Positions 1 to 64,000 of a stretch of DNA of 64,000 bases are shown piece after piece. The notes beneath the pieces were generated by a model. The model worked only from the letters and a program-made list of their open reading frames with translations. It was not told the origin of the DNA and did no database searches. Where the stretch lies: NCBI RefSeq assembly GCF_041886205.1, contig NZ_CP169029.1; one strand, written 5' to 3'. Both the position numbers and the translations under genes were made by a program. The stretch comes from Escherichia coli (lineage in GTDB: Bacteria; Pseudomonadota; Gammaproteobacteria; Enterobacterales; Enterobacteriaceae). Numbering within the stretch: the stretch's first letter is position 1; every line of letters starts with the position of its first letter.

Positions 1-183
1 GCCCTGAAATCCGTTATTACACCAGAAATTGAACAAAAAATGTTACAGCACACGCCGATCAGACGTCTGGGCCAACCGCAAGATATTGCTAACGCAGCGC
101 TGTTCCTTTGCTCGCCTGCAGCCAGCTGGGTAAGCGGACAAATTCTCACCGTCTCCGGTGGTGGGGTACAGGAGCTCAATTAA
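1..183 (+). CDS. hdhA: 3' end (last 60 codons) of 7-alpha-hydroxysteroid dehydrogenase, short-chain dehydrogenase family; partial, starts upstream of window
   Basis: Open frame from base 1 to TAA at 181-183; C-terminal SDR-like peptide; position upstream of uidR agrees with K-12 gene order. Confidence 0.7.
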
Positions 184-411
184 TACACTAACGGACCGGT
201 AAACAGCCGTACGTGTTGTTTACCGGGATAGCGTGAGCAACTCATCAACGTCTCTGCTAAACAACTGGCAGCCAAATCACGGCTATTGGTTAACCAATAG
301 ATGGATGAAAAGCATACGAATAGAGTGTGCCTTCGCACTATTCAACAGCAATGATAGGCGCTCACCTGACAACGCGGTAAACTAGTTATTCACGCTAACT
401 ATAATGGTTTA

Positions 412-1002
412 ATGATGGATAACATGCAGACTGAAGCACAACCGACACGGACCCGGATCCTCAATGCTGCCAGAGAGATTTTTTCAGAAAATGGATTTCA
501 CAGTGCCTCGATGAAAGCCATCTGTAAATCTTGCGCCATTAGTCCCGGGACGCTCTATCACCATTTCATCTCCAAAGAAGCCTTGATTCAGGCGATTATC
601 TTACAGGACCAGGAGAGGGCGCTGGCTCGTTTCCGGGAACCGATTGAAGGGATTCATTTTGTTGACTATATGGTCGAGTCTATTGTCTCTCTCACCCATG
701 AAGCCTTTGGGCAACGGGCGCTGGTGGTCGAAATTATGGCGGAAGGGATGCGTAACCCACAGGTCGCCGCCATGCTTAAAAATAAGCATATGACGATCAC
801 TGAATTTGTTGCTCAGCGGATGCGTGATGCCCAGCAAAAAGGCGAGATAAGCCCAGACATCAACACGGCAATGACTTCACGTTTACTGCTGGATCTGACC
901 TACGGTGTACTGGCCGATATCGAAGCGGAAGACCTGGCGCGTGAAGCGTCGTTTGCTCAGGGATTACGCGCGATGATTGGCGGTATCTTAACCGCATCCT
1001 GA
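412..1002 (+). CDS. uidR: TetR-family repressor of the glucuronide operon
   Basis: 196-aa ORF with N-terminal TetR-type HTH; divergent position upstream of uidA; length matches K-12 UidR. Confidence 0.9.
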   Translation: MMDNMQTEAQPTRTRILNAAREIFSENGFHSASMKAICKSCAISPGTLYHHFISKEALIQAIILQDQERALARFREPIEGIHFVDYMVESIVSLTHEAFGQRALVVEIMAEGMRNPQVAAMLKNKHMTITEFVAQRMRDAQQKGEISPDINTAMTSRLLLDLTYGVLADIEAEDLAREASFAQGLRAMIGGILTAS

Positions 1003-1340
1003 TCCTCTCTCTCTTTCCGCGGGCTGGTGACAACTGAGCCCGCGTTTCATATCGTAATTTCTCTGTGCAAAAATCATCCTCCCAGGGATCGGAGAATCCC
1101 ACCTGAATATTCATCGTAGCAATATATCATGAGGGTTTATCGCTCCCAATATGTTCGAACGAACGTTCGATTGCTTATTTTATGGCTTCTGTCAACGCCG
1201 TTTTAAAGATTAATGCGATCTATATCACGCTGTGGGTATTGCAGTTTTTGGTTTTTTGATCGCGGTGTCAGTTCTTTTTATTTCCATTTCTCTTCCATGG
1301 GTTTCTCACAGATAACTGTGTGCAACACAGAATTGGTTAA

Positions 1341-4573
<3,233 letters not shown>

Positions 4574-4611
4574 TATTCAATAAAAATAATCAGAACATCA
4601 AAGGTGCAACT

Positions 4612-5877
4612 ATGAGAAAAATAGTGGCCATGGCCGTTATTTGCCTGACGGCTGCCTCTGGCCTTACCTCTGCTTATGCGGCGCAACTGGCTGACGATGA
4701 AGCGGGACTACGCATCAGACTGAAAAACGAATTGCGCAGGGCTGATAAGCCCAGTGCTGGCGCGGGAAGAGATATTTACGCATGGGTACAGGGAGGATTG
4801 CTCGATTTCAATAGTGGTTATTATTCCAATATTATTGGCGTTGAAGGCGGAGCGTATTATGTTTATAAATTAGGTGCTCGTGCTGATATGAGTACCCGTT
4901 GGTATCTTGATGGTGATAAAAGTTTTGGCTTTGCCCTGGGGGCAGTAAAAATAAAACCCAGTGAAAATAGCCTGCTTAAATTAGGTCGCTTCGGGACGGA
5001 TTATAGTTATGGTAGCTTACCTTATCGTATTCCGTTAATGGCTGGCAGTTCGCAACGTACACTACCGACAGTTTCTGAAGGCGCATTAGGTTATTGGGCT
5101 TTAACGCCAAATATTGATCTGTGGGGAATGTGGCGTACACGAGTATTTTTATGGACCGATTCAACAACCGGTATTCGTGATGAAGGGGTGTATAACAGCC
5201 AGACGGGAAAATACGATAAACATCGCGCACGTTCTTTTTTAGCCGCCAGTTGGCATGATGATACCAGTCGCTATTCTCTGGGGGCATCGGTACAGAAAGA
5301 TGTTTCCAATCAGATACAAAGTATTCTCGAGAAAAGCATACCGCTCGACCCGAATTATACGTTGAAAGGGGAGTTGCTCGGCTTTTACGCGCAGCTCGAA
5401 GGTTTAAGTCGTAATACCAGCCAGCCCAATGAAACGGCGTTGGTTAGTGGACAATTGACCTGGAATGCGCCGTGGGGAAGCGTATTTGGCAGTGGTGGTT
5501 ATTTGCGCCATGCAATGAATGGTGCCGTGGTGGATACCGACATTGGCTATCCCTTTTCATTAAGTCTTGATCGTAACCGTGAAGGAATGCAGTCCTGGCA
5601 ATTGGGCGTCAACTATCGTTTAACTCCGCAATTTACACTGACATTTGCACCGATTGTGACTCGCGGCTATGAATCCAGTAAACGAGATGTGCGGATTGAA
5701 GGCGCGGGTATCTTAGGTGGTATGAACTATCGGGTCAGCGAAGGGCCGTTACAAGGGATGAATTTCTTTCTTGCTGCCGATAAAGGGCGGGAAAAGCGCG
5801 ATGGCAGTACGCTGGGCGATCGCCTGAATTACTGGGATGTGAAAATGAGTATTCAGTATGACTTTATGCTGAAGTAA
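4612..5877 (+). CDS. uidC: outer-membrane porin-like protein of the glucuronide operon
   Basis: 421-aa ORF with signal peptide and C-terminal aromatic residue typical of beta-barrels; operon context. Confidence 0.85.
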   Translation: MRKIVAMAVICLTAASGLTSAYAAQLADDEAGLRIRLKNELRRADKPSAGAGRDIYAWVQGGLLDFNSGYYSNIIGVEGGAYYVYKLGARADMSTRWYLDGDKSFGFALGAVKIKPSENSLLKLGRFGTDYSYGSLPYRIPLMAGSSQRTLPTVSEGALGYWALTPNIDLWGMWRTRVFLWTDSTTGIRDEGVYNSQTGKYDKHRARSFLAASWHDDTSRYSLGASVQKDVSNQIQSILEKSIPLDPNYTLKGELLGFYAQLEGLSRNTSQPNETALVSGQLTWNAPWGSVFGSGGYLRHAMNGAVVDTDIGYPFSLSLDRNREGMQSWQLGVNYRLTPQFTLTFAPIVTRGYESSKRDVRIEGAGILGGMNYRVSEGPLQGMNFFLAADKGREKRDGSTLGDRLNYWDVKMSIQYDFMLK

Positions 5878-5884
5878 GAAATAA

Positions 5885-5912
5885 CGCCGGAGAGAAAAAT
5901 CTCCGGCGTTTT
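5885..5912. terminator. GC-rich hairpin with T-run between convergent uidC and ydgA; likely bidirectional intrinsic terminator
   Basis: Inverted repeat GCCGGAGA...TCTCCGGC followed by TTTT. Confidence 0.6.
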
Positions 5913-5921
5913 GGCTGTGAA

Positions 5922-7430
5922 TTACTGCTGCGGAATAGCGGGTACGACCGGAACATTTAATGCCGGCATTGCAAACATACCAACGAAATCTTCCAGTGGC
6001 ATTTTCTGCCCGTTTAACGTTATCTGACCGTTAGTATATTGCAGGCTGGTGGTGATGGTATTGTCCTGCAAGGTGGTCAGACGGAACATCTGCCCCATTG
6101 CTGATGCACCTTCAACTTGCTGTTTCGCCAGTTTTTTCGCTTGATCTTCCTGATAACCTTCCAGCTTCGCTACCTGAGTCATAAACTCAGTTGCCATATC
6201 CACCGGAATGGTCAGTTTCGCATCCAGAGATTTAACCGAACGATCTACTTCCTGCGCCAGCGTTTGCGGCGCTTCTTTAGTCGTTGCCGGATCTTTCAGG
6301 AACAGCGACAGATTCAGGGCACTTTCACCCTGACTGTTTTTCCAGCTTAGCGGCGCGATAGTAATCACCGGATCGCCTTTCAGCATCAGCGGCAGGGCGC
6401 TAAAGAAGGCTTCCGTCACTTTCTCCTGATAAAGTTCGGGGTTGTTGGCAATTTCTGGCTGTGCCAGCAGCGCCTGAGTTTGCGCGTTATATTGCTGGCT
6501 AAACTGATGCCAGGCTTCACCATCAATCTGGCCGACTTTTAAAGTCAGCTTGCCGCTGCCCAGATCCTGATTCTGTACCTTCAGGCTGTTTAGCGAGTAA
6601 TCCAGTTGGCTATTGATCGTTTTACCGTCATTGACCAGATCCGATTTACCGCTGATCTCCATGCCTTCCAGCAGTGCCAGTTCTTTGCCTTCCACTGAAA
6701 TGGTCATTTTTTCCAGTGACAGTTTTTGATTTCCTACACGCTCACCAAAACTTGCCAGCGTGCTGGAACCGTCGGTTTTCAGATTATTAAAGGTCAACTG
6801 CACTTTCTGGTTGTATTCGTTAACTGCGTCTATCCGACCACTTTGCGCCTCCCCGGAAAGGGAGATGGCTTTGCCGTCTCTGTCAGCATTTAACTGGAAC
6901 TCGCCGCCGCTAAAGGCGACTTTTTCATCCTTTTGCTCGTAATTCAGTGGCTTGAGCGAAATATCGGAACTGGAATCACCGCTGTAACCAATGCGCGAGT
7001 TAATCTCAAAAGGCGTTTCACCTTTTGCCATATCAAACAGTGGTTTACTTACTTCGTTATTAACCAGCGTGGTTTGAATTGATGCCATCGACGGGATCAG
7101 GTTCAGTTTTTTAAGCTGGGCAAGCGGGAAGGGACCATGATCAACCGATTCGTTGAAGATGACGCTCTGACCGCTTTTAATCCACGGATTTTCTTTCCCG
7201 GCAATGGGTTTCACCAACAGTTGCAACTGGCTGCTGAATACGCCGCGATGATAGTTTTGATAACTCACTTCCAGGTTGGATTCAGGAGCTGTCAGTTTGA
7301 GTTGCGCGTTCGCCTGCGCGACCATGTCTTCGAGATGGGTTTCAATCTTCTTGCCTGTATACCATGCGCCGCCTGTCCAGACTACGCCTAGCGCAACAAT
7401 GACGCCTACCGCTACCAGCGATTTATTCAT
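5922..7430 (-). CDS. ydgA: DUF945-family periplasmic/membrane-anchored protein
   Basis: 502-aa ORF with N-terminal hydrophobic anchor; K-12 synteny between uidC and manA. Confidence 0.8.
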   Translation of the reverse strand: MNKSLVAVGVIVALGVVWTGGAWYTGKKIETHLEDMVAQANAQLKLTAPESNLEVSYQNYHRGVFSSQLQLLVKPIAGKENPWIKSGQSVIFNESVDHGPFPLAQLKKLNLIPSMASIQTTLVNNEVSKPLFDMAKGETPFEINSRIGYSGDSSSDISLKPLNYEQKDEKVAFSGGEFQLNADRDGKAISLSGEAQSGRIDAVNEYNQKVQLTFNNLKTDGSSTLASFGERVGNQKLSLEKMTISVEGKELALLEGMEISGKSDLVNDGKTINSQLDYSLNSLKVQNQDLGSGKLTLKVGQIDGEAWHQFSQQYNAQTQALLAQPEIANNPELYQEKVTEAFFSALPLMLKGDPVITIAPLSWKNSQGESALNLSLFLKDPATTKEAPQTLAQEVDRSVKSLDAKLTIPVDMATEFMTQVAKLEGYQEDQAKKLAKQQVEGASAMGQMFRLTTLQDNTITTSLQYTNGQITLNGQKMPLEDFVGMFAMPALNVPVVPAIPQQ

Positions 7431-7530
7431 AATGATTATCCATAAAATGAAATCAGGCGGACTGGCCGCCTGAAGGTGTTATAAGCCTTTAATAAGCTTA
7501 GCAAGAGATGTTAATTTTTTCAGTAAGCTC

Positions 7531-8706
7531 TTACAGCTTGTTGTAAACACGCGCTAAACGGCCGTGGCCTTTGACAGTCACCGGTGATTCGTTGGCGGCA
7601 ATAAACGCTGATTCACCCGGTTTAAGCTGTAACTGCTGAGAACCTTTCCACAACGTTGCATCGCCTTCGACGCAGAACAAAATGGCGGCACTCTGCTGGC
7701 TAATGGTGGTTTCTTTATCACTAAGGTCATGCAGCGAGAAGGCAAAATCATCCACTGGAATCGGGAAGTCCAGTTCTGCACCTTGTTTCACCGGCTGGGT
7801 CAACAACTGGTTAGCCGGTTTGGCTTCGAATTTCACATTGGCAACCAGTTCCGGAATATCAATGTACTTAGGCGTCAGACCCGCACGCAGCACGTTATCG
7901 GAGTTCGCCATCACTTCCAGCGCCACGCCTTGCAGGTAAGCGTGCGGTGTTTCAGCGAACAGGAACATCGCTTCGCCAGGATTCAATTTCACCACATTCA
8001 GTAACAGCGGGGAGAACAGGCCGCTGTCTTCCGGGTAAAATTCAGAAATTAAACGAATCGTTTGCCACGGTTCACCCTGCTGACTGTCGAGCGCCGATTT
8101 TAAAATCGCCAGCGCGCGGGATTTTTCTTCACCCTGCATATTCAACAGGCTGGCGAACAGTTCGCTTAAACGTTCGGCATTAGGCTGTTGTAAAAAGTGA
8201 GCAATTGCCGGATGTGCACCTGCGACTGGCTGGAGTAGGGAGACAATCTCGGAAAACTCACGAAACGCGTTCATCGCAAGGAAAGGCGTCAGCGCAAAAA
8301 CCAGCTCCGGCTTGTGGTTAGGATCTTTATAGTTACGCTCGGCGGCATCCATCGGGATACCTGCGGCATTTTCTTTGGCAAAACCGATTTCAGAATTGCG
8401 TTTGTTTGGATGAACCTGAATGGAGAGCGGCTGTGCTGCGCATAATACTTTGAACAGGAAAGGCAGTTCGCCAAAGCGTTTGGCAACGGCCTCTCCGAGC
8501 AGAGTCGATTTATCACTCTCAATCACATCACGCAGTGAAACGATATCTCCGGCGGCATTCTGCACTCGTGAACTGCTTTTCGGATGTGCGCCCATCCACA
8601 GCTCGGCCATCGGCTGGCTGGACGGATTTTCCATACCATAAAGTTCAGTCAACGCCGTTTTGCTGCCCCAGGCATAGTTTTGCACTGAGTTAATGAGTTT
8701 TTGCAT
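7531..8706 (-). CDS. manA: mannose-6-phosphate isomerase
   Basis: ORF track frame; start trimmed to the ATG giving the 391-aa product beginning MQKLINSVQNYAWGS. Confidence 0.9.
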   Translation of the reverse strand: MQKLINSVQNYAWGSKTALTELYGMENPSSQPMAELWMGAHPKSSSRVQNAAGDIVSLRDVIESDKSTLLGEAVAKRFGELPFLFKVLCAAQPLSIQVHPNKRNSEIGFAKENAAGIPMDAAERNYKDPNHKPELVFALTPFLAMNAFREFSEIVSLLQPVAGAHPAIAHFLQQPNAERLSELFASLLNMQGEEKSRALAILKSALDSQQGEPWQTIRLISEFYPEDSGLFSPLLLNVVKLNPGEAMFLFAETPHAYLQGVALEVMANSDNVLRAGLTPKYIDIPELVANVKFEAKPANQLLTQPVKQGAELDFPIPVDDFAFSLHDLSDKETTISQQSAAILFCVEGDATLWKGSQQLQLKPGESAFIAANESPVTVKGHGRLARVYNKL

Positions 8707-8904
8707 GATCAATCCCTGTTTTAATGTGGAAATTAATCCCACTATTAAAGCAAGAATCCTACGGGAAGTAACCTGGAGCCGCAAAAAGTCGTACTAGTCT
8801 CAGTTTTTGTTAAAAAAGTGTGTAGGATATTGTTACTCGCTTTTAACAGGGCAACGGAACACCCGCCCAGAGCATAACCAAACCAGGCAGTAAGTGAGAG
8901 AACA

Positions 8905-10551
8905 ATGTCAAACAAACCCTTTCATTATCAGGCTCCTTTTCCACTCAAAAAAGACGATACTGAGTATTACCTGCTAACCAGCGAACACGTTAGCGTATCT
9001 GAATTTGAAGGGCAGGAGATTTTGAAAGTCGCACCCGAAGCGTTAACTCTGTTGGCGCGTCAGGCGTTTCATGATGCGTCATTTATGCTGCGTCCGGCTC
9101 ACCAACAACAGGTGGCCGACATTCTGCGTGACCCGGAAGCCAGCGAAAATGATAAATATGTGGCGCTGCAATTCCTGCGCAACTCCGACATCGCGGCGAA
9201 AGGTGTTCTGCCAACCTGTCAGGATACCGGCACTGCGATTATTGTTGGTAAAAAAGGGCAGCGTGTATGGACCGGTGGCTGTGATGAAGCGGCGCTGGCG
9301 CGCGGTGTCTATAACACTTATATCGAAGATAATTTGCGCTACTCGCAAAACGCGCCGCTGGATATGTATAAAGAGGTGAATACCGGCACCAATCTGCCAG
9401 CGCAGATCGATCTTTATGCCGTTGATGGCGACGAGTACAAATTCCTCTGTATCGCCAAAGGTGGTGGTTCGGCAAACAAGACGTATCTCTATCAGGAAAC
9501 CAAAGCGTTACTAACGCCGGGGAAACTGAAAAATTACCTGGTTGAGAAGATGCGCACGCTGGGTACGGCGGCCTGTCCTCCGTATCATATTGCGTTCGTA
9601 ATTGGTGGAACTTCTGCAGAAACTAACCTTAAAACAGTGAAACTGGCTTCCGCTAAATACTATGACGAACTGCCAACGGAAGGGAATGAGCACGGTCAGG
9701 CATTCCGCGATGTGGAACTGGAAAAAGAATTGCTGATCGAAGCGCAAAATCTCGGTCTGGGTGCGCAGTTTGGTGGTAAATACTTCGCTCACGACATACG
9801 CGTGATTCGCCTGCCACGTCACGGCGCATCCTGTCCGGTTGGTATGGGTGTTTCCTGCTCTGCTGACCGTAATATCAAAGCGAAGATCAACCGTCAGGGG
9901 ATCTGGATCGAAAAACTGGAACATAATCCAGGTAAATATATCCCTGAAGAGCTGCGTAAAGCGGGAGAAGGCGAAGCGGTGCGCGTTGACCTTAACCGTC
10001 CGATGAAAGAGATCCTCGCACAGTTGTCGCAGTATCCCGTTTCTACACGCTTATCGCTTAACGGCACGATTATCGTCGGTCGTGATATTGCTCACGCCAA
10101 ACTGAAAGAGCGGATGGATAACGGTGAAGGGCTGCCGCAGTACATTAAAGATCATCCGATTTACTACGCGGGTCCGGCCAAAACGCCGGAAGGTTATGCC
10201 TCCGGTTCTCTTGGCCCAACGACCGCCGGACGGATGGATTCTTATGTCGATCAACTGCAAGCGCAGGGCGGAAGTATGATCATGCTGGCGAAAGGCAACC
10301 GCAGCCAGCAGGTGACGGATGCCTGTAAAAAACACGGCGGCTTCTACCTTGGCAGTATCGGTGGTCCGGCCGCTGTATTGGCGCAGGGAAGTATTAAGAG
10401 CCTGGAATGTGTTGAATATCCGGAACTGGGAATGGAAGCCATCTGGAAAATTGAAGTGGAAGATTTCCCGGCGTTTATCCTTGTGGATGATAAAGGAAAT
10501 GACTTCTTCCAGCAGATACAACTCACACAATGCACCCGCTGTGTGAAATAA
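8905..10551 (+). CDS. fumA: class I fumarate hydratase (Fe-S dependent)
   Basis: 548-aa ORF recognised as class I fumarase; fumA-fumC tandem. Confidence 0.9.
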
Positions 10552-10554
10552 ACA

Positions 10555-10580
10555 GAGCCGCCCTTCGGGGCGGTTTTTTT
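10555..10580 (+). terminator. intrinsic terminator downstream of fumA
   Basis: Hairpin AGCCGCCC-TTCG-GGGCGGT followed by a T7 run. Confidence 0.75.
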
Positions 10581-10693
10581 ACATGGCACGAAAGACCAAA
10601 CATTTGTTATCAAATGGTGAATAATAAGTGAGCTAAAAGTTGCTTAACGAAAGCAAAACAGAAAGAAAAAATTAATCAGGTGAGGAGCAGGTC

Positions 10694-13057
<2,364 letters not shown>

Positions 13058-13098
13058 TATAGCACAGTGGTGGTGACTTGACCACCGTGCGCGTAGTG

Positions 13099-14400
13099 TC
13101 AAGCAGAGGTAAATTGCGGGATGTTATGCCATAACGGCCAGCTAAACGAGAAGCGGGCACCACCCAGTTCGCTGGTGTCACAATTAACCGTACCGCCCAT
13201 TGCCAGTGCTATAGAGTGGACAATTGCCAGCCCCAGCCCACAGCCGCCGGTTGAGCGATCCCGGCTGGGATCGAGGCGAACAAAAGGTTCAAAGATATGT
13301 TCGCGGTTTTCTGGGGCAATCCCTGGGCCATCATCCTCAACAATTAATGTCGCTCTATTCCCCGACAGTAGCAGGCTGGTTTCAACCGTTGAATGGCAGT
13401 AGCGCAGGGCGTTATTGAGCAAATTATCCAGCACGCGCTCCATTAAGCGCATATCCAGTGCCGCGTAATTACCTGGCGTGATCGTTTTTATCCGTACCGT
13501 TTTATCGGGCGTTACTGCCTGAATATCTGCCAGATGCGTTGACAGCCACAACGGCAGGTCTGGTTCGCTAAGATGAAGCTCGTTTTGTGGGCGATCGAGT
13601 CGGGCATAAGTCAGCAGCTCTTCAATTAAAGCTTCAAGTTGACTGATATCACGATTCAACGCCTGGGATTCGGCGGCGCTCAGGTTATCGCTCATCTCCA
13701 GTCGATAACGCAGGCGCACTAACGGTGTTCGCAGTTCATGAGCGATACCGTCAATAAGCTGTTTTTTGCTGGCAATCAAGGCGTTGATATTGTCCGCCAT
13801 CTGGTTAAATGCGATACCAAGTCGTTCAAAGCTCGAACCCTCATCAAAGTGGATACGTTCATTGAGATGCCCATCGCCAAATCGTTGCGCCGCAGCTTCC
13901 AGTTTTAACATATCCTGCCAGTGCGGACGCATCCAGATAAACACCGGAAAGGCGAGGGAAATGGCAATAAAAGCGATTAGGGCGATATCCAGCAATCGCA
14001 TCTGATGGAGGTAATAAAGATAAGGAACAGGACCAACTGCCAGCACGTAGTGGCTGCGCGGGATACGCTGCAAAAACGTGTACTGATCGTCCAGGGCGAC
14101 AATTTCGCCGCCACGCAGTCGGTGCATGGAAATATCATCAAGATGGTATTTACTCAGTGGCTCGACACGCAGATCGAAAGAGAGGTTTAAATCCATCTCT
14201 TTCAGCGTCTTACCCCAGTCGTGTGGGGGGATCTCACGCAATTCGCTGCGCATCAGATACAGCGAACTGTTCATCAAATCATCCAGCGACTGTTTGCCCG
14301 CGCGTTCGGCGGTAAATTTGTACACCAGCCCAACCAGCAGAGACATCACAAGGAAGCAGACAAACAATAACAGGTAAAACTGGATAAACAGTTTTTTCAT
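13099..14400 (-). CDS. rstB: sensor histidine kinase
   Basis: 433-aa ORF with TM segments, H-box (HELRTP) and HATPase G-boxes; operon with rstA. Confidence 0.9.
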   Translation of the reverse strand: MKKLFIQFYLLLFVCFLVMSLLVGLVYKFTAERAGKQSLDDLMNSSLYLMRSELREIPPHDWGKTLKEMDLNLSFDLRVEPLSKYHLDDISMHRLRGGEIVALDDQYTFLQRIPRSHYVLAVGPVPYLYYLHQMRLLDIALIAFIAISLAFPVFIWMRPHWQDMLKLEAAAQRFGDGHLNERIHFDEGSSFERLGIAFNQMADNINALIASKKQLIDGIAHELRTPLVRLRYRLEMSDNLSAAESQALNRDISQLEALIEELLTYARLDRPQNELHLSEPDLPLWLSTHLADIQAVTPDKTVRIKTITPGNYAALDMRLMERVLDNLLNNALRYCHSTVETSLLLSGNRATLIVEDDGPGIAPENREHIFEPFVRLDPSRDRSTGGCGLGLAIVHSIALAMGGTVNCDTSELGGARFSFSWPLWHNIPQFTSA

Positions 14401-14403
14401 CGC

Positions 14404-15123
14404 TTATTCCCATGCATGAGGCGCAAAAAGATAGCCTTTGTTACGCACAGTTTTAATGCGATAAGGTTCTGCGGCGTTATCGAGCAGTTTTTTTCTTAAC
14501 CGCGAAATAGCCACATCCACGCTACGATCCAGTCCGTCATAACTGACGCCGCGTAAATTTTTCAGCAATGCATCGCGGTCCATGATTTGCCCGGCATGGG
14601 TAGCTAATTCCCACAATAATTCGAAATCAGCTGTCGAGAGCGAGATTTCAGTGTTAGCCAGGGTGACTACGCGGTTGATGGGATCGATGGTCAACGTGCC
14701 GAAATGCAGGGCTTTGTAGGGAGTCAGATACGTTTCCTGAAGACCTTTGGTCAGTGTGGCTTGCTCATTCTGACGCAAATGCAAACGTAAACGCGCTAGC
14801 AAAACAGCAGGGGGCGTCGTTTTGAGAATATAGTCGCAGGCACCCATTTCCAGTGCCAGGATGTGGTTCATATCGCTATCGAGAGAGGTTAGAAGAACAA
14901 TCGGTCCAGACCACTTTGCGCGTAAATCACGACAAATGGTCATGCCGTCCTTGCCTGGTAGCATGATGTCGAGTAACACCAAATCCGGATTTTCTCGCAA
15001 AATGGTTTCTTCGGCCTGGTCGCCGCGCGGCTCTACGGTAACCTGCATATCATGTTTTGCCAGGTACGCGGCAATCAGTGAACCGACTTCCGCATCATCT
15101 TCCACAAATACGATAGTGTTCAT
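14404..15123 (-). CDS. rstA: OmpR-family response regulator
   Basis: Receiver domain plus winged-helix output; start chosen at ATG giving 239 aa (MNTIVFVEDD). Confidence 0.85.
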   Translation of the reverse strand: MNTIVFVEDDAEVGSLIAAYLAKHDMQVTVEPRGDQAEETILRENPDLVLLDIMLPGKDGMTICRDLRAKWSGPIVLLTSLDSDMNHILALEMGACDYILKTTPPAVLLARLRLHLRQNEQATLTKGLQETYLTPYKALHFGTLTIDPINRVVTLANTEISLSTADFELLWELATHAGQIMDRDALLKNLRGVSYDGLDRSVDVAISRLRKKLLDNAAEPYRIKTVRNKGYLFAPHAWE

Positions 15124-15251
15124 AACATTCACGGTAGATATAAAAACGTCACAATACACCGCGCTGTTTTTACTTACTATCAATCGTTTCTAAACAAGTT
15201 TTCATCAGGTATTCTACTGATGACTTGTTATGGAAGTGTTAAGGTAAAAAG

Positions 15252-15587
15252 ATGGGGCTGGTAATCAAAGCCGCGCTCGGTGCGCTGGTAGTGCTGTTGA
15301 TTGGTGTTTTAGCAAAAACGAAAAATTATTATATCGCCGGGCTGATTCCACTTTTCCCGACCTTTGCGCTTATCGCGCATTATATTGTTGCCAGCGAACG
15401 CGGCATTGAAGCCTTACGCGCAACCATCATTTTTAGTATGTGGTCGATTATTCCCTATTTTGTTTACCTGGTGTCGCTGTGGTATTTCACCGGAATGATG
15501 CGCTTGCCCGCCGCTTTTGTTGGTTCTGTTGCGTGTTGGGGGATAAGCGCATGGGTGTTGATTATATGCTGGATAAAGCTGCATTAA
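15252..15587 (+). CDS. ydgC: GlpM-family small inner membrane protein
   Basis: 111-aa hydrophobic ORF; K-12 synteny. Confidence 0.8.
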   Translation: MGLVIKAALGALVVLLIGVLAKTKNYYIAGLIPLFPTFALIAHYIVASERGIEALRATIIFSMWSIIPYFVYLVSLWYFTGMMRLPAAFVGSVACWGISAWVLIICWIKLH

Positions 15588-16306
15588 CGCAGATGACGAC
15601 CGCCATCAAGTGGGAAACTGCGTCCGGTGACAAAGCAACTGGTAAGTAAGTAATCGACCAGGTCGATCACTTCTTTCTCGCCAGGCGCGGTTTTCATCAG
15701 TGATTTATTCAGCGCCTGTTGTCGATATTCGGCATCATCATGTTCATTAAACAGGATCAGCGATGGCGCAATAGAATTCACTTTCACTTCCGGTGCCAGC
15801 TTGCGGGCAAACGAGCGGGTCATATTATCCAGTGCCGCTTTGCTTGCAGCATAGGCAATATGTTTGTCGCTACCGCGCTCCACCACATAATCGGTAAAGT
15901 GAATGATATCGCTGGCGGCGTGTCCGTGCCCACGCAGTAATCTTTCCAGAGCATGGTTGAGCAGGTAAGGGGTATTAACGTGGATCTGCATCATGCAAGC
16001 CAGTACGTCGGCCAGTGGCGCACCCGCTTTTTCCGCCATCCACGCACTGGCGTTATGCAAAATAGCACGCAGACCATGGGTGCTTTTTAGTACTTCATCG
16101 GCAAACGCCATCACACCGTCGTTGGTCGAAAAATCAGCCTGAATACACTGCGCACCTGCCTTAATCAGTCCATCAATGGCTGGATAGTGCGTCCGATAGC
16201 TGACAATCACCGGTTGCTTTTGATTAATGAAATGCCAGGCGAGGGCGAGGCCGATGCGACGACCTCCGCCAGTAATTAATATTGGCAAGGGCTGGGCTTT
16301 ACCCAT
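15584..16306 (-). CDS. folM: dihydromonapterin/dihydrofolate reductase (SDR family)
   Basis: 240-aa ORF with N-terminal Rossmann motif ITGGGRRIG. Confidence 0.85.
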   Translation of the reverse strand: MGKAQPLPILITGGGRRIGLALAWHFINQKQPVIVSYRTHYPAIDGLIKAGAQCIQADFSTNDGVMAFADEVLKSTHGLRAILHNASAWMAEKAGAPLADVLACMMQIHVNTPYLLNHALERLLRGHGHAASDIIHFTDYVVERGSDKHIAYAASKAALDNMTRSFARKLAPEVKVNSIAPSLILFNEHDDAEYRQQALNKSLMKTAPGEKEVIDLVDYLLTSCFVTGRSFPLDGGRHLR

Positions 16307-16342
16307 CGTTATCTCCTTTGCTATCCAACGATGGGATGAACG

Positions 16343-17725
16343 TTATCCCACCAGCATCCAGGTCGCCGGAACTGAGGCAATTAACAGCATGCCAATCAGC
16401 ACCATTTCCTGACGGTTCAGTACATTATCATGTGTATGCGTTTTGCGCGCATACAGGAAAACCAGCAGCCCCGGCGCATACAGAACAACGGATAACAGCA
16501 AGTGCATTGGACCAGAGGCGTACAATAACCATAAGCCATAAATGCAGGCACCGACACCTACCGCTTTATGCAGTGGACGGGTTGCGATTTTCAGCAAGAA
16601 CGCGCCGACCAGGAAATAGGGCACCAGAATCATTTCTGAGGCGATGGTCAGCAACGTGTTGTAATCGGAACCGGTCAGCCAGATGAGTACCAGACAAATT
16701 TGCACGCAGATGTTGGTCAGCCACAGTGAGGCGGATGGCGCAGCTTGTGCGTTCTGGCGCGCAAAAATGCGCGGGAATGCTTTATGAGTGGCGGCCAGGA
16801 ACGGAACTTCTGCTGCCATGATGGTCCAGCTTAAGTACGCGCCGCAAACGGAAACGATCAAACCGGCAGCGATGATGATTTCGCCCCACGGTCCCATCAT
16901 TTCCACCATCAGACCGGCCATTGACGGGTTACGAATTTCAGCCAGTTCAGGACGTGCCACCACACCCAGTGAAAGCAGCGTTACCAGCAAGTAAACGCCC
17001 AGAGCGGAGAGAACCGCCAGCAGTGTCGCTTTGCCAACATCACGTTTATTACGCGCACGCGCAGAAACAACCACGGCACCTTCCACACCAATGAAAACCC
17101 ACAGGGTGATCAGCATGGTGTTTTTCACCTGTTCCCAAACGGGTACGCCAAGTGCAAGTCCGGTGAAGTCGAGCTTGAAGGTATCCAGTTTGAACATCAT
17201 CATCGCCAGCACAACAAACAGACCCAGCGGCAACAATTTTGCCAGTGTCGCCACCAGGTTAATGCTGGCAGCGGTTTGCACCCCGCGCAGGATCAAAAAG
17301 TGAACAATCCACAATAAAGCCGATGCACCGACTATCGATTGCCAGGTATTACCATCGCCAAACAGGCGCAATTCCGGCGTGTCCGTAAAAAAGCTTAACG
17401 CGGAAAAAACGATCACCAGATAGGAGACGTTGGCGATGACTGCGCACAGCCAGTATCCCCATGCGGAACAAAAGCCGATTAGCTCGCCAAACCCTTCGCG
17501 GGCATAGGTAAAGATACCGCCGTCAAGTTCGGGACGAATGCGCGTGAGGATCAGCATGGCAAAGGCCAGCAATAAAATGCCAGCGCCAGTAATACCCCAG
17601 CCGATGAGCAGTGCTGCCGGGCTGGCAACTGCCGCCATATTTTGCGGCAGACTGAAAACACCCGCGCCCAGCATTGAGCTTAATACCAGCGCGGTGAGTG
17701 CGCTCAGTCCCAGTTTCTTTTCCAT
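16343..17725 (-). CDS. ydgI: APC-family amino acid antiporter (putative arginine:ornithine antiporter)
   Basis: 460-aa polytopic membrane ORF; K-12 synteny. Confidence 0.8.
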   Translation of the reverse strand: MEKKLGLSALTALVLSSMLGAGVFSLPQNMAAVASPAALLIGWGITGAGILLLAFAMLILTRIRPELDGGIFTYAREGFGELIGFCSAWGYWLCAVIANVSYLVIVFSALSFFTDTPELRLFGDGNTWQSIVGASALLWIVHFLILRGVQTAASINLVATLAKLLPLGLFVVLAMMMFKLDTFKLDFTGLALGVPVWEQVKNTMLITLWVFIGVEGAVVVSARARNKRDVGKATLLAVLSALGVYLLVTLLSLGVVARPELAEIRNPSMAGLMVEMMGPWGEIIIAAGLIVSVCGAYLSWTIMAAEVPFLAATHKAFPRIFARQNAQAAPSASLWLTNICVQICLVLIWLTGSDYNTLLTIASEMILVPYFLVGAFLLKIATRPLHKAVGVGACIYGLWLLYASGPMHLLLSVVLYAPGLLVFLYARKTHTHDNVLNRQEMVLIGMLLIASVPATWMLVG

Positions 17726-17910
17726 CGATATCCAGTGATTAAAACGTGATAAGAAGAATAAATATTAGGGCAAAACGCATAAAAATGGAGTTTGCCACTG
17801 AAGCGCGGGATTTTACGAAGAGATGTGTCTGCATGCAATGGTCGCGGGGAAATTTGTGACTAAAAATGCGAAAGGCGGCATCAAGCCGCCTTATAGGAGT
17901 AACTGAATAG

Positions 17911-18855
17911 TTATTTATACAGATCTGCGCTGACGGTCAGGTTATTACCACGTTCCTGCCACTGGCGGGTGATGTGGTAATACTTAGCACCTTTCTTCGC
18001 GGCACGTTTCGCAACCTGATAGGAGACTTCGGTCATGTTGCCGTAGTTGCCAGAGAATTTGATGCTGTCGAACGGGACCATCATCGCTGCGGTCGCTTTG
18101 TTCAGTTCTTCGACTTTAGTGCCATCCGGGAGCGTGACGGTGTAACGCCCGCCTTTTGATGACTGGGTTTCAAAGAAGCGACCGACTTCAGAACTTGGTG
18201 ATGCGGTAGTCGCAACACCCGGGATCTCAACTTTCTTCGCGGCTTCGCCACCGGCAGCCAGAGCTGCACGTCCTGCTTCGGAATCTGCCGGGATCACATC
18301 CGGGCTCTGGACGATACGTTTCTTAGCATCTTTTTTATAGATGAATGCAGTAATACGCTGGTTGCCGCCCTGGTTGGCATCGATTTGACGAACGATGTAG
18401 AAAGAGTAGGCACCTTTCGCTTTTGCCGCTTTGGTGATGGCATCATTGACTTCTGGCTGGCTACGATAGAAGCCCTGGACGGTGACCGTGTCAAACGGTT
18501 CAATCAGAACCGCCTGATCTTTCGGCAGTTCGACAACACCGTTAATTACGCGATTACTTGTTTCTTCTGCTTTTTCAGCATCGGCTTTATAGAGGTCAGC
18601 GACCACACGCCAGTTACCGCTGTTACCAAAATCAGAAGTGTCGACAACATAAAAAGAGGCGGCACCTTCTTTATCTGCGCGACGAGAAACGGCTTTCACC
18701 GCTTCGCCAATAGCATTAAAACGACCGGTAACCACTACACGGTCAAAAGGTTTAACCGCTGCCGCTTGCTCCGGTGTCAGTTCTGTTGCTGCGTTAACGG
18801 AGAATGCCGTAGCAGAAAGCAGTGCCGACGCCAGGAGGGTGTTCTTAAGCTTCAT
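17911..18855 (-). CDS. ydgH: periplasmic protein with three DUF1471 (YdgH/BhsA/McbA-like) repeats
   Basis: 314-aa ORF with signal peptide and three internally repeated roughly 90-aa modules. Confidence 0.8.
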   Translation of the reverse strand: MKLKNTLLASALLSATAFSVNAATELTPEQAAAVKPFDRVVVTGRFNAIGEAVKAVSRRADKEGAASFYVVDTSDFGNSGNWRVVADLYKADAEKAEETSNRVINGVVELPKDQAVLIEPFDTVTVQGFYRSQPEVNDAITKAAKAKGAYSFYIVRQIDANQGGNQRITAFIYKKDAKKRIVQSPDVIPADSEAGRAALAAGGEAAKKVEIPGVATTASPSSEVGRFFETQSSKGGRYTVTLPDGTKVEELNKATAAMMVPFDSIKFSGNYGNMTEVSYQVAKRAAKKGAKYYHITRQWQERGNNLTVSADLYK

Positions 18856-19315
18856 AAAAATAATCCTTCGCCTTGCGCAAACCAGGTACTGGTATTGTTA
18901 TTAACGAGAAACGTGGCTGATTATTGCATTTAAACGGTGTAACTGTCTGCGTCATTTTTCATATCACATTCCTTAAGCCAATTTTAATCCTGCTCAAATG
19001 ACCGTCTATGCTTAAAAAACAGCCGTATCAGCATCAATACTACTGAAGCAACTGAATTGTATAAGTTAATTTAATGTTAAGTAGTGATTCGTGTCGGGGC
19101 GATGTCTCGTTTTATCCGACCGTCGAAGACAATTATCAGTCTTTATCCGGCGTTCTAAGGTGTTTATCCCACTATCACGGCTGAATCGTTAATATTTTGC
19201 GAGTTCACGCCGAAATACTGATTTTTGGCGCTAGATCACAGGCATAATTTTCAGTACGTTATAGAGCGTTTGTTACTAATTTATTTTAACGGAGTAACAT
19301 TTAGCTCGTACATGA

Positions 19316-20911
<1,596 letters not shown>

Positions 20912-20918
20912 GGGGTAA

Positions 20919-22310
<1,392 letters not shown>

Positions 22311-22314
22311 CCCT

Positions 22315-22344
22315 GACGGCCTCTGCTGAGGCCGTCACTCTTTA
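22315..22344. terminator. hairpin between convergent pntB and tqsA, probable terminator
   Basis: Inverted repeat GACGGCCTC...GAGGCCGTC; overlaps the tqsA stop codon. Confidence 0.55.
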
Positions 22345-23369
22345 TTGAGATCGCTTAACAGAACGGCGATGCTTTGACCTCCCGCTGTTTGTTCAAGCGC
22401 AATTTTGACAATAATTGTCAACGGCACGGAAAGCAGCATACCCACCGGTCCTAACAACCATCCCCAAAAAATCAACGACAAAAATACCACCAATGTGGAA
22501 AGCCCCAGCCCACGCCCCATGATGCGTGGCTCCAGAATATTGCCGAAGACCAGATTAATCAGCAGATATCCCGCCAGCACCAGCAACGCTTCGTAGAAGC
22601 CATTAAACACCAGTACCTGAGCGATAGGGGGAATTGCTGCGAGAACTGAACCAATATTAGGGATGTAATTAAGCGCAAAGGCCAGCAATCCCCAGACAAA
22701 AGCGAAGCGAACATCGAGTGCGGCGAGCATCGCCCAGGCGACCAGGCCGGTGATGATGCTGATGGCTGTTTTCAGCACCAGATAATGAGACACACTGTCA
22801 ATCGCACGCTGAATCGCCGCCATCCCTTCAACCGGACGCGCCATCATTTGCTGAAATTTTCCGGGCAATTGTGGCACTTCGAGCAGCATAAACAGCACCG
22901 TCAGCAGCAATAAAAATATTGATGACATGGCATTAGATAACTGCGTCAATAAGTTGGTGAGCAACGTCATCGCCGCGTTCGGATCTATGTAATGCGCCAG
23001 TTGGTCAACTGAGACGTCAATCCCTACGCGTTGCAACAACGGCTCAAGAGCTTGCAGCGGCGTCATAATAGAGTTGCGATATTGCGGTAACGTCCGCGTC
23101 AACTCGTTGAGCGCGGAACCCAGATAAGCTAACAGCAACACCATCGCCATCACGATGATGGTCATCAAAATCGACACTGCCAGTACACGCGGCACACGCC
23201 AGCGGACCATGTGTTGCACCAGCGGGTTAAGAATAACAGCAATAAATAATGCGAGAATAAACGGCACGATGATCTCGGCGGCAAAACGGATACCGCAGAG
23301 AATAATGACCAGCATTCCCAACATAATGACGATTTTTAGGCCATTGAGCGTGATGATCGGCTTTGCCAT
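22335..23369 (-). CDS. tqsA: AI-2 exporter family membrane protein (PerM/TqsA)
   Basis: 344-aa polytopic ORF; K-12 synteny. Confidence 0.85.
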
Positions 23370-23780
23370 GCTTGTCCCCGTTTTTTCTTCCTTTGCTAAT
23401 AATAATGTCTTTTTCGCTCCGTCATCATAACGAAAATCAAACCGCTCAGGTAAAGAAGTGAAAATATTTTGAGTTAATTCTTAAGCTATGATACAAATCA
23501 GGCGTGTTCAACTACCGAGGACAATTATCATCCGCGATGACGAGAAGCAACACTGCGGATAATTGTAATATTATGGACAATTTGTTCAGGACGTTATTTT
23601 CTAAATTTACCCATCTTCGTACCTCATCCACTATCTTGCTCGTAGGTGAGCAGCACTGGCGCAACGCGCTTTAGTCCTTTCTTCTGCCAAAGCTTGCGCT
23701 ATGCGCGGGGCTTGACCAGTTTACTTTGGTTTCGCTGAATTAAGCGAAAATTAAAATAATTCTCTTGCAGGAGAAGGACA

Positions 23781-24146
23781 ATGTATATTTATTGGATTTT
23801 ATTAGGTCTGGCTATTGCTACGGAAATTACCGGTACGCTGTCCATGAAATGGGCGAGCGTCAGTGAGGGAAATGGCGGCTTTATTTTAATGCTGGTGATG
23901 ATTTCTCTGTCGTATATATTTCTCTCTTTCGCCGTTAAAAAAATCGCCTTAGGCGTAGCTTATGCGCTGTGGGAAGGTATCGGTATTTTATTTATTACCT
24001 TGTTTAGCGTTTTGTTATTCGACGAAAGTTTATCGCTGATGAAAATTGCCGGGTTAACCACCCTGGTCGCCGGGATTGTGTTGATAAAATCAGGTACCCG
24101 TAAAGCGCGTAAACCTGAACTGGAGGTGAACCATGGCGCAGTTTGA
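23781..24146 (+). CDS. mdtJ: SMR-family spermidine exporter subunit
   Basis: 121-aa four-helix SMR protein; overlapping pair with mdtI. Confidence 0.85.
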
Positions 24147-24462
24147 ATGGGTTCACGCCGCCTGGCTGGCATTGGCAATCGTGCTGGAAATCGTTGCTAA
24201 CGTCTTTTTGAAATTTTCTGACGGCTTTCGTCGCAAAATATTTGGCTTGCTCTCCCTGGCGGCGGTGCTGGCTGCCTTTAGTGCGCTTTCTCAGGCCGTT
24301 AAAGGGATCGACTTGTCTGTCGCTTATGCATTGTGGGGCGGGTTTGGTATTGCCGCCACGTTAGCCGCAGGTTGGATCTTGTTTGGTCAACGGTTAAATC
24401 GTAAAGGCTGGATTGGCCTGGTCTTGCTGTTGGCTGGAATGATCATGGTGAAACTTGCCTGA
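24133..24462 (+). CDS. mdtI: SMR-family spermidine exporter subunit
   Basis: 109-aa SMR protein; 14-bp overlap with mdtJ. Confidence 0.85.
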
Positions 24463-24500
24463 TGAACACGCTGCCCGCGCTGTCGGGCAGCGTTTGAACA

Positions 24501-25322
24501 TTATTTTTGCGACAGTTGATCCAGCTTGTCGCGAAAACCGGTAACAGAAATGGCCCGGTTATCGGCGCGCCAGCGATCTTTCGCGGCAGGAGCCGAACTT
24601 TGCACCCCAATTAATTGCCAGCCGTCATCGGTATGCAACATCAGAGGCGAACCGCTGTCACCCGGCAAGGTATCGCACTGATGTGACATCACCGACGTTT
24701 GCGCCCAGCCAGTCACTTCACAGTTTTGATGACTGTACAACGTATCGAGATGATCTTCAGGGTATCCCGCCTGAGTCACTTTACGACCTGCCGCTTTTAA
24801 TGCGGCGGTAAGCGCGGCTTTATCTCCCTCAAATAACGGCAACGGCGTAATGCCAGAAGGGGGATTACGTAGCACAATCAATCCGAAGTCCCACGGCGCG
24901 GCTGCGGGAGGTACAATCCAACCATCCCCATCTGCTTTTAACCGCTTTCCCAGTGTCGGATCAACGCGGCCTTCTATGTCGTGGATCTCATAGCGCCAAA
25001 GACCTTTATTTGACACAAAACGCAGCGCCACTGCTTTATCGGCTTTACCCTTTGGAGGTGTCAATAAACAGTGTCCTGCCGTTAATGCCAGATTGGGTGC
25101 AATCAGCGTCGCCGTACATAAATTGCCGCTGGCCGTTTCCAGTTGCCCAACCGCATCCCACGGTAATTGGGTCGTGTCATTCACTGGCACACGATCATCA
25201 TGACCAAAAAACAGGGTGCTGACCTCATCGTTTGCCGATTTGGCAACGTCTGGTTTATCTGCAAACACAAAAGCAGACGTCAAACTAATTGCACCCAACA
25301 CTACAGCAATGGTTGTACGCAT
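24501..25322 (-). CDS. ydgD: secreted trypsin-like serine peptidase
   Basis: 273-aa ORF with signal peptide and serine-protease motifs TAGHC and GDSGSP. Confidence 0.8.
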
Positions 25323-25597
25323 ATCACACTCTGGTGGGTAATTATGATTATTAAAAGCAAACCCTCATAAATACTATAGACGGGACGGGATGAAAGTGGG
25401 AGTAAAATCAGATAACTACAGTCAGGAAAGATAAAAACGGGCGGCAATCAGTGCGCATAAAATAAGGATGATAAGAATGAACTCAAAGCGATAACGGCCC
25501 ACCATACTACCCTCCGCTAAAGGCGGTGCTAAACGTTACCCGCTTAGCACCGTAATTTTCAGGCGCGAGGGGGCGCGCCAGCATTACTGTTGAAAAC

Positions 25598-25906
25598 TTA
25601 CGCTGCGGGTTGTGCAGCAGGTTTTGCCGGTTGCTGATGGCTGTGTTTCCCGGCGTGTTTCTTCGCTGCCTGCGCTTTTTGTTCAGGGGCTTTATGTTCA
25701 GCTTTCGTATTTTTATGATGCTTTTTAGCCGCCTGCGCTTTCTGGGCAGGTGCTGCTTTATGCTGTTTTTTATGATGTGTAGTTTTCGCCGGCGCTGCTT
25801 TGGTGGTCGTCGCAGTCGGAGCAGGTGTGGTCGCAGTCTCTGCAGCAAAGGCGGCAGAAGACAGACCCATAGCAGCGGCAACAACCAGAGCTAATACTTT
25901 TTTCAT
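25598..25906 (-). CDS. asr: acid shock protein (low-complexity, Lys/Ala/His-rich periplasmic protein)
   Basis: Start trimmed to ATG giving 102 aa (MKKVLALVV...); internally repetitive basic sequence. Confidence 0.85.
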
Positions 25907-26329
25907 TGTCATACCCTCAATTTGTTTTTTCATTTAACCCCACTGCGGGGCCGTTGAAATAACTATATCCCTGGGAATGGCAGACTTCCGTGAGTGGTTG
26001 GTTTCAGCGTGTAACGATATGTACAAACGCTGAATAAATTACAGCATTGATAATAACGTATTGTGACTTAAGGGAAATTTAGCTACCAATAATAGTAGTC
26101 TTGATCGGGTTAACTATTTTACTACTTACAAAGCGGTAGAATAACTGCGCATCAGTAATAAATGACACACAGCAAAATGAATCCGTTTATTTGGGTACTT
26201 ATAATCCTGATGACGCTAGACGCGCTGCGGGAATTGGCTGGCGCTTCGTCTATTTTAGGATGGCTATTAACGTTGGTTTGAGCAAGCAATAAGTCCGGAC
26301 GGGTAGTTACCGCAGTCCGGACTTATTTT

Positions 26330-27583
26330 TCAGGCGTGCAGACGACGATGCAAACGCGTCCCGACCAGCAGAGCAATGACCAGCATCAGAGCAATAAATG
26401 CGCCGACGCCGTTCCAGCCATAGTTATGCCAGAAAACACCACCCAGCGTCCCGGCAATACTCGACCCCAGATAGTAACTGAACAGATACAGCGAGGAGGC
26501 CTGGCCTTTAGCGCGTTTTGCGCGGGGGCCAATCCAGCTGCTGGCAACTGAGTGGGCTGCGAAGAATCCTGCTGAGAAGAGTAACATTCCGGCAAAGATC
26601 AGCCACAGCGAGCTGAATAAGGTCATCAGTAAACCAAACAGCATAACCCCCGTCGAAAACAACATCACCGGACCGCGCCCGTAGCGGGTGGTCATGGTTC
26701 CGGCTTTGGGTGAGCTCCATGTACCGGTCAAATAAGCCAGCGATAATAAGCCAACCACGGCCTGACTGACATGCCAGGGGGAAAGCATCAACCGATAGCC
26801 GATGTAATTAAACAGCGTGACGAACGACCCCATCAGCAAAAAGCCTTCTGCGAACAATAACGGTAATCCCCGGTCACGCCAGTGCAGACGAAAGTTGATA
26901 AACAACGTCTTAGGGCGCAGCGAAGTCGGGCGAAAATGGCGTGATTCCGGGAGGATTTTCCAGAACATCAACGCCGAGGCCAGCGCGAAACAACCGATTG
27001 CCGCCAGAGCAATTCGCCAGTTGAAAAAGTCCGTGAAGACACCGCTAATTAAGCGTCCGCTCATGCCGCCAATTGAGTTGCCGCTGATATACAACCCCAT
27101 TGAAAAGGCCACGAAACTGGGGTGGATTTCCTCGCTAAGATAAGTCATGCCAACAGCTGCCACGCCACTTAACGAAAGCCCAATCAAGGCGCGCATAATC
27201 AAAATGCCGTGCCAGCTGGTCATCATTGTCGAAAGTAACGTACAAATGGAGGCCAACAGTAGCGCCGTGACCATCACTGGTTTGCGACCAATGGCATCGG
27301 ATAGGGGGCCAGTAAACAGCAAACCAATAGCCAACATCGCCGTGGAAATGGACAGTGAAATACTACTGTTCGCGGGGGTTAAGCCAAACTCCTGCGAAAG
27401 CACCGGAAGGATAGGCTGCACACAATAGAGAAGTGCAAATGTTGCCAGTCCGGCAGAGAACAGCGCCAGGGTGACGCGCATAAATTGCGGCGTACCGCGT
27501 TTAATAAATTGATTTGGCTGAGAAATGCTTTGCTTGTCAGTGTCGCTTGCCGGAGCGCCATCAACAGTTGTAGTACGGCTCAC
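26330..27583 (-). CDS. ynfM: MFS transporter
   Basis: 417-aa 12-TM ORF; divergent from a LysR regulator as in K-12. Confidence 0.8.
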   Translation of the reverse strand: MSRTTTVDGAPASDTDKQSISQPNQFIKRGTPQFMRVTLALFSAGLATFALLYCVQPILPVLSQEFGLTPANSSISLSISTAMLAIGLLFTGPLSDAIGRKPVMVTALLLASICTLLSTMMTSWHGILIMRALIGLSLSGVAAVGMTYLSEEIHPSFVAFSMGLYISGNSIGGMSGRLISGVFTDFFNWRIALAAIGCFALASALMFWKILPESRHFRPTSLRPKTLFINFRLHWRDRGLPLLFAEGFLLMGSFVTLFNYIGYRLMLSPWHVSQAVVGLLSLAYLTGTWSSPKAGTMTTRYGRGPVMLFSTGVMLFGLLMTLFSSLWLIFAGMLLFSAGFFAAHSVASSWIGPRAKRAKGQASSLYLFSYYLGSSIAGTLGGVFWHNYGWNGVGAFIALMLVIALLVGTRLHRRLHA

Positions 27584-27689
27584 TTGAAATCCTTGCTAAA
27601 TATGCCTGTGGATCAGGCTTATACATAGGGTAGGAAAATCGAATTGTTCTGTCTAATATATTAATAATCTCAAATAAGATGTTTTAAAT

Positions 27690-28583
27690 ATGAATATTGA
27701 ACTTCGTCATCTGCGTTACTTTGTTGCTGTTGCGGAAGAGCTGCATTTCGGGCGCGCCGCTGCCCGCCTGAATATTTCGCAACCGCCGCTAAGTCAGCAG
27801 ATTCAGGCGCTGGAGCAACAAATTGGTGCCCGACTGCTGGCACGAACCAATCGCAGTGTATTGCTGACGGCAGCAGGAAAACAGTTTCTTGCAGATAGTC
27901 GGCAAATCCTGTCTATGGTGGATGACGCTGCCGCTCGCGCTGAAAGACTGCATCAGGGTGAAGCGGGGGAGTTGCGCATTGGTTTTACTTCGTCCGCTCC
28001 TTTTATTCGGGCGGTGTCCGATACGTTATCGCTGTTTCGCCGTGATTATCCCGATGTCCATTTACAAACCCGCGAAATGAACACTCGCGAGCAAATCGCT
28101 CCGCTCATTGAAGGAACGCTGGATATGGGATTGCTGCGTAACACAGCGTTACCGGAGACGCTTGAACACGCAGTCATCGTCCATGAACCGCTTATGGCGA
28201 TGATCCCGCACGATCATCCCCTGGCAAATAACCCGAATGTAACGCTGGCTGAACTGGCGAAAGAACCCTTCGTCTTTTTTGATCCGCACGTCGGGACAGG
28301 GCTGTATGACGATATTCTCGGGCTGATGCGACGTTACCATTTGACGCCCGTCATCACTCAGGAGGTGGGCGAGGCAATGACCATCATCGGTCTGGTTTCC
28401 GCCGGTCTGGGTGTTTCAATTTTGCCTGCTTCATTTAAACGTGTTCAGCTCAACGAAATGCGCTGGGTGCCGATTGCTGAAGAGGATGCGGTTTCTGAAA
28501 TGTGGTTGGTCTGGCCGAAACATCATGAACAAAGTCCGGCTGCGCGTAACTTTCGTATTCATCTGCTGAATGCTCTCAGGTGA
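27690..28583 (+). CDS. ynfL: LysR-family transcriptional regulator
   Basis: 297-aa ORF with N-terminal LysR HTH. Confidence 0.8.
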   Translation: MNIELRHLRYFVAVAEELHFGRAAARLNISQPPLSQQIQALEQQIGARLLARTNRSVLLTAAGKQFLADSRQILSMVDDAAARAERLHQGEAGELRIGFTSSAPFIRAVSDTLSLFRRDYPDVHLQTREMNTREQIAPLIEGTLDMGLLRNTALPETLEHAVIVHEPLMAMIPHDHPLANNPNVTLAELAKEPFVFFDPHVGTGLYDDILGLMRRYHLTPVITQEVGEAMTIIGLVSAGLGVSILPASFKRVQLNEMRWVPIAEEDAVSEMWLVWPKHHEQSPAARNFRIHLLNALR

Positions 28584-28717
28584 GGGAAATTTCAGCGAAA
28601 AAGCCCGAAAAATGTGCTGTTAATCACATGCCTAAGTAAAAATTTGACGACACGTATTGAAGTGCTTCACCATAGCCTACAGATTATTTCGGAGCGCGAA
28701 AATATAGGGAGTATGCG

Positions 28718-29938
28718 GTGGTTGCTGAAAACCAGCCTGGGCACATTGATCAAATAAAGCAGACCAACGCGGGCGCGGTTTATCGCCTGATTGATCAGCT
28801 TGGTCCAGTCTCGCGTATCGATCTTTCCCGTCTGGCGCAGCTGGCTCCTGCCAGTATCACTAAAATTGTCCGTGAGATGCTCGAAGCACACCTGGTGCAA
28901 GAGCTGGAAATCAAAGAAGCGGGGAACCGTGGCCGTCCGGCGGTGGGGCTGGTGGTTGAAACTGAAGCCTGGCACTATCTTTCTCTGCGCATTAGTCGCG
29001 GGGAGATTTTCCTTGCTCTGCGCGATCTGAGCAGCAAACTGGTGGTGGAAGAGTCGCAGGAACTGGCGTTAAAAGATGACTCGCCATTGCTGGATCGTAT
29101 CATTTCCCATATCGATCAGTTTTTTATCCGCCACCAGAAAAAACTTGAGCGTCTAACTTCGATTGCCATAACCCTGCCGGGAATTATTGATACGGAAAAT
29201 GGTATTGTACATCGCATGCCGTTCTACGAGGATGTAAAAGAGATGCCGCTCGGCGAGGCGCTGGAGCAGCATACCGGCGTTCCGGTTTATATTCAGCATG
29301 ATATCAGCGCATGGACGATGGCAGAGGCCTTGTTTGGTGCCTCACGCGGGGCGCGCGATGTGATTCAGGTGGTTATCGATCACAACGTGGGGGCGGGCGT
29401 CATTACCGATGGTCATCTGCTACACGCAGGCAGCAGTAGTCTCGTGGAAATAGGCCACACACAGGTCGACCCGTATGGGAAACGCTGTTATTGCGGGAAT
29501 CACGGCTGCCTCGAAACCATCGCCAGCGTGGACAGTATTCTTGAGCTGGCACAGCTGCGTCTTAATCAATCCATGAGCTCGATGTTACATGGACAACCGT
29601 TAACCGTGGACTCATTGTGTCAGGCGGCATTGCGCGGCGATCTACTGGCAAAAGACATCATTACCGGGGTGGGCGCGCATGTCGGGCGCATTCTTGCCAT
29701 CATGGTGAATTTATTTAACCCACAAAAAATACTGATTGGCTCACCGTTAAGTAAAGCGGCAGATATCCTCTTCCCGGTCATCTCAGACAGCATCCGTCAG
29801 CAGGCCCTTCCTGCGTATAGTCAGCACATCAGCGTTGAGAGTACTCAGTTTTCTAACCAGGGCACGATGGCAGGCGCTGCACTGGTAAAAGACGCGATGT
29901 ATAACGGTTCTTTGTTGATTCGTCTGTTGCAGGGTTAA
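28718..29938 (+). CDS. mlc: ROK-family global repressor Mlc (DgsA)
   Basis: 406-aa ORF with ROK motifs and Cys cluster CYCGNHGC; GTG start as known for mlc. Confidence 0.9.
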   Translation: MVAENQPGHIDQIKQTNAGAVYRLIDQLGPVSRIDLSRLAQLAPASITKIVREMLEAHLVQELEIKEAGNRGRPAVGLVVETEAWHYLSLRISRGEIFLALRDLSSKLVVEESQELALKDDSPLLDRIISHIDQFFIRHQKKLERLTSIAITLPGIIDTENGIVHRMPFYEDVKEMPLGEALEQHTGVPVYIQHDISAWTMAEALFGASRGARDVIQVVIDHNVGAGVITDGHLLHAGSSSLVEIGHTQVDPYGKRCYCGNHGCLETIASVDSILELAQLRLNQSMSSMLHGQPLTVDSLCQAALRGDLLAKDIITGVGAHVGRILAIMVNLFNPQKILIGSPLSKAADILFPVISDSIRQQALPAYSQHISVESTQFSNQGTMAGAALVKDAMYNGSLLIRLLQG

Positions 29939-30062
29939 CATTTTTTAACTGTTCTACCAAAATTTGCGCTATCTCAATTTGGGCCAGGAAAGCATAACTT
30001 AGACTTTCAAGGTTAATTATTTTCCTGGTTTATATTTGTGAAGCATAACGGTGGAGTTAGTG

Positions 30063-30758
30063 ATGCTGAAGCGTTTCTTTATTACCGGTACAGACACTTC
30101 TGTAGGGAAAACGGTGGTTTCCCGCGCATTGCTACAAGCGTTAGCCTCCCAGGGAAAAACGGTTGCGGGATATAAACCCGTAGCGAAGGGGAGCAAAGAG
30201 ACACCCGAAGGGCTGCGTAATAAAGATGCCCTGGTGTTGCAGAGTGTTTCAACCATCGAACTGCCTTATGAAGCAGTTAATCCTATCGCGTTAAGCGAAG
30301 AAGAAAGTAGCGTGGCGCACAGTTGCCCAATCAATTACACCCTCATTTCAAACGGCCTGGCAAACCTGACCGAAAAAGTCGATCATGTCGTGGTAGAAGG
30401 GACTGGCGGCTGGCGCAGTCTGATGAATGATTTGCGTCCACTCTCTGAATGGGTAGTGCAGGAACAACTGCCGGTGTTGATGGTTGTCGGTATTCAGGAA
30501 GGTTGCATTAACCATGCACTGCTAACAGCTCAGGCGATCGCCAACGACGGGCTGCCGCTCATTGGCTGGGTGGCTAACCGAATCAACCCAGGACTGGCGC
30601 ATTATGCGGAAATCATTGATGTGCTGGGTAAAAAACTTCCGGCACCGCTCATTGGTGAACTGCCTTATCTGCCGCGCGCCGAACAGCGTGAACTGGGGCA
30701 ATACATCCGCTTAGCTATGCTGCGCAGTGTGCTGGCGGTAGATAGAGTCACGGTGTAA
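30063..30758 (+). CDS. ynfK: dethiobiotin synthetase paralogue (BioD-like)
   Basis: ORF trimmed to ATG at 30063 ([12 protein letters not shown]), 231 aa, P-loop-like N-terminus. Confidence 0.8.
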
Positions 30759-31967
30759 CGTCCGCGAAATTACCGACGCAATTACGCAGGCAATCAATAA
30801 ACCGGGGAGTAGCTGATACTCCCCGGTCATTTCACATATCATCAACGTCGACATAATCGGCGCGTGCGTGGTCGCCGCCAACAGTGTCGCCATCCCGGTC
30901 AATCCGAGTAAAAGTGTAATTTCTTCGCCATCAGGGAACCATAATCCCAGGCTACGACCATACAACATGCCAATGGCAAGACCGATAAATAGCGTCGGTG
31001 TAAAGACCCCACCGGGTGCGCCGGAACCGCTACTCGCCAGCACGGCACACAGTTTACAAAGGAAGATCCCGGCAATGATTATTAACAGTGGTGGGGCGGT
31101 TAAAAAGGATTGTACGGTGCTATAGCCGTTGCCCCACACTGCAGGTGTGAACAGGGAAAGCAGACCCACGATCAACCCGCCTAGTGCCAGTTGCCAGGGC
31201 GGCGCAAGTTTGAGACTCACAAATCCACGATGACAGGCGTTCATTAACGTTAACAACAGTGGTCCGCACAGACCTGCCAGCACACCTGTACTGATAATCA
31301 GCGCATAGTCACGAGCCTGAACCGTCACTGAGAGTTGTACGTTGTAGAGTAACGCGTCGCTATGATTAATCAGATTGCTAACCAGCAATGCCACGACGGC
31401 GGAAATAATCACCGGGCCGAGAGAGGCCAACATCATAGTGCCAAACAGCACTTCGGCTATAAATAAACTGCCAGCAAGCGGGGCACGATAGGCCGCAGCC
31501 ATTCCCGCCGCGGCCCCACAGGCGATCCATAATTTCCACTCCTGGCGTGGCGTAAAACGTTGGGCAAAACAGGAGGCGGCAAGGGCAGCTAAAAGAATCA
31601 TCGCACCTTCGCGACCAATTGCACTGCCGCTGGTTACTACCAGCAGAGAGGCAAGCGATTTAACCAGGCTTGCTGCGTAATCGAACTGTCCATCGGTTTG
31701 CAACGCTTCCATGTAATCGGTCGGCGCATGAGGGCGTTGTTGGGTAAATTTCTGCCAGCCCATCAGCAACAAACCCGCCGCCAGTCCGCCGAGCGCCGGA
31801 GTTAGCAACCGTCGCCAGGGGGAAAGGTTTGTCGCTGCATTGACCAGACTGCCGGAGTCATTATTGAGGAACAACCACTCCAGTAGCAGCATCGCATGAC
31901 GAAACCCGGCAACGGCAAAGGCCGCGAGAATACCGACGACTGTTGCGATAAGCAGACGGCGGAACAT
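30711..31967 (-). CDS. clcB: ClC-family voltage-gated chloride channel
   Basis: Start trimmed to ATG giving 418 aa ([11 protein letters not shown]...); polytopic membrane protein. Confidence 0.8.
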
Positions 31968-32162
31968 AGTGCGCAGATCCGGATAGATGTGTAGATGATG
32001 CATGAGCAGAAATGGGCAATGAAACACGGGCGACTATTTTGCGGCAAAAGAGGCCAGCCGCAAAAGCAGTGCGTGCTTTAAGAGATAAAAAAAACGTGAC
32101 ACTGTAACCTATTATTGCCGGATTGCGCGTAATCGTCACCATCCGGCAATATTACGGTGATC

Positions 32163-32777
32163 CTATCGAAACAGCGGTTTAACCGCGACAGGAATTAACA
32201 GTTGTGATTGCCATTGCGCCAGCGTTAAGCGAGCCAGTTCACCCAGTGCACGGTAGAAAGGGTGTTCTGCTTTTTCGATAAAAACCTCAAGAAAACGTGT
32301 TGACCACGGAAAAAGGTGCCATGCCAGCAATTCTTCGCATTCTGTCTGGCGACCATTCTCCGCCAACCACGCAGCCATCAACAGCAGTGAACCAAAATGA
32401 TCTTCCGGTTCGTTTTGCTTCATTTCAAACTGAATGCCTTTCTCGCGCATCCACTGACGAAGTGCCAATGTTGAATCGCCAAACAGCACAGATTCGCGAT
32501 CCAGCCAGACCGACCCCCACGGCGGAGACGGCAGTGCCCACGGGCCGACAAACAAACGCTGCCAGGCCTGGGCGTGAGTCTCTTCACACTGTGTCTGAAA
32601 AGCCGTCACCAGCGGCGCTAATGACGCTTCTGGTAGAGGCCACTGAGTTTCCCAGCCGTCACTGGTGAGTACCGCAACCAGAGGTGCGGCTTCCGCACTC
32701 TCTGGAGCGTAATAAAACAGCGCGCCCAACACGCGCGCCGCGACAGAAAAATTATCTTGCTGTGAAAAATGGGTCAT
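32163..32777 (-). CDS. dmsD: Tat proofreading chaperone for DMSO-reductase-family enzymes
   Basis: Start trimmed to ATG giving 204 aa (MTHFSQQDNF...); adjacent to the ynfEFGH operon. Confidence 0.85.
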   Translation of the reverse strand: MTHFSQQDNFSVAARVLGALFYYAPESAEAAPLVAVLTSDGWETQWPLPEASLAPLVTAFQTQCEETHAQAWQRLFVGPWALPSPPWGSVWLDRESVLFGDSTLALRQWMREKGIQFEMKQNEPEDHFGSLLLMAAWLAENGRQTECEELLAWHLFPWSTRFLEVFIEKAEHPFYRALGELARLTLAQWQSQLLIPVAVKPLFR

Positions 32778-32819
32778 TCCTAACATCCTGAAATGTGCGG
32801 GTTGCCCCGCACCAATTTG

Positions 32820-33674
32820 TTAACCTGCAATAGCCATTCCTACTGTCATGTGCAGGCCATAAAAGAGCACACGCCCGATCATCTCACCGCCAAGTATGAG
32901 GATTAGCCCCAGAATAAGTCCGGCAACGTGAGGTTCACGGCGACGAATGAGCGGGCAAAGCCAGCATCCAAGACCTGCGCATAACAATACCACACGCCAG
33001 ACCTGTAAGGAGGCGTAATCTGGTACCAGTGCGCTGGCTTGTTGCACGGATGAGTGAATAGACGCCAGAGACAAACCTTGCAGCACAATCACCCCGGCAC
33101 AAGCGATCAGCGCCAGAACGCTAATGATGGCAAATGGTGTGGTATTAAATGTAACGCGAGCTGCCCGCAGAATTGCGGCAGCAAGTATTGGACCGCTCAA
33201 CAATACCGTCAGGAAGAAAGCCAGCGTAGTGTAACCGTTATGCCAGGTTGGCACGGTGTCGATTTGATACACGCAGGTCATCATCCAGACGAAAATGACG
33301 CCGAGCGCCATGCTGAAAAGTAACCAGAGTTTCCCCAACGCTTGCGGCATTTTACCGATGACTGCCACCAGCCACCATAATCCGCCAACGGCAAAAAATA
33401 TGGAACCGGCAGCAATCTCGTTACTCAGACCAGAAGCTCCGATTCGATTCAGCGAGTTAAACGCCCGCAGTGGCGATCCCAGGTGCATGACAGAGGCAAT
33501 AAACCCGACGCCCATCAACAGCCAGAGGAAAAACATGCCACGGACAATACGCTGACGGTCTGCGTCATTTTTGGCGGCGAACCAGCCAATTCCGCTAACA
33601 ATCAGCGCGCCTACTACGCATTGACCCAATACGGTAAAGATAACCAGTGGCCACTCATGCCATCCATTTCCCAT
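32820..33674 (-). CDS. ynfH: DmsC-like membrane anchor subunit of a DMSO-reductase paralogue
   Basis: Long ORF trimmed to the ATG just downstream of ynfG (MGNGWHEWPLV...), 284 aa, multi-TM. Confidence 0.85.
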   Translation of the reverse strand: MGNGWHEWPLVIFTVLGQCVVGALIVSGIGWFAAKNDADRQRIVRGMFFLWLLMGVGFIASVMHLGSPLRAFNSLNRIGASGLSNEIAAGSIFFAVGGLWWLVAVIGKMPQALGKLWLLFSMALGVIFVWMMTCVYQIDTVPTWHNGYTTLAFFLTVLLSGPILAAAILRAARVTFNTTPFAIISVLALIACAGVIVLQGLSLASIHSSVQQASALVPDYASLQVWRVVLLCAGLGCWLCPLIRRREPHVAGLILGLILILGGEMIGRVLFYGLHMTVGMAIAG

Positions 33675-33675
33675 T

Positions 33676-34293
33676 TTACACTTCCTCCGGATTAGCCAGA
33701 TAACCAGTGGTATCGCCGGTCGGGCGGCTGTTGGCGTTAGGTTTGATAACGATATTGGGTTTTGTGAAATGCGCGCGCGGCAGTGGCGCGACGGCAGCAA
33801 GAGTGCCGTGCTTCTGGCGCAGCTCTTCAATTGGACCGAACTCAAGTGCACGCAGCGGGCAGGATTCGACACATATGGGTTGTTTCCCCTCGGCGACGCG
33901 CGAATAACAACCATCGCACTTCGTCATGTGCCCTTTTTCAGCATTGTACTGTGGCGCGCCGTACGGACAAGCCATGTGGCAGTAGCGGCAGCCGATACAA
34001 ACATCTTCATCAACCACCACAAAGCCATCTTCACGCTTATGCATTGCGCCGCTGGGGCAGACTTTTGTACATGCGGGGTCATCGCAATGGTTACAGGAGA
34101 TGGAGAGATAATAAGCGAACACGTTCTGGTGCCAGACGCCATTATCTTCCTGCCAGTCGCCGCCAGCGTATTCATAAATACGGCGGAAACTGACTTCCGG
34201 GCCAAGATCTTTAAAATCTTTGCACGCCAGTTCGCAGGTTTTACAGCCAGTACAGCGGCTGGAATCGATAAAAAATCCATATTGTGTGGTCAT
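33676..34293 (-). CDS. ynfG: DmsB-like 4Fe-4S ferredoxin subunit
   Basis: 205-aa ORF with four CxxCxxCxxxCP ferredoxin motifs. Confidence 0.9.
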   Translation of the reverse strand: MTTQYGFFIDSSRCTGCKTCELACKDFKDLGPEVSFRRIYEYAGGDWQEDNGVWHQNVFAYYLSISCNHCDDPACTKVCPSGAMHKREDGFVVVDEDVCIGCRYCHMACPYGAPQYNAEKGHMTKCDGCYSRVAEGKQPICVESCPLRALEFGPIEELRQKHGTLAAVAPLPRAHFTKPNIVIKPNANSRPTGDTTGYLANPEEV

Positions 34294-34303
34294 GGGCTAC
34301 TCC

Positions 34304-36727
34304 TTAAACCTTTTCGATCTGGACAAGATTGCTGTGCGACGGGTTTCCCTTTGCCAGCGGTGAAGGGCGGTGAGAGGTCAGAATATTGATACTGCCGCCG
34401 TGATCGACCCGGTCACCAAACATATCCGCTTTAAGCCACGCACCTTGCCCGATGGCGGTAACGCCAGGCAGAATACGCGGAGTCACTTTTGCGGCAATCA
34501 GCATTTCTCCATTATTGTTAAATACCCGCACGGTATCGCCATGACGGATACCGCGTGCCTGAGCATCAATGGGGTTGATCCACACCTCTTGTGGGCAGGC
34601 CTGCTGTAACACATCAATATTGCCGTAGCTGGAGTGGGTACGCGCTTTGTAATGGAAGCCCGTTAACTGCAGTGGATAGGTTTTCCGCAGGGGATCGTCC
34701 CAGCCATCAAAACCTGGGGTATACGCAGGAAGGGGATGAATAATTTCATCTTTTTTCAATTCCCAGGTATCTGCAATCTTCGCCAGTCGTTCAGAATAAA
34801 TTTCGATTTTCCCCGAAGGTGTTTTCAACGGGTTTGCCTGTGGATCTTCACGGAATGCGCGGAAAGCGACGTAGTGTTCTTCCGGGCATTTTTTCTTAAA
34901 GATCCCGGTCGTTTTCATCTCCTCGTAGTCGGGCATCTCAGGGTTACGTTCCTTCGTTTTCGCATGGAGATATTTGATCCATTCATGCTGACTGCGACCT
35001 TCAGTAAAGGTTTGATAAACGTCTGGTCCTAAGCGTTTGGCGACTTCACTCAGCATCCAGTAGATGGGTTTGCGTTCAAATTTTGCTGAGGTTGCGGGTT
35101 GGGCGAGGATCACATAGCCCATATTCCCTGCAGATTCATGAGAGATAAGGTCTTCTTGCTCTGTTGGCATCAGGTCGGGCAACAGGATATCGCAATACTT
35201 AGCCGAGGCCGTCATGAAGTGGTCAATGCCAACAATCATCTCGCACTTGCTGTCATCCTGAAGCACCTCATGGGTGTGATTGATGTCGCCATGTTGATTG
35301 ATCAATGTGTTACTGGCGTAGCACCATAAAAACTTGATGGGGACATCCAGTTTTTCTTTTCCACGAACACCATCACGGGTCGCGGTCATTTCCGTACCAT
35401 GGTCGATGGCATCTGTCCATGTAAAGACGGAAATCTGCGTTTTAACAGGATTCTCGAGCATCGGGAACCATTCTACCCCCAGATCCCAGCTACCTTCGCG
35501 TACGCCTGAGTTGCCGCCGTTTATGCCGACGTTGCCGGTGAGAACGGAAAGCATGGCAATAGCGCGGGATGTTTGCTCGCCGTTGGAATGTCGTTGTGGC
35601 CCCCAACCCTGACAAATATAAGCAGGTTTTGCTGAACCGATCTCTCGTGCCAACTGGATAATTTTTTCTGCCGGGATGCTGGTGATTTTTGCTGCCCATT
35701 CCGGCGTTTTAGCTATGCCGTCAGGCCCTTCGCCCAGAATATAGGCTTTATAATGCGCGTTACGTGGTGCGTTGGCGGGCAGCGTTTTTTCATCGTAACC
35801 AACACAATATTTGTCGAGAAATGGCTGATCGACCATGTTTTCAGTAATCAGTACCCAGGCAATCGCACAGGCCAGTGCGCCATCGGTGCCAGGGCGAATG
35901 GGCAGCCATTCATCTTCACGCCCGGCAGCAGTGTCGTTATAACGTGGATCGATGACGATCATGCGTGCGTTTGAACGTTCGCGGGCTTGCTCGACGTAGT
36001 AAGTGACACCACCGCCGCTCATCCGCGTTTCTGCCGGGTTATTTCCGAACATAACGACCAGTTTCGTATTGGCGATATCATCCGGGCTGTTGCCATCATT
36101 GGCACCGAACATATAACTCATTGCGGCACTGATCTGTGCGGTACTGTAGCTGCCATAGCGACTGAGAAAACCACCGCAAGAGTTCATCAGACGGTACGGG
36201 ACGTTTGAGTTGGTGATGTTTCCGCCATCTACACCTGTTCCGTACAGGACATGTACAGCCTCATTGCCGTAATCTTTTAGGATCCGCCGAAGATTATCAC
36301 TGATGGTATCCAGGGCTTCGTCCCAACTTATCCGTTCAAATTTACCTTCACCGCGCTTGCCGACGCGCTTCATGGGATATTTCAACCTATCAGGATGATT
36401 CATCCGTCGGCGGATAGAGCGCCCGCGTAAACACGCGCGAACCTGATGATTACCGTAGACGTCGTCACCTGTCGTATCAGACTCCACCCAGTACACGGTG
36501 TCATCTTTCACATGCAAACGTAACAGACAGCGGCTCCCGCAGTTAACGGTGCAGGAACTCCAGACCGCTTTCTCTTCTACCGGAACCTCTGCCGCCCGAA
36601 CCATTTGGGAAAATGGCAGAGTGAAAGCACTGCTTGCCAGCGCGAGACTGCCAAGTGCGGAGGTTTTCATCAGACTTCTACGGCTGATTTCAGCCTTCAT
36701 GAGCGCCTCTGTGGTATGGATTTTCAT
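34304..36727 (-). CDS. ynfF: molybdopterin oxidoreductase catalytic subunit, DmsA paralogue with Tat signal
   Basis: About 807-aa ORF with twin-arginine motif (SRRSLMK) and N-terminal Cys cluster; exact start (36727 or 36730) uncertain. Confidence 0.85.
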   Translation of the reverse strand: MKIHTTEALMKAEISRRSLMKTSALGSLALASSAFTLPFSQMVRAAEVPVEEKAVWSSCTVNCGSRCLLRLHVKDDTVYWVESDTTGDDVYGNHQVRACLRGRSIRRRMNHPDRLKYPMKRVGKRGEGKFERISWDEALDTISDNLRRILKDYGNEAVHVLYGTGVDGGNITNSNVPYRLMNSCGGFLSRYGSYSTAQISAAMSYMFGANDGNSPDDIANTKLVVMFGNNPAETRMSGGGVTYYVEQARERSNARMIVIDPRYNDTAAGREDEWLPIRPGTDGALACAIAWVLITENMVDQPFLDKYCVGYDEKTLPANAPRNAHYKAYILGEGPDGIAKTPEWAAKITSIPAEKIIQLAREIGSAKPAYICQGWGPQRHSNGEQTSRAIAMLSVLTGNVGINGGNSGVREGSWDLGVEWFPMLENPVKTQISVFTWTDAIDHGTEMTATRDGVRGKEKLDVPIKFLWCYASNTLINQHGDINHTHEVLQDDSKCEMIVGIDHFMTASAKYCDILLPDLMPTEQEDLISHESAGNMGYVILAQPATSAKFERKPIYWMLSEVAKRLGPDVYQTFTEGRSQHEWIKYLHAKTKERNPEMPDYEEMKTTGIFKKKCPEEHYVAFRAFREDPQANPLKTPSGKIEIYSERLAKIADTWELKKDEIIHPLPAYTPGFDGWDDPLRKTYPLQLTGFHYKARTHSSYGNIDVLQQACPQEVWINPIDAQARGIRHGDTVRVFNNNGEMLIAAKVTPRILPGVTAIGQGAWLKADMFGDRVDHGGSINILTSHRPSPLAKGNPSHSNLVQIEKV

Positions 36728-36787
36728 CATTACTCACTTATTGCTTTTCAAACAAAATGTCATGCCAGAATTTATGGTTGTAGTGGG

Positions 36788-39214
36788 TTATATTTTTTCG
36801 ATCTCGACCAGATTAGTGTGCTGCGGGTTTCCCTTCGCCAGTGGTGAAGGGCGCAGAGTGGTTAGCGTATTCACACAGCCGCCATGGTCGATTTTATCGC
36901 CAGACATATTGGCCTCGTGCCAGGCTCCCTGGCCCATAGCGCTAACTCCAGGGAGAATACGTGGTGTCACTTTGGCTGGTAGCCGAACTTCGCCACGATG
37001 GTTAAACACCCGCACCATATCGCCGTTGGCAATCCCACGTTTCTGCGCATCTATAGGGTTGATCCACACCTCCTGACGGCAGGCTGCTTTCAGGACATCA
37101 ATGTTGCCGTAGGTCGAGTGAGTACGGGATTTGTAATGGAAACCAAACAGTTGCAGTGGGAAGGTTCTACGTTCAGGGGAGTCCCAGCCTTCAAAGGTAG
37201 AGGCATAAACTGGCAGTGGGCTTATCACTTCATCTTTTTCCAGTTCCCAGGTACGGGCAATTTCCGCCAGCTTGCTGGAATAAATTTCAATCTTACCGGA
37301 AGGTGTTTTAAGTGGATTTGCCTCGGGGTCGTCACGAAATGCTTTGTAGGCGACAAAATGACCATTGGGATCTTTACGCTTATAGATACCCATTTTTTTC
37401 AGTTCGTCGTAAGACGGTAACGCCGGATCTTTGGCAAGCATTTTGGCGTACAGATGTTGTAACCATTGTTCCTGCGTGCGACCTTCAGTGAACTTTTGAT
37501 AGACGTCAGGTCCAAGACGTTTCGCGACTTCACTCAGGATCCAGTAAATCGGTTTGCGTTCGAATTTTTCGCTGGTGACAGGCTGGAGGAAAATGAGATA
37601 TCCCATGTTACCGGCGTAGTCGTTAGGAATAATATCTTCCTGCTCAACGGTCATCAGGTCTGGCAGCAGAATGTCGGCATATTTTGCCGATGAGGTCATA
37701 AAGTTTTCGATGACCACAATCATTTCGCATTTCGATTCGTCCTGCAGAATTTCATGCGTTTTGTTGATGTCAGAATGCTGATTAACGAGGGTATTTCCCG
37801 CGTAGTTCCAGATGAACTTAATGGGCACATCCAGTTTATCTTTGCCCCGGACGCCGTCGCGGATTGCCGTCATTTTGGGGCCATGATCGATAGCATCTGT
37901 CCAGCTGAAGCAGGAAATTGACGTTTTGACCGGATTATCCAGCACCGGCAGGCGCTCTATGGTAATGGTATAGGTCGATTCACGCGCGCCACTATTTCCG
38001 CCGCTGATGCCGACATTGCCCGTCAAAATAGGTAACATAGCAATAGCGCGTGCAGTCAGTTCGCCGTTTGCCTGGCGTTGTGGCCCCCAGCCCTGGCAGA
38101 TATAAGCGGGTTTTGCTGTGCCAATTTCACGCGCCAGTTTGATGATACGGTCCTCCGGGATACCGGTAATTTGCGAAGCCCACTGCGGCGTTTTCGCTGT
38201 TTTATCGTCACCTTCACCAAGAATATAGGCTTTATAGTGACCATTTTTGGGTGCATCTGCGGGTAAGGTTTTTTCGTCATAGCCGACGCAGTATTTATCG
38301 AGAAAAGGTTGATCAACGAGATTTTCGTTAATCAATACCCAGGCAATACCCGCAACCAGCGCGGCATCGGTGCCCGGGCGAATAGGGAGCCATTCGTCTT
38401 CACGACCGGCAGCCGTATCGGTATATCGCGGATCGATAACAATCATTTTGGCGTTCGATTTCTCGCGCGCTTTTTCAAGAAGATAAGTGATGCCACCACC
38501 GCTCATGCGGGTTTCTGCCGGGTTGTTACCAAACATCACGACCAGCTTGCTGTTTTCAATATCCGTGGTGCTGTTGCCATCATTACTGCCGTAGGTGTAG
38601 GGCATGGCACAGGAAATTTGCGCAGTGCTGTAGGAGCCATACTGGTTGAGTGAACCGCCGTAGCAGTTCATCAGGCGTTTGACCGCCGAGGCTGATGGCG
38701 AAGAGCGGGTCATATTGCCGCCAACGATCCCCGAAGAGTACTGAATATATACAGCCTCATTGCCATATTGTTCGACGGTTTTCTTCAGGCTACTGGCGAT
38801 AGTATCCAGGGCTTCATCCCAGCTAATCCGTTCGAATTTGCCTTCGCCGCGTTTGCCCACGCGTTTCATTGGGTAATTCAAGCGATCGGGATGATTAATA
38901 CGCCGGCGGATGGAGCGACCGCGCAAACAGGCGCGTACCTGATGGTTGCCGTACTCATCGCTGCCGGTATTGTCAGTTTCCACCCAGGTCACTTCATTAT
39001 CTTTAACATGTAGACGAAGTGCACAGCGGCTACCACAGTTGACGGAACAGGCACCCCAGACCACTTTTTCGCGGGCCTGTTGTACCGATGCTGCTGCATT
39101 GCGCAGGGTAAACGGCAAAGAAAAACCGCCTGCAGCCAGCGCCAGAGAACCTATCGCGGTAGATTTAACGAGTGTTCTGCGGCTGATGCCCACCATTCGT
39201 TCATTTTTGGACAT
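36788..39214 (-). CDS. ynfE: molybdopterin oxidoreductase catalytic subunit, DmsA paralogue with Tat signal
   Basis: 808-aa ORF with twin-arginine motif (SRRTLVK); tandem paralogue of ynfF. Confidence 0.9.
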   Translation of the reverse strand: MSKNERMVGISRRTLVKSTAIGSLALAAGGFSLPFTLRNAAASVQQAREKVVWGACSVNCGSRCALRLHVKDNEVTWVETDNTGSDEYGNHQVRACLRGRSIRRRINHPDRLNYPMKRVGKRGEGKFERISWDEALDTIASSLKKTVEQYGNEAVYIQYSSGIVGGNMTRSSPSASAVKRLMNCYGGSLNQYGSYSTAQISCAMPYTYGSNDGNSTTDIENSKLVVMFGNNPAETRMSGGGITYLLEKAREKSNAKMIVIDPRYTDTAAGREDEWLPIRPGTDAALVAGIAWVLINENLVDQPFLDKYCVGYDEKTLPADAPKNGHYKAYILGEGDDKTAKTPQWASQITGIPEDRIIKLAREIGTAKPAYICQGWGPQRQANGELTARAIAMLPILTGNVGISGGNSGARESTYTITIERLPVLDNPVKTSISCFSWTDAIDHGPKMTAIRDGVRGKDKLDVPIKFIWNYAGNTLVNQHSDINKTHEILQDESKCEMIVVIENFMTSSAKYADILLPDLMTVEQEDIIPNDYAGNMGYLIFLQPVTSEKFERKPIYWILSEVAKRLGPDVYQKFTEGRTQEQWLQHLYAKMLAKDPALPSYDELKKMGIYKRKDPNGHFVAYKAFRDDPEANPLKTPSGKIEIYSSKLAEIARTWELEKDEVISPLPVYASTFEGWDSPERRTFPLQLFGFHYKSRTHSTYGNIDVLKAACRQEVWINPIDAQKRGIANGDMVRVFNHRGEVRLPAKVTPRILPGVSAMGQGAWHEANMSGDKIDHGGCVNTLTTLRPSPLAKGNPQHTNLVEIEKI

Positions 39215-39412
39215 AACTCACTCCCTGTTCTTTATCGTTATATAAAAGTTTATATATTGAATATTTAGCGCGCTAACAATAGAGGGAGTCTACCCATTTT
39301 GGGTTAAGAATTATTAATCCATATCAATAGAAGGGTATGAGTAATAAGGTGGGATTATGTTGTATGTTCAAATCGCCGGATTTGTCATATCCGGCGTTCA
39401 GTCGATAATGTG

Positions 39413-39718
39413 TTACTGCGGTTCGGCAGGCGCGCCATCCTGGCTAGACTGCGCGGGAGCAGAGACGTTACCGCTGGTGGTGCGGGTATAGAGAATTTTA
39501 TGCGTATCATTAGCGCAATGGCCGACGACCTGGGAATCAGGCTGATCAACCTGGTCATTGGGTACAATACTTAACGTGAAGCTGCTTTCGGGTACGCCAT
39601 TATTGATAATGCGCTGTGATATATCGCTCTGTATGCGCTCACAGGATCCCGGCGCGGCGAGTACCGCGGGTGAGGCGAGGGCGAGCAGAAGCGCGGCACA
39701 GCAGGTTGAGAGTTTCAT
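39413..39718 (-). CDS. ynfD: small secreted DUF1161 protein
   Basis: Start trimmed to give 101 aa with signal peptide (MKLSTCCAALLLALASPAVLA). Confidence 0.75.
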   Translation of the reverse strand: MKLSTCCAALLLALASPAVLAAPGSCERIQSDISQRIINNGVPESSFTLSIVPNDQVDQPDSQVVGHCANDTHKILYTRTTSGNVSAPAQSSQDGAPAEPQ

Positions 39719-39825
39719 CATAAGCTCCTTACGCGAAGATAACTTCTTTAAGCATAGCATTTAACGTGTAAAGTACTGTATTTGCTACTATGATTGAGAA
39801 TCATCTCTACTCTCTGGTGACTGTT

Positions 39826-40536
39826 GTGAAATACAAATTACTACCATGCTTACTCGCGATATTCCTCACAGGATGTGACCGCACAGAGGTAACACTTTCA
39901 TTTACCCCTGAGATGGCCAGTTTCTCTAATGAATTCGATTTTGATCCGCTGCGTGGTCCGGTAAAAGATTTCACTCAGACATTAATGGATGAGCAAGGTG
40001 AAGTGACGAAACGTGTTTCTGGGACTTTGTCGGAAGAAGGCTGTTTTGATTCACTCGAATTACTGGATCTGGAAAATAATACCGTGGTCGCTCTGGTACT
40101 GGACGCCAATTATTACCGTGATGCCGAGACGCTGGAGAAGAGAGTACGTTTACAGGGAAAATGCCAGCTAGCAGAATTACCTTCTGCCGGGGTGAGTTGG
40201 GAAACCGATGATAATGGCTTCGTGATTAAAGCCAGCAGCAAACAAATGCAGATGGAATATCGCTATGATGATCAGGGTTATCCGCTGGGTAAAACCACGA
40301 AAAGTAACGACAAAACATTATCTGTCAGCGCCACGCCATCAACGGATCCGATCAAAAAATTAGATTACACAGCGGTTACTTTACTGAATAATCAACGGGT
40401 TGGTAATGTAAAACAGAGCTGTGAATATGACAGTCACGCTAATCCGGTGGACTGTCAGCTAATCATTGTTGATGAAGGAGTAAAACCCGCCGTCGAACGG
40501 GTTTACACCATCAAAAATACGATCGATTATTATTAA
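39826..40536 (+). CDS. ynfC: UPF0257-family lipoprotein
   Basis: GTG start chosen to give 236 aa with lipobox (LTGC). Confidence 0.7.
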   Translation: MKYKLLPCLLAIFLTGCDRTEVTLSFTPEMASFSNEFDFDPLRGPVKDFTQTLMDEQGEVTKRVSGTLSEEGCFDSLELLDLENNTVVALVLDANYYRDAETLEKRVRLQGKCQLAELPSAGVSWETDDNGFVIKASSKQMQMEYRYDDQGYPLGKTTKSNDKTLSVSATPSTDPIKKLDYTAVTLLNNQRVGNVKQSCEYDSHANPVDCQLIIVDEGVKPAVERVYTIKNTIDYY

Positions 40537-40538
40537 TG

Positions 40539-41099
40539 CTATTGTGCGGTCGGCTTCAGGAGAGTCTGACCCGGTGTTTTGTGCTCTGCCAGATACTGAT
40601 GCTGGAATATACACATGCGAATGGCATTACGATATTGACCATTAATAAAGAACTCGTGCATCAATTCACCTTCAACCGAAAAGCCAAGCTTGCGGTAAAT
40701 GTGAATCGCTTTTTCATTCTCTTTATCAACGATCAGATACAGCTTATAGAGATTGAGAACGGTGAAGCCATAGTCCATTGCTAATTTGGCGGCACGGGTT
40801 GCCAGACCTTTCCCCTGATACTCCGGGGAGATAATTATCTGAAATTCTGCGCGGCGATGAACATGGTTAATTTCCACCAGCTCCACCAGACCGGCTTTTT
40901 CGCCGTCACATTCCACCACAAAGCGCCGTTCGCTCTGATCGTGAATATGCTTATCATACAGATCAGAGAGTTCAACAAAGGCTTCGTAGGGTTCCTCAAA
41001 CCAGTAACGCATCACACTGGCGTTATTGTCGAGTTGATGTACATAGCGTAAATCTTCACGCTCCAGCGGGCGTAGCTTAACACTGTGGGCGCTTGGCAT
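40539..41099 (-). CDS. speG: spermidine N1-acetyltransferase (GNAT)
   Basis: 186-aa GNAT-fold ORF recognised as SpeG. Confidence 0.9.
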
Positions 41100-41133
41100 A
41101 ACGTGTCCTTACATTCCTTAAATCAATAACAGG

Positions 41134-41475
41134 TTAGGGGGTAATAACGCGGCCAGTTCGACGGTCCAGGCAGCGCAAAGTATTTGGCTCCCAGTAGGCA
41201 TTGATGTTGGCGCTTTGCTCGCATTTATCGCGGTTATCAAAAGCGGCGTCGGCTTTATCCCACTCTTTTTCAGTGCGTTTATTCACTTTCTGGCGCAGAT
41301 TGCGCGTGTCATTCCATTGCTCTTTTTCCATAGCGGCGTGCTGGCGACTTTGTGCACTGTCGCCAGACTCAATCACCAGTTTGTTAGTTTCGGCATGAAC
41401 AGTTGTGCTCAATGCCAGTGCGCAAGGCAGCAGAAAAGCGAGCAGGCCGATTCGTTTGCTGAGAGTGATTTTCAT
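41134..41475 (-). CDS. ynfB: small secreted DUF1283 protein
   Basis: 113-aa ORF with signal peptide; K-12 synteny. Confidence 0.75.
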
Positions 41476-41609
41476 AATTCATTCCCTGTATGAATGATTA
41501 AAGGTGATTCTACACCATCCACTGCGAACGCAAAACGTACCAGGTGGGTGTTTATATTGATGATATTATGTCGCCCTATAACTATACATGATGTCAATAA
41601 GTGACAAAG

Positions 41610-41936
41610 ATGATTAAAACAACGTTACTATTTTTTGCTACTGCGCTGTGTGAAATTATTGGATGCTTTCTGCCCTGGTTGTGGTTAAAACGAAACGCCA
41701 GTATCTGGCTGTTGCTTCCGGCGGGGATTTCACTGGCGCTGTTTGTCTGGTTGTTAACGTTGCATCCAGCGGCGAGTGGGCGTGTTTACGCGGCTTATGG
41801 TGGCGTTTATGTCTGCACGGCGTTGATGTGGCTGCGCGTTGTGGATGGCGTGAAACTGACTCTTTATGACTGGACGGGTGCGTTGATTGCGCTTTGCGGC
41901 ATGTTGATCATTGTTGCGGGCTGGGGGCGCACGTAG
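41610..41936 (+). CDS. ynfA: UPF0060-family small inner membrane protein
   Basis: Start trimmed to give 108 aa; four hydrophobic helices. Confidence 0.75.
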
Positions 41937-42140
41937 GAACATAAATCCATTTTATCAATAAGATAAGAGGAAGTGTCAGCTGACAAAAGGTATTCTATTT
42001 CATCTTTTGTCAACCATTCACAGCGCAAATATACGCTTTTTTTGTGATCACTCCGGCTTTTTTCAATCTTCATACTTGTATGGTAGTAGCTCAGATGCGT
42101 AGATTTCATGCATCACGACAAGCGATGCAAGGAATCGAAC

Positions 42141-43355
42141 ATGAAGATCGTAAAGGCTGAAGTTTTTGTTACCTGTCCGGGGCGTAATTTCGTCACATTA
42201 AAAATCACCACTGAGGACGGTATTACGGGCCTTGGGGATGCCACCCTCAATGGACGTGAGCTTTCCGTGGCCTCTTATTTGCAGGATCACCTTTGTCCGC
42301 AGCTTATTGGTCGCGATGCGCACCGTATCGAAGATATCTGGCAGTTTTTCTATAAAGGTGCTTACTGGCGTCGCGGTCCGGTTACGATGTCGGCCATTTC
42401 AGCGGTTGATATGGCGCTGTGGGATATTAAAGCCAAAGCTGCCAACATGCCGCTTTACCAGTTACTCGGCGGCGCGTCTCGTGAAGGGGTGATGGTTTAT
42501 TGCCATACCACCGGTCACAGTATTGATGAAGCTCTGGATGATTATGCCCGTCATCAGGAGCTGGGATTCAAAGCCATCCGCGTGCAGTGCGGAATCCCTG
42601 GTATGAAAACCACCTACGGCATGTCGAAAGGTAAAGGTCTGGCTTATGAACCCGCAACCAAAGGACAGTGGCCGGAAGAGCAGCTGTGGTCGACGGAGAA
42701 ATACCTCGATTTCATGCCGAAATTGTTTGACGCGGTACGTAACAAGTTTGGTTTTAATGAACATTTGCTGCATGACATGCACCATCGCTTAACGCCTATT
42801 GAAGCGGCGCGCTTTGGTAAAAGCATTGAAGATTATCGCATGTTCTGGATGGAAGACCCGACGCCTGCGGAAAACCAGGAATGCTTCCGTCTCATTCGCC
42901 AACATACCGTCACACCCATCGCAGTGGGTGAAGTCTTCAACAGCATCTGGGACTGCAAACAACTGATTGAAGAGCAACTCATCGATTATATCCGCACCAC
43001 GCTGACCCATGCAGGCGGAATTACCGGTATGCGCCGGATTGCCGATTTTGCTTCGCTGTATCAGGTACGTACTGGCTCACACGGTCCTTCCGATTTGTCA
43101 CCAGTCTGCATGGCTGCGGCGCTGCACTTTGATCTGTGGGTCCCCAATTTCGGTGTCCAGGAATACATGGGTTATTCCGAACAAATGCTCGAAGTCTTCC
43201 CGCACAACTGGACTTTCGATAACGGCTATATGCATCCGGGAGACAAACCGGGTCTTGGTATCGAATTCGATGAAAAGCTGGCGGCGAAATATCCCTATGA
43301 ACCTGCTTATCTACCAGTCGCACGTCTGGAAGATGGCACGCTGTGGAACTGGTAA
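42141..43355 (+). CDS. rspA: enolase-superfamily mannonate dehydratase-like starvation-sensing protein
   Basis: Start trimmed to ATG ([11 protein letters not shown]...), 404 aa. Confidence 0.85.
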
Positions 43356-43366
43356 GGAGTAAGATA

Positions 43367-44386
43367 ATGAAAAGCATATTAATTGAAAAACCGAATCAAC
43401 TGGCGATTGTCGAACGTGAAATACCCACCCCGTCAGCGGGTGAAGTACGAGTAAAAGTGAAACTTGCCGGAATTTGTGGTTCAGATAGCCATATTTATCG
43501 TGGGCATAATCCTTTTGCGAAATATCCGCGCGTCATTGGTCATGAATTCTTTGGCGTCATTGATGCAGTGGGTGAAGGCGTGGAAAGCGCCAGAGTCGGT
43601 GAACGTGTTGCTGTCGATCCGGTGGTCAGCTGTGGGCATTGCTATCCGTGCTCTATAGGTAAACCGAACGTTTGTACGACACTGGCTGTATTAGGTGTGC
43701 ACGCTGACGGTGGTTTCAGTGAATATGCCGTGGTTCCGGCAAAAAATGCGTGGAAAATTCCTGAAGCAGTGGCCGATCAATATGCGGTAATGATCGAACC
43801 TTTTACCATTGCGGCTAACGTAACCGGACATGGTCAACCGACTGAAAATGATACCGTTCTGGTTTATGGTGCCGGTCCAATCGGCCTGACGATCGTTCAG
43901 GTATTAAAAGGCGTCTATAACGTTAAAAATGTGATTGTTGCCGATCGCATTGATGAACGACTGGAAAAAGCGAAAGAGAGCGGGGCTGACTGGGCGATTA
44001 ATAACAGCCAGACACCGCTTGGCGAGATTTTCACTGAAAAAGACATCAAGCCGACATTAATTATCGATGCGGCTTGTCATCCTTCTATCCTGAAAGAGGC
44101 CGTAACGCTGGCTTCTCCAGCGGCACGTATTGTATTGATGGGCTTCTCCAGTGAACCGTCTGAAGTGATTCAGCAAGGAATTACCGGAAAAGAACTCTCT
44201 ATTTTCTCTTCACGCTTAAATGCAAATAAATTCCCGGTCGTTATCGACTGGTTAAGTAAAGGGTTAATTAAACCAGAAAAATTAATTACCCATACGTTTG
44301 ATTTCCAGCATGTTGCTGATGCCATTAGTTTATTTGAACAGGATCAAAAGCATTGCTGCAAAGTCTTACTCACTTTTTCTGAATAA
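43367..44386 (+). CDS. rspB: zinc-dependent alcohol dehydrogenase family starvation-sensing protein
   Basis: Start trimmed to ATG (MKSILIEK...), 339 aa; GHEFFG and Rossmann GAGPIG motifs. Confidence 0.85.
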   Translation: MKSILIEKPNQLAIVEREIPTPSAGEVRVKVKLAGICGSDSHIYRGHNPFAKYPRVIGHEFFGVIDAVGEGVESARVGERVAVDPVVSCGHCYPCSIGKPNVCTTLAVLGVHADGGFSEYAVVPAKNAWKIPEAVADQYAVMIEPFTIAANVTGHGQPTENDTVLVYGAGPIGLTIVQVLKGVYNVKNVIVADRIDERLEKAKESGADWAINNSQTPLGEIFTEKDIKPTLIIDAACHPSILKEAVTLASPAARIVLMGFSSEPSEVIQQGITGKELSIFSSRLNANKFPVVIDWLSKGLIKPEKLITHTFDFQHVADAISLFEQDQKHCCKVLLTFSE

Positions 44387-44443
44387 TACTAATAACGGCG
44401 AGTAAGTAGTACGCATCTTACCTCTTTTTTAGAGATAACCATT

Positions 44444-44572
44444 ATGACAATAGAAAAACACGAAAGAAGCACTAAGGATTTGGTGAAAGCAGCAGTATCG
44501 GGATGGCTGGGCACTGCGCTTGAATTTATGGATTTCAAGAGTCATACGTGTCAACTATTTGATAAATATTAA
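44444..44572 (+). pseudogene. ydfJ: probable 5' fragment (42 codons) of a ydfJ-like MFS transporter gene interrupted by the prophage
   Basis: Short ORF MTIEKHERSTKDLVKAAVSGWLGTALEFMDF... ending abruptly next to the integrase gene; in K-12 the Qin prophage splits ydfJ beside rspB (recalled, not aligned). Confidence 0.45.
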
Positions 44573-44573
44573 A

Positions 44574-45869
44574 TTAATTTTTCATTGCTTCGTTATGGGG
44601 CATGGTTGGGGCAAACTCGCTTAACTGTGTATTTAACAAAGCTACCTGTGCATTATTGTTTTCAGACATCCATTTTCCGTATACCTGAAATACCATTTGC
44701 GCATCTGCATGGCCCATCTGGTTTGCTATAAATGCCGGGTTAGCACCAGCTGTCAGCGACCAGCAGGCATAAGTATGTCTCGACTGATATGATTTTCGAT
44801 GGCGGAGTCCGGCACGTTTTATCGCTGCGTCCCACATCTGCCTTATTGAGTCAACGGTAAAATGGTCACCATAATTTTTTACTCTCGCTGACACTTCAGG
44901 TTGAAAAACAAAGGTGCATTTATGTTTTTCTGTTCTGCCATACTCTCTGAGGTGAACATCAATGATATGCTCTTTGCTCAGTCTCGTTAATGTCATCTGA
45001 CTCCGGAGAGCGTCGATTGCTGGCTTAATAAGATGAATGACCCGATTGGTTCCCGCCTGTGTTTTTGGGACCGTGAAACGGTCTTTTGCTAAATTTCTCC
45101 TGATCATCATTGTTCCATTTTTCAGATCTATGTCCTCCCATCCAAGTGCACACAGCTCACCAGGGCGAACGCCAGTATAAACAGAAACACACCATAAATT
45201 TTTGGCTTGCTGATTTCTGCACGCATCGATAAGACGGATGAATTCCTCCCGCGAAAGAGGATCCGGAATGGTTCTTGATTCCTTTAATGGCGAGATCCCC
45301 TTAAACGGGTTATCTGCCAGGTAACCGTTATCAACACCAAACTGGAACACGGCGTTAAGATTTGTCATGTAATTATTTACAGTTACAGCCGATCTCCCTG
45401 GTTGTGTAACAATATAGTTACTTTTGGGGATCTGGTATCCAGTCAGTAGCTCTTTACGAACCTCCAGTAATTTTTCTTTATTAATCGATGAGGCAAGATT
45501 TTTTTCACCGATTATGCTCAGGATATTTTTGATGACGGCACGGTATGTGTTGAGTGATGTTTTGGCGACTTCAGTTTCTTTCAGTGCCAGAAATTTTTCA
45601 GCCAGTTCTTTTATGGTTAAATCTTGTCGGGCCTCACCAAATTTTTCCAGATTGCGTGAGGAGGGAAACTGTTTTGCATAGTCGAAAACACCAGTTTTTA
45701 TTGCGTAACAAACAGAGGAGCGTAGTTCACCTGCAACGCGCCTGTTTTTTGCTGTGTCAGGAACCCCCAGATTTTCCCTGACTCTTACGCCTTTATAAAC
45801 AAACCAGATACGTAATTTCCCTCCATGGTTTTCCACGCCTGTCGGATATTTCATTTCAACTTCTCTCAT
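44574..45869 (-). CDS. phage integrase, tyrosine recombinase family
   Basis: 431-aa ORF with C-terminal catalytic motifs (…RHTYACW…HADAQMVFQVYGKW…); adjacent to the presumed attL; true start may be the internal MKYPTG. Confidence 0.85.
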   Translation of the reverse strand: MREVEMKYPTGVENHGGKLRIWFVYKGVRVRENLGVPDTAKNRRVAGELRSSVCYAIKTGVFDYAKQFPSSRNLEKFGEARQDLTIKELAEKFLALKETEVAKTSLNTYRAVIKNILSIIGEKNLASSINKEKLLEVRKELLTGYQIPKSNYIVTQPGRSAVTVNNYMTNLNAVFQFGVDNGYLADNPFKGISPLKESRTIPDPLSREEFIRLIDACRNQQAKNLWCVSVYTGVRPGELCALGWEDIDLKNGTMMIRRNLAKDRFTVPKTQAGTNRVIHLIKPAIDALRSQMTLTRLSKEHIIDVHLREYGRTEKHKCTFVFQPEVSARVKNYGDHFTVDSIRQMWDAAIKRAGLRHRKSYQSRHTYACWSLTAGANPAFIANQMGHADAQMVFQVYGKWMSENNNAQVALLNTQLSEFAPTMPHNEAMKN

Positions 45870-45888
45870 TAGTTAGTGTGGCTTTTAG

Positions 45889-46140
45889 TCAAGTAAGATG
45901 ACGTCTTGGTCTTGCTGATGCCTGGCGCTCAATCCAGCGATCAATTTCTTCCAGGTTGTAAAAGCATGGACTGTTATCCCATGGCATACCGTCATGAGCG
46001 ACATGCTTATATTCCCTTCCTTCCATAAACGATTTTTCCCGGGCCTTTTTTAACGTACCTTTTTTTATTCCTTTCAGCGCAATTAACTGCTCTTCGGATA
46101 CCCATTTGCCGGGAGAGACAATCATGATTACTTCGCTCAT
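45889..46140 (-). CDS. putative excisionase / small DNA-binding protein
   Basis: 83-aa ORF immediately upstream of int in the same orientation. Confidence 0.55.
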   Translation of the reverse strand: MSEVIMIVSPGKWVSEEQLIALKGIKKGTLKKAREKSFMEGREYKHVAHDGMPWDNSPCFYNLEEIDRWIERQASARPRRHLT

Positions 46141-46212
46141 CGATTTCTTTATCTCTTACATCAGACGAGCGCCGGTTGCAGAATACCAGTCACAACCGGC
46201 GACAGTTGAACA

Positions 46213-47935
46213 TTAAGAATCAGCCTGACTCGGGATCAGTTTTTGCCAGATAGCTGAAACGTATTTTGCCTGGTAACGGGCGTCATCAAGTGCATTATGG
46301 CGCTCACCTTCGAATGGAATAGCCGTTCTGGCATCGAAGTCTATGGCTTTCCCCAGCTCAACGATTGTGCGTACATCGCGATCGTTGTAGTAACGCCACG
46401 GGCAGGGGATCCCCTGCCGTTCGTATGAACGGCGCAAAATCGTGTTGTCGAAGTTGGCTCCATTTCCCCAGACATGAACAAAAAATTCACCGGAGTTTTC
46501 GTCGATAAATTCCCGCAATTGTAACAGTGCATCATCTAACGGGATTTCATCGGTCATAATGGCAGATTGCGCTTCGCGTGATTGTTTAAGCCACCATTTA
46601 ATGGTGTCCCGATCAATGACTCCGCCAGCAGTTTCCAGATCGATAGTCTTACTAAATTCCGGTCCCATATCTCCGGTTTGCGGATCGAAAAATATTGCAC
46701 CTATTGAGATAATCGGGGCATCGGGATTTTTTCCCATGGTTTCAAGGTCGATCATCAGATGAATCCCCGCTCTGCTGGTGGATGTGAGATTATGATGACC
46801 GTTTGCCTTAATTAAGGGATCTGACGCCTCGCCAGTTTCACTATCGCTGGCATGATGCTGATTGCCGCCAGTGTTCTCCTTGTGCTGATGCGCAGTGCCT
46901 TCTATTTCCTCCGGATCATTTTCCTGAACTTCAGGCTGATTCTCTCCATCGAATATTTCCTGGTATGTTGCGTCACCCATCACCGCACCACAATCAGGGC
47001 AGTTGCCGCCACCGCTCTGACCGCAGGCGGTGCAGATCTTTTCCGGTTCCTGTTGCACTACTGGTTCAGGTTGTTTCGTTTCTGGCTCGTTTTGTTGCAT
47101 ATTTGGGCTGTTTTGTTCCGCTTTCTGGTCGTTCTGTTCCGTTTCTTGCTGGTTCTGGTTCACAGAATCGCGGGTCTGGATCCCCTTAATCCATTTCGGA
47201 TCATTCGGGTCGCTAATCCCTTCAACAAATTCACCACGTGATACTGCAAGCAGTTCATCGGCGTCAGGCTGGCTGATATTGGCTGCCTGCATAATTTTGT
47301 TTACTTCGTCAGCGGTAACTTTTACTGACCCTGGTTGTGCGGTCGTGTCAGATGCACCAGTATTTTGTTGTGAACCTGAGTATGTACCGTTTTTGCGGGC
47401 GAAATATTCTTCTTTCGTGATTTCAGTAGCCCCAGCAGACAGCGCCTTATCCAGACCAGAAAGTTTATTTGCGCGACCGTATTTTTCGCCATCCTTGTCG
47501 GTGAAGAGGAAGTAGAACGGCCCCTCACGTTCTACAGATGGTTCGACTTCCACTTTGCATTCGGTTTTTTCGTTGTCTGGAATTGCCGTTTCCACTGCAT
47601 CAGTTTCTGGTACTGGCGACGAGAGAGTATCAGTTGCGCTCTGATTTGTTCCTTCATCTTCAAACACGCCCTTTGTAGTCAGGTATTCAGTAATGTATTT
47701 GTTCAGTGCCACAGGGTCTTTGTGAATGTCGATCGGACGTTCACGGACAAGGCCAAAAATAGTCTGGCGGTCGTAGCGAAGGGCATCAGGCTGTTTGCGC
47801 ATTGATGCCGAGATACGCTTCCAGTCTTCGCGGTCGTTGTCGATAACTTCATTTTTTGCCCAGCGATGGATGCTGCCGTCAATGTTTCCGGCATCCACAT
47901 CACCAGGCCAGAGAGCGTAGGCCAGTTCGTCATCC
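46213..47935 (-). pseudogene. 3' portion of a phage exonuclease gene (DnaQ-like DEDDh 3'-5' exonuclease domain) interrupted by IS629
   Basis: Open frame continues upstream from the called ORF right up to the IS629 left end; C-terminus has exonuclease motifs (…MIDLETMG…, …HNALDDA…). Confidence 0.7.
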
Positions 47936-47989
47936 TGAACCGCCCCGGGAATCCTGGAGACTAAACTTCCTGAGAAAGAGGTAAACAGG

Positions 47990-48316
47990 ATGACTAAAAA
48001 TACTCGTTTTTCCCCCGAAGTCCGTCAACGGGCAGTCCGTATGGTTCTGGAAAGTCAGAGCGAATATGACTCACAATGGGCGACAATTTGTTCCATTGCT
48101 CCAAAGATTGGCTGTACGCCGGAGACTCTGCGTGTCTGGGTTCGCCAGCATGAGCGGGATACCGGGGGCGGTGATGGAGGGCTCACCACCGCTGAACGTC
48201 AGCGTCTGAAAGAGCTGGAACGTGAAAATCGTGAACTGCGCCGCAGTAACGATATCCTTCGCCAGGCTTCCGCTTATTTTGCGAAGGCGGAGTTCGACCG
48301 CCTCTGGAAAAAATGA
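47990..48316 (+). CDS. IS629 transposase OrfA (HTH)
   Basis: 108-aa [22 protein letters not shown]...; ends in an A-run slippery site. Confidence 0.85.
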
Positions 48317-49203
48317 TGCCACTGCTGGATAAGCTGCGTGAGCAGTACGGGGTCGGACCGCTATGCAGCGAACTGCATATTGCCCCGTCAACGTATTACC
48401 ACTGTCAGCAACAGCGACATCATCCGGATAAACGCAGTGCCCGTGCGCAGCGCGATGACTGGCTGAAGAAAGAGATACAGCGCGTATACGATGAAAATCA
48501 CAAGGTATACGGTGTGCGTAAAGTCTGGCGTCAGTTGTTACGGGAAGGTATCAGAGTGGCCAGATGCACTGTGGCACGTCTCATGGCGGTTATGGGACTT
48601 GCCGGTGTTCTCCGGGGTAAAAAGGTCCGTACGACCATCAGCCGGAAAGCCGTTGCCGCAGGCGACCGCGTAAACCGTCAGTTCGTGGCAGAACGACCTG
48701 ACCAGCTGTGGGTGGCTGATTTTACTTACGTCAGCACATGGCGGGGCTTCGTCTATGTGGCGTTCATCATTGATGTGTTTGCCGGATACATCGTGGGGTG
48801 GCGGGTCTCATCGTCCATGGAAACGACATTCGTGCTGGATGCACTGGAGCAGGCGTTATGGGCCCGTCGACCGTCCGGCACGGTCCATCACAGTGATAAA
48901 GGTTCTCAGTATGTATCGCTGGCCTACACACAGCGGCTTAAGGAAGCCGGATTACTGGCATCAACAGGAAGTACAGGCGACTCGTATGACAACGCGATGG
49001 CGGAGAGCATCAATGGTCTTTACAAAGCGGAGGTAATACACCGTAAGAGCTGGAAAAACCGTGCAGAAGTGGAACTGGCCACACTCACGTGGGTGGACTG
49101 GTATAACAATCGACGATTGCTGGAAAGGCTGGGCCATACTCCTCCGGCAGAAGCAGAAAAAGCTTATTATGCTTCCATCGGAAACGATGATCTGGCAGCC
49201 TGA
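48313..49203 (+). CDS. IS629 transposase OrfB (DDE integrase domain), -1 frame relative to OrfA
   Basis: 296-aa ORF with DDE motif region; overlaps orfA in the -1 frame as in IS3-family elements. Confidence 0.85.
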
Positions 49204-49245
49204 GTTCACAGATAAAACACTCTCCAGGAAACCCGGGGCGGTTCA

Positions 49246-49760
49246 TCCAGTGTTTTCCATGTCTGCTTGTATTCGCGATGAATGGCAGCAATGACCGGGT
49301 TGATTTTTCCTGTTGAATTTTCAGTGTGCTGTTGATTGGCTCTGGCACGGGCGAGATCAACAACAGACGTGTATTTTCCGGCTTCCTTGCGTTCACCTTC
49401 GCGACGTTTTTTCCAGATGCGCATCTCTGCCTGAATTTCGGGCCATTTGGCACCAGGCTTACATTTATGCTTAACCCACCCGATGGCATGCAGCTTAAGC
49501 TCCGGATACATAGCGTTAACTTCTGGCATTTTCATCAACGCTTCAACGATATGGCCGTCGAATGTTGCCATGTCTTCCTGCAACAATTCCTGTGCGCTAA
49601 TCACCATATCAACAGTGATGTTTTCACATGTGTCGAACTTAACCATGACAGCGTTCTGTACTTCAGGGGCTAGGTTGTCAAAAGTGACGTTCATCGGATC
49701 GGATTCAGTCTCGACCGGGACAAAGGAAGCAGACGCCTCATCCCAGCGGTTTTCCTGCAT
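49246..49760 (-). pseudogene. 5' portion of the IS629-interrupted phage exonuclease gene
   Basis: ORF beginning MQENRWDEASASF... runs into the IS629 right end; its last ~12 called codons are IS-derived. Confidence 0.6.
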
Positions 49761-50017
49761 ATATTCAGCATCCCAGGAATCGAGGGCAGGGCGGGGTATA
49801 CCGGGTTTATCCTCGCAAACAAGAAATTTATAAGCGCAGTCCTGAGCAGCCGGATAATGTTCCAGGAATTGCCAGTGAAATTTTGCGCGGGCGCGACGTT
49901 CATCACCGGCTTCAATGGCAGTGGCTACAGTGAGACGAACTTCGCCGTGCGCTTTCGTGTTGTGTGCCTGCTTTTAACCACGTCAGGCGAGGTGGTATCC
50001 TTAAAATCACCACAGTT

Positions 50018-50593
50018 TTAAGGATTCATTAAGCAATGTCGCAACCACCAATAAATCCGCTTAAGAACATGAAAATTGATTACTGGTATAAAGCGCTTAC
50101 AGTTGTTGGCGCTGCGTTGTTTGTCTTTAATGGAACGTCTTTTTTTGACAGATATCCCGTTGTTCCATTGGATTTTTTGTCCTCCGGCATCTTTTTTATT
50201 GGTTTGGGGGAGTGGATTAATCACCCTCTCAAAGTGAGATTTATTGGTCCTGGAGTTTGGACTCGTGGATATAATCGTTCTTAGTGCGCACTCGGTATCA
50301 TCTTCGACATACTTGGTTGTTTCCTGATTGTTACAGGAGTCGTCAAGTTCTTCTGATGTAAAACCGCAAATGGGGCACGTAACGGGAATTTTGAAAAGCG
50401 TTTCTCCGGGTTCCAGAACAAAATTTTCTGCGGTCTGATTTTGCTTCTCATATTTGTGCTCCGCGTCATTGTGAGAGCACATTCTTATTCTGAGTGCCTG
50501 TTTAAACTCACTGAAGCTGAGAGCTTCTTCGCCTTCGGCAAGACCTTCGAAGTATTCTTCGTAAGCCTTTTCCATGATTGTGTCGAAATCCAT
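50018..50593 (-). CDS. hypothetical prophage early-region protein with CxxC zinc-ribbon-like motif; 3' extent uncertain
   Basis: ATG at 50593 preceded by RBS AGGTGAG; N-terminal ~100 aa protein-like (…VTCPICGFTSEE…), distal part low-complexity and overlapping a plus-strand ORF. Confidence 0.4.
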   Translation of the reverse strand: MDFDTIMEKAYEEYFEGLAEGEEALSFSEFKQALRIRMCSHNDAEHKYEKQNQTAENFVLEPGETLFKIPVTCPICGFTSEELDDSCNNQETTKYVEDDTECALRTIISTSPNSRTNKSHFERVINPLPQTNKKDAGGQKIQWNNGISVKKRRSIKDKQRSANNCKRFIPVINFHVLKRIYWWLRHCLMNP

Positions 50594-50594
50594 A

Positions 50595-50831
50595 TCACTC
50601 ACCTGAGTTTCTTTCCAGCCAGCGACGGGCACCATTTTCGGTTTTAAACGTTTTGCTTTTGGTATACGTCATCGCGGTGAACGTACCGTCCTGGTTGGGG
50701 AACACGCCACATACCGGAGATTCGCTGTTGCCAAGATCGATAGTATCCATGCTGACCTCATTTCCCCTTAACGCCGGGGTAGCGGAACAAAAACCTGCTG
50801 CATAGTTATTAAAGTTGAACCCTGCCGTCAT
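50595..50831 (-). CDS. hypothetical small prophage protein
   Basis: 78-aa ORF whose stop lies 1 nt before the next ATG (translationally coupled arrangement). Confidence 0.4.
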   Translation of the reverse strand: MTAGFNFNNYAAGFCSATPALRGNEVSMDTIDLGNSESPVCGVFPNQDGTFTAMTYTKSKTFKTENGARRWLERNSGE

Positions 50832-51047
50832 GTTCTTACGCCTCGGGCTGGCTACTTAACCCCTGACCACTGCCTGGTAACTCGAAGTATTGCCCTGCAT
50901 TCTGTGGGGCGGGGTGGGTGGCAGGCATATAATGTACTTTGCGTTCATTGTTGTAAAGTACTTTTAGTACATTTTGTGTGTAAAAAAATGAGATGGGATA
51001 AAGTGAAGCACAAACCCGGAGGAAGGCGCTACCGGATTTATGCTGGT

Positions 51048-51467
51048 TTAAGAGGCTTTTTGTTTTTTCTTTCGTGCTAACTCTTCGTAAATTGCATTGT
51101 ACTTCTGTTTTTTCTCTTCAAGAGTTTTTAAAAGTTCATCTGTCTCACTGTCAGGGAGCTCGTCCAGAAGGTCAATGATGATTTTTTGTCTTGGATTTAA
51201 CTCCTGATAGAAACGTACCTGTCCACTTTCTTCTGTATCCTCTCCCAAAAGATAGGTTGGTGTTGTTCCTATTAGTGTTGCTAATTCCCTTAATTTCTCC
51301 CGGCGAGGAATTGTTTCGCCATTAAACCATTTGCTAACCGCTTTTGGTGTTAATTTCATTCGACGGGCAATTTCTGCCTGCCTTCCATGTTGTTCATAAC
51401 CAGCGTTTTCACAGGCTAGCGCAAGCCTACTGGCGAACTCTTTACGCGCTTTATCTTCATGAACCAT
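51048..51467 (-). CDS. prophage repressor, XRE-family HTH (DicA/cI-like)
   Basis: 139-aa ORF with HTH (…MKLTPKAVSKWFNGETIP…); divergent from a Cro-like gene. Confidence 0.75.
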   Translation of the reverse strand: MVHEDKARKEFASRLALACENAGYEQHGRQAEIARRMKLTPKAVSKWFNGETIPRREKLRELATLIGTTPTYLLGEDTEESGQVRFYQELNPRQKIIIDLLDELPDSETDELLKTLEEKKQKYNAIYEELARKKKQKAS

Positions 51468-51546
51468 AAGTTCAATGATATTCGCTCTTGAATGTACTGT
51501 CAGTTCTGTTATAGCATGTACTCAAAGTTCACACTGTGAGGGTGAT

Positions 51547-51801
51547 ATGAACCAGAAAACACTTGAAGATGTAATCAAAACTGTTCGCGTTGCTGTTGTG
51601 GCCGACGTTTGTGGTGTCAGCCAAAGAGCAATCTATAAATGGATGGATAACGGAAAATTGCCTCGCACAGAATATACCGGCGAAACAAATTACGCTGAAA
51701 AAATCGCTCTTGCATCAAACGGATTATTTTCTGCCGATGCAATTTTAACTATTGGCAGGAATAAAACTACTACGAAAAAGCTGATGGGAGTTGATTCATG
51801 A
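51547..51801 (+). CDS. Cro/YdaS-like HTH protein
   Basis: ATG at 51547 with RBS GAGGGTGA; HTH (…VADVCGVSQRAIYKWMDNGKLP…); ATGA overlap with next gene. Confidence 0.65.
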   Translation: MNQKTLEDVIKTVRVAVVADVCGVSQRAIYKWMDNGKLPRTEYTGETNYAEKIALASNGLFSADAILTIGRNKTTTKKLMGVDS

Positions 51802-52223
51802 AAATCAAGCATGAACACATCCGCATGGCGATGAATGCCTGGGCGCATCCGGACGGCGAAAAAGTACCGGCTGCGAAAATTACCAAAGCGTATTTCGAGC
51901 TGGGAATGACGTTCCCGGAACTGTATGACGACAGCCATCCGGAAGCCCTGGCTCGCAATACTCAGAAAATTTTCCGCTGGGTGGAGAAAGACACCCCTGA
52001 TGCGGTTAAAAAAATTCAGGCGTTGTTACCAGCTATCGAAAAAGCAATGCCACCTCTGCTGGTGGCCCGAATGCGCAGTCATAGCTCAGCCTATTTTCGG
52101 GAACTAGTGGAGACGCGGGAACGACTGGTGAGAGACGCTGATGATTTTGTCGCAGTGGCGATCGCTGGTTTCAACCAGATGAATCGTGGTGGCCCTGCAG
52201 GAAATATTGTGGTTGTGCATTGA
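51798..52223 (+). CDS. YdaT-like prophage protein
   Basis: 141-aa ORF beginning MKIKHEHI..., same length class and context as Rac YdaT (recalled). Confidence 0.6.
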   Translation: MKIKHEHIRMAMNAWAHPDGEKVPAAKITKAYFELGMTFPELYDDSHPEALARNTQKIFRWVEKDTPDAVKKIQALLPAIEKAMPPLLVARMRSHSSAYFRELVETRERLVRDADDFVAVAIAGFNQMNRGGPAGNIVVVH

Positions 52224-52294
52224 CTCGCAATATTCATACCGGATCACTTCCGGCAATTTGTGAGTAAAAAGATTCGGTATCAAAAGAGGTGAGT

Positions 52295-53365
52295 ATGGCT
52301 AACGCCTGGCTCAGATTATGGCATGACATGCCAAATGACCCTAAGTGGCGAACAATTGCCAGGGTGTCAGGGCAGCCAATTGCAACAGTGATGGCAGTGT
52401 ATATCCACCTCTTGGTGAGCGCGTCACGAAATGTCACGCGAGGTCACATTGATGTCACGACAGAAGATTTGGCAAGTGCGCTCGACGTGACAGAAGAGGT
52501 AATTGATTCAATTTTGCAGACGATGCAGGGGCGGGTACTTGATGGTGATTTAATCACTGGATGGGAAAAACGCCAGGTGCTTAAAGAGGACAACGGCAAT
52601 ATTTCGCAAACCGCAAAATCTCCTGCAGAGCGCAAGAGGGCGCAGCGAGAGAGGGAAAGAAAGCGGGAACAAAATGGCGATTGTCACGGCGCGTCACGAA
52701 ATGTCACGCACATGTCACGACGAGTCACGACAGATAAAGATACAGATAAAGATACAGATCAAGAAGATCAAAACACTATGGTCCATGGCGTAAAAAACGC
52801 CACGAACCAGGCAGGGGATGTTCAGACCGTCAATCTTGGTCAGCCAGCAGGCACGACACCGGAAGCCGATTCAGCGTATGCGCTGAAAGCCGATTCGGGC
52901 GCTGTGCAGCAGGTGATGACCGCAAGGCCGGAGCAATCACACCAACTGCAGCAGCCCGAAGCCGATTCCGCCATTCAGCGGGAAGCCGATCGGGTAGTCC
53001 CGGAAAACACCGGGCAGTCTGTGGGACGAGTGGATTATCCGGATGTGTTCGAACAGGTCTGGCGGGAGTACCCGTTGCGTGCCGGAGCAAACCCGAAGAA
53101 ATCCGCTTTCAGTGCCTGGAAGGCCAGATTACGCGAGGGGGTGCCACCAGAGGCCATGCTGGATGGCGTGAGGCGTTACGCAAGATACTTGGCGGCTACC
53201 GGGAAAACGGGAACGGAATTTGTTCAGCGAGCGACGACGTTTTTTGGACCGGACCGGAATTTTGAGAACTCCTGGTTGCTCCCGGTAAGCGGCACGAACA
53301 ACCAGCGTTGTGTGAATCATATTTCTGAACCGGATAACGAAATTCCGCCGGGCTTCAGGGGGTAA
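52295..53365 (+). CDS. putative phage replication initiation protein (O/YdaU-like)
   Basis: Position after the cro-like gene; ATG at 52295 with RBS; internal iteron-like DNA repeats. Confidence 0.55.
   Translation: MANAWLRLWHDMPNDPKWRTIARVSGQPIATVMAVYIHLLVSASRNVTRGHIDVTTEDLASALDVTEEVIDSILQTMQGRVLDGDLITGWEKRQVLKEDNGNISQTAKSPAERKRAQRERERKREQNGDCHGASRNVTHMSRRVTTDKDTDKDTDQEDQNTMVHGVKNATNQAGDVQTVNLGQPAGTTPEADSAYALKADSGAVQQVMTARPEQSHQLQQPEADSAIQREADRVVPENTGQSVGRVDYPDVFEQVWREYPLRAGANPKKSAFSAWKARLREGVPPEAMLDGVRRYARYLAATGKTGTEFVQRATTFFGPDRNFENSWLLPVSGTNNQRCVNHISEPDNEIPPGFRG
52421..52760 (+). repeat. iteron-like direct repeats (putative prophage origin) inside the replication gene
   Basis: Exact 19-bp repeat GCGTCACGAAATGTCACGC at 52421-52439 and 52690-52708; about nine GTCAC motifs in two clusters; tandem ACAGATAAAGAT repeat at 52731-52760. 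Confidence 0.65.
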
Positions 53366-53405
53366 GTGTTAATTTCTGGTCATGAGGTAATTTTCAGGAG
53401 GGCTT

Positions 53406-53828
53406 GTGGCAAAAGTTTTTACACAAGAAGAGCGGGAAAAAATTAAAGGGCAGGTTGTTGAACTCGTACGCCAGAGTGGGCGCGAGACGTTAAGACAACT
53501 GGAAACTAAAACTGGGGCAACAAAATATATGATGAACGTTCTGGCCAGAGAGCTGGTTGCCAGTGGCGATGTATACAACTCTGGTTACGGGTTATTCCCG
53601 TCTGAACAGGCGCGTAAGGACTGGCAAAATGCCCGTAAAAAGCTCTCAAGGGCAAAGCTGAAGAAACCATCTGCGGTTGATCCGGACCTTATCTGGTCAT
53701 TACCTGATGGAGAAATACGTCGTTACGACAGGCGTCATAATATGATTTGTACTGAGTGTCGTAAAAGCGAAGTTATGCAGCGCATATTGTCGTTTTATCA
53801 GGGGGATGTTCGGTATTTATTGAAGTGA
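53406..53828 (+). CDS. hypothetical prophage protein
   Basis: 140-aa ORF with GTG start and RBS AGGAGGG 6 nt upstream. Confidence 0.45.
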   Translation: MAKVFTQEEREKIKGQVVELVRQSGRETLRQLETKTGATKYMMNVLARELVASGDVYNSGYGLFPSEQARKDWQNARKKLSRAKLKKPSAVDPDLIWSLPDGEIRRYDRRHNMICTECRKSEVMQRILSFYQGDVRYLLK

Positions 53829-54223
53829 CGAGATTAAAGTGCATTAGTTCAGATGCAAATTGACATTTTGTGGCACAGGGTAGAGCTAGCGTGGTTGTCC
53901 GCTTTGTGCCAACAGCGGACATTATGGAAGGTCAGAGTTAAAGATTAAAATGGGATGCTGTGTGTTTTCTCCAGGTTTTGCTCTATACCTTTCGGGATAC
54001 TCCACCGACAGAATACGAAAATCAACATTATCAACGGCTCGAAGTGTCTAGATTATCCATGGCAATTCATGGGAAATCCCATCCAACGGCTTATGCTTCA
54101 TGTTGCTTTTTGAGATCGCTTCTAGCATAGCTCCACTCAATAATGTTGTCGGGTCGTTGCTGATCGAAAAGGATACGGGATTCAATACCATTACCTAAAA
54201 AGCTGGTACCGGAACTCGGGCTG

Positions 54224-55228
54224 GTGGTCGTTAAGCCGGGCCGTGAATCCATGCCGGTATTCCACAATACCCGGGTACTGGTGGAGCCGGAACCGAAAAG
54301 CATGCGTAATCTGCCGTCCGGGGTCGTTCCTGCCGTTCGCCAGCCGCTGGTGGAAGACAAAACATTGCTGCCGTTTTTCAGTAACGCACGGGTAATTCGT
54401 GCTGCTGGTGGTGCTGGTGCATTGTCTGACTGGCTGTTGCGCCATATTAAATCCTGCCAGTGGCCACACGGCGATTATCATCACAGCGAAACCGTTATTC
54501 ACCGATATGGTACCGGCGCAATGGTGTTGTGCTGGCACTGCGACAACCAGCTGCGTGACCAGACATCCGAATCACTCGAGCAACTTGCTCATCAAAACCT
54601 GTCAGCATGGATGATTGACGTCATCGGTCACGCAATAAGCGGTACGCAGGAGCGTGAATTATCTCTGGCTGAATTATCCTGGTGGGCGGTCCGCAATCAG
54701 CTGGCGGACGCGCTACCGGAAGCGGTATTACGTCGCTCGCTGGGATTACCAGCGGAAAAAATCTGCTCGGTGTACCGCGAAAGCGACATCGTACCGGGAG
54801 AGCAGACCGCCACCAGCATATTGAAACAGCGCACAAAAAATCTTGCACCGTTGCCTCACGCCCACCAGCAACAAAACCCATCACAGGAAAAGACGGTGGT
54901 AAGCATCACCGTTGATCCAGAGTCTCCGGAATCTTTCATGAAGCTGCCTAAACGTCACCGGTGGGTTAAGGAGAAATACACACGCTGGGTTAAGACACAG
55001 CCGTGTGCTTGCTGCGGTATGCCAGCCGACGATCCGCATCATCTGATTGGTCACGGGCAGGGCGGAATGGGAACCAAAGCACATGATCTCTTTGTTTTGC
55101 CTTTGTGCAGAAAGCATCACGACGAGTTGCATACGGATACCGTGGCATTTGAAGAGAAGTATGGCTCCCAACTGGAGCTGATTTTTCGATTTATCGATCG
55201 CGCGCTGGCAATTGGTGTGCTGGCCTAA
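54224..55228 (+). CDS. DUF968-family prophage protein with C-terminal Cys/His (HNH-like) motif
   Basis: C-terminus …[43 protein letters not shown]…; start uncertain (GTG 54224 or ATG 54251). Confidence 0.55.
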
Positions 55229-55245
55229 TTTTGTGGAGTAAGTTG

Positions 55246-55623
55246 ATGCGTGATATTCAGATGGTTCTTGAGCGTTGGGGGGCATGGGCGGCTAATAATC
55301 ATGAAGATGTGACCTGGTCGTCCATTGCCGCCGGTTTTAAGGGATTAATTCCTTCAAAAGTAAGATCTCGTCCGCAATGCTGTGACGATGACGCGATGAT
55401 CATTTGTGAATGTATGGCTCGCCTGAAAAAAAACAACAGCGATTTACATGATTTATTGGTGGACTATTATGTCGGCGGCATGACTTTTATGGCGCTTGCA
55501 CATAAGCATGGGCGATCTGATTGTTGGGTTGGCAGGATGCTCCAGAAAGCTGAGGGCGTAGTGGAGGGCATGCTGATGGTGTTGGATCTCCGATTGGAGA
55601 TGGATGCTGATTGTTCGAAATAA
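55246..55623 (+). CDS. putative late-gene antiterminator (small Q-like family)
   Basis: 125-aa ORF with RBS GGAG, located just upstream of a terminator and the lysis region; family assignment from memory. Confidence 0.45.
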
Positions 55624-55721
55624 TTAAAGGAAAAGTTGCTGTCTGATTTTCATTAGTCTAACATTTTAAATGTTGGAATCGCAACGTAGTTATTATCATA
55701 TAACAGCTTGTTTCCTGATTT

Positions 55722-55750
55722 AGCCAGCCTCCCCAAAGGCTGGTTTTTTT
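55722..55750 (+). terminator. intrinsic terminator about 100 bp downstream of the Q-like gene (candidate tR')
   Basis: Hairpin GCCAGCC-TCCCCAAA-GGCTGG followed by a T7 run. Confidence 0.6.
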
Positions 55751-55778
55751 CTAATAAGTATCATTTCGGGTGGGGATT

Positions 55779-56303
55779 TTATTGTTTAACCCATAATAGT
55801 TCATTGACATTGAATCCCAACTTTTGAGCGGTACGCACATAGTCTGCTTTTACATTATCTGGAATAGTTTGGGTCCTTGCCAGAATCCATAGGTATTCTC
55901 TGTTCGGACCACTGACAAGAGCATACTTATACTCATCATCCAGTTTGATTACATTATAGCCACCATAGAAGGGGCCAAAAAACGAAACTTTCAACGCTGC
56001 AGTTTTAGTATCTCCAGTAAAGTATGCTTTACCTTCGCTCTCGCTCCATTTGTTTTTCGTTGGATCGTATCCACGGTTAAGTACGCGAATCCCTCCGTCG
56101 TTCCGTTTTTCATAAGTAGCGCTGACCTGTTCCAGACCACGTTCGAACCAGTTCTCGAGGCGAGCTATTTCATACCATTTTCCGAGGTAGCGGTTGGCGT
56201 CAAAATTTGTAATCGGCTGCACACCTTTAGGTGGTGTCGGGGCCTTACATGCTATAAGAGTGAAAGAGAGTGCAATGCCAGTCAACACAGGCCATAACTT
56301 CAT
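55779..56303 (-). CDS. outer-membrane lipocalin lipoprotein (Blc-like)
   Basis: 174-aa ORF with lipobox (LIAC) and lipocalin motifs (…NFDANRYLGKWYEIARL…, …KVSFFGPFYGGYNVI…). Confidence 0.75.
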   Translation of the reverse strand: MKLWPVLTGIALSFTLIACKAPTPPKGVQPITNFDANRYLGKWYEIARLENWFERGLEQVSATYEKRNDGGIRVLNRGYDPTKNKWSESEGKAYFTGDTKTAALKVSFFGPFYGGYNVIKLDDEYKYALVSGPNREYLWILARTQTIPDNVKADYVRTAQKLGFNVNELLWVKQ

Positions 56304-56495
56304 AATAAATCCTGTACTTTTGATAGTTGAGAGTAAGTATGAAAGATAGATGAGTACGACCGATCACTTAAAGAACTTTCCTACTATATTAGGAATAGTC
56401 AATAACAGAAAAATTGTCAGTGATGAAGCCAGAAAGGCAATTTAGTCCGTGCACTACAAAGTTTATGTGTTAATGAATTAGTCAAGGGGGAGGAA

Positions 56496-57455
56496 ATGAT
56501 AAAAAAACCTGTGATTGGGATCAGCGGTTGTTTGGGCGGTTCTGCTGTTCGTTTTGATGGTGGTCACAAAAGAGATGACTTTTTAATGGACAAATTAGTG
56601 GAATGGGTAACATTCAGACCAGTATGTCCGGAAATGGCTATAGGGCTGCCAGTTCCGCGTCCTGCTCTACGACTTGTGCGCTCGAAGCAAGGAAATATAC
56701 GGATGTGTTTCAGCCACGACCAGAATGAGGATGTGACAGAGAGAATGACAGAGTTTAGTCGTTCTTATATGGACAAATTAAAGGATGTATCGGGGTTTGT
56801 GGTTTGTGCTAAATCTCCCAGCTGTGGCATGGAGCGCGTGCGTGTCTATGATGAAAATGGTAATCGAGGTCGTAAAGATGGAGTGGGACTATTTACGAGC
56901 ACTTTGATGGAAAAGTTTTCCTGGCTACCGGTTGAAGAGGATGGGCGATTACATGATCCAGTGCTTCGTGAGAATTTTATTGAAAGAGTTTTTGCTTTGC
57001 ATGAGCTCAATCACCTTTACAAGGAGAAATTATCAAGAAGAGAGTTATTAGCTTTTCATAGTCGTTATAAGCTTCAGTTGTTGGCGCATAGCCAGGCAGG
57101 CTATAAAGATATGGGACCATTTGTGGCTGCAATACACGAGTGGGCGGACCTTGAATCATACTTTGAGGTGTATCGTGATAATCTGATGGCGATTCTCAGA
57201 AAACCAGCATCACGTAAAAATCACACGAATGTGCTGATGCATATACAGGGGTATTTTAGTAATTACTTAAGTACACGCCAGCGTAAAGAGTTGAGCGAGG
57301 TTATACTTAACTATCGCTTTGGCACATTGCCTCTTCTTGCGCCGTTGACTCTGCTGAAGCATTATCTGGGTGAGTATCCTAATGATTACTTGCTTACACA
57401 GAATTACTTCGATCCCTATCCGGAAGAACTGGCTCTAAGACTGATGGTGAATTAA
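56496..57455 (+). CDS. DUF523/DUF1722 fusion protein (YbgA-like C-terminal half)
   Basis: 319-aa ORF with conserved Cys residues in the N-terminal half; family call from memory. Confidence 0.5.
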   Translation: MIKKPVIGISGCLGGSAVRFDGGHKRDDFLMDKLVEWVTFRPVCPEMAIGLPVPRPALRLVRSKQGNIRMCFSHDQNEDVTERMTEFSRSYMDKLKDVSGFVVCAKSPSCGMERVRVYDENGNRGRKDGVGLFTSTLMEKFSWLPVEEDGRLHDPVLRENFIERVFALHELNHLYKEKLSRRELLAFHSRYKLQLLAHSQAGYKDMGPFVAAIHEWADLESYFEVYRDNLMAILRKPASRKNHTNVLMHIQGYFSNYLSTRQRKELSEVILNYRFGTLPLLAPLTLLKHYLGEYPNDYLLTQNYFDPYPEELALRLMVN

Positions 57456-57861
57456 CTGTATGCGATATCATCTGAAAGTGATGAGTTCCTGTATGCAGGA
57501 TATTTACAATCGTAAAAACTACGCTATGATGCTCATAGTGTCAGTTTTTATAAAAATCCTGTTCACGCTAAAGAAAACATTGAGATGCAATTTAATGTTG
57601 GTAAACATACCAACCCCAAAAGATTTTATTCAATCTGTTTTTATATGAAGATATTTCAAGTGAATATAAAGAGCATATAATATTATTATTGCACGCAGCT
57701 ATTATAATATAACAGATTAGTTTAATGATTTGTTTTTTGTGAGTTAAACACATGGTTTTATAGTTGTGATGCAATGAGATTTTCCTTATTGTTGAACTGG
57801 CGAATATTGATTTTCCACCTATACTTACCTGGTGTAACCCCAATGATATCAGGTGGATAAT

Positions 57862-58575
57862 ATGTCATACATATGTTCTATCATTTTGGTGTTGAACTCG
57901 TTTGGTGTCCGAATTGGTAAAGAAGATATTTTGTTTAAAAAAGGAAATGCTGTCCTCATTGAATACAATTTAAAAGATCTTTTTTCGTCAAATACAGATC
58001 ATCTAATGATCGTAGATGTTGAGGAGAAAACAGTTAATGATTTCTTTAAAAACTACACACTCTCACCTTTTTCTGTAAGAAGGTTTTATCCGTCATACTT
58101 GATAGTAGAATGTGAAGATTTTTCATTGTTAAAGAACTTGGTTGCATGCTTGAATTGTGATAGCAAAACCGTGGATGTAGTTAGAAATCAAATATCACTT
58201 GCATGTCTTGCTGTCTTATCTTCAGAGAAAATAGTGCAAAGTTTTTTGTTCGGAAGTCTTAATAGCTTAGGTTGTAAAGTTAAGGCTATTATTCACTCGG
58301 ATATCTCAGCGTCATGGAGACTTTGTGATATATCTTCAAGATTATATATGAGCGAGAGTTTGTTAAAAAGAAAATTAAAAGACGAAGGATTATCGTTTAG
58401 TAAATTAATTCTTGAAGAACGAATGATGATGGCGCAAAGATTATTGATCTACAGTAACCATACTGTCGGCAAGGTGGCGGGAATATGCGGGTATGACAAT
58501 GCATCATATTTTGTAAGTGTTTTTAGAGGATATTTTGGTGTGCCTCCGCACCAATATTTATCAAGATTTTCTTAG
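57862..58575 (+). CDS. AraC-family transcriptional regulator
   Basis: C-terminal AraC-type HTH (…LLIYSNHTVGKVAGICGYDNASYFVSVFRGYFGVPPHQY…); RBS AGGTGG before ATG at 57862; gene and flanks visibly AT-rich. Confidence 0.75.
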   Translation: MSYICSIILVLNSFGVRIGKEDILFKKGNAVLIEYNLKDLFSSNTDHLMIVDVEEKTVNDFFKNYTLSPFSVRRFYPSYLIVECEDFSLLKNLVACLNCDSKTVDVVRNQISLACLAVLSSEKIVQSFLFGSLNSLGCKVKAIIHSDISASWRLCDISSRLYMSESLLKRKLKDEGLSFSKLILEERMMMAQRLLIYSNHTVGKVAGICGYDNASYFVSVFRGYFGVPPHQYLSRFS

Positions 58576-58765
58576 AAGATATGATGTGATGGCATTTTAT
58601 AAAGTTATTTTTTGAAGTGTAAGATTATACGATATTTTTAGCTACGCCAGAATAATTGCTGGCGTTTTTCTTTTTGAATAGATGTTCGGGCCTTACGCTA
58701 ATGTAACTTCTTTCCTTCTTCGAACCAAACCGTGTACACCATCCGTTATCTGCGGAGGTGAGGCT

Positions 58766-58981
58766 ATGAAATCCATGGATAAGTTAACAACGGGCATCGC
58801 CTACAGCACCTCTGCAGGCAGTGCTGGCTACTGGTTTTTACAGTTGCTCGATAAAGTCACGCCCTCACAGTGGGCGGCAATAGGTGTATTGGGTAGTCTG
58901 GTATTTGGCATGCTGACGTATCTGACAAATCTTTATTTCAAGATTAAAGAAGACAGGCGTAAGGCTGCGAGAGGAGAGTAA
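58766..58981 (+). CDS. phage holin, class II (S21-like pinholin)
   Basis: 71-aa product [26 protein letters not shown]... with two TM segments; RBS GGAGGTGA; first gene of lysis cassette. Confidence 0.85.
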
Positions 58982-58985
58982 TCCA

Positions 58986-59297
58986 ATGACTCAAGACTAT
59001 GAACTGGTTGTGAAAGGAGTCCGTAATTTTGAGAATAAAGTTACGGTAACTGTAGCCTTACAGGACAAAGAACGCTTTGACGGTGAAATTTTTGGCCTGG
59101 ATGTCGCCATGGACCGTGTTGAAGGAGCTGCGCTGGAGTTTTATGAGGCAGCAGCCAGAATGAGCGTCCGGCAAGTCTTCCTGGAAGTAGCAGAAAAATT
59201 GTCAGAAAAAGTTGAGTCTTATCTGCAGCATCAGTACTCCTTTAAGATTGAAAATCCTGACAATAAGCACGAGCGTCCTCATCATAAATATCTATGA
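58986..59297 (+). CDS. YdfR-like hypothetical protein located between holin and endolysin
   Basis: 103-aa ORF; same position and size as ydfR in K-12 Qin (recalled). Confidence 0.55.
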   Translation: MTQDYELVVKGVRNFENKVTVTVALQDKERFDGEIFGLDVAMDRVEGAALEFYEAAARMSVRQVFLEVAEKLSEKVESYLQHQYSFKIENPDNKHERPHHKYL

Positions 59298-59823
59298 ACA
59301 CAAAAATCAGATACGGCCTGTCGGCTGCCGTTCTGGCGCTGATTGGTGCTGGCGCATCTGCTCCTCAGATACTTGACCAGTTTCTGGACGAAAAAGAAGG
59401 TAACCACACAATGGCATACCGCGATGGTTCTGGCATATGGACCATCTGTCGGGGTGCCACAGTGGTGGATGGAAAAAACGTTTTTCCCAATATGAAACTG
59501 TCGAAGGAAAAATGCGACCAGGTCAACGCCATTGAGCGTGATAAGGCGCTGGCATGGGTGGAGCGCAATATAAAAGTTCCACTGACCGAGCCACAGAAAG
59601 CCGGTATCGCGTCATTCTGTCCCTATAACATTGGCCCTGGTAAGTGTTTTCCGTCGACGTTTTATAAGCGGCTTAATGCCGGTGATCGTAAAGGCGCATG
59701 CGAGGCGATTCGCTGGTGGATAAAGGACGGTGGACGTGATTGCCGCATTCGTTCAAATAATTGTTACGGTCAGGTTATTCGTCGTGACCAGGAGAGTGCA
59801 TTAACCTGCTGGGGGATAGAACA

Positions 59824-59827
<4 letters not shown>
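59294..59827 (+). CDS. phage endolysin, GH24 lysozyme with N-terminal signal-anchor-release (SAR) segment
   Basis: 177-aa ORF; hydrophobic Gly/Ala-rich N-terminus (…LSAAVLALIGAGASA…) followed by lysozyme domain. Confidence 0.85.
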
Positions 59828-60320
<493 letters not shown>

Positions 60321-60683
60321 GGTAATATTAAATCGGAACATTTACATCGCGGAATGTAAAATTTAAATAAAAAGGACTCTTCCATGAGCCAAAATTCCTG
60401 AAATCTTAAGGGTAAGATAAAAGGTCTTAATCAGAATGACACGTTATTATTAATAAATAAAGCTATTCTTTCATTGCTGTGTTTTTCTTTACAAAAGTAA
60501 TCCTTGCTATGGGTGGTTAATCATGCGTTAATGGTGTTCTGGTTTGTTACAAATTTATCTGAAGCAGTCATTGTTATAATTTTATTATTTGTACCTCTTG
60601 AGATTTCCTTGTTGGTTTTTCTCTCTGATATTTTTTTTCGGACCATTCTGCCCAAGGGCTAATTTCTTCAAAAGGTAATAATT

Positions 60684-60896
60684 ATGTCTAACAAAATGAC
60701 TGGTTTAGTGAAATGGTTTAACCCTGAAAAAGGTTTTGGTTTCATCACGCCGAAAGATGGCAGCAAAGATGTGTTTGTCCATTTCTCAGCAATTCAGAGC
60801 AACGATTTCAAAACATTAACTGAGAATCAGGAAGTTGAATTTGGTATTGAGAACGGACCTAAAGGTCCTGCCGCTGTTCATGTAGTGGCGCTTTGA
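60684..60896 (+). CDS. cspI: cold-shock protein (CspA family), prophage-encoded
   Basis: 70-aa [41 protein letters not shown]...; preceded by a long AT-rich leader. Confidence 0.8.
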
Positions 60897-61167
60897 GGTA
60901 GACAATATTACAAACCATATTCACTTTAGATGCCCGTGTTGTCATGGTTCCCAGTATAGAACATCATCTTTTGATGTTTCTGACATGAATCCTTTCGGGG
61001 CAAAATGTATCTTTTGTAAATCAATGATGATTACATTTGATAATATTTCACAATACTTAAATGCCAGCCGTCTGTCGTTGGATTTAAAAAAGTGAAAATG
61101 AAGGCTCCTTCGGGAGTTTTTTTGCTTGGTATCTATTCGATGGATACTCACATACTACGGTAACATC

Positions 61168-61398
61168 ATGAAAAAAATCATAGTTTTTTTTAACTCTGAA
61201 CCAGCAGTGGTAGTGCCAGCGATGACTGGAGTTAACACCATCATGCGTGAATATCCAAATGGCGAAAAAACACACCTTACTGTAATGGCCGCAGGGTTTC
61301 CATCTCTGACCGGAGATCATAAAGTCATTTATGTAGCAGCGGATCGACATGTAACTTCAGAAGAAATTCTGGAAGCAGCAATGAGACTCTTGAATTGA
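61168..61398 (+). CDS. hypothetical small prophage protein
   Basis: 76-aa ORF from ATG at 61168 (MKKIIVFF...); weak RBS. Confidence 0.35.
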   Translation: MKKIIVFFNSEPAVVVPAMTGVNTIMREYPNGEKTHLTVMAAGFPSLTGDHKVIYVAADRHVTSEEILEAAMRLLN

Positions 61399-61570
61399 TT
61401 TGATTCTAATGCATTGATAATAAATGATAATCATCTTTATCTGTTTGTGTGAAATTTAGACCGTCGTATGTTGATTATTGCGATGTTTCATCTTATCTTT
61501 TATACGTTTGCTCCATATAATTGACACTACTGTGTACCAGGACAGTCATAACAGACTAAAAGAGGAAATG

Positions 61571-61744
61571 ATGAACATTGAAGAGTTAAAAACAAAAACA
61601 GAAGCAGATATTTCTGAATATATAACAAAAAAAATCATTGAGCTTAAGAAAAAGACCGGGAAAGAAGTTACCAGTATCCAGTTTACTGCACGGGAAAAAA
61701 TGACTGGTCTTGAAAGCTATGATATCAAGATTGATTTAATCTAG
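61571..61744 (+). CDS. gnsB: GnsA/GnsB-family small protein
   Basis: 57-aa product MNIEELKTKTEADISEYITKKIIELKKKTGKEV...REKMTGLESYDIKIDLI. Confidence 0.75.
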   Translation: MNIEELKTKTEADISEYITKKIIELKKKTGKEVTSIQFTAREKMTGLESYDIKIDLI

Positions 61745-62039
61745 CATGTTTATAGTATTAGCATCAATTTCTCATCAGATGCTATTCAACAATACAAATT
61801 ACCCATAAACCTCGTTTTTACGGGGTTTTGTTATATTTAAACATTACCGAATAGATATAAATCTCGATTGTCGATGGTATTGGTTATGTGACAATACCTA
61901 GTCTTTCCGGTATGCCTGAAGAGAATACAAACGACAGATTATGTAAGGGAAACGCGCTGAAACTTTCACTCTTTCATGCTGAGTGATTTGACGTTATATT
62001 TTTAGCCGCAAGTGAAGAGCAAACGAATGGAGCGACAAA

Positions 62040-62246
62040 ATGCATAAAGATCAATACACTGATGCCCCCTCCCAGGAGCAGGTTCGTGTAAAAACTATGC
62101 TTAATAGCACCATTTCGATGGGTTACCCGGATGTTGTAATTGCATGTATAGAACATCAAGTATCTCTGGAAGCATTCAGGGCAATTGAGGCCGCGTTAGT
62201 AAAGCACGATAAGAATACGAAGGATTATTCCCTGGTGGTTGACTGA
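62040..62246 (+). CDS. hypothetical small prophage protein
   Basis: 68-aa ORF; no recognised family. Confidence 0.3.
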
Positions 62247-62469
62247 TCACCATAACTGCTAACCATTCTGACCATTTCACAAGTGACAGAGTCAATATCG
62301 TATTCTGTCACTGTAAGGCTAATACAGTACTGCAATTCAACTACAGCAATGCCTCGTATTTAGGTGAATTTACAATATCGTCCAGTTCGGATGCCGGCTG
62401 CATTTCTGAAGATAAGGCATTTCGGTTCGCGTATTTTCCCCTCATGCTCGTCAGTCCTGCGCGTAGTAA

Positions 62470-62838
62470 GAAACACCAAACGGGACGGTTACAGTCACCA
62501 TAAGCGATGATCATAACTTTGACCGTCAAATCATTATTCCGCCCATTATCTTTAACGGAATAGCGTATAGCGATCCGGGAAGTGGTAATAACCCGGGAGG
62601 TACAAGATACACGGGTTATGGTTTTGAAGTTCGCAAAAACGGTGTATTAATCGCATCCAGAGAAACTAAAGGGGCCATTCCCGGTAGCTACAGTGCGGTT
62701 ATTGATATGCCGAGTGGCAGGGGAAGCGTCACTCTGGAGTTTAAGGTTTTCCATAAAGGCAATCAGTGGGCAGGTAATATCACCGACTGTACGGTGATTG
62801 TGACCAAAAAAGCCGCTTCCGGCATCAGTATTCGTTGA
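62470..62838 (+). pseudogene. 3' remnant of an upstream tail gene (host-specificity J-like), no start codon
   Basis: 123-codon open frame ending at TGA 62836-62838 with no in-frame start; lies immediately upstream of lom as J does in lambda. Confidence 0.4.
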
Positions 62839-62907
62839 AATTGTTATAACCCATATAAGGGCACCAGAAATGGTGCCTTTTTTATTGCAGAAAAGCGAGA
62901 GGTAATT

Positions 62908-63507
62908 ATGCGTAAACTTTATGCCGCCATTTTGTCCGCAGCCATTTGTCTGGCCGTATCCGGTGCGCCTGCATGGGCATCTGAACATCAGTCCACGCTG
63001 AGCGCGGGGTATCTTCATGCCTCGACGAACGTTCCCGGCAGCGATGATCTTAACGGGATTAACGTGAAATACCGTTATGAGTTTACGGACACACTGGGGC
63101 TGGTGACGTCATTCAGCTATGCAGGAGACAAGAATCGCCAGCTTACCCGTTACAGCGATACCCGCTGGCATGAAGATTCCGTGCGTAACCGCTGGTTCAG
63201 CGTGATGGTGGGGCCGTCTGTGCGCGTGAATGAATGGTTCAGCGCGTATGCGATGGCGGGTGTGGCTTACAGCCGTGTGTCGACTTTCTCCGGGGATTAT
63301 CTCCGCGTAACTGACAACAAGGGGAAAACGCACGACGTGCTGACCGGAAGTGATGACGGTCGCCACAGCAACACGTCTCTGGCGTGGGGAGCTGGCGTGC
63401 AGTTTAACCCGACCGAATCCGTGGCCATTGATATTGCTTATGAAGGCTCCGGCAGTGGCGACTGGCGCACTGACGGTTTCATCGTGGGTGTCGGTTATAA
63501 GTTCTGA
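62908..63507 (+). CDS. lom: Lom/Ail/OmpX-family outer membrane protein
   Basis: 199-aa ORF with signal peptide, beta-barrel features and C-terminal …GVGYKF; RBS GAGAGG. Confidence 0.85.
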
Positions 63508-63533
63508 TTAGCCAGGTAACACAGTGTTATGAC

Positions 63534-63560
63534 AGCCCGCCTGTTCAGGCGGGCTTTTTT
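63534..63560 (+). terminator. intrinsic terminator downstream of lom
   Basis: Hairpin GCCCGCC-TGTTCAG-GCGGGC followed by TTTTTT. Confidence 0.7.
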
Positions 63561-63571
63561 GTGGGGTGAAT

Positions 63572-64000
63572 ATGGCAGTAAAGATTTCAGGTGTACTGAA
63601 AGACGGCACAGGAAAACCGGTACAGAACTGCACAATCCAGCTGAAAGCAAAACGTAACAGCACCGCGGTGGTGGTGAACACGCTGGCCTCAGAAAATCCG
63701 GATGAAGCCGGGCGTTACAGCATGGACGTTGAGTACGGTCAGTACAGCGTTATTCTGTTGGTGGAAGGATTCCCGCCGTCACATGCCGGGACCATCACCG
63801 TGTATGAAGATTCCCGACCCGGTACGCTGAATGATTTTCTCGGTGCCATGACGGAGGATGATGCCCGTCCGGAGGCTCTGCGACGTTTTGAACTGATGGT
63901 GGAAGAGGTGGCGCGTAACGCGTCCGCAGTGGCACAGAACACGGCAGCCGCGAAGAAGTCAGCCAGTGATGCCAGCACATCTGCCCGTGAGGCGGCAACT
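63572..64000 (+). CDS. stf: side tail fibre protein (Stf-like), 5' partial; continues beyond window
   Basis: ATG at 63572 with RBS; 143 codons open to the window edge; N-terminus MAVKISGVLKDGTGKPVQNCTIQLKAKRNS... as in lambda Stf (recalled). Confidence 0.8.
   Translation, partial: MAVKISGVLKDGTGKPVQNCTIQLKAKRNSTAVVVNTLASENPDEAGRYSMDVEYGQYSVILLVEGFPPSHAGTITVYEDSRPGTLNDFLGAMTEDDARPEALRRFELMVEEVARNASAVAQNTAAAKKSASDASTSAREAAT

Follow-up and report, generated by a model that had tools for sequence, protein, structure and literature searches.

In the 64-kb stretch of Escherichia coli DNA analysed here (64,000 nucleotides; hereafter the window), two short rightward genes overlap by the four nucleotides ATGA at 51798-51801. 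Both open reading frames were recovered from the open-reading-frame list and from the sequence, in agreement with the earlier note, which had described a Cro-like helix-turn-helix (HTH) gene running into a 141-aa gene. The junction reads ...GTT GAT TCA TGA in the frame of gene 1 and ATG AAA ATC in the frame of gene 2, and in a 99.9% identical E. coli chromosome the NCBI pipeline (PGAP) annotates both genes with an identical 4-nt overlap. Overlaps of this kind, 4 nt long and reading ATGA, are more frequent than any other in bacterial operons, and on its own this one is unremarkable. What stands above chance is a perfect 6-N6-6 inverted repeat that is centred on the overlap.

The genes are arranged rightwards in the order repressor (divergent, on the minus strand), cro, ydaT and replication gene, confirming that the pair sits between the immunity region, with the repressor gene at 51048-51467 on one side, and the replication gene at 52289-53365 on the other. 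The latter, next in the rightward operon on the plus strand, encodes a replication initiation protein or replisome organiser analogous to lambda O (PHROG 3729, E 2.9e-257; PGAP 'phage replisome organizer'), and is followed rightwards by genes for DUF977 and DUF968 and then by the antiterminator Q gene. To the left of the repressor lie DUF1391, a recE-like exonuclease gene split by IS3, xis and int, and beyond these the host genes rspB and rspA. A lambdoid prophage therefore occupies the Qin site, adjoining rspB, and the gene pair is part of its immunity and early-right region; the Rac-like setting of the earlier note is not supported, as this is not the Rac site.

Gene 1 (51547..51801, plus strand, with its TGA at 51799-51801) encodes 84 aa with an HTH at about residues 15-40, is preceded by the Shine-Dalgarno (SD) sequence GAGGG at 51538-51542, and matched PHROG 35 'transcriptional repressor' (E 6.8e-14). 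PGAP lists it as a 255-nt HTH regulator, and in Pfam it reached 23.3 bits against HTH_17, under the cut-off. A 108-aa version starting at ATG 51475, as in the record of phage Tritos, was discarded: that ATG has no SD, and we prefer the 84-aa start because ATG 51475 falls among the divergent promoters and operators, ahead of the probable rightward promoter. The proposal that gene 1 is also YdaS-like was not borne out by an HMM search, in which the YdaS family model PF15943 returned 12.1 bits (E 0.18), short of its cut-off of 30; Rac YdaS, the positive control, scored 107.7 bits. BLASTP aligned gene 1 to Rac YdaS across 18 residues at E 0.075 and produced no alignment at all to CP-933P YdaS, and a PDB search with gene 1 found no solved homologue. 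Membership in the YdaS family was thus negative by Pfam, BLASTP and PDB alike; a remote kinship with YdaS inside the HTH clan may exist, and beyond the HTH motif there was no detectable homology of gene 1 to characterised Cro or YdaS proteins. Gene 1 can still be described as encoding a small HTH protein that occupies the position of Cro, as it opens the operon and diverges from the repressor gene, the intergenic region holding multiple shared operators. Judged by this position and by the operators, gene 1 is presumably a Cro analogue.

Gene 2 (51798..52223, plus strand, with its TGA at 52221-52223) encodes 141 aa and has its own SD, GGGAG at 51786..51790, which lies within the end of cro, 7 nt before the ATG. 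Its likeness to YdaT, proposed earlier, was upheld by the same kind of search: the product passes the Pfam model PF06254 (39.1 bits, cut-off 21, E 1.1e-9), a small family of 74 cluster representatives among 1.84 billion, and matches PHROG 163 'CII-like transcriptional activator' (E 3.8e-45), PDB 3C4R (E 4.2e-90, ~96% identical across all 141 residues) and PDB 8BT1, the YdaT of prophage CP-933P (E 5.2e-81, 86% identical). By its sequence, gene 2 is a clear member of the YdaT family, with the expected properties of a tetrameric, POU-like HTH activator. The recognition-helix Arg-Trp pair is present as R60/W61 (R57/W58 in Rac), and among 24 diverse YdaT homologues R60 was invariant and W61 nearly so. 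At the positions that form the core of the tetramerisation helix in CP-933P, the gene 2 product carries L103, L110, V111, A114, F117, V118 and A121. The NCBIfam models gave no match to YdaT at E <= 0.01, and the lambda CII family was absent from the Pfam matches to gene 2 at the same threshold, indicating that YdaT is an analogue of lambda CII and not a homologue detectable by sequence. The tail of YdaT, which is crystallographically disordered, ends in hydrophobic residues and a His, VVVH in the window and VIVH in Rac; the terminal His was found in 15 of 24 YdaT representatives that are otherwise about 26-53% identical to the window protein.

The divergent gene (51048..51467, minus strand) encodes a CI-analogue repressor of 139 aa with an N-terminal HTH_3 domain (Pfam, 37.9 bits) and a helical C-terminal part, and without an S24 peptidase domain. 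It scored 56.8 bits against the NCBIfam DicA subfamily, under the cut-off of 101, and its similarity to the CP-933P repressor PaaR2 was weak (22% over 104 aa, E 2e-5). A motif scan located three TG(T/A)AC-N5-GT(T/A)CA sites in the right operator region (51460..51531), at 51460-51474, 51493-51507 and 51517-51531, and motif and consensus scans found a left operator/promoter region (50929..50971, minus strand) with sites at 50933-50947 and 50957-50971 and a promoter-like TTTACA-17-CATTAT. With zero mismatches, all three matches of this motif in the 64-kb window fell inside the immunity region; with at most one mismatch there were 18 matches against 6.0 expected, of which five cluster at the right and left operators.

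Promoter-like sequences accompany these operators. A consensus scan gave a PRM-like promoter, CTGACA-17-TATCAT (51475..51503, minus strand, 10/12 matches), whose -10 hexamer ends 8 nt ahead of the repressor ATG at 51467, and that ATG has no SD before it. The position of the -10 hexamer suggests that the repressor mRNA is leaderless, because so short a distance separates it from the start codon; leaderless mRNAs have been described for lambda cI and for paaR2 (PMC8630535). In the rightward direction, a relaxed hexamer scan yielded a weakly matching candidate for a PR-like promoter, either TTGAAT-18-TAGCAT or TTGAAT-16-TATAGC (51488..51517, plus strand), which two of the operators overlap. Scanning for a PRE analogue gave weak candidates with 7-8/12 consensus matches, TAGTTT-16-TAAAAT (51769->51742) and TAGTTA-17-AATAAT (51751->51723), and the published positions of such reverse promoters differ, that of CP-933P being close to the YdaT-box described below and that of Rac about 190 bp off. 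We also considered an OOP-like antisense RNA at a minus-strand terminator-like hairpin within ydaT (52066-52049) and rejected it: terminator counts were at chance (2 against 1.7 expected), no promoter-like site lies downstream of the hairpin, Rac-type ydaT lacks the hairpin, and an Rfam search gave no match at this place.

The inverted repeat at the junction, TTGATT-CATGAA-AATCAA (TTGATTCATGAAAATCAA, 51791..51808), is a YdaT-box, and the window holds one perfect match to it where 0.01 would be expected. Its left half consists of the last codons of cro, its spacer holds the ATGA overlap, and its right half is made up of ydaT codons 2-4, such that the conserved N-terminal M-x-I-K of YdaT falls on the right half-site. 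The fetched CP-933P junction is identical at 18/18 bp and has the ATGA overlap as well, and the Rac YdaT-box, ATGATTCATGAAAATCAA, is one nucleotide off the window box and lies at -7 of the Rac ydaT ATG. In CP-933P this site was footprinted with DNase I as OM, the high-affinity operator of YdaT, itself a POU-like HTH tetramer, and the footprint widens to about 95 bp with more protein (PMC9986795). In Rac, where the box overlaps the ydaT start codon, a reverse promoter inside ydaS is activated 29-fold and this activation is lost when the box is mutated, and the Rac and CP-933P YdaT proteins cross-recognise each other's boxes (PMC11879457). Allowing two mismatches, we counted six box matches in the window against 4.55 expected, and only the junction site lies in a prophage regulatory region; the box-like matches at 38318 and 40046 lie left of rspA/rspB and of the prophage int, and hence outside the prophage. 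Second YdaT-boxes as analogues of lambda PI or PaQ were therefore rejected, as the counts are near chance and none falls at another prophage regulatory site.

Surveying related phages, we found that cro and ydaT re-assort freely and that the box stays in place. Phage records resemble the window either up to the box or from the box onward, with breakpoints at 51788-51821: three phages match the window over 50900-51821 and then continue with a Rac-type ydaT, and five others match from ~51788-51793 onward and carry different cro genes. We sampled 80 viral contigs with a YdaT at least 96% identical to that of the window and 80 with a Rac-type YdaT. Among the 80 window-type contigs, the gene upstream of ydaT belonged to at least eight unrelated types, the left half of the box read TTGATT in 42, ATGATT in 18, GGGATT in 10, GTGATT in eight and ATGATTAATG in two, and the overlap between the two genes was 4 nt in 55, 17 nt in 23 and 1 nt in two. 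The window-type Cro was paired with a window-type YdaT in 24 contigs and with a Rac-type YdaT in 18. In these 18 of the 80 Rac-type contigs the box is perfect and the two genes overlap by ATGA, whereas Rac YdaS is present in 39, a 22-nt gap separating the genes in 37 of these, and the right half of the box was AATCAG in 22 of the 80. Across 5426 complete E. coli genomes, the cro allele was present in 1032, the ydaT allele, with up to seven copies per genome, in 2966, and the whole repressor-cro-ydaT module in 409.

The position of the box was kept over much larger distances. Contigs were fetched for four distant YdaT homologues (30-45% identity). In three of them the repressor is followed by a cro-type gene and ydaT, two of these three with replication-type genes within a few genes downstream; for the fourth, just 21 bases upstream of ydaT were available, and replication genes lie downstream. 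The best box-like sites of the four, TTGATATATGGAAATCAA, TTGAACAATGCAAATCAA, CTGACACATGAAAATCAA and CTGATTAATGGAAATCAA, are all at -7 of the ATG, and wherever an upstream gene was present it stops about 10 nt before the ydaT ATG. The box lies exactly at -7 of the ydaT ATG in all 160 viral contigs and the four distant homologues (six loci). Because the box is kept at -7 while the overlap varies, the conserved feature is the box and not the overlap. The ATGA overlap is a by-product of the box, since the box spacer reads CATGAA and any upstream cro entering it in one frame stops at that TGA, whereas in another frame it stops 13 nt later; accordingly, the frame of entry decides whether a Cro protein, of whichever unrelated type, has the end ...DS* or ...IHENQA*. 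The box is also the point at which lambdoid phages exchange their immunity modules.

Taken together, we consider it highly probable that the pair consists of a Cro-type and a CII-type (YdaT) regulator in the rightward early operon of a lambda-like prophage immunity region adjoining rspB. Transcription from PR would yield Cro and YdaT, and as ydaT has its own SD, coupling of its translation to the termination of cro is possible and would not be required. YdaT, assembled into a tetramer via its long C-terminal helix, would bind the TTGATT-N6-AATCAA repeat that straddles its own start codon, and from there would switch on a leftward promoter, in or beside cro, that is silent without it. The resulting transcript, antisense to cro, would provide a second route to the repressor by which lysogeny is established or reinforced, with Cro and repressor competing at the three shared TG(T/A)AC-N5-GT(T/A)CA operators. 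We infer from CP-933P and, at 33% identity, from Rac that DNA binding, tetramer formation, activation of a reverse promoter and the lack of toxin-antitoxin behaviour would carry over to the window allele, because it shares 86% protein identity and an identical operator with the CP-933P system. Since IS3 splits the exonuclease gene and the prophage is damaged, the circuit may act solely as a maintenance switch.

A tentative extension, which we regard as possible if somewhat unlikely, joins two further ideas: that the tail of YdaT is a degradation signal under the control of a host protease, and that the YdaT of one phage activates the repressors of all co-resident prophages with a YdaT-box. The first draws on a parallel with lambda CII, in which a C-terminal tail confers control by FtsH; proteolytic control of YdaT was stated to be unknown (PMC8630535), and we found no link between YdaT and FtsH in the literature searched. 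Cross-talk between co-resident prophages would be possible because all YdaT variants read one common box, with up to seven copies of the allele in a genome. If the extension holds, the tail degron would supply the missing physiological input to the lysis-lysogeny decision of YdaT-type phages.

Three other readings of the pair were weighed against the Cro/CII-type switch. In the first, box-bound YdaT acts as a brake in cis that blocks PR transcription or the access of ribosomes, limiting ydaT and the replication gene instead of activating the repressor. The box does span the region from the SD to codon 4 of ydaT, its position is constant across the family despite differing upstream genes, and the wider footprint of about 95 bp at higher concentration (PMC9986795) would suit such a role. 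However, a Rac ydaT reporter was nearly unchanged between intact and mutated box, in contrast to a 29-fold rise at the reverse promoter (PMC11879457), YdaT activates PRE933P (PMC8630535), and a block of translation would need binding to RNA and not DNA, the RNA hairpin at this site having six pairs that are mostly A-U. We hence regard the brake as improbable.

In the second, YdaT reprograms the host besides or instead of serving the phage, by activating rcsA and causing filamentation, in line with the earlier suggestion of a module that affects cell division. Rac YdaT indeed binds upstream of rcsA and raises its expression about 5-fold, with filamentation and death, and this protein and CP-933P YdaT recognise each other's boxes (PMC11879457); the DNA-contacting R60 and W61 are conserved in the window protein. 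Yet the CP-933P protein fails to activate the rcsA promoter (PMC11879457 Fig. 7C) and is non-toxic (PMC8630535), and the window YdaT is 86% identical to this type and only 33-34% to that of Rac. The rcsA site is specific to Rac YdaT, because just 7/12 of its positions match the box. The effect on cell division is therefore real for the distant Rac YdaT only, via rcsA, and a host role of this kind at the window locus is quite improbable.

The third, a type II toxin-antitoxin pair with YdaT as the toxin, the upstream HTH protein as the antitoxin and the overlap fixing their ratio of synthesis, is hardly credible: a small HTH gene overlapping a slightly larger one does resemble such operons, and expression of Rac ydaS/ydaT is toxic (PMC5700377, PMC5700373), but the 86% identical CP-933P YdaT is not, YdaT is a sequence-specific DNA-binding tetramer with an operator placed at the start codon of ydaT itself (PMC9986795), the pairing is not a cognate one (at least eight unrelated genes precede the same YdaT, and the same Cro occurs with a YdaT just 33% identical), the genome counts of cro, ydaT and the joint module are unequal, and the overlap is not conserved. 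The toxin-antitoxin-like module mentioned in the earlier note was put to the test and rejected in the literature, by the authors of the CP-933P study (PMC8630535) and likewise in PMC5917428 and PMC9986795, and is contradicted by the free re-assortment of both genes. PADLOC defence models gave generic HTH matches and none for YdaT.

We therefore retain the Cro/CII-type switch, which also bears on annotation. The names 'toxin YdaT family protein' at NCBI and 'YdaT_toxin' and 'YdaS_toxin' in Pfam are still in use and invite toxin-antitoxin readings, while the case from genetic context against the 'toxin' label dates from 2018 (PMC5917428), and the evidence places the gene in a prophage module that is very common in E. 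coli, as part of its switch between lysis and lysogeny. To this picture the present analysis makes small additions: the box is found at -7 family-wide, it explains both the overlap and the tails of the Cro proteins, and it is the exchange point of immunity modules.

Compared with lambda, the pair takes the place that Cro and CII have in the PR operon, flanked by the repressor and O genes, although neither product matches the lambda Cro or CII families by sequence. In both lambda and the YdaT systems an activator bound at the cro-cII border drives leftward transcription that establishes the repressor, and CII and YdaT alike form tetramers whose C-terminal tail is disordered (PMC8630535, PMC9986795). 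The site recognised by CII is the direct repeat TTGC-N6-TTGC, whereas the POU-like domain of YdaT, with 222 symmetry, reads an inverted repeat, and no CIII analogue, second sites of the PI/PaQ type or proteolytic control have been reported for YdaT.

The RacR/YdaS/YdaT system of K-12 Rac has the same architecture as the window, with a YdaT that activates a reverse promoter for the repressor and shares the N-terminal MKIKHEHI and the C-terminal ...VH with the window protein. It differs in that its YdaT is 33-34% and its YdaS 17% identical to the window products and in that a 22-nt gap replaces the overlap. Furthermore, the Rac protein binds between racR and ydaS and, in the host, at the rcsA promoter, and it is toxic, unlike the CP-933P type (PMC11879457). 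PDB 3C4R, a structural-genomics entry given as the YdaT of E. coli O6:H1 (PMC9986795), is in effect a solved structure of the gene 2 product, at ~96% identity, with five residue differences besides the first residue.

The closest characterised system is CP-933P (Sp12 of E. coli O157:H7, the source of 8BT1). It differs from the window in its YdaS, which is a PF15943 member that BLASTP could not align with gene 1, in its repressor PaaR2 (22% identical) and its replication genes, and in a paaA2-parE2 toxin-antitoxin cassette behind the repressor, which is absent from the window. It shares with the window the order repressor, cro-type gene, ydaT, replication gene, a YdaT of 86% identity, the identical 18-bp box and the same ATGA overlap. 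CP-933P YdaT binds this box as a tetramer (PMC9986795) and in vivo activates PRE933P, a leftward promoter that supplies the repressor operon and is silent without YdaT; YdaT toxicity was not seen, and the authors described YdaS and YdaT as Cro and CII analogues and not as a toxin-antitoxin pair (PMC8630535). Overall, the arrangement in the window is an already known and common one, and our additions refine this picture and do not change it.

We found the YdaT-box, the inverted repeat TTGATT-N6-AATCAA at the ydaT start codon, to retain its position even among distant homologues. In metagenome and genome contigs whose ydaT homologues are only 30-45% identical (L167-L172), a YdaT-box-like inverted repeat lies exactly at -7 of the ydaT start and, where an upstream gene is present, ydaT does not overlap it. 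The right half-site AATCAA coincides with codons for M-x-I-K, the family-conserved N-terminal motif of YdaT. In other phages (loci L002-L004), similarity to the window ends exactly at the box (51788-51821). The YdaT-box together with the first ydaT codons serves as a common joint: immunity modules (repressor and cro) on one side and ydaT/replication modules on the other are swapped there.

Among E. coli complete genomes, the ydaT allele class of the window reaches up to 7 copies in a single genome, O157:H7 strains being one example. As all copies read essentially one common box, prophages that share a host probably cross-talk through YdaT. Public names for the gene are misleading: the phage Tritos record (OV696610.1, 4576-5324) calls it 'Rha family transcriptional regulator' and annotates cro from a long 108-aa start, and RefSeq lists this protein as 'toxin YdaT family protein'.

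The prophage has been damaged by an IS3-family element (47990-49203), which cuts its recE-like exonuclease gene in two, leaving parts of 561 aa and 184 aa (46213-47898 and 49206-49760, minus strand). The element was recognised by a pair of overlapping ORFs and by an ALIL frameshift pseudoknot matched in Rfam (48271-48387), and the exonuclease gene is uninterrupted in a near-identical prophage of NZ_CP116176. The leftward operon of the window contains a 205-aa ORF (50018-50635, minus strand; PHROG 35040, function unassigned, no match in a Pfam search); in the corresponding section of the operon, two related prophages have dicB and ydfD (NZ_CP116176) or dicB, ydfD and DicF (phage Tritos). In the late region of the window's prophage, an Rfam match to the cspA thermoregulator (60538-60923) is consistent with the cspI-like cold-shock gene cargo of Qin-type prophages.

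The C-terminal tail of YdaT (residues 125-141; 52170-52220), disordered in the 8BT1 crystal of CP-933P YdaT, consists in the window protein of a Gly/Pro/Ser-rich stretch followed by hydrophobic residues and a final His (VVVH), and 15 of the 24 diverse representatives of the family have His as their last residue. The tail could be a degradation signal, comparable to the one at the C-terminus of lambda CII, a question on which our literature search found no paper. Inside ydaT, on the minus strand and hence antisense to it, a terminator-like hairpin, GCCACCAGCAGAGGTGGC then ATTGCTTTTT (52049-52066), recalls lambda OOP; terminator counts are no higher than chance, a search for a promoter serving the hairpin found none, and Rac-type ydaT lacks it. 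As the repressor ATG lies 8 nt downstream of a good -10 hexamer with no Shine-Dalgarno sequence before it (51465-51503, minus strand), the sequence suggests a leaderless repressor mRNA, resembling the leaderless mRNAs of lambda PRM-cI and CP-933P paaR2.

Follow-up and report, generated by a model that had tools for sequence, protein, structure and literature searches.

In this article I discuss a 64-kb stretch of Escherichia coli DNA (hereafter the window) in which the segment 52423-52809 is, with a probability that I put at roughly 85%, the replication origin of a lambdoid prophage with DicA/YdaS/YdaT-type immunity, a candidate origin that would lie inside its own initiator gene and combine bipartite iterons with a putative unwinding element. 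A sequence-only reading of the same DNA had already proposed an origin here, and the proposal survives all the comparative tests applied to it: synonymous codons are frozen under the repeats, the repeat arrays track the N-terminal domain (N-domain) of the encoded protein, the system is independent of its neighbouring genes and of the C-terminal module of the protein, and the adjoining A-rich tract forms a minimum of helix stability. The design principle of an origin residing in an initiator gene is well known, from phage lambda and lactococcal phages, and this origin, carried by a prophage that is very common in E. coli, is almost certainly an uncharacterised example of it. Literature searches turned up no publication on either the origin or its initiator family; the "Eru" non-lambdoid Stx replication types (PMC8044961) were considered as a possible description and set aside, as they involve other gene sets and the source says nothing on origins. 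The gene and the elements that it contains, in window coordinates, are as follows.

52295-53365, plus strand: initiator (replisome-organizer) gene, 356 aa, with an alternative GTG start at 52289
52423-52459, plus strand: iteron array 1, four direct cores (GTCACG at 52423, GTCACG at 52433, GTCACA at 52443, GTCACG at 52454)
52486-52491, minus strand: single inverted core, GTCACG on the minus strand, 27 bp past array 1
52683-52729, plus strand: iteron array 2, five direct GTCACG cores (52683, 52693, 52703, 52714, 52724), in the interdomain linker
52730-52774: A-rich, purine-strand-biased tract, candidate DNA-unwinding element, (ACAGATAAAGAT)x2.9 and then CAAGAAGATCAAAAC
52752-52770: module junction (genes that share only the N-half are similar up to 52752, genes that share only the C-half from 52770 on)
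52779-52809: imperfect GC-rich palindrome, TGGTCCATGGCGT-AAAAA-ACGCCACGAACCA, just past the A-rich tract

The starting observation was a 19-bp repeat said to occur twice, about 270 bp apart, and it is exact: GCGTCACGAAATGTCACGC lies at 52421-52439 and again at 52691-52709, 270 bp apart, and no further match with up to two mismatches is present in the 64-kb window or in 100 shuffles. The unit underlying the 19-mer is the 6-bp core GTCACG, which occurs 31 times in the 64 kb (chance level overall), with nine of the 31 inside 52423-52729. Clusters of GTCAC around each copy of the 19-mer had been claimed as well and are equally real, given that 10 of the 105 GTCAC sites counted on both strands of the window fall within 311 bp (52423-52729), where 0.46 would be expected (Poisson P = 8e-11), and that nowhere else in the window do three or more GTCAC sites gather within 50 bp. 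The cores of array 1 are spaced by 10, 10 and 11 bp and the spacing inside both arrays is 10-11 bp; array 2 has five cores in the window and 3-6 in homologs, mostly 3 or 4. Structural mapping places array 1 over the codons for S44-T55, which in the winged helix make up the last part of helix a1, the b1 loop and the residue preceding a2, and the inverted core over D64-V65-T66, the turn ahead of the recognition helix.

The repeats also surface in the protein as the peptides ASRNVTRGHIDVTT and ASRNVTHMSRRVTT, and it is reasonable to ask whether they are a protein-level feature with no DNA function, either a peptide motif present in several copies or a low-complexity segment prone to slippage. The SRNVT...VTT peptides do recur, just as the sequence-only reading had pointed out, the linker is of low complexity (DKDT repeats), and copy number shifts by in-frame 21-bp steps: a 21-bp in-frame insertion supplies two extra array 1 cores in NCTC86, E. 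albertii and Morganella, and a 10-bp plus an 11-bp unit makes seven codons, which fits the alternating 10/11 bp spacing. Against this explanation, the cores start at codon positions 3, 1, 2 and 1 in array 1 and 2, 3, 1, 3 and 1 in array 2, with the result that the same six bases are translated as SR, VT, GH or CH; since every codon phase is represented among the cores, it is the DNA that repeats in the first place, and the peptide repeat, real as it is, is a by-product, and a peptide repeat cannot generate a 10-11 bp period. The codons themselves were compared in 18 ungapped homologous sequences, from hosts with a locus GC of 0.48-0.69, and under the cores the following were retained.

S44: TCA in 17/18
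V47: GTC in 18/18
T48: ACG in 18/18
G50: GGT in 18/18
H51: CAC in 17/17
V54: GTC in 18/18
T55: ACG in 17/18
V65 (inverted core): GTG in 15/15

Sixteen other invariant residues of 4- to 6-fold degeneracy use 3-6 codons each, so that codon entropy is 0-0.31 under the cores versus 1.35-2.44 elsewhere (Mann-Whitney p = 2e-4), the spacer codon of R49 varies freely, and the rare codons TCA and GGT are retained under the cores even in hosts of 60-69% GC. Because the synonymous codons are frozen, the cores are evidently under DNA-level selection, and with the freezing confined to the cores and the same codon logic recurring under the two other core types described below (CGAACGC and GGGGCTT), the codon and frame analysis already refutes a purely protein-level role, to which I would assign a vanishingly small chance. 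The frozen-codon signature is also a general, experiment-free route to origins hidden in genes.

A scan for homologs, taking one genome per species, gave 41 loci encoding relatives of the N-domain, and here the sequence-only reading needs correcting in its view of the two-cluster layout as unusual; the layout is a conserved rule in the GTCAC family and recurs in a second, unrelated initiator family. About 22 of the 41 loci have GTCAC at offsets of about 128, 138, 148 and 159 (plus strand), 192 (minus strand) and about 388, 398 and 408, sometimes also 419 and 429; their hosts span about 20 genera at a locus GC of 0.48-0.69 (Escherichia, Serratia, Rahnella, Pseudomonas, Bordetella, Chromobacterium, Stenotrophomonas and Pseudothauera among them) with both arrays at the same offsets, and most of these loci share the inverted core at +192. 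A sister clade with N-domains of 40-58% identity (Methylibium, Janthinobacterium, Variovorax, Acidovorax, Sphingobium and others) contains no GTCAC; it has CGAACGC at about 130, 140 and 150 and again at about 350-400, over codons that are also frozen (TCG AAC GCa ACC GAA CGC ggn CGA ACG). In O157:H7 prophages and in Shigella phage 75/02 Stx the same C-terminal half follows another N-domain, and between GTCACG-type and GGGGCTT-type N-domains no similarity is detectable (hhalign probability 0.3%). In the latter family, GGGGCTT stands at offsets 186 and 197 and at 442, 453 and 464, spaced by 11 bp and read in all three frames. HETGLGxEGASKGL is conserved among the homologs, as is EGASKGLRSQEQEQEQ in the linker, and the codons GAA GGG GCT nnn AAG GGG CTT are frozen while other glycines use 3-4 codons. 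In every array-bearing lineage, then, a single motif fills both arrays and tracks the N-domain subfamily.

The genes on either side of the initiator gene are the following.

51048-51467, minus strand: DicA-like repressor
51475-51801, plus strand: Cro/YdaS-like protein
51798-52223, plus strand: YdaT/CII-like protein
53406-53828, plus strand: Ren-like/DUF977 protein
54224-55228, plus strand: HNH/DUF968 protein

With the arrays just downstream of an immunity region, they could conceivably be targets of another protein (a phage repressor, a regulator of the cII/YdaT type or some host factor) or serve another process (packaging at a pac site, or site-specific recombination), and clusters of short hexamers on either side of a central region are reminiscent of some pac sites, such as that of P1. 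I consider this very improbable, for the loci outside Escherichia keep the arrays with no homologs of the repressor, cro or YdaT proteins, the core sequence follows the N-domain subfamily encoded by the gene in which it lies, the adjacent genes include neither a terminase nor a recombinase gene, and the segment has no DnaA box. The C-terminal, Ren-like and HNH proteins of the window likewise have no homologs in the loci outside Escherichia, where the N-domain is the only part that the loci have in common, and proteins with this N-domain and these arrays carry widely different C-terminal modules. The place at which modules are exchanged can be seen within E. coli, where recombinant genes share either query bases 1-464 (H35) or 482-1075 (H30-H34) and the joint is confirmed in the NCTC86 alignment; since this joint lies inside the A-rich tract, the N-domain and both arrays are inherited as one unit.

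The tract itself begins where array 2 ends, and the tandem repeat said to follow the second cluster of cores is there, with (ACAGATAAAGAT)x2.9 at 52730-52764 (95% match) and an A-rich tail on to 52774. It has a GC content of 0.35-0.38 and an AT skew of +0.5, holds two GATC sites (52757 and 52766) and encodes DKDTDKDTDQEDQN. The gene has its least stable 40-mer at 52733-52772, which stands at the 99.3rd percentile of the window, and in 10 of the 14 homologous loci tested (locus GC 52-69%) the stability minimum among all 40-mers of the ~6-kb locus lies in the equivalent tract. Whatever the iteron type, such a tract comes directly after array 2, as (GATAAA)n, (GATACA)n or (GAGAAG)n, or as (CAGGAA)n in the GGGGCTT family, and the resulting Asp-Lys, Asp-Thr or Glu-Gln repeats may be the protein-level footprint of an A/T-rich tract that is forced to stay open-reading and hydrophilic. 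An interpretation of (GATAAA)n as DnaA-trio or ATP-DnaA boxes was dropped, the hexamer being more simply the most A/T-rich stop-free coding of a hydrophilic Asp-Lys linker; no DnaA box is found in 52423-52809, the nearest lies at 53417, and their total in the window is at chance level. Just past the tract, the palindrome at 52779-52809 has 13-nt arms (11/13 complementary) and a 5-nt loop, and it is the sole notable item in the promoter and terminator consensus scans of 50.9-54.3 kb, whose counts equal the shuffled expectation; no Rfam RNA family is present in the region. Of 35 loci, which are related to one another, 37% have a perfect inverted repeat with arms of at least 7 nt in the 110 nt that follow array 2, versus 10% of random windows from the same loci, and this is only suggestive of a GC-rich inverted repeat after the tract as a recurrent feature of many loci.

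How such an origin might fire can be sketched from its parts. The winged-helix N-domain would bind the GTCACG cores, and the 10-11 bp repeat would set the bound molecules head-to-tail on one face of the helix; the two arrays, about 230 bp apart, would fill cooperatively and probably bridge into a nucleoprotein complex, which would melt the adjoining A-rich, low-stability tract at 52730-52774, and the interchangeable C-terminal module would recruit the replicative helicase. In this copy the helicase would be the host DnaB-DnaC, because the protein has a DnaT-like tail and no phage-encoded loader follows: in this prophage no P-type helicase-loader gene stands beside the initiator gene, which is followed by the Ren-like/DUF977 and then the HNH/DUF968 gene. 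Early rightward transcription of the initiator gene would cross the origin. I go no further than to infer looping between the arrays, because the gap between them is not at a fixed helical phase; it measures 227-231 bp in 13 of the 19 GTCAC loci and 192-340 bp otherwise, and a fixed phasing between the arrays was dropped as an idea when the gaps outside the 227-231 bp cluster proved to share no common phase.

The two arrays need not do the same work. It is possible, though I hold it to be unlikely, that one of them, most probably array 1, binds the initiator for autoregulation or copy control, with array 2 and the A-rich tract alone forming the origin proper; array 1 could then block transcription of the initiator gene as a roadblock, or serve in handcuffing. 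Only array 2 borders on the A-rich tract, about 230 bp separate array 1 from the unwinding tract, and in one homologous locus (L042) array 1 has decayed and array 2 and a GATACA tract persist. Four further N-domain homologs, all from one MAG (L034, L035, L038 and L040), have no in-gene array, one of them (L040) having three copies of CGAACGC about 545 bp upstream instead. These exceptions mean that array 1 is not universally required, and because of the decay in the first locus and the few paralogs with no internal arrays, array 1 may be auxiliary or regulatory. Set against a separate role are the synonymous-site conservation of array 1, which equals that of any part of the system, its presence in three iteron types, an unrelated N-domain family included, and the gap of 227-231 bp that most GTCAC loci share, which suggests that the arrays act jointly. 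I therefore keep to the reading in which both arrays belong to a bipartite origin.

The position of array 1 inside the coding sequence of the DNA-binding domain invites a further, speculative thought, to which I give little weight: the residues with which the initiator reads DNA might be encoded by the very iterons that they read, so that protein specificity and site sequence would be hard-wired to each other. Between GTCACG and CGAACGC N-domains, only four of positions 1-100 (46, 47, 48 and 51) are conserved within each group and yet differ between the groups, and all four are encoded by array 1; the next-best group-specific residues, 65-67, form the start of the recognition helix and are encoded by the inverted core. 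In the GGGGCTT family, array 1 (codons 62-72) overlies the predicted recognition helix a3 (residues 61-73). The pattern could just as well have arisen passively, from sites being located in the coding sequence of a small domain. If the idea is true, one mutation in array 1 would alter the reader along with its site and array 2 would follow by conversion, providing a built-in route to new origin specificities. With the first two N-domain groups consistently differing at only those four residues, the GTCACG, CGAACGC and GGGGCTT series would in any case make a natural specificity-swap set.

What, then, is the initiator? The protein consists of an N-terminal winged helix (aa 1 to ~95), a basic/charged linker and a C-terminal module with a DnaT-like tail, the terminal ISEPDNEIPPGFRG. 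By rmsd, the fold of the N-domain is nearest to DnaD-NTD, and PF09681 (Phage_rep_org_N) aligns to residues 5-122 over model positions 1-118 of 121 at a sub-threshold E = 0.24 (11.8 bits). A Pfam scan of the full protein returned no significant domain, and a PDB sequence search with the N-domain profile gave no match at E <= 1. Among PHROGs, family 3729 ("replication initiation protein") matches the ORF end to end, and two "replisome organizer" families, 4880 (E = 4e-6) and 5968 (E = 2e-4), match as well. The gene had been called O-like, and this seems right for function and wrong for homology: with no Phage_rep_O (PF04492) match in the Pfam scan, a lambda O homolog was rejected in favour of a DnaD-like winged-helix replisome organizer, and "DNA replication protein O", as some phage records have it, is no more than an annotation. 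A DnaT homolog was rejected as well, NCBIfam NF002770 scoring 19.3 bits against an equivalog level of at least 201 and matching only aa 333-356 to model positions 156-179 of 179, so that the name "primosomal protein I" in some records would reflect a resemblance to DnaT in the tail only.

The lambda ori likewise places iterons and an AT-rich tract in the middle of gene O (PMC7466680). The present locus resembles those of lambda and of the Stx-phage 933W/P27 variants in setting the origin mid-gene in the interdomain linker with iterons followed by an AT-rich tract, in an N-domain that travels with its sites and a C-terminal, helicase-loader-interacting module that is exchangeable, and in an in-frame iteron number that alters protein length (Stx O is longer by 13 aa, and two units add 7 aa here). 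Lambda also has a palindrome after its AT-rich tract. Unlike lambda, there is no Phage_rep_O and, in this copy, no P gene after the initiator; the iterons of lambda are ~19 bp long, dyad-symmetric and form one array, whereas here 6-bp direct cores at 10-11 bp form two, the second lying about 230 bp upstream within the coding sequence of the DNA-binding domain. Among Gram-positive phages, TP901-1 ORF13 and Tuc2009 Rep2009 bind direct repeats in their own genes that act as ori (PMC8965321), and SPP1 G38P binds oriL (PMC5615212). These replisome organizers share with the present protein a DnaD-like winged-helix N-domain, and "phage replisome organizer" is also its PGAP name; they differ from it in that the hosts here are proteobacterial, the iterons have another sequence, the layout is bipartite, the C-terminal modules are DnaT-like and the similarity to PF09681 stays below threshold. 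Two separated sets of short (6-8 bp) iterons served by one initiator are found in the SaPI ori and in P4 ori/crr, as they would be here; in the SaPI ori the two iteron sets flank the AT-rich region, whereas here the A-rich tract has both sets to one side of it, within a single ORF, and SaPI Rep (a helicase) and P4 alpha (a primase-helicase) are unrelated to the present initiator. What stands out in this company is the split into two arrays with one in the coding sequence of the DNA-binding domain, the very short, helically phased cores and the three-way series of specificities.

The module is far from rare, as 1646 of the 5426 complete E. coli genomes carry the gene at full length, mostly under the PGAP names "hypothetical protein" or "phage replisome organizer", near-identical modules are present in deposited phage genome records (Tritos, Evi and the vB_Eco series) as "replication protein O", "replisome organiser" or "primosomal protein I", and relatives occur in prophages of Pseudomonas, Bordetella, Serratia and Klebsiella and in O157/Stx phages. 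The position of an origin would provide a handle for predicting which prophages still replicate, aid the reading of coverage peaks after prophage induction, and support the construction of ori-plasmids and the replicon typing of non-lambda "lambdoid" phages, including Stx phages. The copy in the window may itself not be replication-competent, because there is no adjacent helicase loader and an IS3-family insertion lies upstream in this prophage; in the NCTC86 variant with the same N-half, a "replication protein P" gene comes next. Among plasmid records, the module is found on no small replicon, only on large E. coli plasmids, on misfiled chromosomes and in two ~51-kb P. aeruginosa records, and these last two look like episomal phage genomes.

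Counted back from its end, the replisome organizer encoded at 52295-53365 (+), here called the initiator, finishes in a segment that resembles a host primosomal protein, and the features at issue are the following:

53291-53362: DnaT-like tail of the initiator, residues 333-356, ending …VNHISEPDNEIPPGFRG (NF002770 match)
53406-53828 and 54224-55228: genes downstream of the initiator

These final 24 residues align with the end of E. coli DnaT, over NF002770 positions 156-179 (E = 7e-4), and many homologs whose C-terminal modules otherwise differ share this PD..IP.GFRG tail. In sister variants the gene after the initiator encodes either 'replication protein P' or an ATPase resembling DnaC; the window prophage and phage Tritos have no P or DnaC-like loader gene in that place, and this absence, together with the tail, suggests that the initiator would draw directly on the host restart primosome or on DnaB-DnaC.

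Two kinds of candidate control element lie in or near the putative origin, that is, the two arrays of GTCACG cores within the initiator gene and the A-rich tract 3' of array 2:

52233-52283: inverted repeat with arms of 13 nt (85% complementary) separated by 25 nt
52757-52760 and 52766-52769: two GATC (Dam) sites inside the A-rich tract

The YdaT-like gene and the initiator gene are 71 bp apart, and the inverted repeat falls within this interval, where it could act in termination or antitermination and govern whether transcription enters the candidate origin. GATC also occurs within the tract of several enterobacterial homologs, and the sites may tie firing to methylation or SeqA control.

The arrays themselves vary in copy number by two units (7 codons) per step. 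Array 2 of the window has two cores above most homologs, and in E. coli NCTC86 (L003:3001-3560), E. albertii (L006) and Morganella (L025) array 1 has six cores rather than four, the two added cores in these three coming from a 21-bp in-frame insertion. Other N-domain homologs are laid out differently: the gene of Pantoea sp. BAV 3049 (L031:3001-3750) has a GIY-YIG-like insert (…YYVYFVVLRSNYDCYVGISSNPW…) behind the winged helix and a third iteron type, whose ACTACGTA / CGTAGCTA arrays occupy offsets ~325-375 and ~640-700 and precede CAGATACAGATACAGAT. The betaproteobacterial MAG bin-090 holds four paralogous homologs in one genome (L034, L035, L038 and L040), and internal arrays and the A-rich tract are absent from all four; three copies of CGAACGC lie at 2436-2456 in L040, ~545 bp upstream of the gene, and these paralogs may have origins located outside the gene or be domesticated copies.

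An N-domain unrelated to that of the window, yet joined to the same C-terminal half, carries GGGGCTT arrays instead, at these loci:

L004:2481-3572: GGGGCTT-type initiator, E. coli O157:H7 SS52
L002:3394-4482: GGGGCTT-type initiator, Shigella phage 75/02 Stx
L046-L125: further GGGGCTT-type initiator loci

This family has two arrays of its own (offsets 186/197 and 442/453/464) followed by a (CAGGAA)n tract, array 2 being inverted in phage 75/02 Stx, and residues 62-72, encoded by array 1, are the predicted recognition helix of its winged helix.

Elsewhere in the window prophage two further elements were found:

48271-49203: IS3-family element, early-left region of the prophage (ALIL pseudoknot and transposase ORF)
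60538-60923: cspA-type thermoregulator 5' UTR (RF01766, 113 bits)

The former comprises an ALIL frameshift pseudoknot at 48271-48387 (Rfam RF01497, 120 bits) and a 296-aa transposase ORF at 48313-49203, and the prophage may be defective; the latter implies a prophage-borne cold-shock gene of the kind carried by Qin-type prophages.

Sequences from MAGs labelled Collinsella sp. (L005, L045) and one labelled Staphylococcus saprophyticus (P0036) share 99-100% identity with the gene of the E. coli prophage, and their Gram-positive labels likely reflect contamination or mis-binning. The P. aeruginosa plasmid records CP137943.1 and CP124671.1 (~50.9 kb, non-mobilizable), with an N-domain 73% identical, are the same size as Pseudomonas phages that share that N-domain (5399, phi1 and Marin), and are probably circular phage genomes caught as episomes.

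Follow-up and report, generated by a model that had tools for sequence, protein, structure and literature searches.

The low-GC island that lies between the antiterminator Q gene and the holin gene of a Qin-type prophage of Escherichia coli is probably a composite lysogenic-conversion ('moron') cassette, made up of a captured chromosomal blc-rudS gene pair and an independently mobile AraC-family regulator. Because the cassette is common and its parts are explained, i.e. a membrane lipocalin, a known RudS enzyme and an AraC-type regulator of the acid-resistance kind, it is best described as a real but largely explainable cargo island and not as a new system. In the favoured scheme, a divergent blc-rudS pair would have been acquired in one piece from an enterobacterial chromosome and would then have drifted to low GC while being shuffled among phages along with its own Q; the second component would be an AT-rich, prophage-borne AraC/XylS regulator that acts on GAD/hdeAB acid resistance.

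The window, i.e. the whole 64-kb stretch of DNA that was analysed, contains a lambdoid, Qin-type prophage that is integrated beside rspB and is structurally defective, with head and tail genes being absent. Within this prophage, three intact cargo genes are bounded by the Q gene (55246-55623) and by the class II holin gene essQ (58766-58981, plus strand), which forms the right border of the slot based on RefSeq annotation and phage-homology comparisons. A sequence-only reading of this DNA had placed three genes between a Q-like gene and lysis genes; the ORFs were confirmed, Q and essQ are the RefSeq neighbours, and the genes lie inside the prophage rather than being ordinary chromosomal genes at a prophage boundary. 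The low GC content that had been perceived there was also borne out. The GC fraction of 55624-58700 is 0.380 compared to 0.487 for the whole window, making this the GC minimum of the window, and only 0.08 % of 3-kb windows are equally low. By part, the values are 0.438 for blc, 0.432 for rudS, 0.333 for araC (the lowest of the genes) and 0.31-0.37 for the intergenic DNA. Comparison with DLP12 delimits an exchangeable slot at approximately 55606-58745, and homology to both DLP12 and K-12 Qin picks up again at 58737-58746. Exactly the same slot holds other cargo in related phages, including the porin gene nmpC in DLP12 and phages D2 and Perceval, and cspB/cspF in K-12 Qin, in agreement with the earlier proposal that the genes are cargo of a lambdoid Q-S slot. 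Thus, the island has the position between Q and holin, the slot with varying cargo and the composition deviating from surrounding phage genes that mark a lambdoid late-operon moron. There are no tRNA genes of the sort seen in Stx phages in the window, and a search of the island for non-coding RNA with Rfam gave only a sub-threshold match, corresponding to the terminator at 55709-55752.

The cassette is widespread. It is present whole in 953 of 5,426 complete E. coli genomes, in which intact rudS and intact araC number 1,063 and 995, respectively, and it occurs in 12 phage genomes and approximately 36 IMG/VR viral contigs, dismissing the idea that the trio might never be co-located in other prophages. 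Gene order is nearly always Q-blc-rudS-araC-S. Based on dN/dS values of 0.07-0.27, blc, rudS and araC are all judged to be under purifying selection. A prophage at the lambda att site has retained the cassette despite heavy decay, and the cassette is also present in plaque-forming or induced phages, including 1H12, the Lambda_ev series and IdasGreatGrand. These data bear upon the view that the island is an inert passenger, decaying along with the defective prophage around it, a view that is compatible with the loss of head and tail genes from the window prophage and with the fact that AT-rich DNA of the H-NS type is often silent. However, with ORFs intact in approximately 1,000 genomes, low dN/dS and catalytic Cys residues kept, that explanation is very unlikely. 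The least probable of the readings is that the cassette represents an anti-phage defence or superinfection-exclusion module; a stress- or defence-related role had been entertained in the sequence-only reading. Prophage accessory slots do often carry defence genes, and an AbiH gene is located 3 kb upstream in a close prophage relative (strain JSMCR1), but PADLOC returned no match for the three cargo proteins or Q, and all three proteins have clear housekeeping-type chromosomal homologues.

The Q gene at 55246..55623 (plus strand) encodes a 125 aa antiterminator of the QuuD/DLP12 type (RefSeq 'antiterminator Q family protein'; PHROG 79 Q-like, E 1e-49) and keeps 96-99 % identity across all occurrences of the cassette, in contrast to the flanking ydfU and endolysin genes, which vary. 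Immediately downstream is a candidate late promoter (pR') region (55624..55721, plus strand), with a possible TTGCTG-17-TAACAT promoter read from the sequence at 55636-55664. This region is partially conserved with the region downstream of Q in DLP12, including the block ATATAACAG; a sigma-70 consensus scan did not call the candidate at 55636-55664. That scan gave no excess of promoter-like sites over shuffled sequence (13 versus 11 +/- 3.3); among them are sites at 57503-57530, which overlaps the hairpin behind rudS, and at 57737-57764. Three intrinsic terminators, all on the plus strand, are found between Q and the holin gene. The first (55722..55752), a tR' candidate directly 3' of Q, has a 9-bp GC-rich stem followed by a T run and folds at -14.9 kcal/mol (z -4.3). 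The second (57512..57552) is a strong hairpin with a U tract 57 nt past the rudS stop codon (-17.5 kcal/mol, z -7.0), a candidate rudS terminator at a site that a terminator scan lists as well. The third (58644..58670), between araC and the holin gene, has a 7-bp GC-rich stem plus a T run (-11.3 kcal/mol, z -3.0). Both the first and the third are kept in phages 1H12 and IdasGreatGrand. With three such terminators in the path, Q-modified RNA polymerase would have to read through the cargo in order to reach the lysis genes. Since rudS and araC are co-oriented with late transcription, the anatomy suggests that prophage induction would bring about a burst of rudS and araC expression, much as happens with stx in Stx phages. 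Each gene would, while the lysogen is quiescent, depend on a weak promoter of its own, probably silenced by H-NS.

The first cargo gene, blc (55779..56303), is on the minus strand, antisense to late transcription, and so would need a promoter of its own. Its product is a Blc-like outer-membrane lipocalin lipoprotein of 174 aa, an assignment made in the earlier reading that is upheld by NCBIfam model NF007786 Blc (312.6 bits, above the cut-off of 267). The protein is 59 % identical to K-12 Blc over its full length and matches solved Blc structures across residues 16-174 (3MBT, E 8e-67; 1QWD, E 2e-65), and its N-terminus, MKLWPVLTGIALSFTLIAC, contains a lipobox, L-I-A-C ending at Cys19, read by eye from the translation. 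The protein is a Blc paralogue, not the orthologue, and by homology it would be expected to bind lysophospholipids or fatty acids. The divergent blc/rudS intergenic region (56304..56495, GC 0.34) is conserved among phage variants; in a search for an operator common to the phage and Citrobacter chromosomal blc-rudS intergenic regions, no conservation was found.

The second gene, rudS (56496..57455, plus strand), encodes a 319 aa TudS (DUF523)-DUF1722 fusion, identified as a tRNA 4-thiouridine (s4U) desulfidase from Pfam matches and identity to gp66 of phage 1H12. PF04463 (TudS/DUF523) spans residues 7-149 (i-E 1.2e-39) and PF08349 (DUF1722) residues 192-309 of the same polypeptide (i-E 9.4e-40), as the family assignment in the sequence-only reading had it; there is also a weak match to the TudS structure 6Z92. 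That reading had called the Cys-containing enzyme uncharacterised, but its phage orthologue, 1H12 gp66 (H3V29_gp66, i.e. RudS_vir), is 92 % identical (26 substitutions) and has been tested experimentally (PMC11417400). When overexpressed in E. coli, RudS_vir strips s4U from tRNA (Jamontas et al. 2024, PMC11417400); all RudS variants tested in that study were active on tRNA s4U, and RudS_vir was the weakest of them although its protein level was good, whereas a UVA phenotype was reported for Pseudomonas RudS only (PMC11417400). A published UVA effect and a light-operon context of RudS are also in line with the identification. Residues Cys12, Cys44 and Cys110 of RudS_vir are the cluster ligands (Table 1, PMC11417400), and alignment with 1H12 gp66 shows all three [4Fe-4S] ligands, Cys12/Cys44/Cys110, to be kept at the RudS_vir positions. 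By orthology, then, the window enzyme is RudS, predicted to convert s4U8 of tRNA to uridine as a [4Fe-4S] desulfidase. E. coli is described as being without RudS in the defining paper (PMC11417400); given that K-12 has no RudS, the cassette would supply an activity that is missing from K-12.

In a rival reading, RudS is primarily a tool of the phage lytic cycle: once UV has induced the prophage, the Q-dependent late transcript would yield RudS, which would erase s4U from host tRNA. In keeping with this, rudS is co-oriented with late transcription and sits between pR'/tR' and the lysis genes, a second prophage lineage carries a rudS co-oriented with early/nin transcription, and the gene is found in the plaque-forming or induced phages named above. 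Published work, moreover, ties s4U to UVA growth delay and ppGpp. The sensor chain at issue would run from an s4U8-C13 cross-link to uncharged tRNA, ppGpp and growth arrest. However, the cassette is also kept in defective prophages unable to make virions, which argues for a benefit to the host, and the strong hairpin right behind rudS is typical of an autonomously expressed moron; hence, a primarily lytic role is possible but rather doubtful. Unlikely, too, is a broader form of the idea, in which late or delayed-early phage RudS erases tRNA s4U at UV induction and so uncouples the host's UVA sensor from phage protein synthesis, with the AraC regulator and lipocalin tuning the acid and envelope stress responses of the lysogen in the same sunlight- and gut-exposed niches. 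If true, this would be the first phage-encoded tRNA-modification eraser with a defined lytic-cycle role.

The third gene, araC (57862..58575, plus strand), encodes a 237 aa regulator of the AraC/XylS family that is placed by homology in the prophage-borne PatE/Psr/AppY group. RefSeq starts the gene at the ATG at 57862, and the ORF of the sequence-only reading began with the GTG at 57853. The gene is preceded on the same strand by an AT-rich leader (57553..57861, GC ~0.31), which includes a promoter-like site and the breakpoint between the cassette halves. Its family membership, as first assigned, is endorsed by the double HTH (PF12833/PF00165; HTH_18/HTH_AraC) that Pfam records for a 99 %-identical protein (P0001), and its C-terminal domain matches the DNA-binding domain of GadX (3MKL, E 4e-21). 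The best NCBIfam matches, YdeO, HilD and GadX, are all under cut-off; against the equivalog cut-offs, YdeO scores 114 bits vs 348 and GadX 90 vs 500, and on these scores the protein is considered a relative of YdeO/GadX and not an orthologue. Over 237 aa it is 48 % identical to Sakai ECs_0287 (Sp1/OI-8), which we take to be PatE since it is the sole AraC-type gene in Sakai Sp1, presumably the equivalent of EDL933 OI-8. Identity is 37 % to the O157 Q-S-slot regulator, presumed to be Psr from an O157:H7 TW14359 locus that has two copies per genome, and 30 % to AppY. Sakai prophage Sp6 was rejected as a location for PsrA, there being no AraC gene in it. According to reviews, PatE and PsrB share a binding region at the hdeA promoter and both activate gadE, and AR2 genes are under AppY control as well. 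By homology, the AraC regulator of the cassette would most likely activate the GAD/hdeAB acid-resistance regulon.

Several lines of evidence point to a composite origin. In 21 of 41 genomes of other species, the gene for a 68-80 %-identical lipocalin lies divergently upstream of RudS, and the two directly adjoin one another in Citrobacter sedlakii and Citrobacter sp. JGM124, whereas AraC, Q and holin genes were found in none of the other-species chromosomal lipocalin-RudS loci examined. Conversely, other prophages carry in their nin region a RudS 72 % identical to that of the window but neither araC nor blc, and AraC relatives occur by themselves in the Q-S slots of strain A34 and O157:H7 TW14359. 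Divergence also differs between the two sides of the cassette, with dS being 0.32-0.60 on the araC/holin side vs 0.02-0.29 on the Q-blc-rudS side. Against 1H12, the alignment is interrupted at 57686/57767, identity being 90 % on the left but 80 % on the right, and this break, at ~57690-57770, is taken to be a recombination breakpoint between the cassette halves. The sequence-only reading had suggested that the genes could be a module, and a single integrated unit does have points in its favour. In such a unit, AraC would have replaced the MerR-type regulator that goes with blc-rudS on chromosomes; by controlling both genes according to a signal from the host niche, it would provide lysogens with regulated stress responses of the envelope and of tRNA. 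The 953 whole cassettes against 1,063 rudS and 995 araC genes indicate tight linkage, and gene order is near-constant in viral contigs. Furthermore, Enterobacter has a MerR/MlrA-like gene between blc and rudS that is missing in the phage version, and, compared with the chromosomal pairs, the DNA between blc and rudS has been replaced. The trio could, then, be linked so consistently because its genes work together and not because they simply hitch-hike between Q and S. Yet, same-family AraC relatives sit in Q-S slots without blc or rudS, prophage RudS exists without araC or blc, araC is unlike blc and rudS in GC and divergence with a recombination break in between, and PatE, PsrB and AppY act on host regulons and not on neighbouring genes. 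Moreover, in one viral contig (L025), Q-blc-rudS is followed by a 5 kb downstream flank that lacks araC. A single integrated module is, therefore, improbable, and the island looks instead like a blc-rudS pair captured from a chromosome and joined by an AraC regulator that moves independently.

The cassette does not overturn current understanding, but it has several implications. A prophage-borne rudS is present in approximately one-fifth of the complete E. coli genomes (1,063/5,426), nearly always within the present cassette. Natural isolates may therefore depart from K-12 in their tRNA s4U content, in UVA growth delay and in the stringent response; such a difference, if real, would be phage-transmissible. 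With the cassette, the prophage AraC regulators that rewire acid resistance also gain a further, uncharacterised lineage, and the island provides an example of a chromosomal gene pair being captured whole by a phage. In the literature library that was searched, no paper described the trio as a unit, in line with the earlier remark that the combination is not a described system.

The component parts, however, can each be set beside known systems. Compared with the chromosomal pairs of Enterobacter, Leclercia and Citrobacter sedlakii and with RudS_ST (Salmonella STM1389/ORF319), the window has the same divergent layout, with 68-80 % identity between the lipocalins and 66-75 % between the RudS proteins. 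The chromosomal copies of blc-rudS, in contrast, are GC-rich (0.51-0.61 vs 0.43 in the window), often have a MerR/MlrA-like regulator, lie away from AraC and phage genes, and have unrelated intergenic DNA. With E. coli Blc (b4149, beside ampC), the lipocalin shares full-length homology, a lipoprotein signal and the lipocalin fold family, but its genomic context is different and it is closer to RudS-linked lipocalins (76-80 %). The RudS_vir locus of 1H12 has the same architecture, i.e. 319 aa with Cys12/44/110, and the same neighbours (Q, lipocalin, AraC and holin) in the same order; it differs in being another allele (87.7 % nucleotide identity over the cassette) and in residing in a viable lambda-like phage rather than in a defective Qin-type prophage, and the RudS_vir paper (PMC11417400) handled the gene in isolation. 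With PatE (OI-8), PsrA/PsrB (OI-50/57), AppY (DLP12) and the host regulators YdeO/GadX, the AraC protein shares a length of ~240 aa, an AT-rich gene and a C-terminal double HTH. Like it, PatE, PsrA/PsrB and AppY are all prophage cargo, and relatives occupy Q-S slots too, but the window AraC is a distinct lineage found only with the present cassette. Finally, the island shares with the other cargo of Q-S slots (stx in Stx phages, nmpC in DLP12 and cspB/cspF in K-12 Qin) its place after Q/pR'/tR' and ahead of the holin gene, as well as a slot whose content can be exchanged when the flanking Q and S genes recombine; it differs from them in cargo content and in that Q is here always co-inherited with the cargo.

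The window shares 99.8% identity with strains such as JSMCR1 and contains a Qin-type lambdoid prophage that adjoins rspB on the Escherichia coli chromosome. Within it, ydfU (DUF968) directly precedes the antiterminator Q gene (55246-55623), which is followed by a lipocalin lipoprotein gene (blc; 55779-56303, minus strand), a DUF523/DUF1722 fusion gene (rudS; 56496-57455, plus strand), an AraC-like gene (araC; 57862-58575, plus strand) and, from 58766, the lysis cassette essQ-ydfR-rrrQ-rzpQ, an order that confirms the sequence-only reading in placing three genes between Q and the holin gene. The low GC content reported there also holds, as 55624-58700 stands at 0.380 versus 0.487 across the window and is the GC minimum among 3-kb stretches of the 64 kb, the most AT-rich parts being araC and the intergenic regions (0.31-0.34). 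On comparison with K-12 DLP12 (quuD-nmpC-essD), homology ends at 55605 and returns at 58746; with K-12 Qin, which has a Q of another type and cspF/cspB as cargo, it ends with ydfU (55228) and returns at 58737. Many sequenced phages have only the Q and holin flanks in common with the window, with a porin gene in between. Given these borders and the porin and csp cargo of relatives, the island occupies the classical exchangeable Q-to-holin (Q-S) slot, which bears out the earlier view of this interval as a cargo site, and Q is here part of the exchanged unit.

Elsewhere in the prophage, a second accessory cluster (60400-62500, GC 0.37) lies 3' of the lysis genes and contains cspI, ynfQ/ymcF, ynfR, ynfN and a gnsB-like gene, with a full-length match to the Rfam cspA thermoregulator (112.8 bits) in the cspI leader (60538-60923). 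Homology to the closest genomes stops at ~62475, after which comes a gene for the outer-membrane protein Lom (PHROG 108; Lom-like ORF at 62908-63507), and no terminase, head or tail genes lie between these two points; the window prophage appears to be defective, without structural genes. Compared with the window, JSMCR1 carries an extra 3.8 kb between the DUF977 gene and ydfU (L002:23831-27596; window junction 54203-54208), comprising an AbiH abortive-infection gene, a gene for a 463-aa hypothetical protein and hokD, and this site seems to be a hotspot of variable defence/toxin genes within the region equivalent to nin. An Rfam match at 48271-48387 (plus strand, 120 bits) to the ALIL pseudoknot, a frameshift element of IS3-family transposases, indicates an IS3-family insertion within the early region.

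Of 5,426 complete E. coli genomes, 953 have the whole 3.8-kb Q-to-holin stretch (counted as present at 80% coverage or more), 1,063 have rudS and 995 have araC. Among deposited phage genomes, 12 have the cassette (1H12, the Lambda_ev series and IdasGreatGrand), as do ~36 IMG/VR contigs; in these contigs, the order Q-blc-rudS-araC-S is constant wherever there is enough flank, the sole exception (L025) being without araC. Its neighbours are variable, with ydfU at 58-100% identity and endolysins of two unrelated types. At the lambda attachment site of E. coli 360D-1 (L094:12633-24670, ybhC to ybhB/bioA), a nearly erased prophage has kept the lysis genes together with rudS and araC; IS1 truncates its lipocalin gene, and trkG follows a short way downstream. 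The cassette therefore passes from one lambdoid backbone to another and persists after they decay.

The fusion protein contains the Pfam domains PF04463 (2-thiouracil desulfurase, formerly DUF523) and PF08349 (DUF1722), and aligns along its entire 319 residues, at 92% identity, with gp66 of Escherichia phage 1H12, which is RudS_vir of Jamontas et al. 2024 (PMC11417400). The Cys-containing enzyme once termed uncharacterised is therefore RudS, a tRNA 4-thiouridine (s4U) desulfidase, and it shares Cys12, Cys44 and Cys110, the [4Fe-4S] ligands of RudS_vir (PMC11417400). All RudS tested, RudS_vir included, lowered the s4U of E. coli tRNA, RudS_vir less efficiently than the others (PMC11417400). UVA-induced growth delay was shortened by RudS_KT, and the usual home of RudS genes is light-responsive operons.

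The lipocalin scores above the curated NCBIfam Blc cut-off, matches solved Blc structures and has a lipobox, LIAC, with Cys19. Since it is only 59% identical to chromosomal E. coli Blc, it is a paralogue. The AraC protein has a C-terminal double HTH, and its best NCBIfam matches (YdeO, HilD and GadX) are all far under cut-off. Along its full length it shares 48% identity with the sole AraC-type protein of Sakai prophage Sp1 (which we take to correspond to EDL933 OI-8), presumed to be PatE; identity is 37% to an AraC-like protein with two copies in O157:H7 genomes, probably PsrA/PsrB, and 30% to AppY. Reviews describe PatE and PsrB as activators of gadE that share a binding region in the hdeA promoter, and AppY as a further regulator of the acid-resistance (AR2) genes. 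AraC-like regulators with 37-38% identity to that of the window lie directly 3' of Q-type antiterminators in E. coli A34 (L095:6001-6714) and O157:H7 TW14359 (L097:5001-5714), followed by tRNA genes and/or a NanS esterase gene and then the holin gene; as these lone relatives show, the family is a recurrent cargo of the Q-S slot.

Outside E. coli, where one genome per species was scanned, the closest RudS reach at most 75% identity. In 21 of the 41 loci, RudS has a lipocalin gene (68-80% identity to the phage lipocalin) a short way upstream in the opposite orientation; the two genes are directly adjacent in Citrobacter sedlakii and Citrobacter sp. JGM124, and AraC, Q and holin genes are absent from all of these loci. 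In Enterobacter, genes for a 241-aa MerR/MlrA-like regulator and a 136-aa periplasmic transthyretin-like protein, neither present in the phage cassette, separate the blc-like gene from rudS (L061:4661-5898, Enterobacter cloacae chromosome). Capture of blc-rudS is old rather than recent, because phage rudS has low GC (0.43, GC3 0.40, versus 0.51-0.61 in chromosomal copies) and forms a long separate branch in the tree, and because the blc-rudS intergenic DNA is unrelated to that of chromosomal pairs. In IMG/VR contigs L042-L047 (e.g. L046:5001-5960), a 72% identical RudS gene stands in the nin region of a second prophage lineage, upstream of rusA, DUF968 and Q and without a lipocalin or AraC gene, the Q-S slot being filled by csp genes; this is an independent phage acquisition. 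Citrobacter braakii ATCC 51113 has two RudS copies (L051 and L052; GC 0.512 and 0.535), of which the lower-GC one groups with the nin-region prophage RudS, suggesting further mobile copies.

Divergence differs within the cassette itself: relative to 1H12, dS is 0.18-0.29 on the Q-blc-rudS side versus 0.60-0.69 on the araC-holin side, and the alignment breaks at ~57690-57770. Purifying selection acts on each of the three cargo genes, with dN/dS of 0.07-0.27.

Late transcription runs in the direction of rudS and araC and antisense to blc, and plus-strand intrinsic terminators lie directly 3' of Q (55722-55752), 3' of rudS (57512-57552) and 5' of the holin gene (58644-58670). In lambda and Stx phages, Q-modified RNA polymerase reads through terminators from a promoter near Q. 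By analogy, Q would modify RNA polymerase at a promoter just downstream of its gene, the polymerase would pass all three terminators, and rudS and araC would be expressed with the lysis genes on induction; RudS could possibly benefit the phage when UV is the inducer. In a repressed lysogen, each cargo gene would need its own promoter, and none was located convincingly in the island sequence. The data show the identities of the genes, their anatomy and distribution, and the selection on them. We infer this expression logic, as we do the AraC targets and the lipocalin ligand; the physiological benefit may lie in acid resistance and in a reduction of the tRNA cross-linking and the growth arrest that UVA triggers.

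The sequence-only reading had proposed a host-modulating or stress/defence-related module. PADLOC defence models matched none of the proteins, so the defence part is not borne out, and PHROGs places all three in families of unknown function. The genes stand as cargo but do not look like a single dedicated system, their parts being found alone elsewhere, and the comparisons point to a mosaic of independent morons (lysogenic-conversion passenger genes). The searchable literature contains no description of the trio as a unit, in agreement with the earlier failure to recognize it; the parts are all members of known families, and RudS_vir, the near-identical orthologue of the enzyme, has already been assayed. 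E. coli was described as being without RudS in the defining paper (PMC11417400), and the new result of greatest use is that about one-fifth of complete E. coli genomes carry it via this cassette.

Follow-up and report, generated by a model that had tools for sequence, protein, structure and literature searches.

The lysis cassette and its prophage

Between the genes for a pinholin and an endolysin, the window (i.e. the whole stretch of 64,000 nucleotides of Escherichia coli DNA analysed here) carries an open reading frame of 103 codons starting with ATG. The features of this locus are listed below by position.

Within 55138-58665, minus strand: lipocalin-family cargo gene
56496-57455: YbgA-family cargo gene
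57853-58575: AraC-type regulator cargo gene
58644-58665: terminator-like hairpin after the AraC-type gene (terminator scan)
58766-58981, plus strand: S21-type pinholin/antiholin gene (essD/essQ-like), 71 aa, dual start M1/M4 (MKSM); PF04971, E 2.3e-34
58972-58976, plus strand: Shine-Dalgarno (SD) sequence AGGAG of ydfR, 9 nt 5' of its ATG, within the last holin codons
58986-59297, plus strand: ydfR, 103 codons
58986-59201, plus strand: conserved core of ydfR, codons 1-72, the DUF1327 domain proper (alignments, AF2, dN/dS)
59202-59283, plus strand: tail of ydfR, codons 73-99, common only to the 174-aa and 206-aa variants
59284-59297, plus strand: deletion junction, last codons HKYL-stop, corresponding to the untranslated endolysin leader of relatives
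59294-59827, plus strand: rrrQ-type SAR endolysin gene (R), 177 aa, start without SD; lysozyme PF00959, E 6e-24
59824-60320, plus strand: Rz (i-spanin, rzpQ), split by a frameshift (alignment with strain B7A; position)
60016-60270, plus strand: embedded Rz1 (o-spanin, rzoQ), lipobox LTSC (ORF; K-12 rzoQ at the homologous position)
60684-60896: cold-shock gene cspI

The upstream 71-aa gene also matches the PHROG holin families and is annotated essD in strains B7A and wlxctx60; compared by eye, its product is about 96% identical to K-12 EssD (two sequences). The endolysin presents an N-terminal Gly/Ala-rich, SAR-like segment and an E-x8-D-x5-T motif, both read from the sequence. The holin stop (TAA, 58979-58981) lies 4 nt before the ydfR start, and at the other end the ydfR stop (TGA, 59295-59297) overlaps the endolysin start (ATG, 59294-59296) in an ATGA at 59294-59297. 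A sequence-only reading of this locus had reported a 103-aa gene lying between holin and endolysin, with its stop overlapping the endolysin start; the ORF is exactly as described, and its neighbours belong to PF04971 and PF00959. The protein had also been called acidic, and it is mildly so (pI 5.3; 19 D/E vs. 14 K/R). It is hydrophilic (GRAVY -0.57) and matched no membrane or export family in Pfam, and is therefore presumably cytoplasmic. The G+C content of the gene is 43%, compared with 47-50% in its neighbours. No promoter or terminator flanking ydfR was found beyond shuffle expectation in our scans, and we read the gene as part of the late operon.

The protein is YdfR, a member of DUF1327 (PF07041), with 171.9 bits (E 3.3e-51) over profile positions 1-93 of 93, for a gathering score of 25 bits. 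It also matches PHROGs 34145, 2735, 2091, 406 and 1085, all labelled 'unknown function'. No family was found in NCBIfam, and across Pfam, PHROGs and NCBIfam the protein had no match beyond DUF1327 and these unlabelled families, in particular to any known antiholin family. Public databases already contain an identical protein, named 'DUF1327 domain-containing protein', and many E. coli chromosomes match the 1.8-kb cassette at 99.9% identity and have its genes annotated as essD/essQ, ydfR, rrrQ and rzpQ. The Pfam match, the dN/dS of the core and this database identity together indicate that ydfR is a real gene and not a chance ORF. K-12 YdfR (b1555, UniProt P76160, Qin cryptic prophage) has the same length and is identical at 100 of 103 residues (97%), the three substitutions being D37G, R59M and A92D. 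K-12 Qin also presents the order essQ-ydfR-rrrQ-rzpQ and the ATGA overlap with rrrQ. It differs from the window upstream of the holin, where K-12 has cspB/cspF and the window has lipocalin, YbgA-family and AraC-type morons, and in Rz, which is frameshifted in the window. The novelty of the gene is thus low: it is already known and annotated, it is abundant, and lists of E. coli genes of unknown function have long included it. To call the gene itself unknown would be an overstatement.

Six database proteins (P0029, P0052, P0057, P0069, P0100 and P0115) contain both PF04971 and DUF1327. As ydfR and the holin gene are in different frames, true fusions are improbable, and the ORFs were probably frameshifted or mis-called.

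The prophage lies at the Qin locus, flanked by rspB and ydfJ. What the element retains in the closest complete genome is int, xis, Q, the lysis genes, the csp genes and remnants of tail-fibre genes; no head or terminase gene was found in it. The window prophage is therefore a cryptic Qin-type remnant and not an inducible lysogen. Between the Q antiterminator gene and the holin gene (55138-58665), it carries the three cargo genes listed above, which are absent from K-12 Qin. About 7.2 kb of early-region DNA (47936-55137) is missing from the otherwise near-identical strain wlxctx60, whose exonuclease and DUF968 genes are truncated; the element in the window is thus less decayed than in that strain. 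Just 3' of the cassette, cspI is followed by the small cold-shock genes ymcF, ynfR and ynfN. An Rfam search of 58400-60800 gave a single match, the cspA thermoregulator (90 bits, E 6e-23), from 60538-60800 onwards, in the 5' UTR of cspI. Within rzpQ, a run of seven A residues (59903-59909) replaces the eight found elsewhere, and this 1-nt deletion splits the ORF. Of the roughly 2100 complete E. coli genomes that contain this segment, only that of strain wlxctx60 has the same variant, and rzpQ is annotated in pieces there. Either a real inactivating mutation or a sequencing error in the homopolymer could account for it. The embedded rzoQ is apparently intact.

Distribution of ydfR and origin of its 103-codon form

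From 5426 complete E. coli genomes, 3646 (two thirds) contain DNA of the conserved core, in up to six copies, and 1774 contain the exact junction of ydfR tail, ATGA and rrrQ. Where the gene is found in E. coli-type cassettes (eight annotated phages and 65 viral contigs), it starts 3-4 nt past the holin stop and precedes an endolysin of the 177-aa type. The arrangement of the window is found identically in phages Tritos, HannyBb and PhiR42_1, and is therefore compatible with a working cassette and viable phages; variants of it occur in mEp460, 2H10, BP-4795, Evi, Chlobot, phage 86 and many Stx1a and Stx2c phages.

Most cassettes of this type nevertheless lack the gene. Among phage records, whose counts are redundant and carry no phylogenetic correction, 438 contain an S21-type holin, 459 an RrrQ-type endolysin and 100 a DUF1327 protein, so that only 100 of the 438 records with the holin carry DUF1327. 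In VT2-Sakai (933W type), the holin belongs to the same S21-type family (about 80% identical) and the endolysin to the same 177-aa family (89% identical, the N-termini of the VT2-Sakai and window proteins differing as MSRKL… vs. MNTKI…). This phage is without DUF1327, and R fills the slot: it starts 4 nt past the holin stop and uses the GGAG embedded in the holin gene. The gene is thus polymorphic in presence and absence between otherwise homologous flanks. In the S21-R21 cassettes of DLP12, phage 434 and phage 21, the endolysin is of the 165-aa R21 type and overlaps the holin stop (TAATG), and the DNA homology between the window and DLP12 stops exactly at the holin stop. The DUF1327 gene is dispensable for a working cassette, since VT2-Sakai, DLP12 and phage 434 join the holin gene directly to the endolysin gene. 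The description of ydfR as extra relative to homologous cassettes is therefore accurate. The sequence-only reading had also taken absence from most homologous cassettes as something that would speak against a part in lysis, and such absence is largely what the records present.

We then examined how the 103-codon form arose. Window DNA is colinear up to 59283 with two viral loci encoding longer proteins, L101 (174-aa DUF1327) and L103 (206-aa DUF1327). Against both, blastn places the breakpoints at 59283/59288. About 580 nt are missing in the window compared with L101 and about 360 nt compared with L103, and homology returns within the conserved leader that precedes R in relatives (...ATAAATATC(C/T)ATG). 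The HKYL codons and the ATGA overlap are read from DNA that is untranslated leader in these relatives (…CCTGATAAATATCC|ATG). Judging from these alignments, the 103-aa form is a deletion derivative of the 174-206-aa forms that has lost the variable C-terminal extension, and the same deletion fused ydfR to the endolysin leader and created the ATGA overlap. It would also have taken a small convergent partner gene, as the removed segment is the place of that gene in relatives. Since the ATGA lies in a former untranslated leader, what had been called 'translational coupling' to the endolysin is a by-product of the deletion.

The ribosome-binding sites of the cassette were compared by their predicted duplexes with the 3' end of 16S rRNA. 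The AGGAG of ydfR reaches -9.5 kcal/mol and the homologous GGGGAGAG of VT2-Sakai R -8.5 kcal/mol, while the R start of the window has a dG of +1.2. Of the 83 R starts examined, those in cassettes carrying DUF1327 all have a dG of at least 0, whereas in cassettes without DUF1327 the site embedded in the holin gene serves the endolysin. On this comparison, the inserted ydfR has taken over the SD sequence of the endolysin, whose own start is left without one. In the window, the rrrQ start probably depends on the ATGA overlap, and termination-reinitiation there would be the obvious route for ribosomes to rrrQ. Of the coupling claimed earlier, the tight embedding of ydfR in the cassette is thus seen directly (4-nt gap and ATGA), and reinitiation at rrrQ is likely at most by this reasoning. 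Relatives have 37-880 nt between the DUF1327 stop and R, which follows the same SD-less leader; coupling is therefore not a requirement of the family.

Endolysin genes behind DUF1327 are preceded by a conserved AU-rich leader of about 45 nt, TAACATATCCAGGGATT..GATAAATCCTGATAAATATCC, which is seen in the window at 59250-59293 and upstream of R in loci L004-L009, L012 and L025-L100. In relatives, this leader separates R from the start of the convergent partner, and it may therefore hold the promoter of that gene or a translational element.

The conserved core and its relatives outside lysis cassettes

DUF1327 proteins vary in length from 72 aa (Evi) to at least 287 aa, and the alignments show that only residues 1-72 are conserved, the proteins diverging completely beyond. 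The core of about 72 aa has the pattern M..YEL.VK … EG..L.YYE.EA… and a beta-beta-beta-alpha fold. The structure prediction that had been proposed was run with AF2 and gave a confident core of three strands (5-14, 18-27 and 34-43) and one long helix (50-71), with a pLDDT of 76-90 over residues 1-70 and below 50 for residues 77-103; the tail is predicted to be disordered or weakly helical. The same fold was recovered for the Evi homologue, which is 57% identical. For divergent pairs, dN/dS of the core is mostly 0.2-0.45, while in the tail of about 26 codons dN and dS are roughly equal, with very few sites entering the comparison. An acidic core is seen throughout the family (median net charge -4). 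No protein with a sequence match at E <= 1 was found in the PDB, and Foldseek against PDB and BFVD returned nothing below E 0.01 and no convincing structural relative; the beta3-alpha folds considered for the core were those of the dsRBD (with its N-terminal helix), HicB-like and RNase H-like proteins.

The family is small: the core profile found only 94 matches among 1.84 billion representative proteins. The distant ones are stand-alone proteins of 72-76 aa, in Yersinia mollaretii, Enterobacter soli, Enterobacter kobei and Citrobacter. Their genes lie between gpM-like (PF05939) and gpL-like (PF05100) tail genes, directly after a gpI-like gene, or after or upstream of an R21-type endolysin gene. 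With members at several late-operon junctions, DUF1327 is a mobile passenger of late operons rather than part of the holin-endolysin machinery.

In addition, every stand-alone 72-76-aa homologue examined has a small convergent ORF 5-36 nt past its stop. The same convergent pairing was found in the slot between holin and endolysin (S-R) of Evi, Chlobot, phage 86 and L101. The following partner genes can be given as examples.

L007, 3317-3631, minus strand: convergent partner gene
L008, 2744-3040, minus strand: convergent partner gene
L009, 2811-3083, minus strand: convergent partner gene
L015, 696-1001, minus strand: convergent partner gene
L016, 1879-2160, minus strand: convergent partner gene
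L101, 3039-3320, minus strand: convergent partner gene

The partners belong to phrog_25324, phrog_10490, phrog_2411 and phrog_1853 or are unclassified, all without an assigned function. Those of phrog_25324 are found in the lysis slot (Evi) as well as in tail slots (L015 and L017), and the pair as a whole occurs at the S-R, gpM-gpL, after-gpI and after-Rz junctions. A reciprocal search with two partner profiles retrieved 33 viral loci (L104-L136), 30 of which have a convergent DUF1327 gene whose stop is 5-36 nt from that of the partner. In Evi, the two stops have a minus-strand terminator hairpin exactly between them; except for this hairpin, scans around the partner genes gave no promoter or terminator above shuffle expectation. 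Two of the partner families (A8 and A9) show no detectable homology to each other (hhalign probability 0.3%). AF2 on an improvised single chain (DUF1327, linker, partner; 7-row alignment) gave a pTM of 0.38 and no confident contact. PADLOC returned only chance-level matches, and no toxin-antitoxin or defence family was matched. The ydfR copy of the window has no convergent partner.

In the other three loci of the reciprocal search (L112-L114; e.g. L114 3311-3637, minus strand), a phrog_25324-type partner lies between gpL-like and gpM-like genes and faces a beta-rich ORF of about 94-108 aa that the DUF1327 profile does not detect. This ORF may be a very divergent or analogous counterpart of DUF1327.

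We found no description of a convergent DUF1327 two-gene module in the literature searched. A speculative reading, and in our view a rather unlikely one, is that DUF1327 is the late-strand half of such a mobile module in enterobacterial lambdoid phages. The module may consist of a DUF1327 gene followed by a convergent, exchangeable gene for a small helical protein, placed at several late-operon junctions. An RNase E-binding DUF1327 protein made only in lytic growth would then silence or process a partner expressed in the lysogen, or reprogramme RNA decay, and the ydfR of Qin would have survived as an orphan, taken into use as a bridge by which translation reaches the endolysin.

Possible functions of YdfR

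The experimental lead on YdfR comes from a genomic two-hybrid (BACTH) screen, which recovered its residues 1-72 (Göpel et al., RNA Biology 2026; PMC13232886), i.e. a fragment that coincides exactly with the conserved core. In the same study, full-length YdfR interacted with Rne(1-597), Rne(1-598) co-eluted with Strep-YdfR from cells, and the eluates held DNase-resistant nucleic acid, reported as RNA. Overexpression of YdfR changed few transcripts and left growth unaffected, and ydfR was silent under standard conditions (PMC13232886). This link to RNase E rests on one paper with an overproduced, tagged protein, and the contact could be bridged by RNA. We considered YdfR as a basic RNA-binding protein and rejected this as the primary reading, the core being acidic family-wide.

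The account that we prefer, whose chances of being right and of being wrong we regard as evenly balanced, takes ydfR as an optional passenger that sits behind an S21-type pinholin and ahead of an RrrQ-type SAR endolysin, where it captured the SD sequence. In cis, translation of ydfR would deliver ribosomes to rrrQ by termination-reinitiation, and ydfR would in this way set the output of endolysin although its product is no lysis protein itself. The protein, which is small, acidic and cytoplasmic and is made together with the late genes, would act in trans on the RNA-decay machinery of the host, most likely as a protein ligand or competitor of the RNA-binding surface of RNase E. Direct binding of RNA by a basic surface would be less likely; because the core is acidic across the family, the ligand or competitor mode is favoured over a classical RNA-binding protein. 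YdfR would not be needed for lysis. Against this account, ydfR follows the pinholin gene strictly, in 65 of 65 E. coli-type loci with both flanks seen, a position that would also fit a pinholin-related role. Moreover, the Keio deletion was leaky in an envelope screen, overexpression altered few transcripts and had no effect on growth, and coupling is not required in the family.

A part in the timing or regulation of lysis, on which the sequence-only reading had speculated, is not supported by our results: the gene is optional, it has homologues in tail clusters, its product matches no membrane or export family of Pfam, and published work, in which overexpression had no effect on growth, points to RNase E and RNA. 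As a rival explanation, YdfR may be a cytoplasmic regulator of lysis timing, functionally comparable to the T4 antiholin RIII. Its target would be the C-terminal tail of the S21 pinholin, which is basic and cytoplasmic, and binding of the acidic YdfR there would delay or sharpen triggering and the release of the SAR endolysin. All E. coli-type loci have the gene 3-4 nt past an S21-type holin and ahead of the same 177-aa R type, and this constant place is consistent with such a regulator, as are co-translation with the lysis genes and the complementary charges of holin (pI 9.6) and YdfR (pI 5.3). The Keio ydfR deletion was also positive, i.e. leaky, in the CPRG envelope screen of Paradis-Bleau 2014 (only in its supplementary hit lists), but read-through from the kan cassette into the SAR endolysin gene rrrQ would explain this phenotype equally well. 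Moreover, about three quarters of the phage records with the holin, VT2-Sakai included, lack the gene, homologues lie in tail-gene clusters far from any holin, no similarity to known antiholin families was found in Pfam, PHROGs or NCBIfam, and the dual start of S21 already encodes its own antiholin. We consider a lysis regulator improbable. To the same degree, we doubt that YdfR is simply without a function of its own here, the ORF being kept as the only efficient ribosome route to the SD-less rrrQ or hitch-hiking in a decaying prophage. The overlap of an R lacking an SD with the ydfR stop, a tail without sign of constraint, a cryptic prophage with a frameshifted Rz and the lack of ydfR expression under standard conditions (PMC13232886) would all fit. 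On the other hand, purifying selection acts on the core in different lineages, a homologue of 57% identity is predicted to have the same fold, and the family persists as stand-alone genes for 72-76 aa where coupling is not needed.

It is also possible, although we give this little chance, that DUF1327 is the late-operon half of a mobile two-gene module and controls or neutralises its convergent partner, or the transcript of that partner, during lytic growth. The copy in the window would then be an orphan without its partner, and may have no remaining function in trans. The regularity of the pairing argues for this (a convergent ORF at all stand-alone homologues examined, and reciprocally at 30 of 33 loci), as do its recurrence in the S-R slot of Evi, Chlobot, phage 86 and L101, the presence of phrog_25324 in both lysis and tail slots, the hairpin between the stops in Evi and the loss of the partner segment by deletion in the window. 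However, the partners fall into at least four PHROG families without detectable mutual homology, which looks more like a cargo slot, the fused-chain model gave no confident packing (pTM 0.38, shallow alignment), and neither PADLOC nor toxin-antitoxin families were matched. The partner-less 103-aa form is, in addition, highly conserved, abundant (1774 genomes) and present in viable phages.

The finding of ydfR at this locus itself changes little. The gene is, however, among the most widespread uncharacterised phage genes of E. coli, including Stx1- and Stx2c-converting phages, and the only experimental lead on it is binding to the catalytic half of RNase E. A phage factor with this target would give temperate phages a new point of contact with host RNA decay. 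As the endolysin is displaced from its ribosome-binding site, cassettes with and without DUF1327 may differ in the ratio of endolysin to holin, which is relevant to the kinetics of lysis and toxin release in Stx phages. The remaining interest thus lies in the function of ydfR and its contact with RNase E, in this displacement and in the convergent two-gene module of relatives.

Compared with known systems, the cassette follows the same dual-start pinholin logic as the paradigm of phage 21, DLP12 and phage 434. The inserted gene resembles the 'morons' of lambdoid phages (e.g. bor and lom), a concept of Hendrix and co-workers, in its polymorphic presence and absence, its slightly lower G+C content and its multiple insertion sites. 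Unlike a moron, ydfR in the window has no promoter or terminator of its own, and the convergent partner of relatives is the sole part that resembles an autonomous moron-like unit. T4 RIII, a small soluble cytoplasmic phage antiholin, is the model for the lysis-regulator explanation. By analogy, YdfR is a small soluble cytoplasmic phage protein that could act on the cytoplasmic domain of a holin; unlike for RIII, DUF1327 homologues also occur outside lysis cassettes, and no sequence or family similarity between the two was detected. T4 antiholins are mentioned in PMC8385771.

No sequence or fold similarity was found between YdfR and known RNase E-binding proteins (RapZ-like or Srd/Dip-type). 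Phage ligands of RNase E are T4 Srd, phiKZ Dip and T7 gp0.7, with which YdfR can be compared as a small acidic protein encoded by a phage. The host protein RapZ is a ligand of the N-terminal catalytic half of RNase E (PMC13232886), and it is to this same half that YdfR is reported to bind.

Follow-up and report, generated by a model that had tools for sequence, protein, structure and literature searches.

An ATT-initiated YmcF-like gene, ynfQ, follows cspI in a Qin-type prophage of Escherichia coli

The plus-strand frame that follows cspI in the window (the whole stretch of 64,000 nucleotides analysed here, from contig NZ_CP169029.1 of the Escherichia coli RefSeq assembly GCF_041886205.1) is ynfQ, an annotated E. 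coli prophage gene and a paralogue of ymcF. Read directly from the window sequence, the frame runs without interruption between a TAG at 60883 and its TGA at 61093-61095. Of 5426 complete E. coli genomes, 2148 are matched by a 1091-bp query over the region (100% for the best match), and the RefSeq order in the matching strains is cspI, a 189-nt CDS (ymcF or ynfQ, with the product name "cold shock small protein YmcF"), ynfR (21 aa), ynfN and gnsB. Carried over to the window, this 189-nt CDS corresponds to 60907-61095. The encoded 62-aa protein matches the Pfam family PF23641 (YmcF-like) at 109.9 bits, where the cutoff is 27, over positions 1-62 of 62 (E = 6.9e-32). A sequence-only reading of this DNA had proposed a zinc-ribbon-type small protein gene downstream of cspI, and both this full-length match and the strong three-base periodicity of variation seen in homologues bear out a real small-protein gene there. 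That reading had placed the frame at about 60928-61095; the end at 61095 holds, and the start was moved to 60907, 21 nt upstream of 60928. Taken as a whole, an account in which a known YmcF-like gene, ynfQ, has a cspI-coupled ATT start, is co-transcribed in cold shock, precedes a leaky terminator and encodes a Cys-knuckle protein is, in our judgement, very probably the best explanation of the locus. The gene and its ATT start were already known; only the link between ATT or ATC starts and placement behind a csp gene is new, and it is a modest detail. The features of the region are the following.

59294-59827, plus strand: rrrQ, lysozyme gene, in the prophage segment.
60504-60532, plus strand: putative cspI promoter, with a -35 element TTGCTA (60504-60509), a 17-nt spacer and an extended -10 element TGcGTTAAT (60524-60532).
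60539-60683, plus strand: likely 5' untranslated leader of cspI, about 145 nt, of the cold-shock thermoregulator type (Rfam RF01766; GC 0.31).
60684-60896, plus strand: cspI, 70-aa cold-shock protein (ORF; Pfam CSD, E = 1.6e-31; RefSeq annotation in the identical strain).
60895-60899, plus strand: ribosome-binding site (RBS) of ynfQ, GAGGT, lying over the cspI stop codon TGA (60894-60896), read directly.
60907-61095, plus strand: ynfQ, 62-aa YmcF-like Cys4 small protein (RefSeq CDS of the identical strain and K-12 b4724; PF23641).
60942-61151, minus strand: antisense ORF of 69 aa with a GTG start, from the mechanical ORF list, judged not to be a gene.
61098-61163, plus strand: ynfR, 21 aa, its first half encoded by the terminator hairpin (RefSeq annotation).
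61101-61123, plus strand: predicted intrinsic terminator inside the ynfR ORF, with stem AAGGCUCC, loop UUCG and stem GGAGUUUU running into a T7 tract (fold energy and conservation).
61168-61398, plus strand: ynfN, 76 aa (RefSeq annotation; phrog_3425 over positions 1-76).
61571-61744, plus strand: gnsB, after further small ORFs downstream of ynfQ.

Compared with YnfQ of the Qin prophage of K-12 MG1655 (b4724), the window gene is 100% identical in both nucleotide and protein sequence. In both genomes it lies 10 nt after cspI, has ATT as its first codon and is followed by ynfR. The neighbours differ, as ynfN encodes 51 aa in K-12 and 76 aa in the window, and rzpQ is broken in the window. YmcF (b4723), which is encoded behind cspG in the E. 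coli core genome, also has 62 aa, is 67% identical to YnfQ and has the same Cys4 pattern. Its gene resembles ynfQ in having an ATT start, a 10-nt gap, an RBS (AAGGT) over the csp stop codon and then a hairpin with a T-run. Unlike ynfQ, however, ymcF is chromosomal rather than prophage-borne, and it is overlapped by ymcE, whereas ynfR and ynfN come after ynfQ. The frame had also been suggested to be ynfN-like. This is wrong, since a BLASTP comparison of YnfN with YnfQ gave no alignment at E ≤ 100 and ynfN is a separate gene two ORFs downstream. ynfQ is listed among the uncharacterised y-ome genes (PMC11551758). The name has also been used for something else: ynfQ was first given to another ORF, a 37-aa paralogue of ynaM that is located between ydfJ and ydfK (PMC6001520, Table 1; VanOrsdel et al. 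2018). In RefSeq today it denotes b4724 behind cspI, and the clash may mislead literature searches.

The absence of a canonical start near the 5' end of the frame, already remarked on in the sequence-only reading, was confirmed. The first ATG, GTG or TTG of the plus frame is the ATG at 60985, which lies past the first Cys pair, and none occurs before residue 27. The sole near-cognate codons in the frame are the ATT triplets at 60907 and 60919. Exactly opposite the ATT at 60907 in the alignment, 34 homologues have an ATG, which fixes the start there (60907-60909, 10 nt after the cspI stop codon) and not at 60919 or farther upstream. The layout of the RBS is also shared, with T(A/G)AGG located 9-10 nt before the start in 37 csp-linked homologues. 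AUU is a rare initiation codon that is known from infC, the gene of initiation factor IF3, and is discriminated against by IF3. Both infC and ynfQ use it, although infC is the first gene translated on its message and is autoregulated, whereas the AUU of ynfQ lies 10 nt behind the stop codon of another gene. A literature search turned up no direct experimental support for the ATT start or its coupling, whether from ribosome profiling or from N-terminal data, and ymcF and ynfQ are not mentioned in the ribosome-profiling literature searched.

To compare the start codon across relatives, 80 homologous loci were collected from about 80 Enterobacteriaceae species, and 82 loci including the window and K-12 ynfQ and ymcF were analysed. 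Where a csp gene lies 9-10 nt upstream (39 loci, the window among them), the start codon is ATT in 36 cases and ATC in three, and never ATG. The 43 loci that have no intact csp gene show ATG at the aligned codon in 34 cases, ATG one to three codons away in five and no canonical start in four. A neighbour-joining tree, which is built on only 62 residues, places the state with ATG and no csp gene in five or more separate clusters. Decayed csp remnants were found upstream in Citrobacter sedlakii, Raoultella/Klebsiella and Atlantibacter, and in Atlantibacter the ATG stands directly beside the old ATT. The promoter and cold-box motif GCGTTAATG-N-GGTTT precedes 50 homologous loci at a constant spacing and has no other occurrence in 521 kb. 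Its distance upstream is 373-404 nt for most ATT/ATC copies and 177-204 nt for most stand-alone ATG copies; the shorter spacing indicates that the stand-alone ATG copies sit directly behind a cold-shock-type leader. A motif spacing of about 375-384 nt persists in five copies with a decayed csp gene (C. sedlakii, three Raoultella and one Atlantibacter). When the full cspA model was run on the leaders of the stand-alone ATG copies, none was detected, because most of the model score comes from the csp coding region; for these copies, the promoter and cold-box motif was used in place of the Rfam model.

This pattern speaks against a mutation and in favour of a non-canonical start that is selected and translationally coupled; the weak start may be maintained for translation coupled to the upstream ORF. 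The start had previously been suggested to be non-canonical or mutated; the first term fits the ATT, and the second does not, since every one of the 39 csp-linked copies has ATT or ATC at this codon. In the mechanism that we propose, ribosomes that have just come off cspI would re-initiate at the weak AUU, and this would be the main route of ynfQ translation. Such coupling would tie the output of YnfQ to the translation of CspI at a low ratio. A stronger form of the proposal is that AUU/AUC is a selected regulatory device, kept only behind csp (39 of 39) or behind a replacement mini-ORF and repeatedly swapped for AUG plus a stronger RBS when csp is lost. We advance this form tentatively, as close to an even call but short of one.

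The main competitor of translational coupling is independent initiation, in which 30S subunits would bind at the ATT on its own RBS, the weak codon would set a low level of expression, and the link to csp would reflect shared ancestry. The RBS GAGGT is at a normal spacing of 7-8 nt, as such initiation would require, and one locus (L031) retains ATT with neither a csp gene nor a convincing upstream ORF. Moreover, the association between start codon and context is partly confounded by phylogeny, because related species share states. Against independent initiation stand the lack of any ATG among the 39 csp-linked copies, the appearance of ATG in at least five separate clusters after decay or deletion of csp, and the constant stop-to-start distance of 9-10 nt. 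A further point against it comes from Citrobacter freundii M-21 (L052), in which a 10-codon ORF, MFLDFCVIAH (1449-1481 of that locus), is found in place of csp; its stop codon, within TAAGG, precedes the ATT by exactly 10 nt, which is the geometry seen behind csp genes. We therefore regard independent initiation as rather unlikely, though worth serious consideration. Two further loci that have ATT and no csp gene (L017 and L035) contain an 8-codon ORF that overlaps the ATT, which brings to three, out of four ATT copies lacking csp, those with a mini-ORF ending at the ATT or next to it. In L053 the csp stop codon is located 29 nt upstream. The mini-ORFs of L052, L017 and L035 could be due to chance.

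A different route to translation without a canonical start would be a CspI-YnfQ fusion, produced by a +1 frameshift at CUU UGA G or by read-through of the stop codon, and we consider it very unlikely. The cspI gene of the window does end in GCG CTT TGA GGT, in which CUU UGA G is the core of the prfB shift site; ynfQ is in the +1 frame relative to cspI and is open from 60886; and the C. sedlakii locus (L006) has an in-frame csp-ymcF fusion ORF. However, the slippery CUU is not conserved (the corresponding codons are CTC TAA before ymcF and GTA TAA or CGC TAA at other loci), and the frame relation itself varies, as Kosakonia has a gap of 9 nt where other loci have one of 10 nt. In addition, the ATG of stand-alone homologues is placed exactly at the position of the ATT, and the csp part of the C. 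sedlakii fusion has lost conserved aromatic residues and looks decayed. The fusion was rejected for these reasons. The C. sedlakii ORF, at 1261-1689 of its locus, is a decayed csp-like ORF joined in frame to a ymcF-like gene whose own start is ATG; the csp-like portion has W11 changed to E and FVHF changed to FVPS.

Selection on the protein was evident in the homologues, which vary mainly at third codon positions of the plus frame. In the plus frame, core entropy at codon positions 1, 2 and 3 is 0.33, 0.18 and 1.21, and pN is 0.13-0.27 against a pS of 0.6-0.95, so that the plus frame of ynfQ is under strong purifying selection. This bears on whether the frame might be a decaying pseudogene with a mutated start codon that is not translated. 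The absence of a canonical start codon and the defective state of the surrounding prophage, with rzpQ in pieces, would suit such a reading, but ATT or ATC is kept in 39 loci (Escherichia, Citrobacter, Salmonella, Kosakonia, Yokenella, Siccibacter and others), purifying selection is strong, the gene is also found in intact phages and K-12 annotates it, all of which make a pseudogene extremely unlikely. Finally, the antisense ORF at 60942-61151 that the ORF track reports on the minus strand is indeed present and is the longest canonical ORF of the interval, but its chance of being a real gene is practically nil, as 53 of 76 homologues have stop codons in its frame, the variation has the periodicity of the plus frame and a family search with its 69-aa product gave no match above noise; the comparative data already refute it as a gene and point to an artefact of ORF calling. 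Conservation of this antisense ORF among homologues, which had been named as the outcome that would speak against a ynfQ-strand gene, was thus not observed.

CspI of the window is 100% identical to K-12 CspI. The spacer before cspI is 363 bp long and has a GC content of 0.31, whereas that of the window as a whole is 0.49. A match to the Rfam cspA thermoregulator model (RF01766) spans 60538-60923 with 112.8 bits (gathering score, 78; E = 1.5e-29), and thus covers the leader and cspI coding region above the gathering score. Since this match begins at 60538 with a cspA-type promoter just upstream, the transcribed part of the spacer is likely to be only about 145 nt (60539-60683). An AT-rich leader of about 350 bp had been assigned to cspI; its cold-shock character and low GC content stand, and the model match and promoter reduce its length to about 145 nt. 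In the 1999 work of Wang and colleagues on cspI, the leader is reportedly 145 nt long. The 3' terminator that belongs to RF01766 (model positions 398-428) is absent after cspI, where ynfQ sits between the csp stop codon and the terminator. A terminator-like hairpin with a T-run was also observed on the minus strand at 60375-60390, within the rzpQ-cspI spacer, with no obvious minus-strand gene leading into it.

In the proposed mechanism, cspI and ynfQ would share one transcript from the cspI promoter, through the cspA-type leader of about 145 nt, and such shared transcription would mean that both products are made after cold shock. Published data show that cspI, ynfQ and ynfN are co-induced 6.5-, 5.9- and 5.8-fold and have a similar SspA dependence, and ynfQ is described there as cold-shock induced (PMC11228462).

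The frame had been said to end at a terminator, and this was supported by the hairpin with T7 at 61101-61123, the structure of which is conserved across genera. The hairpin has a folding energy of -12.4 kcal/mol (z = -2.1) and is followed by seven T residues, although a simple terminator scan did not flag it. In other genera (Citrobacter, Salmonella, Kosakonia, Siccibacter, Raoultella and others), most csp-linked loci have at the matching place a hairpin with a T-run whose stems are unrelated in sequence, such as GGCTCC/GGAGCC, GGCCCC/GGGGCC, CAGGTCAG/CTGACCTG and AAGCCTCGC/GCGGGGCTT. The recurrence of the hairpin with unrelated stem sequences argues for a real, conserved terminator. In E. coli, the residues APSGVF of ynfR are encoded by the stem-loop and T-run, and the ynfR ORF is not conserved outside E. 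coli. With the hairpin conserved across genera and the ORF not, ynfR looks like a young, E. coli-specific ORF that rides on the terminator. SPA-tagged YnfR has been detected, with a strong rise after cold shock (PMC6001520). We suggest that the terminator would be leaky, more so in the cold, which would let ynfR and ynfN be expressed; the rise of YnfR-SPA in the cold and the co-induction of cspI, ynfQ and ynfN fit such leakiness. Antitermination by Csp proteins is established (reviewed in PMC4956666). As for ynfN, the T-run at 61184-61191 within the gene is T8 in the window and T7 in K-12. The T7 of K-12 shifts the frame, so that the 51-aa YnfN of K-12 seems to represent an allele truncated at its N terminus; the 76-aa form is also present in Citrobacter and in phrog_3425.

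The YmcF-like family is narrow, with 42 representative clusters among 1.84 billion proteins. Its invariant core reads F-R/K-C-P-x-C-x-G-S-Q-Y-R ... N-P-x-G-A-x-C-I-F-C-K, and the window protein has this core (FRCPCCHGSQYR ... NPFGAKCIFCK) with its four Cys residues. Divergent members keep exactly C9, C12, C34 and C37, while C11 and H13 vary. An AlphaFold2 model has a mean pLDDT of 75, rising to 87-92 in the core. A Foldseek search of this fold against the PDB gave no significant match (best E-value, 0.8), the top hits being the zinc ribbons of TFIIE-alpha, eL43 and RPB12, and the fold label therefore stays qualitative. A published AlphaFold-3 model of YnfQ has rubredoxin topology (PMC13348028, 2026). 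YnfQ is predicted to fold as paired Cys knuckles, C9-x2-C12 and C34-x2-C37, in a zinc ribbon/rubredoxin-like arrangement, and it probably binds one metal ion. Zinc-ribbon and rubredoxin-like Cys4 proteins have two CxxC knuckles flanking short beta strands, as in the predicted fold of YnfQ, though the PDB matches are non-significant. A role as a nucleic-acid- or ribosome-associated helper in cold acclimation is a guess, and a doubtful one.

Searches of other family collections gave little. No NCBIfam model matched YnfQ above its cutoff; the closest, NF047912 (ECs_2282 CxxC family), was a weak match (E = 0.0023, 17.8 bits) below the cutoff of 37, and neither PHROGs nor PADLOC contains a YnfQ family. 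A likeness to the Rieske [2Fe-2S] box II (CPCHGSQY) was considered and rejected. It produced only sub-threshold PDB profile matches to the cytochrome b6f Rieske protein (E = 0.065-1), and it is coincidental, because C11 and H13 vary in divergent members; the Rieske box I (C-x-H) is absent from the YnfQ family.

Genome annotation is little affected by these results, as ynfQ is already in the K-12 RefSeq record and is called by the NCBI pipeline. They nevertheless illustrate how an ORF finder that accepts only ATG, GTG and TTG starts misses ynfQ and reports the antisense artefact instead. The contrast between csp-coupled ATT/ATC copies and stand-alone ATG copies allows selection on a non-canonical start codon to be tested, and the comparative start-codon pattern provides a definite point of entry to a cold-shock protein that is still uncharacterised. 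If the proposed coupling is correct, csp-ymcF/ynfQ would be a natural model for re-initiation-dependent non-canonical initiation, and the AUU start might act as an IF3-sensitive timer for a small, predicted metal-binding protein during cold acclimation.

With respect to its genomic setting, ynfQ belongs to the accessory genes ("morons") that lie near the lysis genes of a Qin-type lambdoid prophage. This prophage lacks its head genes and most of its tail genes and is therefore cryptic; its layout is unlike that of K-12 Qin. The rzpQ gene (spanin region, DUF2514) is broken at 59824-60320 and is represented by three RefSeq pseudogene fragments in the identical strain; it is intact (498 nt) in K-12 and in strain E308. 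Past gnsB, at about 62040-64000 of the window as read from the annotation of locus L001, the prophage continues with a truncated tail-tip gene followed by lom and a tail-fibre gene. The ynfQ gene was also found in nine phage records, and intact lambdoid phages such as Tritos and 2H10 carry the block S-ydfR-R-Rz-cspI-ynfQ-ynfN-gnsB. It is unannotated in 2H10 and in most of the other phage records that carry it, and phage annotation systematically misses genes with ATT starts; records with an unannotated ynfQ homologue include LR595862.1, NC_049950.1, PV340562.1, PV340573.1 and LR597641.1.

Follow-up and report, generated by a model that had tools for sequence, protein, structure and literature searches.

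A Qin-type lambdoid prophage of Escherichia coli with an 18.3-kb late-gene deletion at a 6-bp microhomology and a J pseudogene

The window, by which we mean the whole 64-kb stretch of Escherichia coli DNA that was analysed, carries toward its 3' end a lambdoid prophage, the features of which are collected in Table 1. Here the right end of a lambdoid genome, comprised of cspI, ynfN, gnsB and an open reading frame of 68 amino acids, runs directly into the 3' end of a J gene, which is followed by lom and by the first part of the side tail fibre gene stf. A terminator-like hairpin lies 3' of gnsB. The 68-aa ORF resembles lambda p79/YbcW, its counterpart being a hypothetical ORF at lambda 47629-48090 that is called YbcW in one phage record; no Pfam family was matched by it. 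A cspA-type thermoregulator was detected by Rfam at 60538-60923 (112.8 bits; gathering threshold 78) and spans the 5' leader and the start of the prophage cspI. Apart from this element, the only Rfam hit in 44000-64000 at E<=0.01 was the ALIL frameshift pseudoknot inside the IS3-family element (48271-48387), with no RNA element near the junction and no DicF in the prophage.

Table 1. Features of the ydfJ prophage, with positions in the window.
Feature	Position	Strand	Basis and remarks
attL core TTATGGATTTC	44526-44536	.	Within 5' end of ydfJ; ydfJ codons 1-31 = 44444-44536
Tyrosine integrase, intact	44574-45854	-	Open frame; 425/426 aa identical to ECCWS199; PGAP in wlxctx60/ECCWS199
Excisionase, intact	45889-46140		
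IS3-family element, 1,310 bp	47936-49245		Splits 3'-5' exonuclease gene; 3-bp target duplication TCC
Short-homology junction relative to ECCWS199	49926-49933		927 bp (ydfD/dicB) absent; 8-bp overlap TACAGTGA
Short-homology junction relative to ECCWS199	54203-54208		3.77 kb (hypothetical gene, AbiH, hokD) absent; 6-bp overlap CTGGTA
Holin, intact	58769-58981		
Endolysin, intact	59294-59827		
Poly-A run A7, -1 frameshift in rzpQ (Rz i-spanin, DUF2514; 59824-60320)	59903-59909	+	Alignment with intact ECCWS199 rzpQ (A8)
gnsB	61571-61744	+	Pfam GnsAB_toxin 2e-33; PGAP gnsB in wlxctx60
68-aa ORF, lambdoid right end	62040-62246	+	WP_000548593.1 in wlxctx60, ZY22049, MB53, ECCWS199
Non-coding DNA, 68-aa ORF to junction (223 bp)	62247-62469	+	Leads into terminase genes in intact relatives
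Deletion junction	62470-62475	.	GAAACA, 6-bp microhomology; three-way alignment with MB53
J 3' remnant, pseudogene without start codon (codons 1016-1137 + stop)	62470-62838	+	Alignment, Pfam, PGAP in sister genome
Terminator-like hairpin, J remnant/lom interval	62857-62880	+	Consensus scan only
lom, intact, Ail/Lom outer-membrane beta-barrel, 199 aa	62908-63507	+	Pfam Ail_Lom 1-199/199, 4e-120
Terminator-like hairpin 3' of lom	63534-63555	+	Consensus scan only
stf 5' part, side tail fibre gene, runs off window	63572-64000	+	Pfam phage_tail_N 1-134/134, 5e-73

The start-less frame downstream of the 68-aa ORF had been read in a first-pass annotation of this DNA as the 3' end of J, and our data bear this out. 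The prophage in strain MB53 has an intact J of 1137 aa, with residues 1016-1137 of which the frame shares 100% identity; the frame also aligns with lambda J (chain of 1132 residues, PDB 8iyk) at residues 1015-1131 and matches PF12421 (Ig_GpJ_C, the C-terminal receptor-binding domain of J) with an E-value of 3e-25 and 89.2 bits against a cutoff of 26.2, covering profile positions 19-134 of 135. It is thus a piece of J and not a complete, unrelated small gene. The remnant has the C-terminal receptor-binding domain of the lambda gpJ family and has neither the full length of about 1130 aa, nor the N-terminal tail-tip domains, nor a start codon, and is a gene fragment rather than a member protein; PGAP labels it in the genome wlxctx60 as [quoted passage not shown]. 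It keeps the original J frame up to the stop at 62836-62838, is preceded directly by two stop codons (TAG TAA at 62464-62469), and its earliest in-frame ATG, GTG or TTG, at 62707, leaves just 43 aa. The J remnant is a dead pseudogene.

Lom, the retention of which had been noted in the first pass, is encoded by an intact gene with a full-length match to PF06316 of the Ail/Lom family and is 100% identical to the Lom protein of MB53. The gene is bracketed by the two terminator-like hairpins, which gives it a stand-alone layout. A simple consensus scan of the + strand from 61400 to 63700 found no sigma-70-like promoter, including the stretch upstream of lom, and a lom promoter within the J remnant is therefore unsupported. 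Adhesion mediated by Lom has been reported and expression of lambda Lom is known from the literature (PMC3594210). The stf gene that follows encodes 823 aa in wlxctx60.

The prophage is inserted in the 5' end of ydfJ. The core TTATGGATTTC at its left end is repeated at the other prophage end in wlxctx60 (locus 27242-27252), the attR copy being taken from this sister genome only, and the joined outer flanks rebuild an uninterrupted ydfJ. Of 5,426 complete E. coli genomes, 2,008 have the joined flanks as one continuous stretch, 3 of them at 100% identity, and hence the ydfJ site is occupied or disrupted in ~62% of genomes. Both this insertion with a duplicated att core and the gene order ess, ydfR, rrrQ, rzpQ, cspI, ynfN, gnsB ... 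tfaQ, pinQ, ydfK assign the element to the Qin type; the order was established from Pfam matches (holin, lysozyme, DUF2514, GnsAB) and from PGAP names in the sister and related genomes at 99.9% identity. Qin is present in 48% of 638 strains and ranges from 11 to 97 kb across 189 strains (PMC6379469). The content beyond position 64000 was read from wlxctx60, which differs from the window elsewhere in the prophage; downstream of the J remnant this genome carries lom, stf, tfaQ, pinQ, ydfK, ynfT and a truncated ydfJ. Structural genes rearranged to a place beyond the window, which would have spoken against a loss, were thus absent from the sister genome. With a downstream part like that of wlxctx60, the element would measure ~24 kb; the genome of the isolated phage mEp460_ev081 (LR597641.1) is 45.9 kb.

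Many genes of the element are undamaged. The integrase is kept, as had been proposed, and so are the excisionase, a repressor/cro-like pair, the replication genes, ydfU, Q, the holin, ydfR, the endolysin, cspI, ynfN, gnsB and lom. The lysis cassette had been called complete as well, which is wrong: holin and endolysin are intact but the gene for the Rz spanin is frameshifted, its frame being split into pieces of 41 and 140 aa. The same A7 run is found in wlxctx60, where rzpQ is annotated as a pseudogene, and a homopolymer sequencing error keeps a small residual chance as its source. Decay of the prophage is in fact more advanced than the earlier reading saw, with an insertion sequence in the exonuclease gene and two more deletions at short homologies. 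The inserted element belongs to the IS3 family, and its ends and length resemble those that we take IS629 to have. The larger of the two differences from ECCWS199, that of 3.77 kb, may be a deletion in the window or an insertion in ECCWS199.

To define what is missing from the window, the flanks of the J remnant were compared with those of two relatives that carry a full block of late genes, the MB53 prophage, which occupies the same chromosomal site, and the phage mEp460_ev081. In both, the flanks lie ~18.3 kb apart and enclose all genes from the small terminase to J. The MB53 interval encodes a DUF1441 (Nu1/NohA-like) small terminase, the large terminase, a small head protein, the portal and a protease/major-capsid fusion, followed by the head-tail joining proteins, the tail tube, G and T, the tape measure, M, L, K, I and J, and the gene order in mEp460_ev081 is the same. 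The parental sequence is taken here from other strains and not from the direct ancestor. The flank with gnsB and the 68-aa ORF is 98.2% identical to the window in MB53 and 99.8% in mEp460_ev081, and the flank with the J 3' end, lom and stf is 100% identical in MB53 and 96.3% in mEp460_ev081. The left flank is colinear with MB53 to locus 1713, with strain ZY22049 to 7076 and with mEp460_ev081 to 45469.

When 19 late proteins of MB53 were searched by tblastn against the whole 64-kb window, the only matches were J 1016-1137 and Lom, both at 100%. The remaining 17, all morphogenesis proteins, had no tblastn match in the window, and the annotation of the sister genome lists none of them downstream. 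The first-pass annotation had seen no terminase, portal, capsid or tail-tube genes between gnsB and lom and had concluded that the prophage was probably defective after an apparent deletion of its packaging and head genes and most of its tail genes; the first point is confirmed over the full window, and the second is supported by this search together with the comparison with intact relatives. Since genes essential for virion assembly and packaging are absent, the element is a defective prophage. The lambda cosN 12-mer GGGCGGCGACCT was found neither upstream of the small terminase gene in MB53 nor in the window. From the usual lambdoid position of cos, upstream of the small terminase gene and inside the deleted block, we infer that cos was lost too.

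The junction itself was located to the base. In the three-way alignment with MB53, the hexamer GAAACA is present as a single copy in the window and once at each end of the deleted block in MB53 (locus positions 1708-1713 and 20001-20006, 18,293 bp apart). Homology to J begins at 62470 when 62200-62900 is searched by BLAST against phage records, with up to 99.8% identity, and the same position is the start of all J/lom/stf matches when 61400-64000 is compared with the 5,426 complete E. coli genomes; homology of the gnsB side to other strains stops at 62475. These breakpoints agree to the base with the start coordinate that the first pass had given for the frame, and the right endpoint coincides with the exact boundary of codons 1015/1016 in the 1137-codon J gene. 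Inspection of the junction sequence and alignment found no IS element, IS end, inverted repeat, other repeat, att/gix-like site or recombinase site, and parental sequence runs uninterrupted on both flanks. Among 200,000 random junctions simulated on the MB53 sequence, a microhomology of at least 6 bp was rare (P=0.0016). The junction thus has the hallmarks of a short-homology deletion, namely a direct repeat at both parental ends, one copy left and no mobile-element or recombinase site, and its standing as a deletion junction is confirmed well beyond chance.

Among the 5,426 complete genomes, the 200-bp junction sequence was found with 100% identity in one, wlxctx60, and 1,817 further genomes match one half or the other of this query, not both. 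The window and wlxctx60 share the 18.3-kb deletion and the Rz frameshift, whereas wlxctx60 is without the 1,310-bp IS and without 5.5 kb of the early region. The missing stretch, 49600-55137 of the window (wlxctx60 locus 13383-13739 against window 49599/55138), contains the genes for immunity and replication together with ydfU except for its last 90 bp. These differences suggest stepwise further decay after the shared deletion. The occurrence of the junction in a single other genome indicates that the deletion is recent and confined to one lineage, with no sign of long-term maintenance.

Taken together, our data very strongly favor a single deletion of ~18.3 kb, at a microhomology in a Qin-type prophage, that left a dead J fragment behind. 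The deletion in this prophage of the ydfJ 5' end extends from non-coding DNA ~225 bp past the 68-aa ORF to J codon 1015. Lost with it were the terminases, the portal, the protease/capsid, the head-tail connectors, the tail tube, G/T, the tape measure, M, L, K and I, together with 89% of J. Short direct repeats give rise to deletions either through slipped or copy-choice joining that does not need RecA or through short-homology illegitimate recombination. Given a deletion, the hexamer shared by both ends and the lack of an IS at the junction point to short-homology illegitimate recombination as its probable route, rather than to an IS-mediated or site-specific event, with end joining at the microhomology and slipped or copy-choice joining both conceivable as forms of it. 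Two other deletions in the same prophage are also located at short overlaps, of 8 bp and 6 bp. The resulting element would neither make nor package virions; it keeps int and xis, both att cores (one of them seen in the sister genome), immunity, replication, Q, holin, endolysin, the csp/gnsB cargo, lom and, as read from the sister genome, stf-tfaQ-pinQ.

A different view of the same remains is that the late operon still present (Q, holin, endolysin, csp/gnsB cargo, lom and stf-tfa-pin) is a domesticated module held by selection, and not the product of neutral decay. Candidate benefits would be adhesion through Lom, vesicle or lysis functions, phage defence through Stf/Pin, or a reserve of tail-fibre and J alleles. 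Such a role would fit the intact lom with its complete identity to MB53, the intact stf, tfaQ and pinQ of the sister genome, and the functions described for remnants of this kind (PMC12529663, PMC3594210, 10.1101/2020.11.02.365361), among them the PinQ/Stf-based blocking of phage T2 (PMC12529663) and the recombination of a J relic of the REL606 genome into lambda, which doubled the fitness of the phage (10.1101/2020.11.02.365361); a further paper, 10.1101/2020.10.31.337758, contained nothing on prophage relics. However, lom is truncated in ZY22049, where terL is fused to its 3' part, and deleted in ECCWS199, stf is frameshifted in MB53, the Rz gene is frameshifted in the window, and the J remnant is untranslatable as a domain. 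Together with the rarity and apparent recency of the junction, these observations make domestication unlikely, if still worth consideration. More specifically, the remnant might act as a headless and tailless unit that, upon induced lysis of some cells, releases free side tail fibres or Lom-bearing vesicles for receptor blocking or anti-phage defence, as reported for PinQ/StfE2, or that donates fibre or J receptor-binding sequences to superinfecting lambdoid phages; we regard this elaboration as a long shot. Through the deletion, lom, stf and tfa have come to lie within ~7 kb of the antiterminator gene Q, which is intact.

The remaining alternatives concern the origin of the junction, and all three were rejected, on the strength of the wlxctx60 junction, the truncation of J and the clean flanks. 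A deletion made by a mobile element or site-specific recombinase, be it an IS-adjacent deletion or the work of Pin or Int, could be imagined in a prophage that carries an IS3-family element and at a locus where IS1, ISVsa5, IS2 and IS3 are found in other strains, but with no IS end, inverted repeat or att/gix-like site at the joint and with both flanks continuing uninterrupted into parental sequence, this origin is very improbable. Scarcely credible is the reverse order of events, in which the short form is ancestral and MB53-like strains gained the morphogenesis block later from a superinfecting lambdoid phage. Cryptic prophages are reported to swap DNA with incoming phages (PMC3945230), and the wide size range of the Qin locus (PMC6379469) would agree with such gains; yet a start-less, in-frame copy of codons 1016-1137 arises by truncation only, the left flank ends in non-coding DNA that continues to terminase genes in an isolated phage, one GAAACA stands at the joint against two in the long form, and the junction is not widespread. 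An assembly artefact that collapsed repeats of two lambdoid prophages, which share J/lom/stf in E. coli at a median of 3 places per genome, is just as implausible, since the identical 200-bp junction is present in the independent complete assembly of wlxctx60 and a 6-bp overlap is too short for assembly collapse.

A single short-homology deletion therefore remains our preferred explanation, and the lesions of other strains place it in context. In ZY22049 a truncated large terminase gene is fused to the 3' part of lom, in ECCWS199 terminase and portal fragments are joined to a tail-fibre remnant and ISVsa5 lies in the endolysin gene, and in MB53, unlike in the window, the lysis genes are gone via IS1, along with the immunity and replication genes, while every morphogenesis gene is kept. 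These lesions in the same gene block are independent. The ydfJ prophage decays differently in each strain: strains that share it lose different, partly complementary modules, with complementary halves of the phage kept among them.

Comparison with the Qin prophage of K-12 showed the same site in the ydfJ 5' end, with 31 ydfJ codons before the attL core here against 28 missing codons reported for K-12 (PMC6379469). Cargo and late genes are shared by PGAP name (essD/essQ, ydfR, rrrQ, rzpQ, cspI, ynfN, gnsB, tfaQ, pinQ, ydfK and ynfT). The two differ in that the window has a deletion from before the terminase genes to inside J together with an intact lom and integrase, and in that its early region has no dicB/dicF and carries an IS in the exonuclease gene. 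K-12 Qin is presumably also devoid of head and tail genes, and we take it to have kept nohA (a Nu1 homologue), to lack J, lom and an intact stf and to carry an integrase pseudogene. The Rac remnant of K-12, whose gene order we take to be a tail-gene fragment followed by lomR and stfR, and the J relic ECB_00512 of E. coli B REL606 likewise are defective lambdoid prophages in which the distal tail module is kept and the morphogenesis genes are lost, but they differ from the window in locus, in breakpoints and in the length of the J or tail remnant. ECB_00512 is documented as a donor for recombination with lambda J (10.1101/2020.11.02.365361), whereas the 369-bp remnant of the window is known from sequence alone.

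The locus is thus a case of the ordinary, already-known mosaic decay of a cryptic prophage and not a new kind of system, and it provides a base-exact example of a lambdoid prophage turning cryptic: 18.3 kb were deleted at a 6-bp microhomology, and a frameshift, an IS insertion and smaller deletions came after. For annotation, it should be described as a Qin-type prophage that is defective, contains a J pseudogene and is not expected to produce phage by itself. The present data do not indicate a role for the remnant, other strains have kept lom and stf only inconsistently, and the importance of the finding beyond annotation is small. Excision, induced lysis and recombination with incoming lambdoid phages are processes in which the intact integrase, excisionase, holin, endolysin, Lom and tail-fibre genes could still play a part.

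Three genes between Q and the holin are not phage-like. They encode a lipocalin-family protein (55779-56303, - strand), a YbgA-family protein (56496-57455) and an AraC-type regulator (57853-58575), and the trio, spanning 55779-58575, has the look of cargo inserted downstream of Q, where such insertions usually lie.
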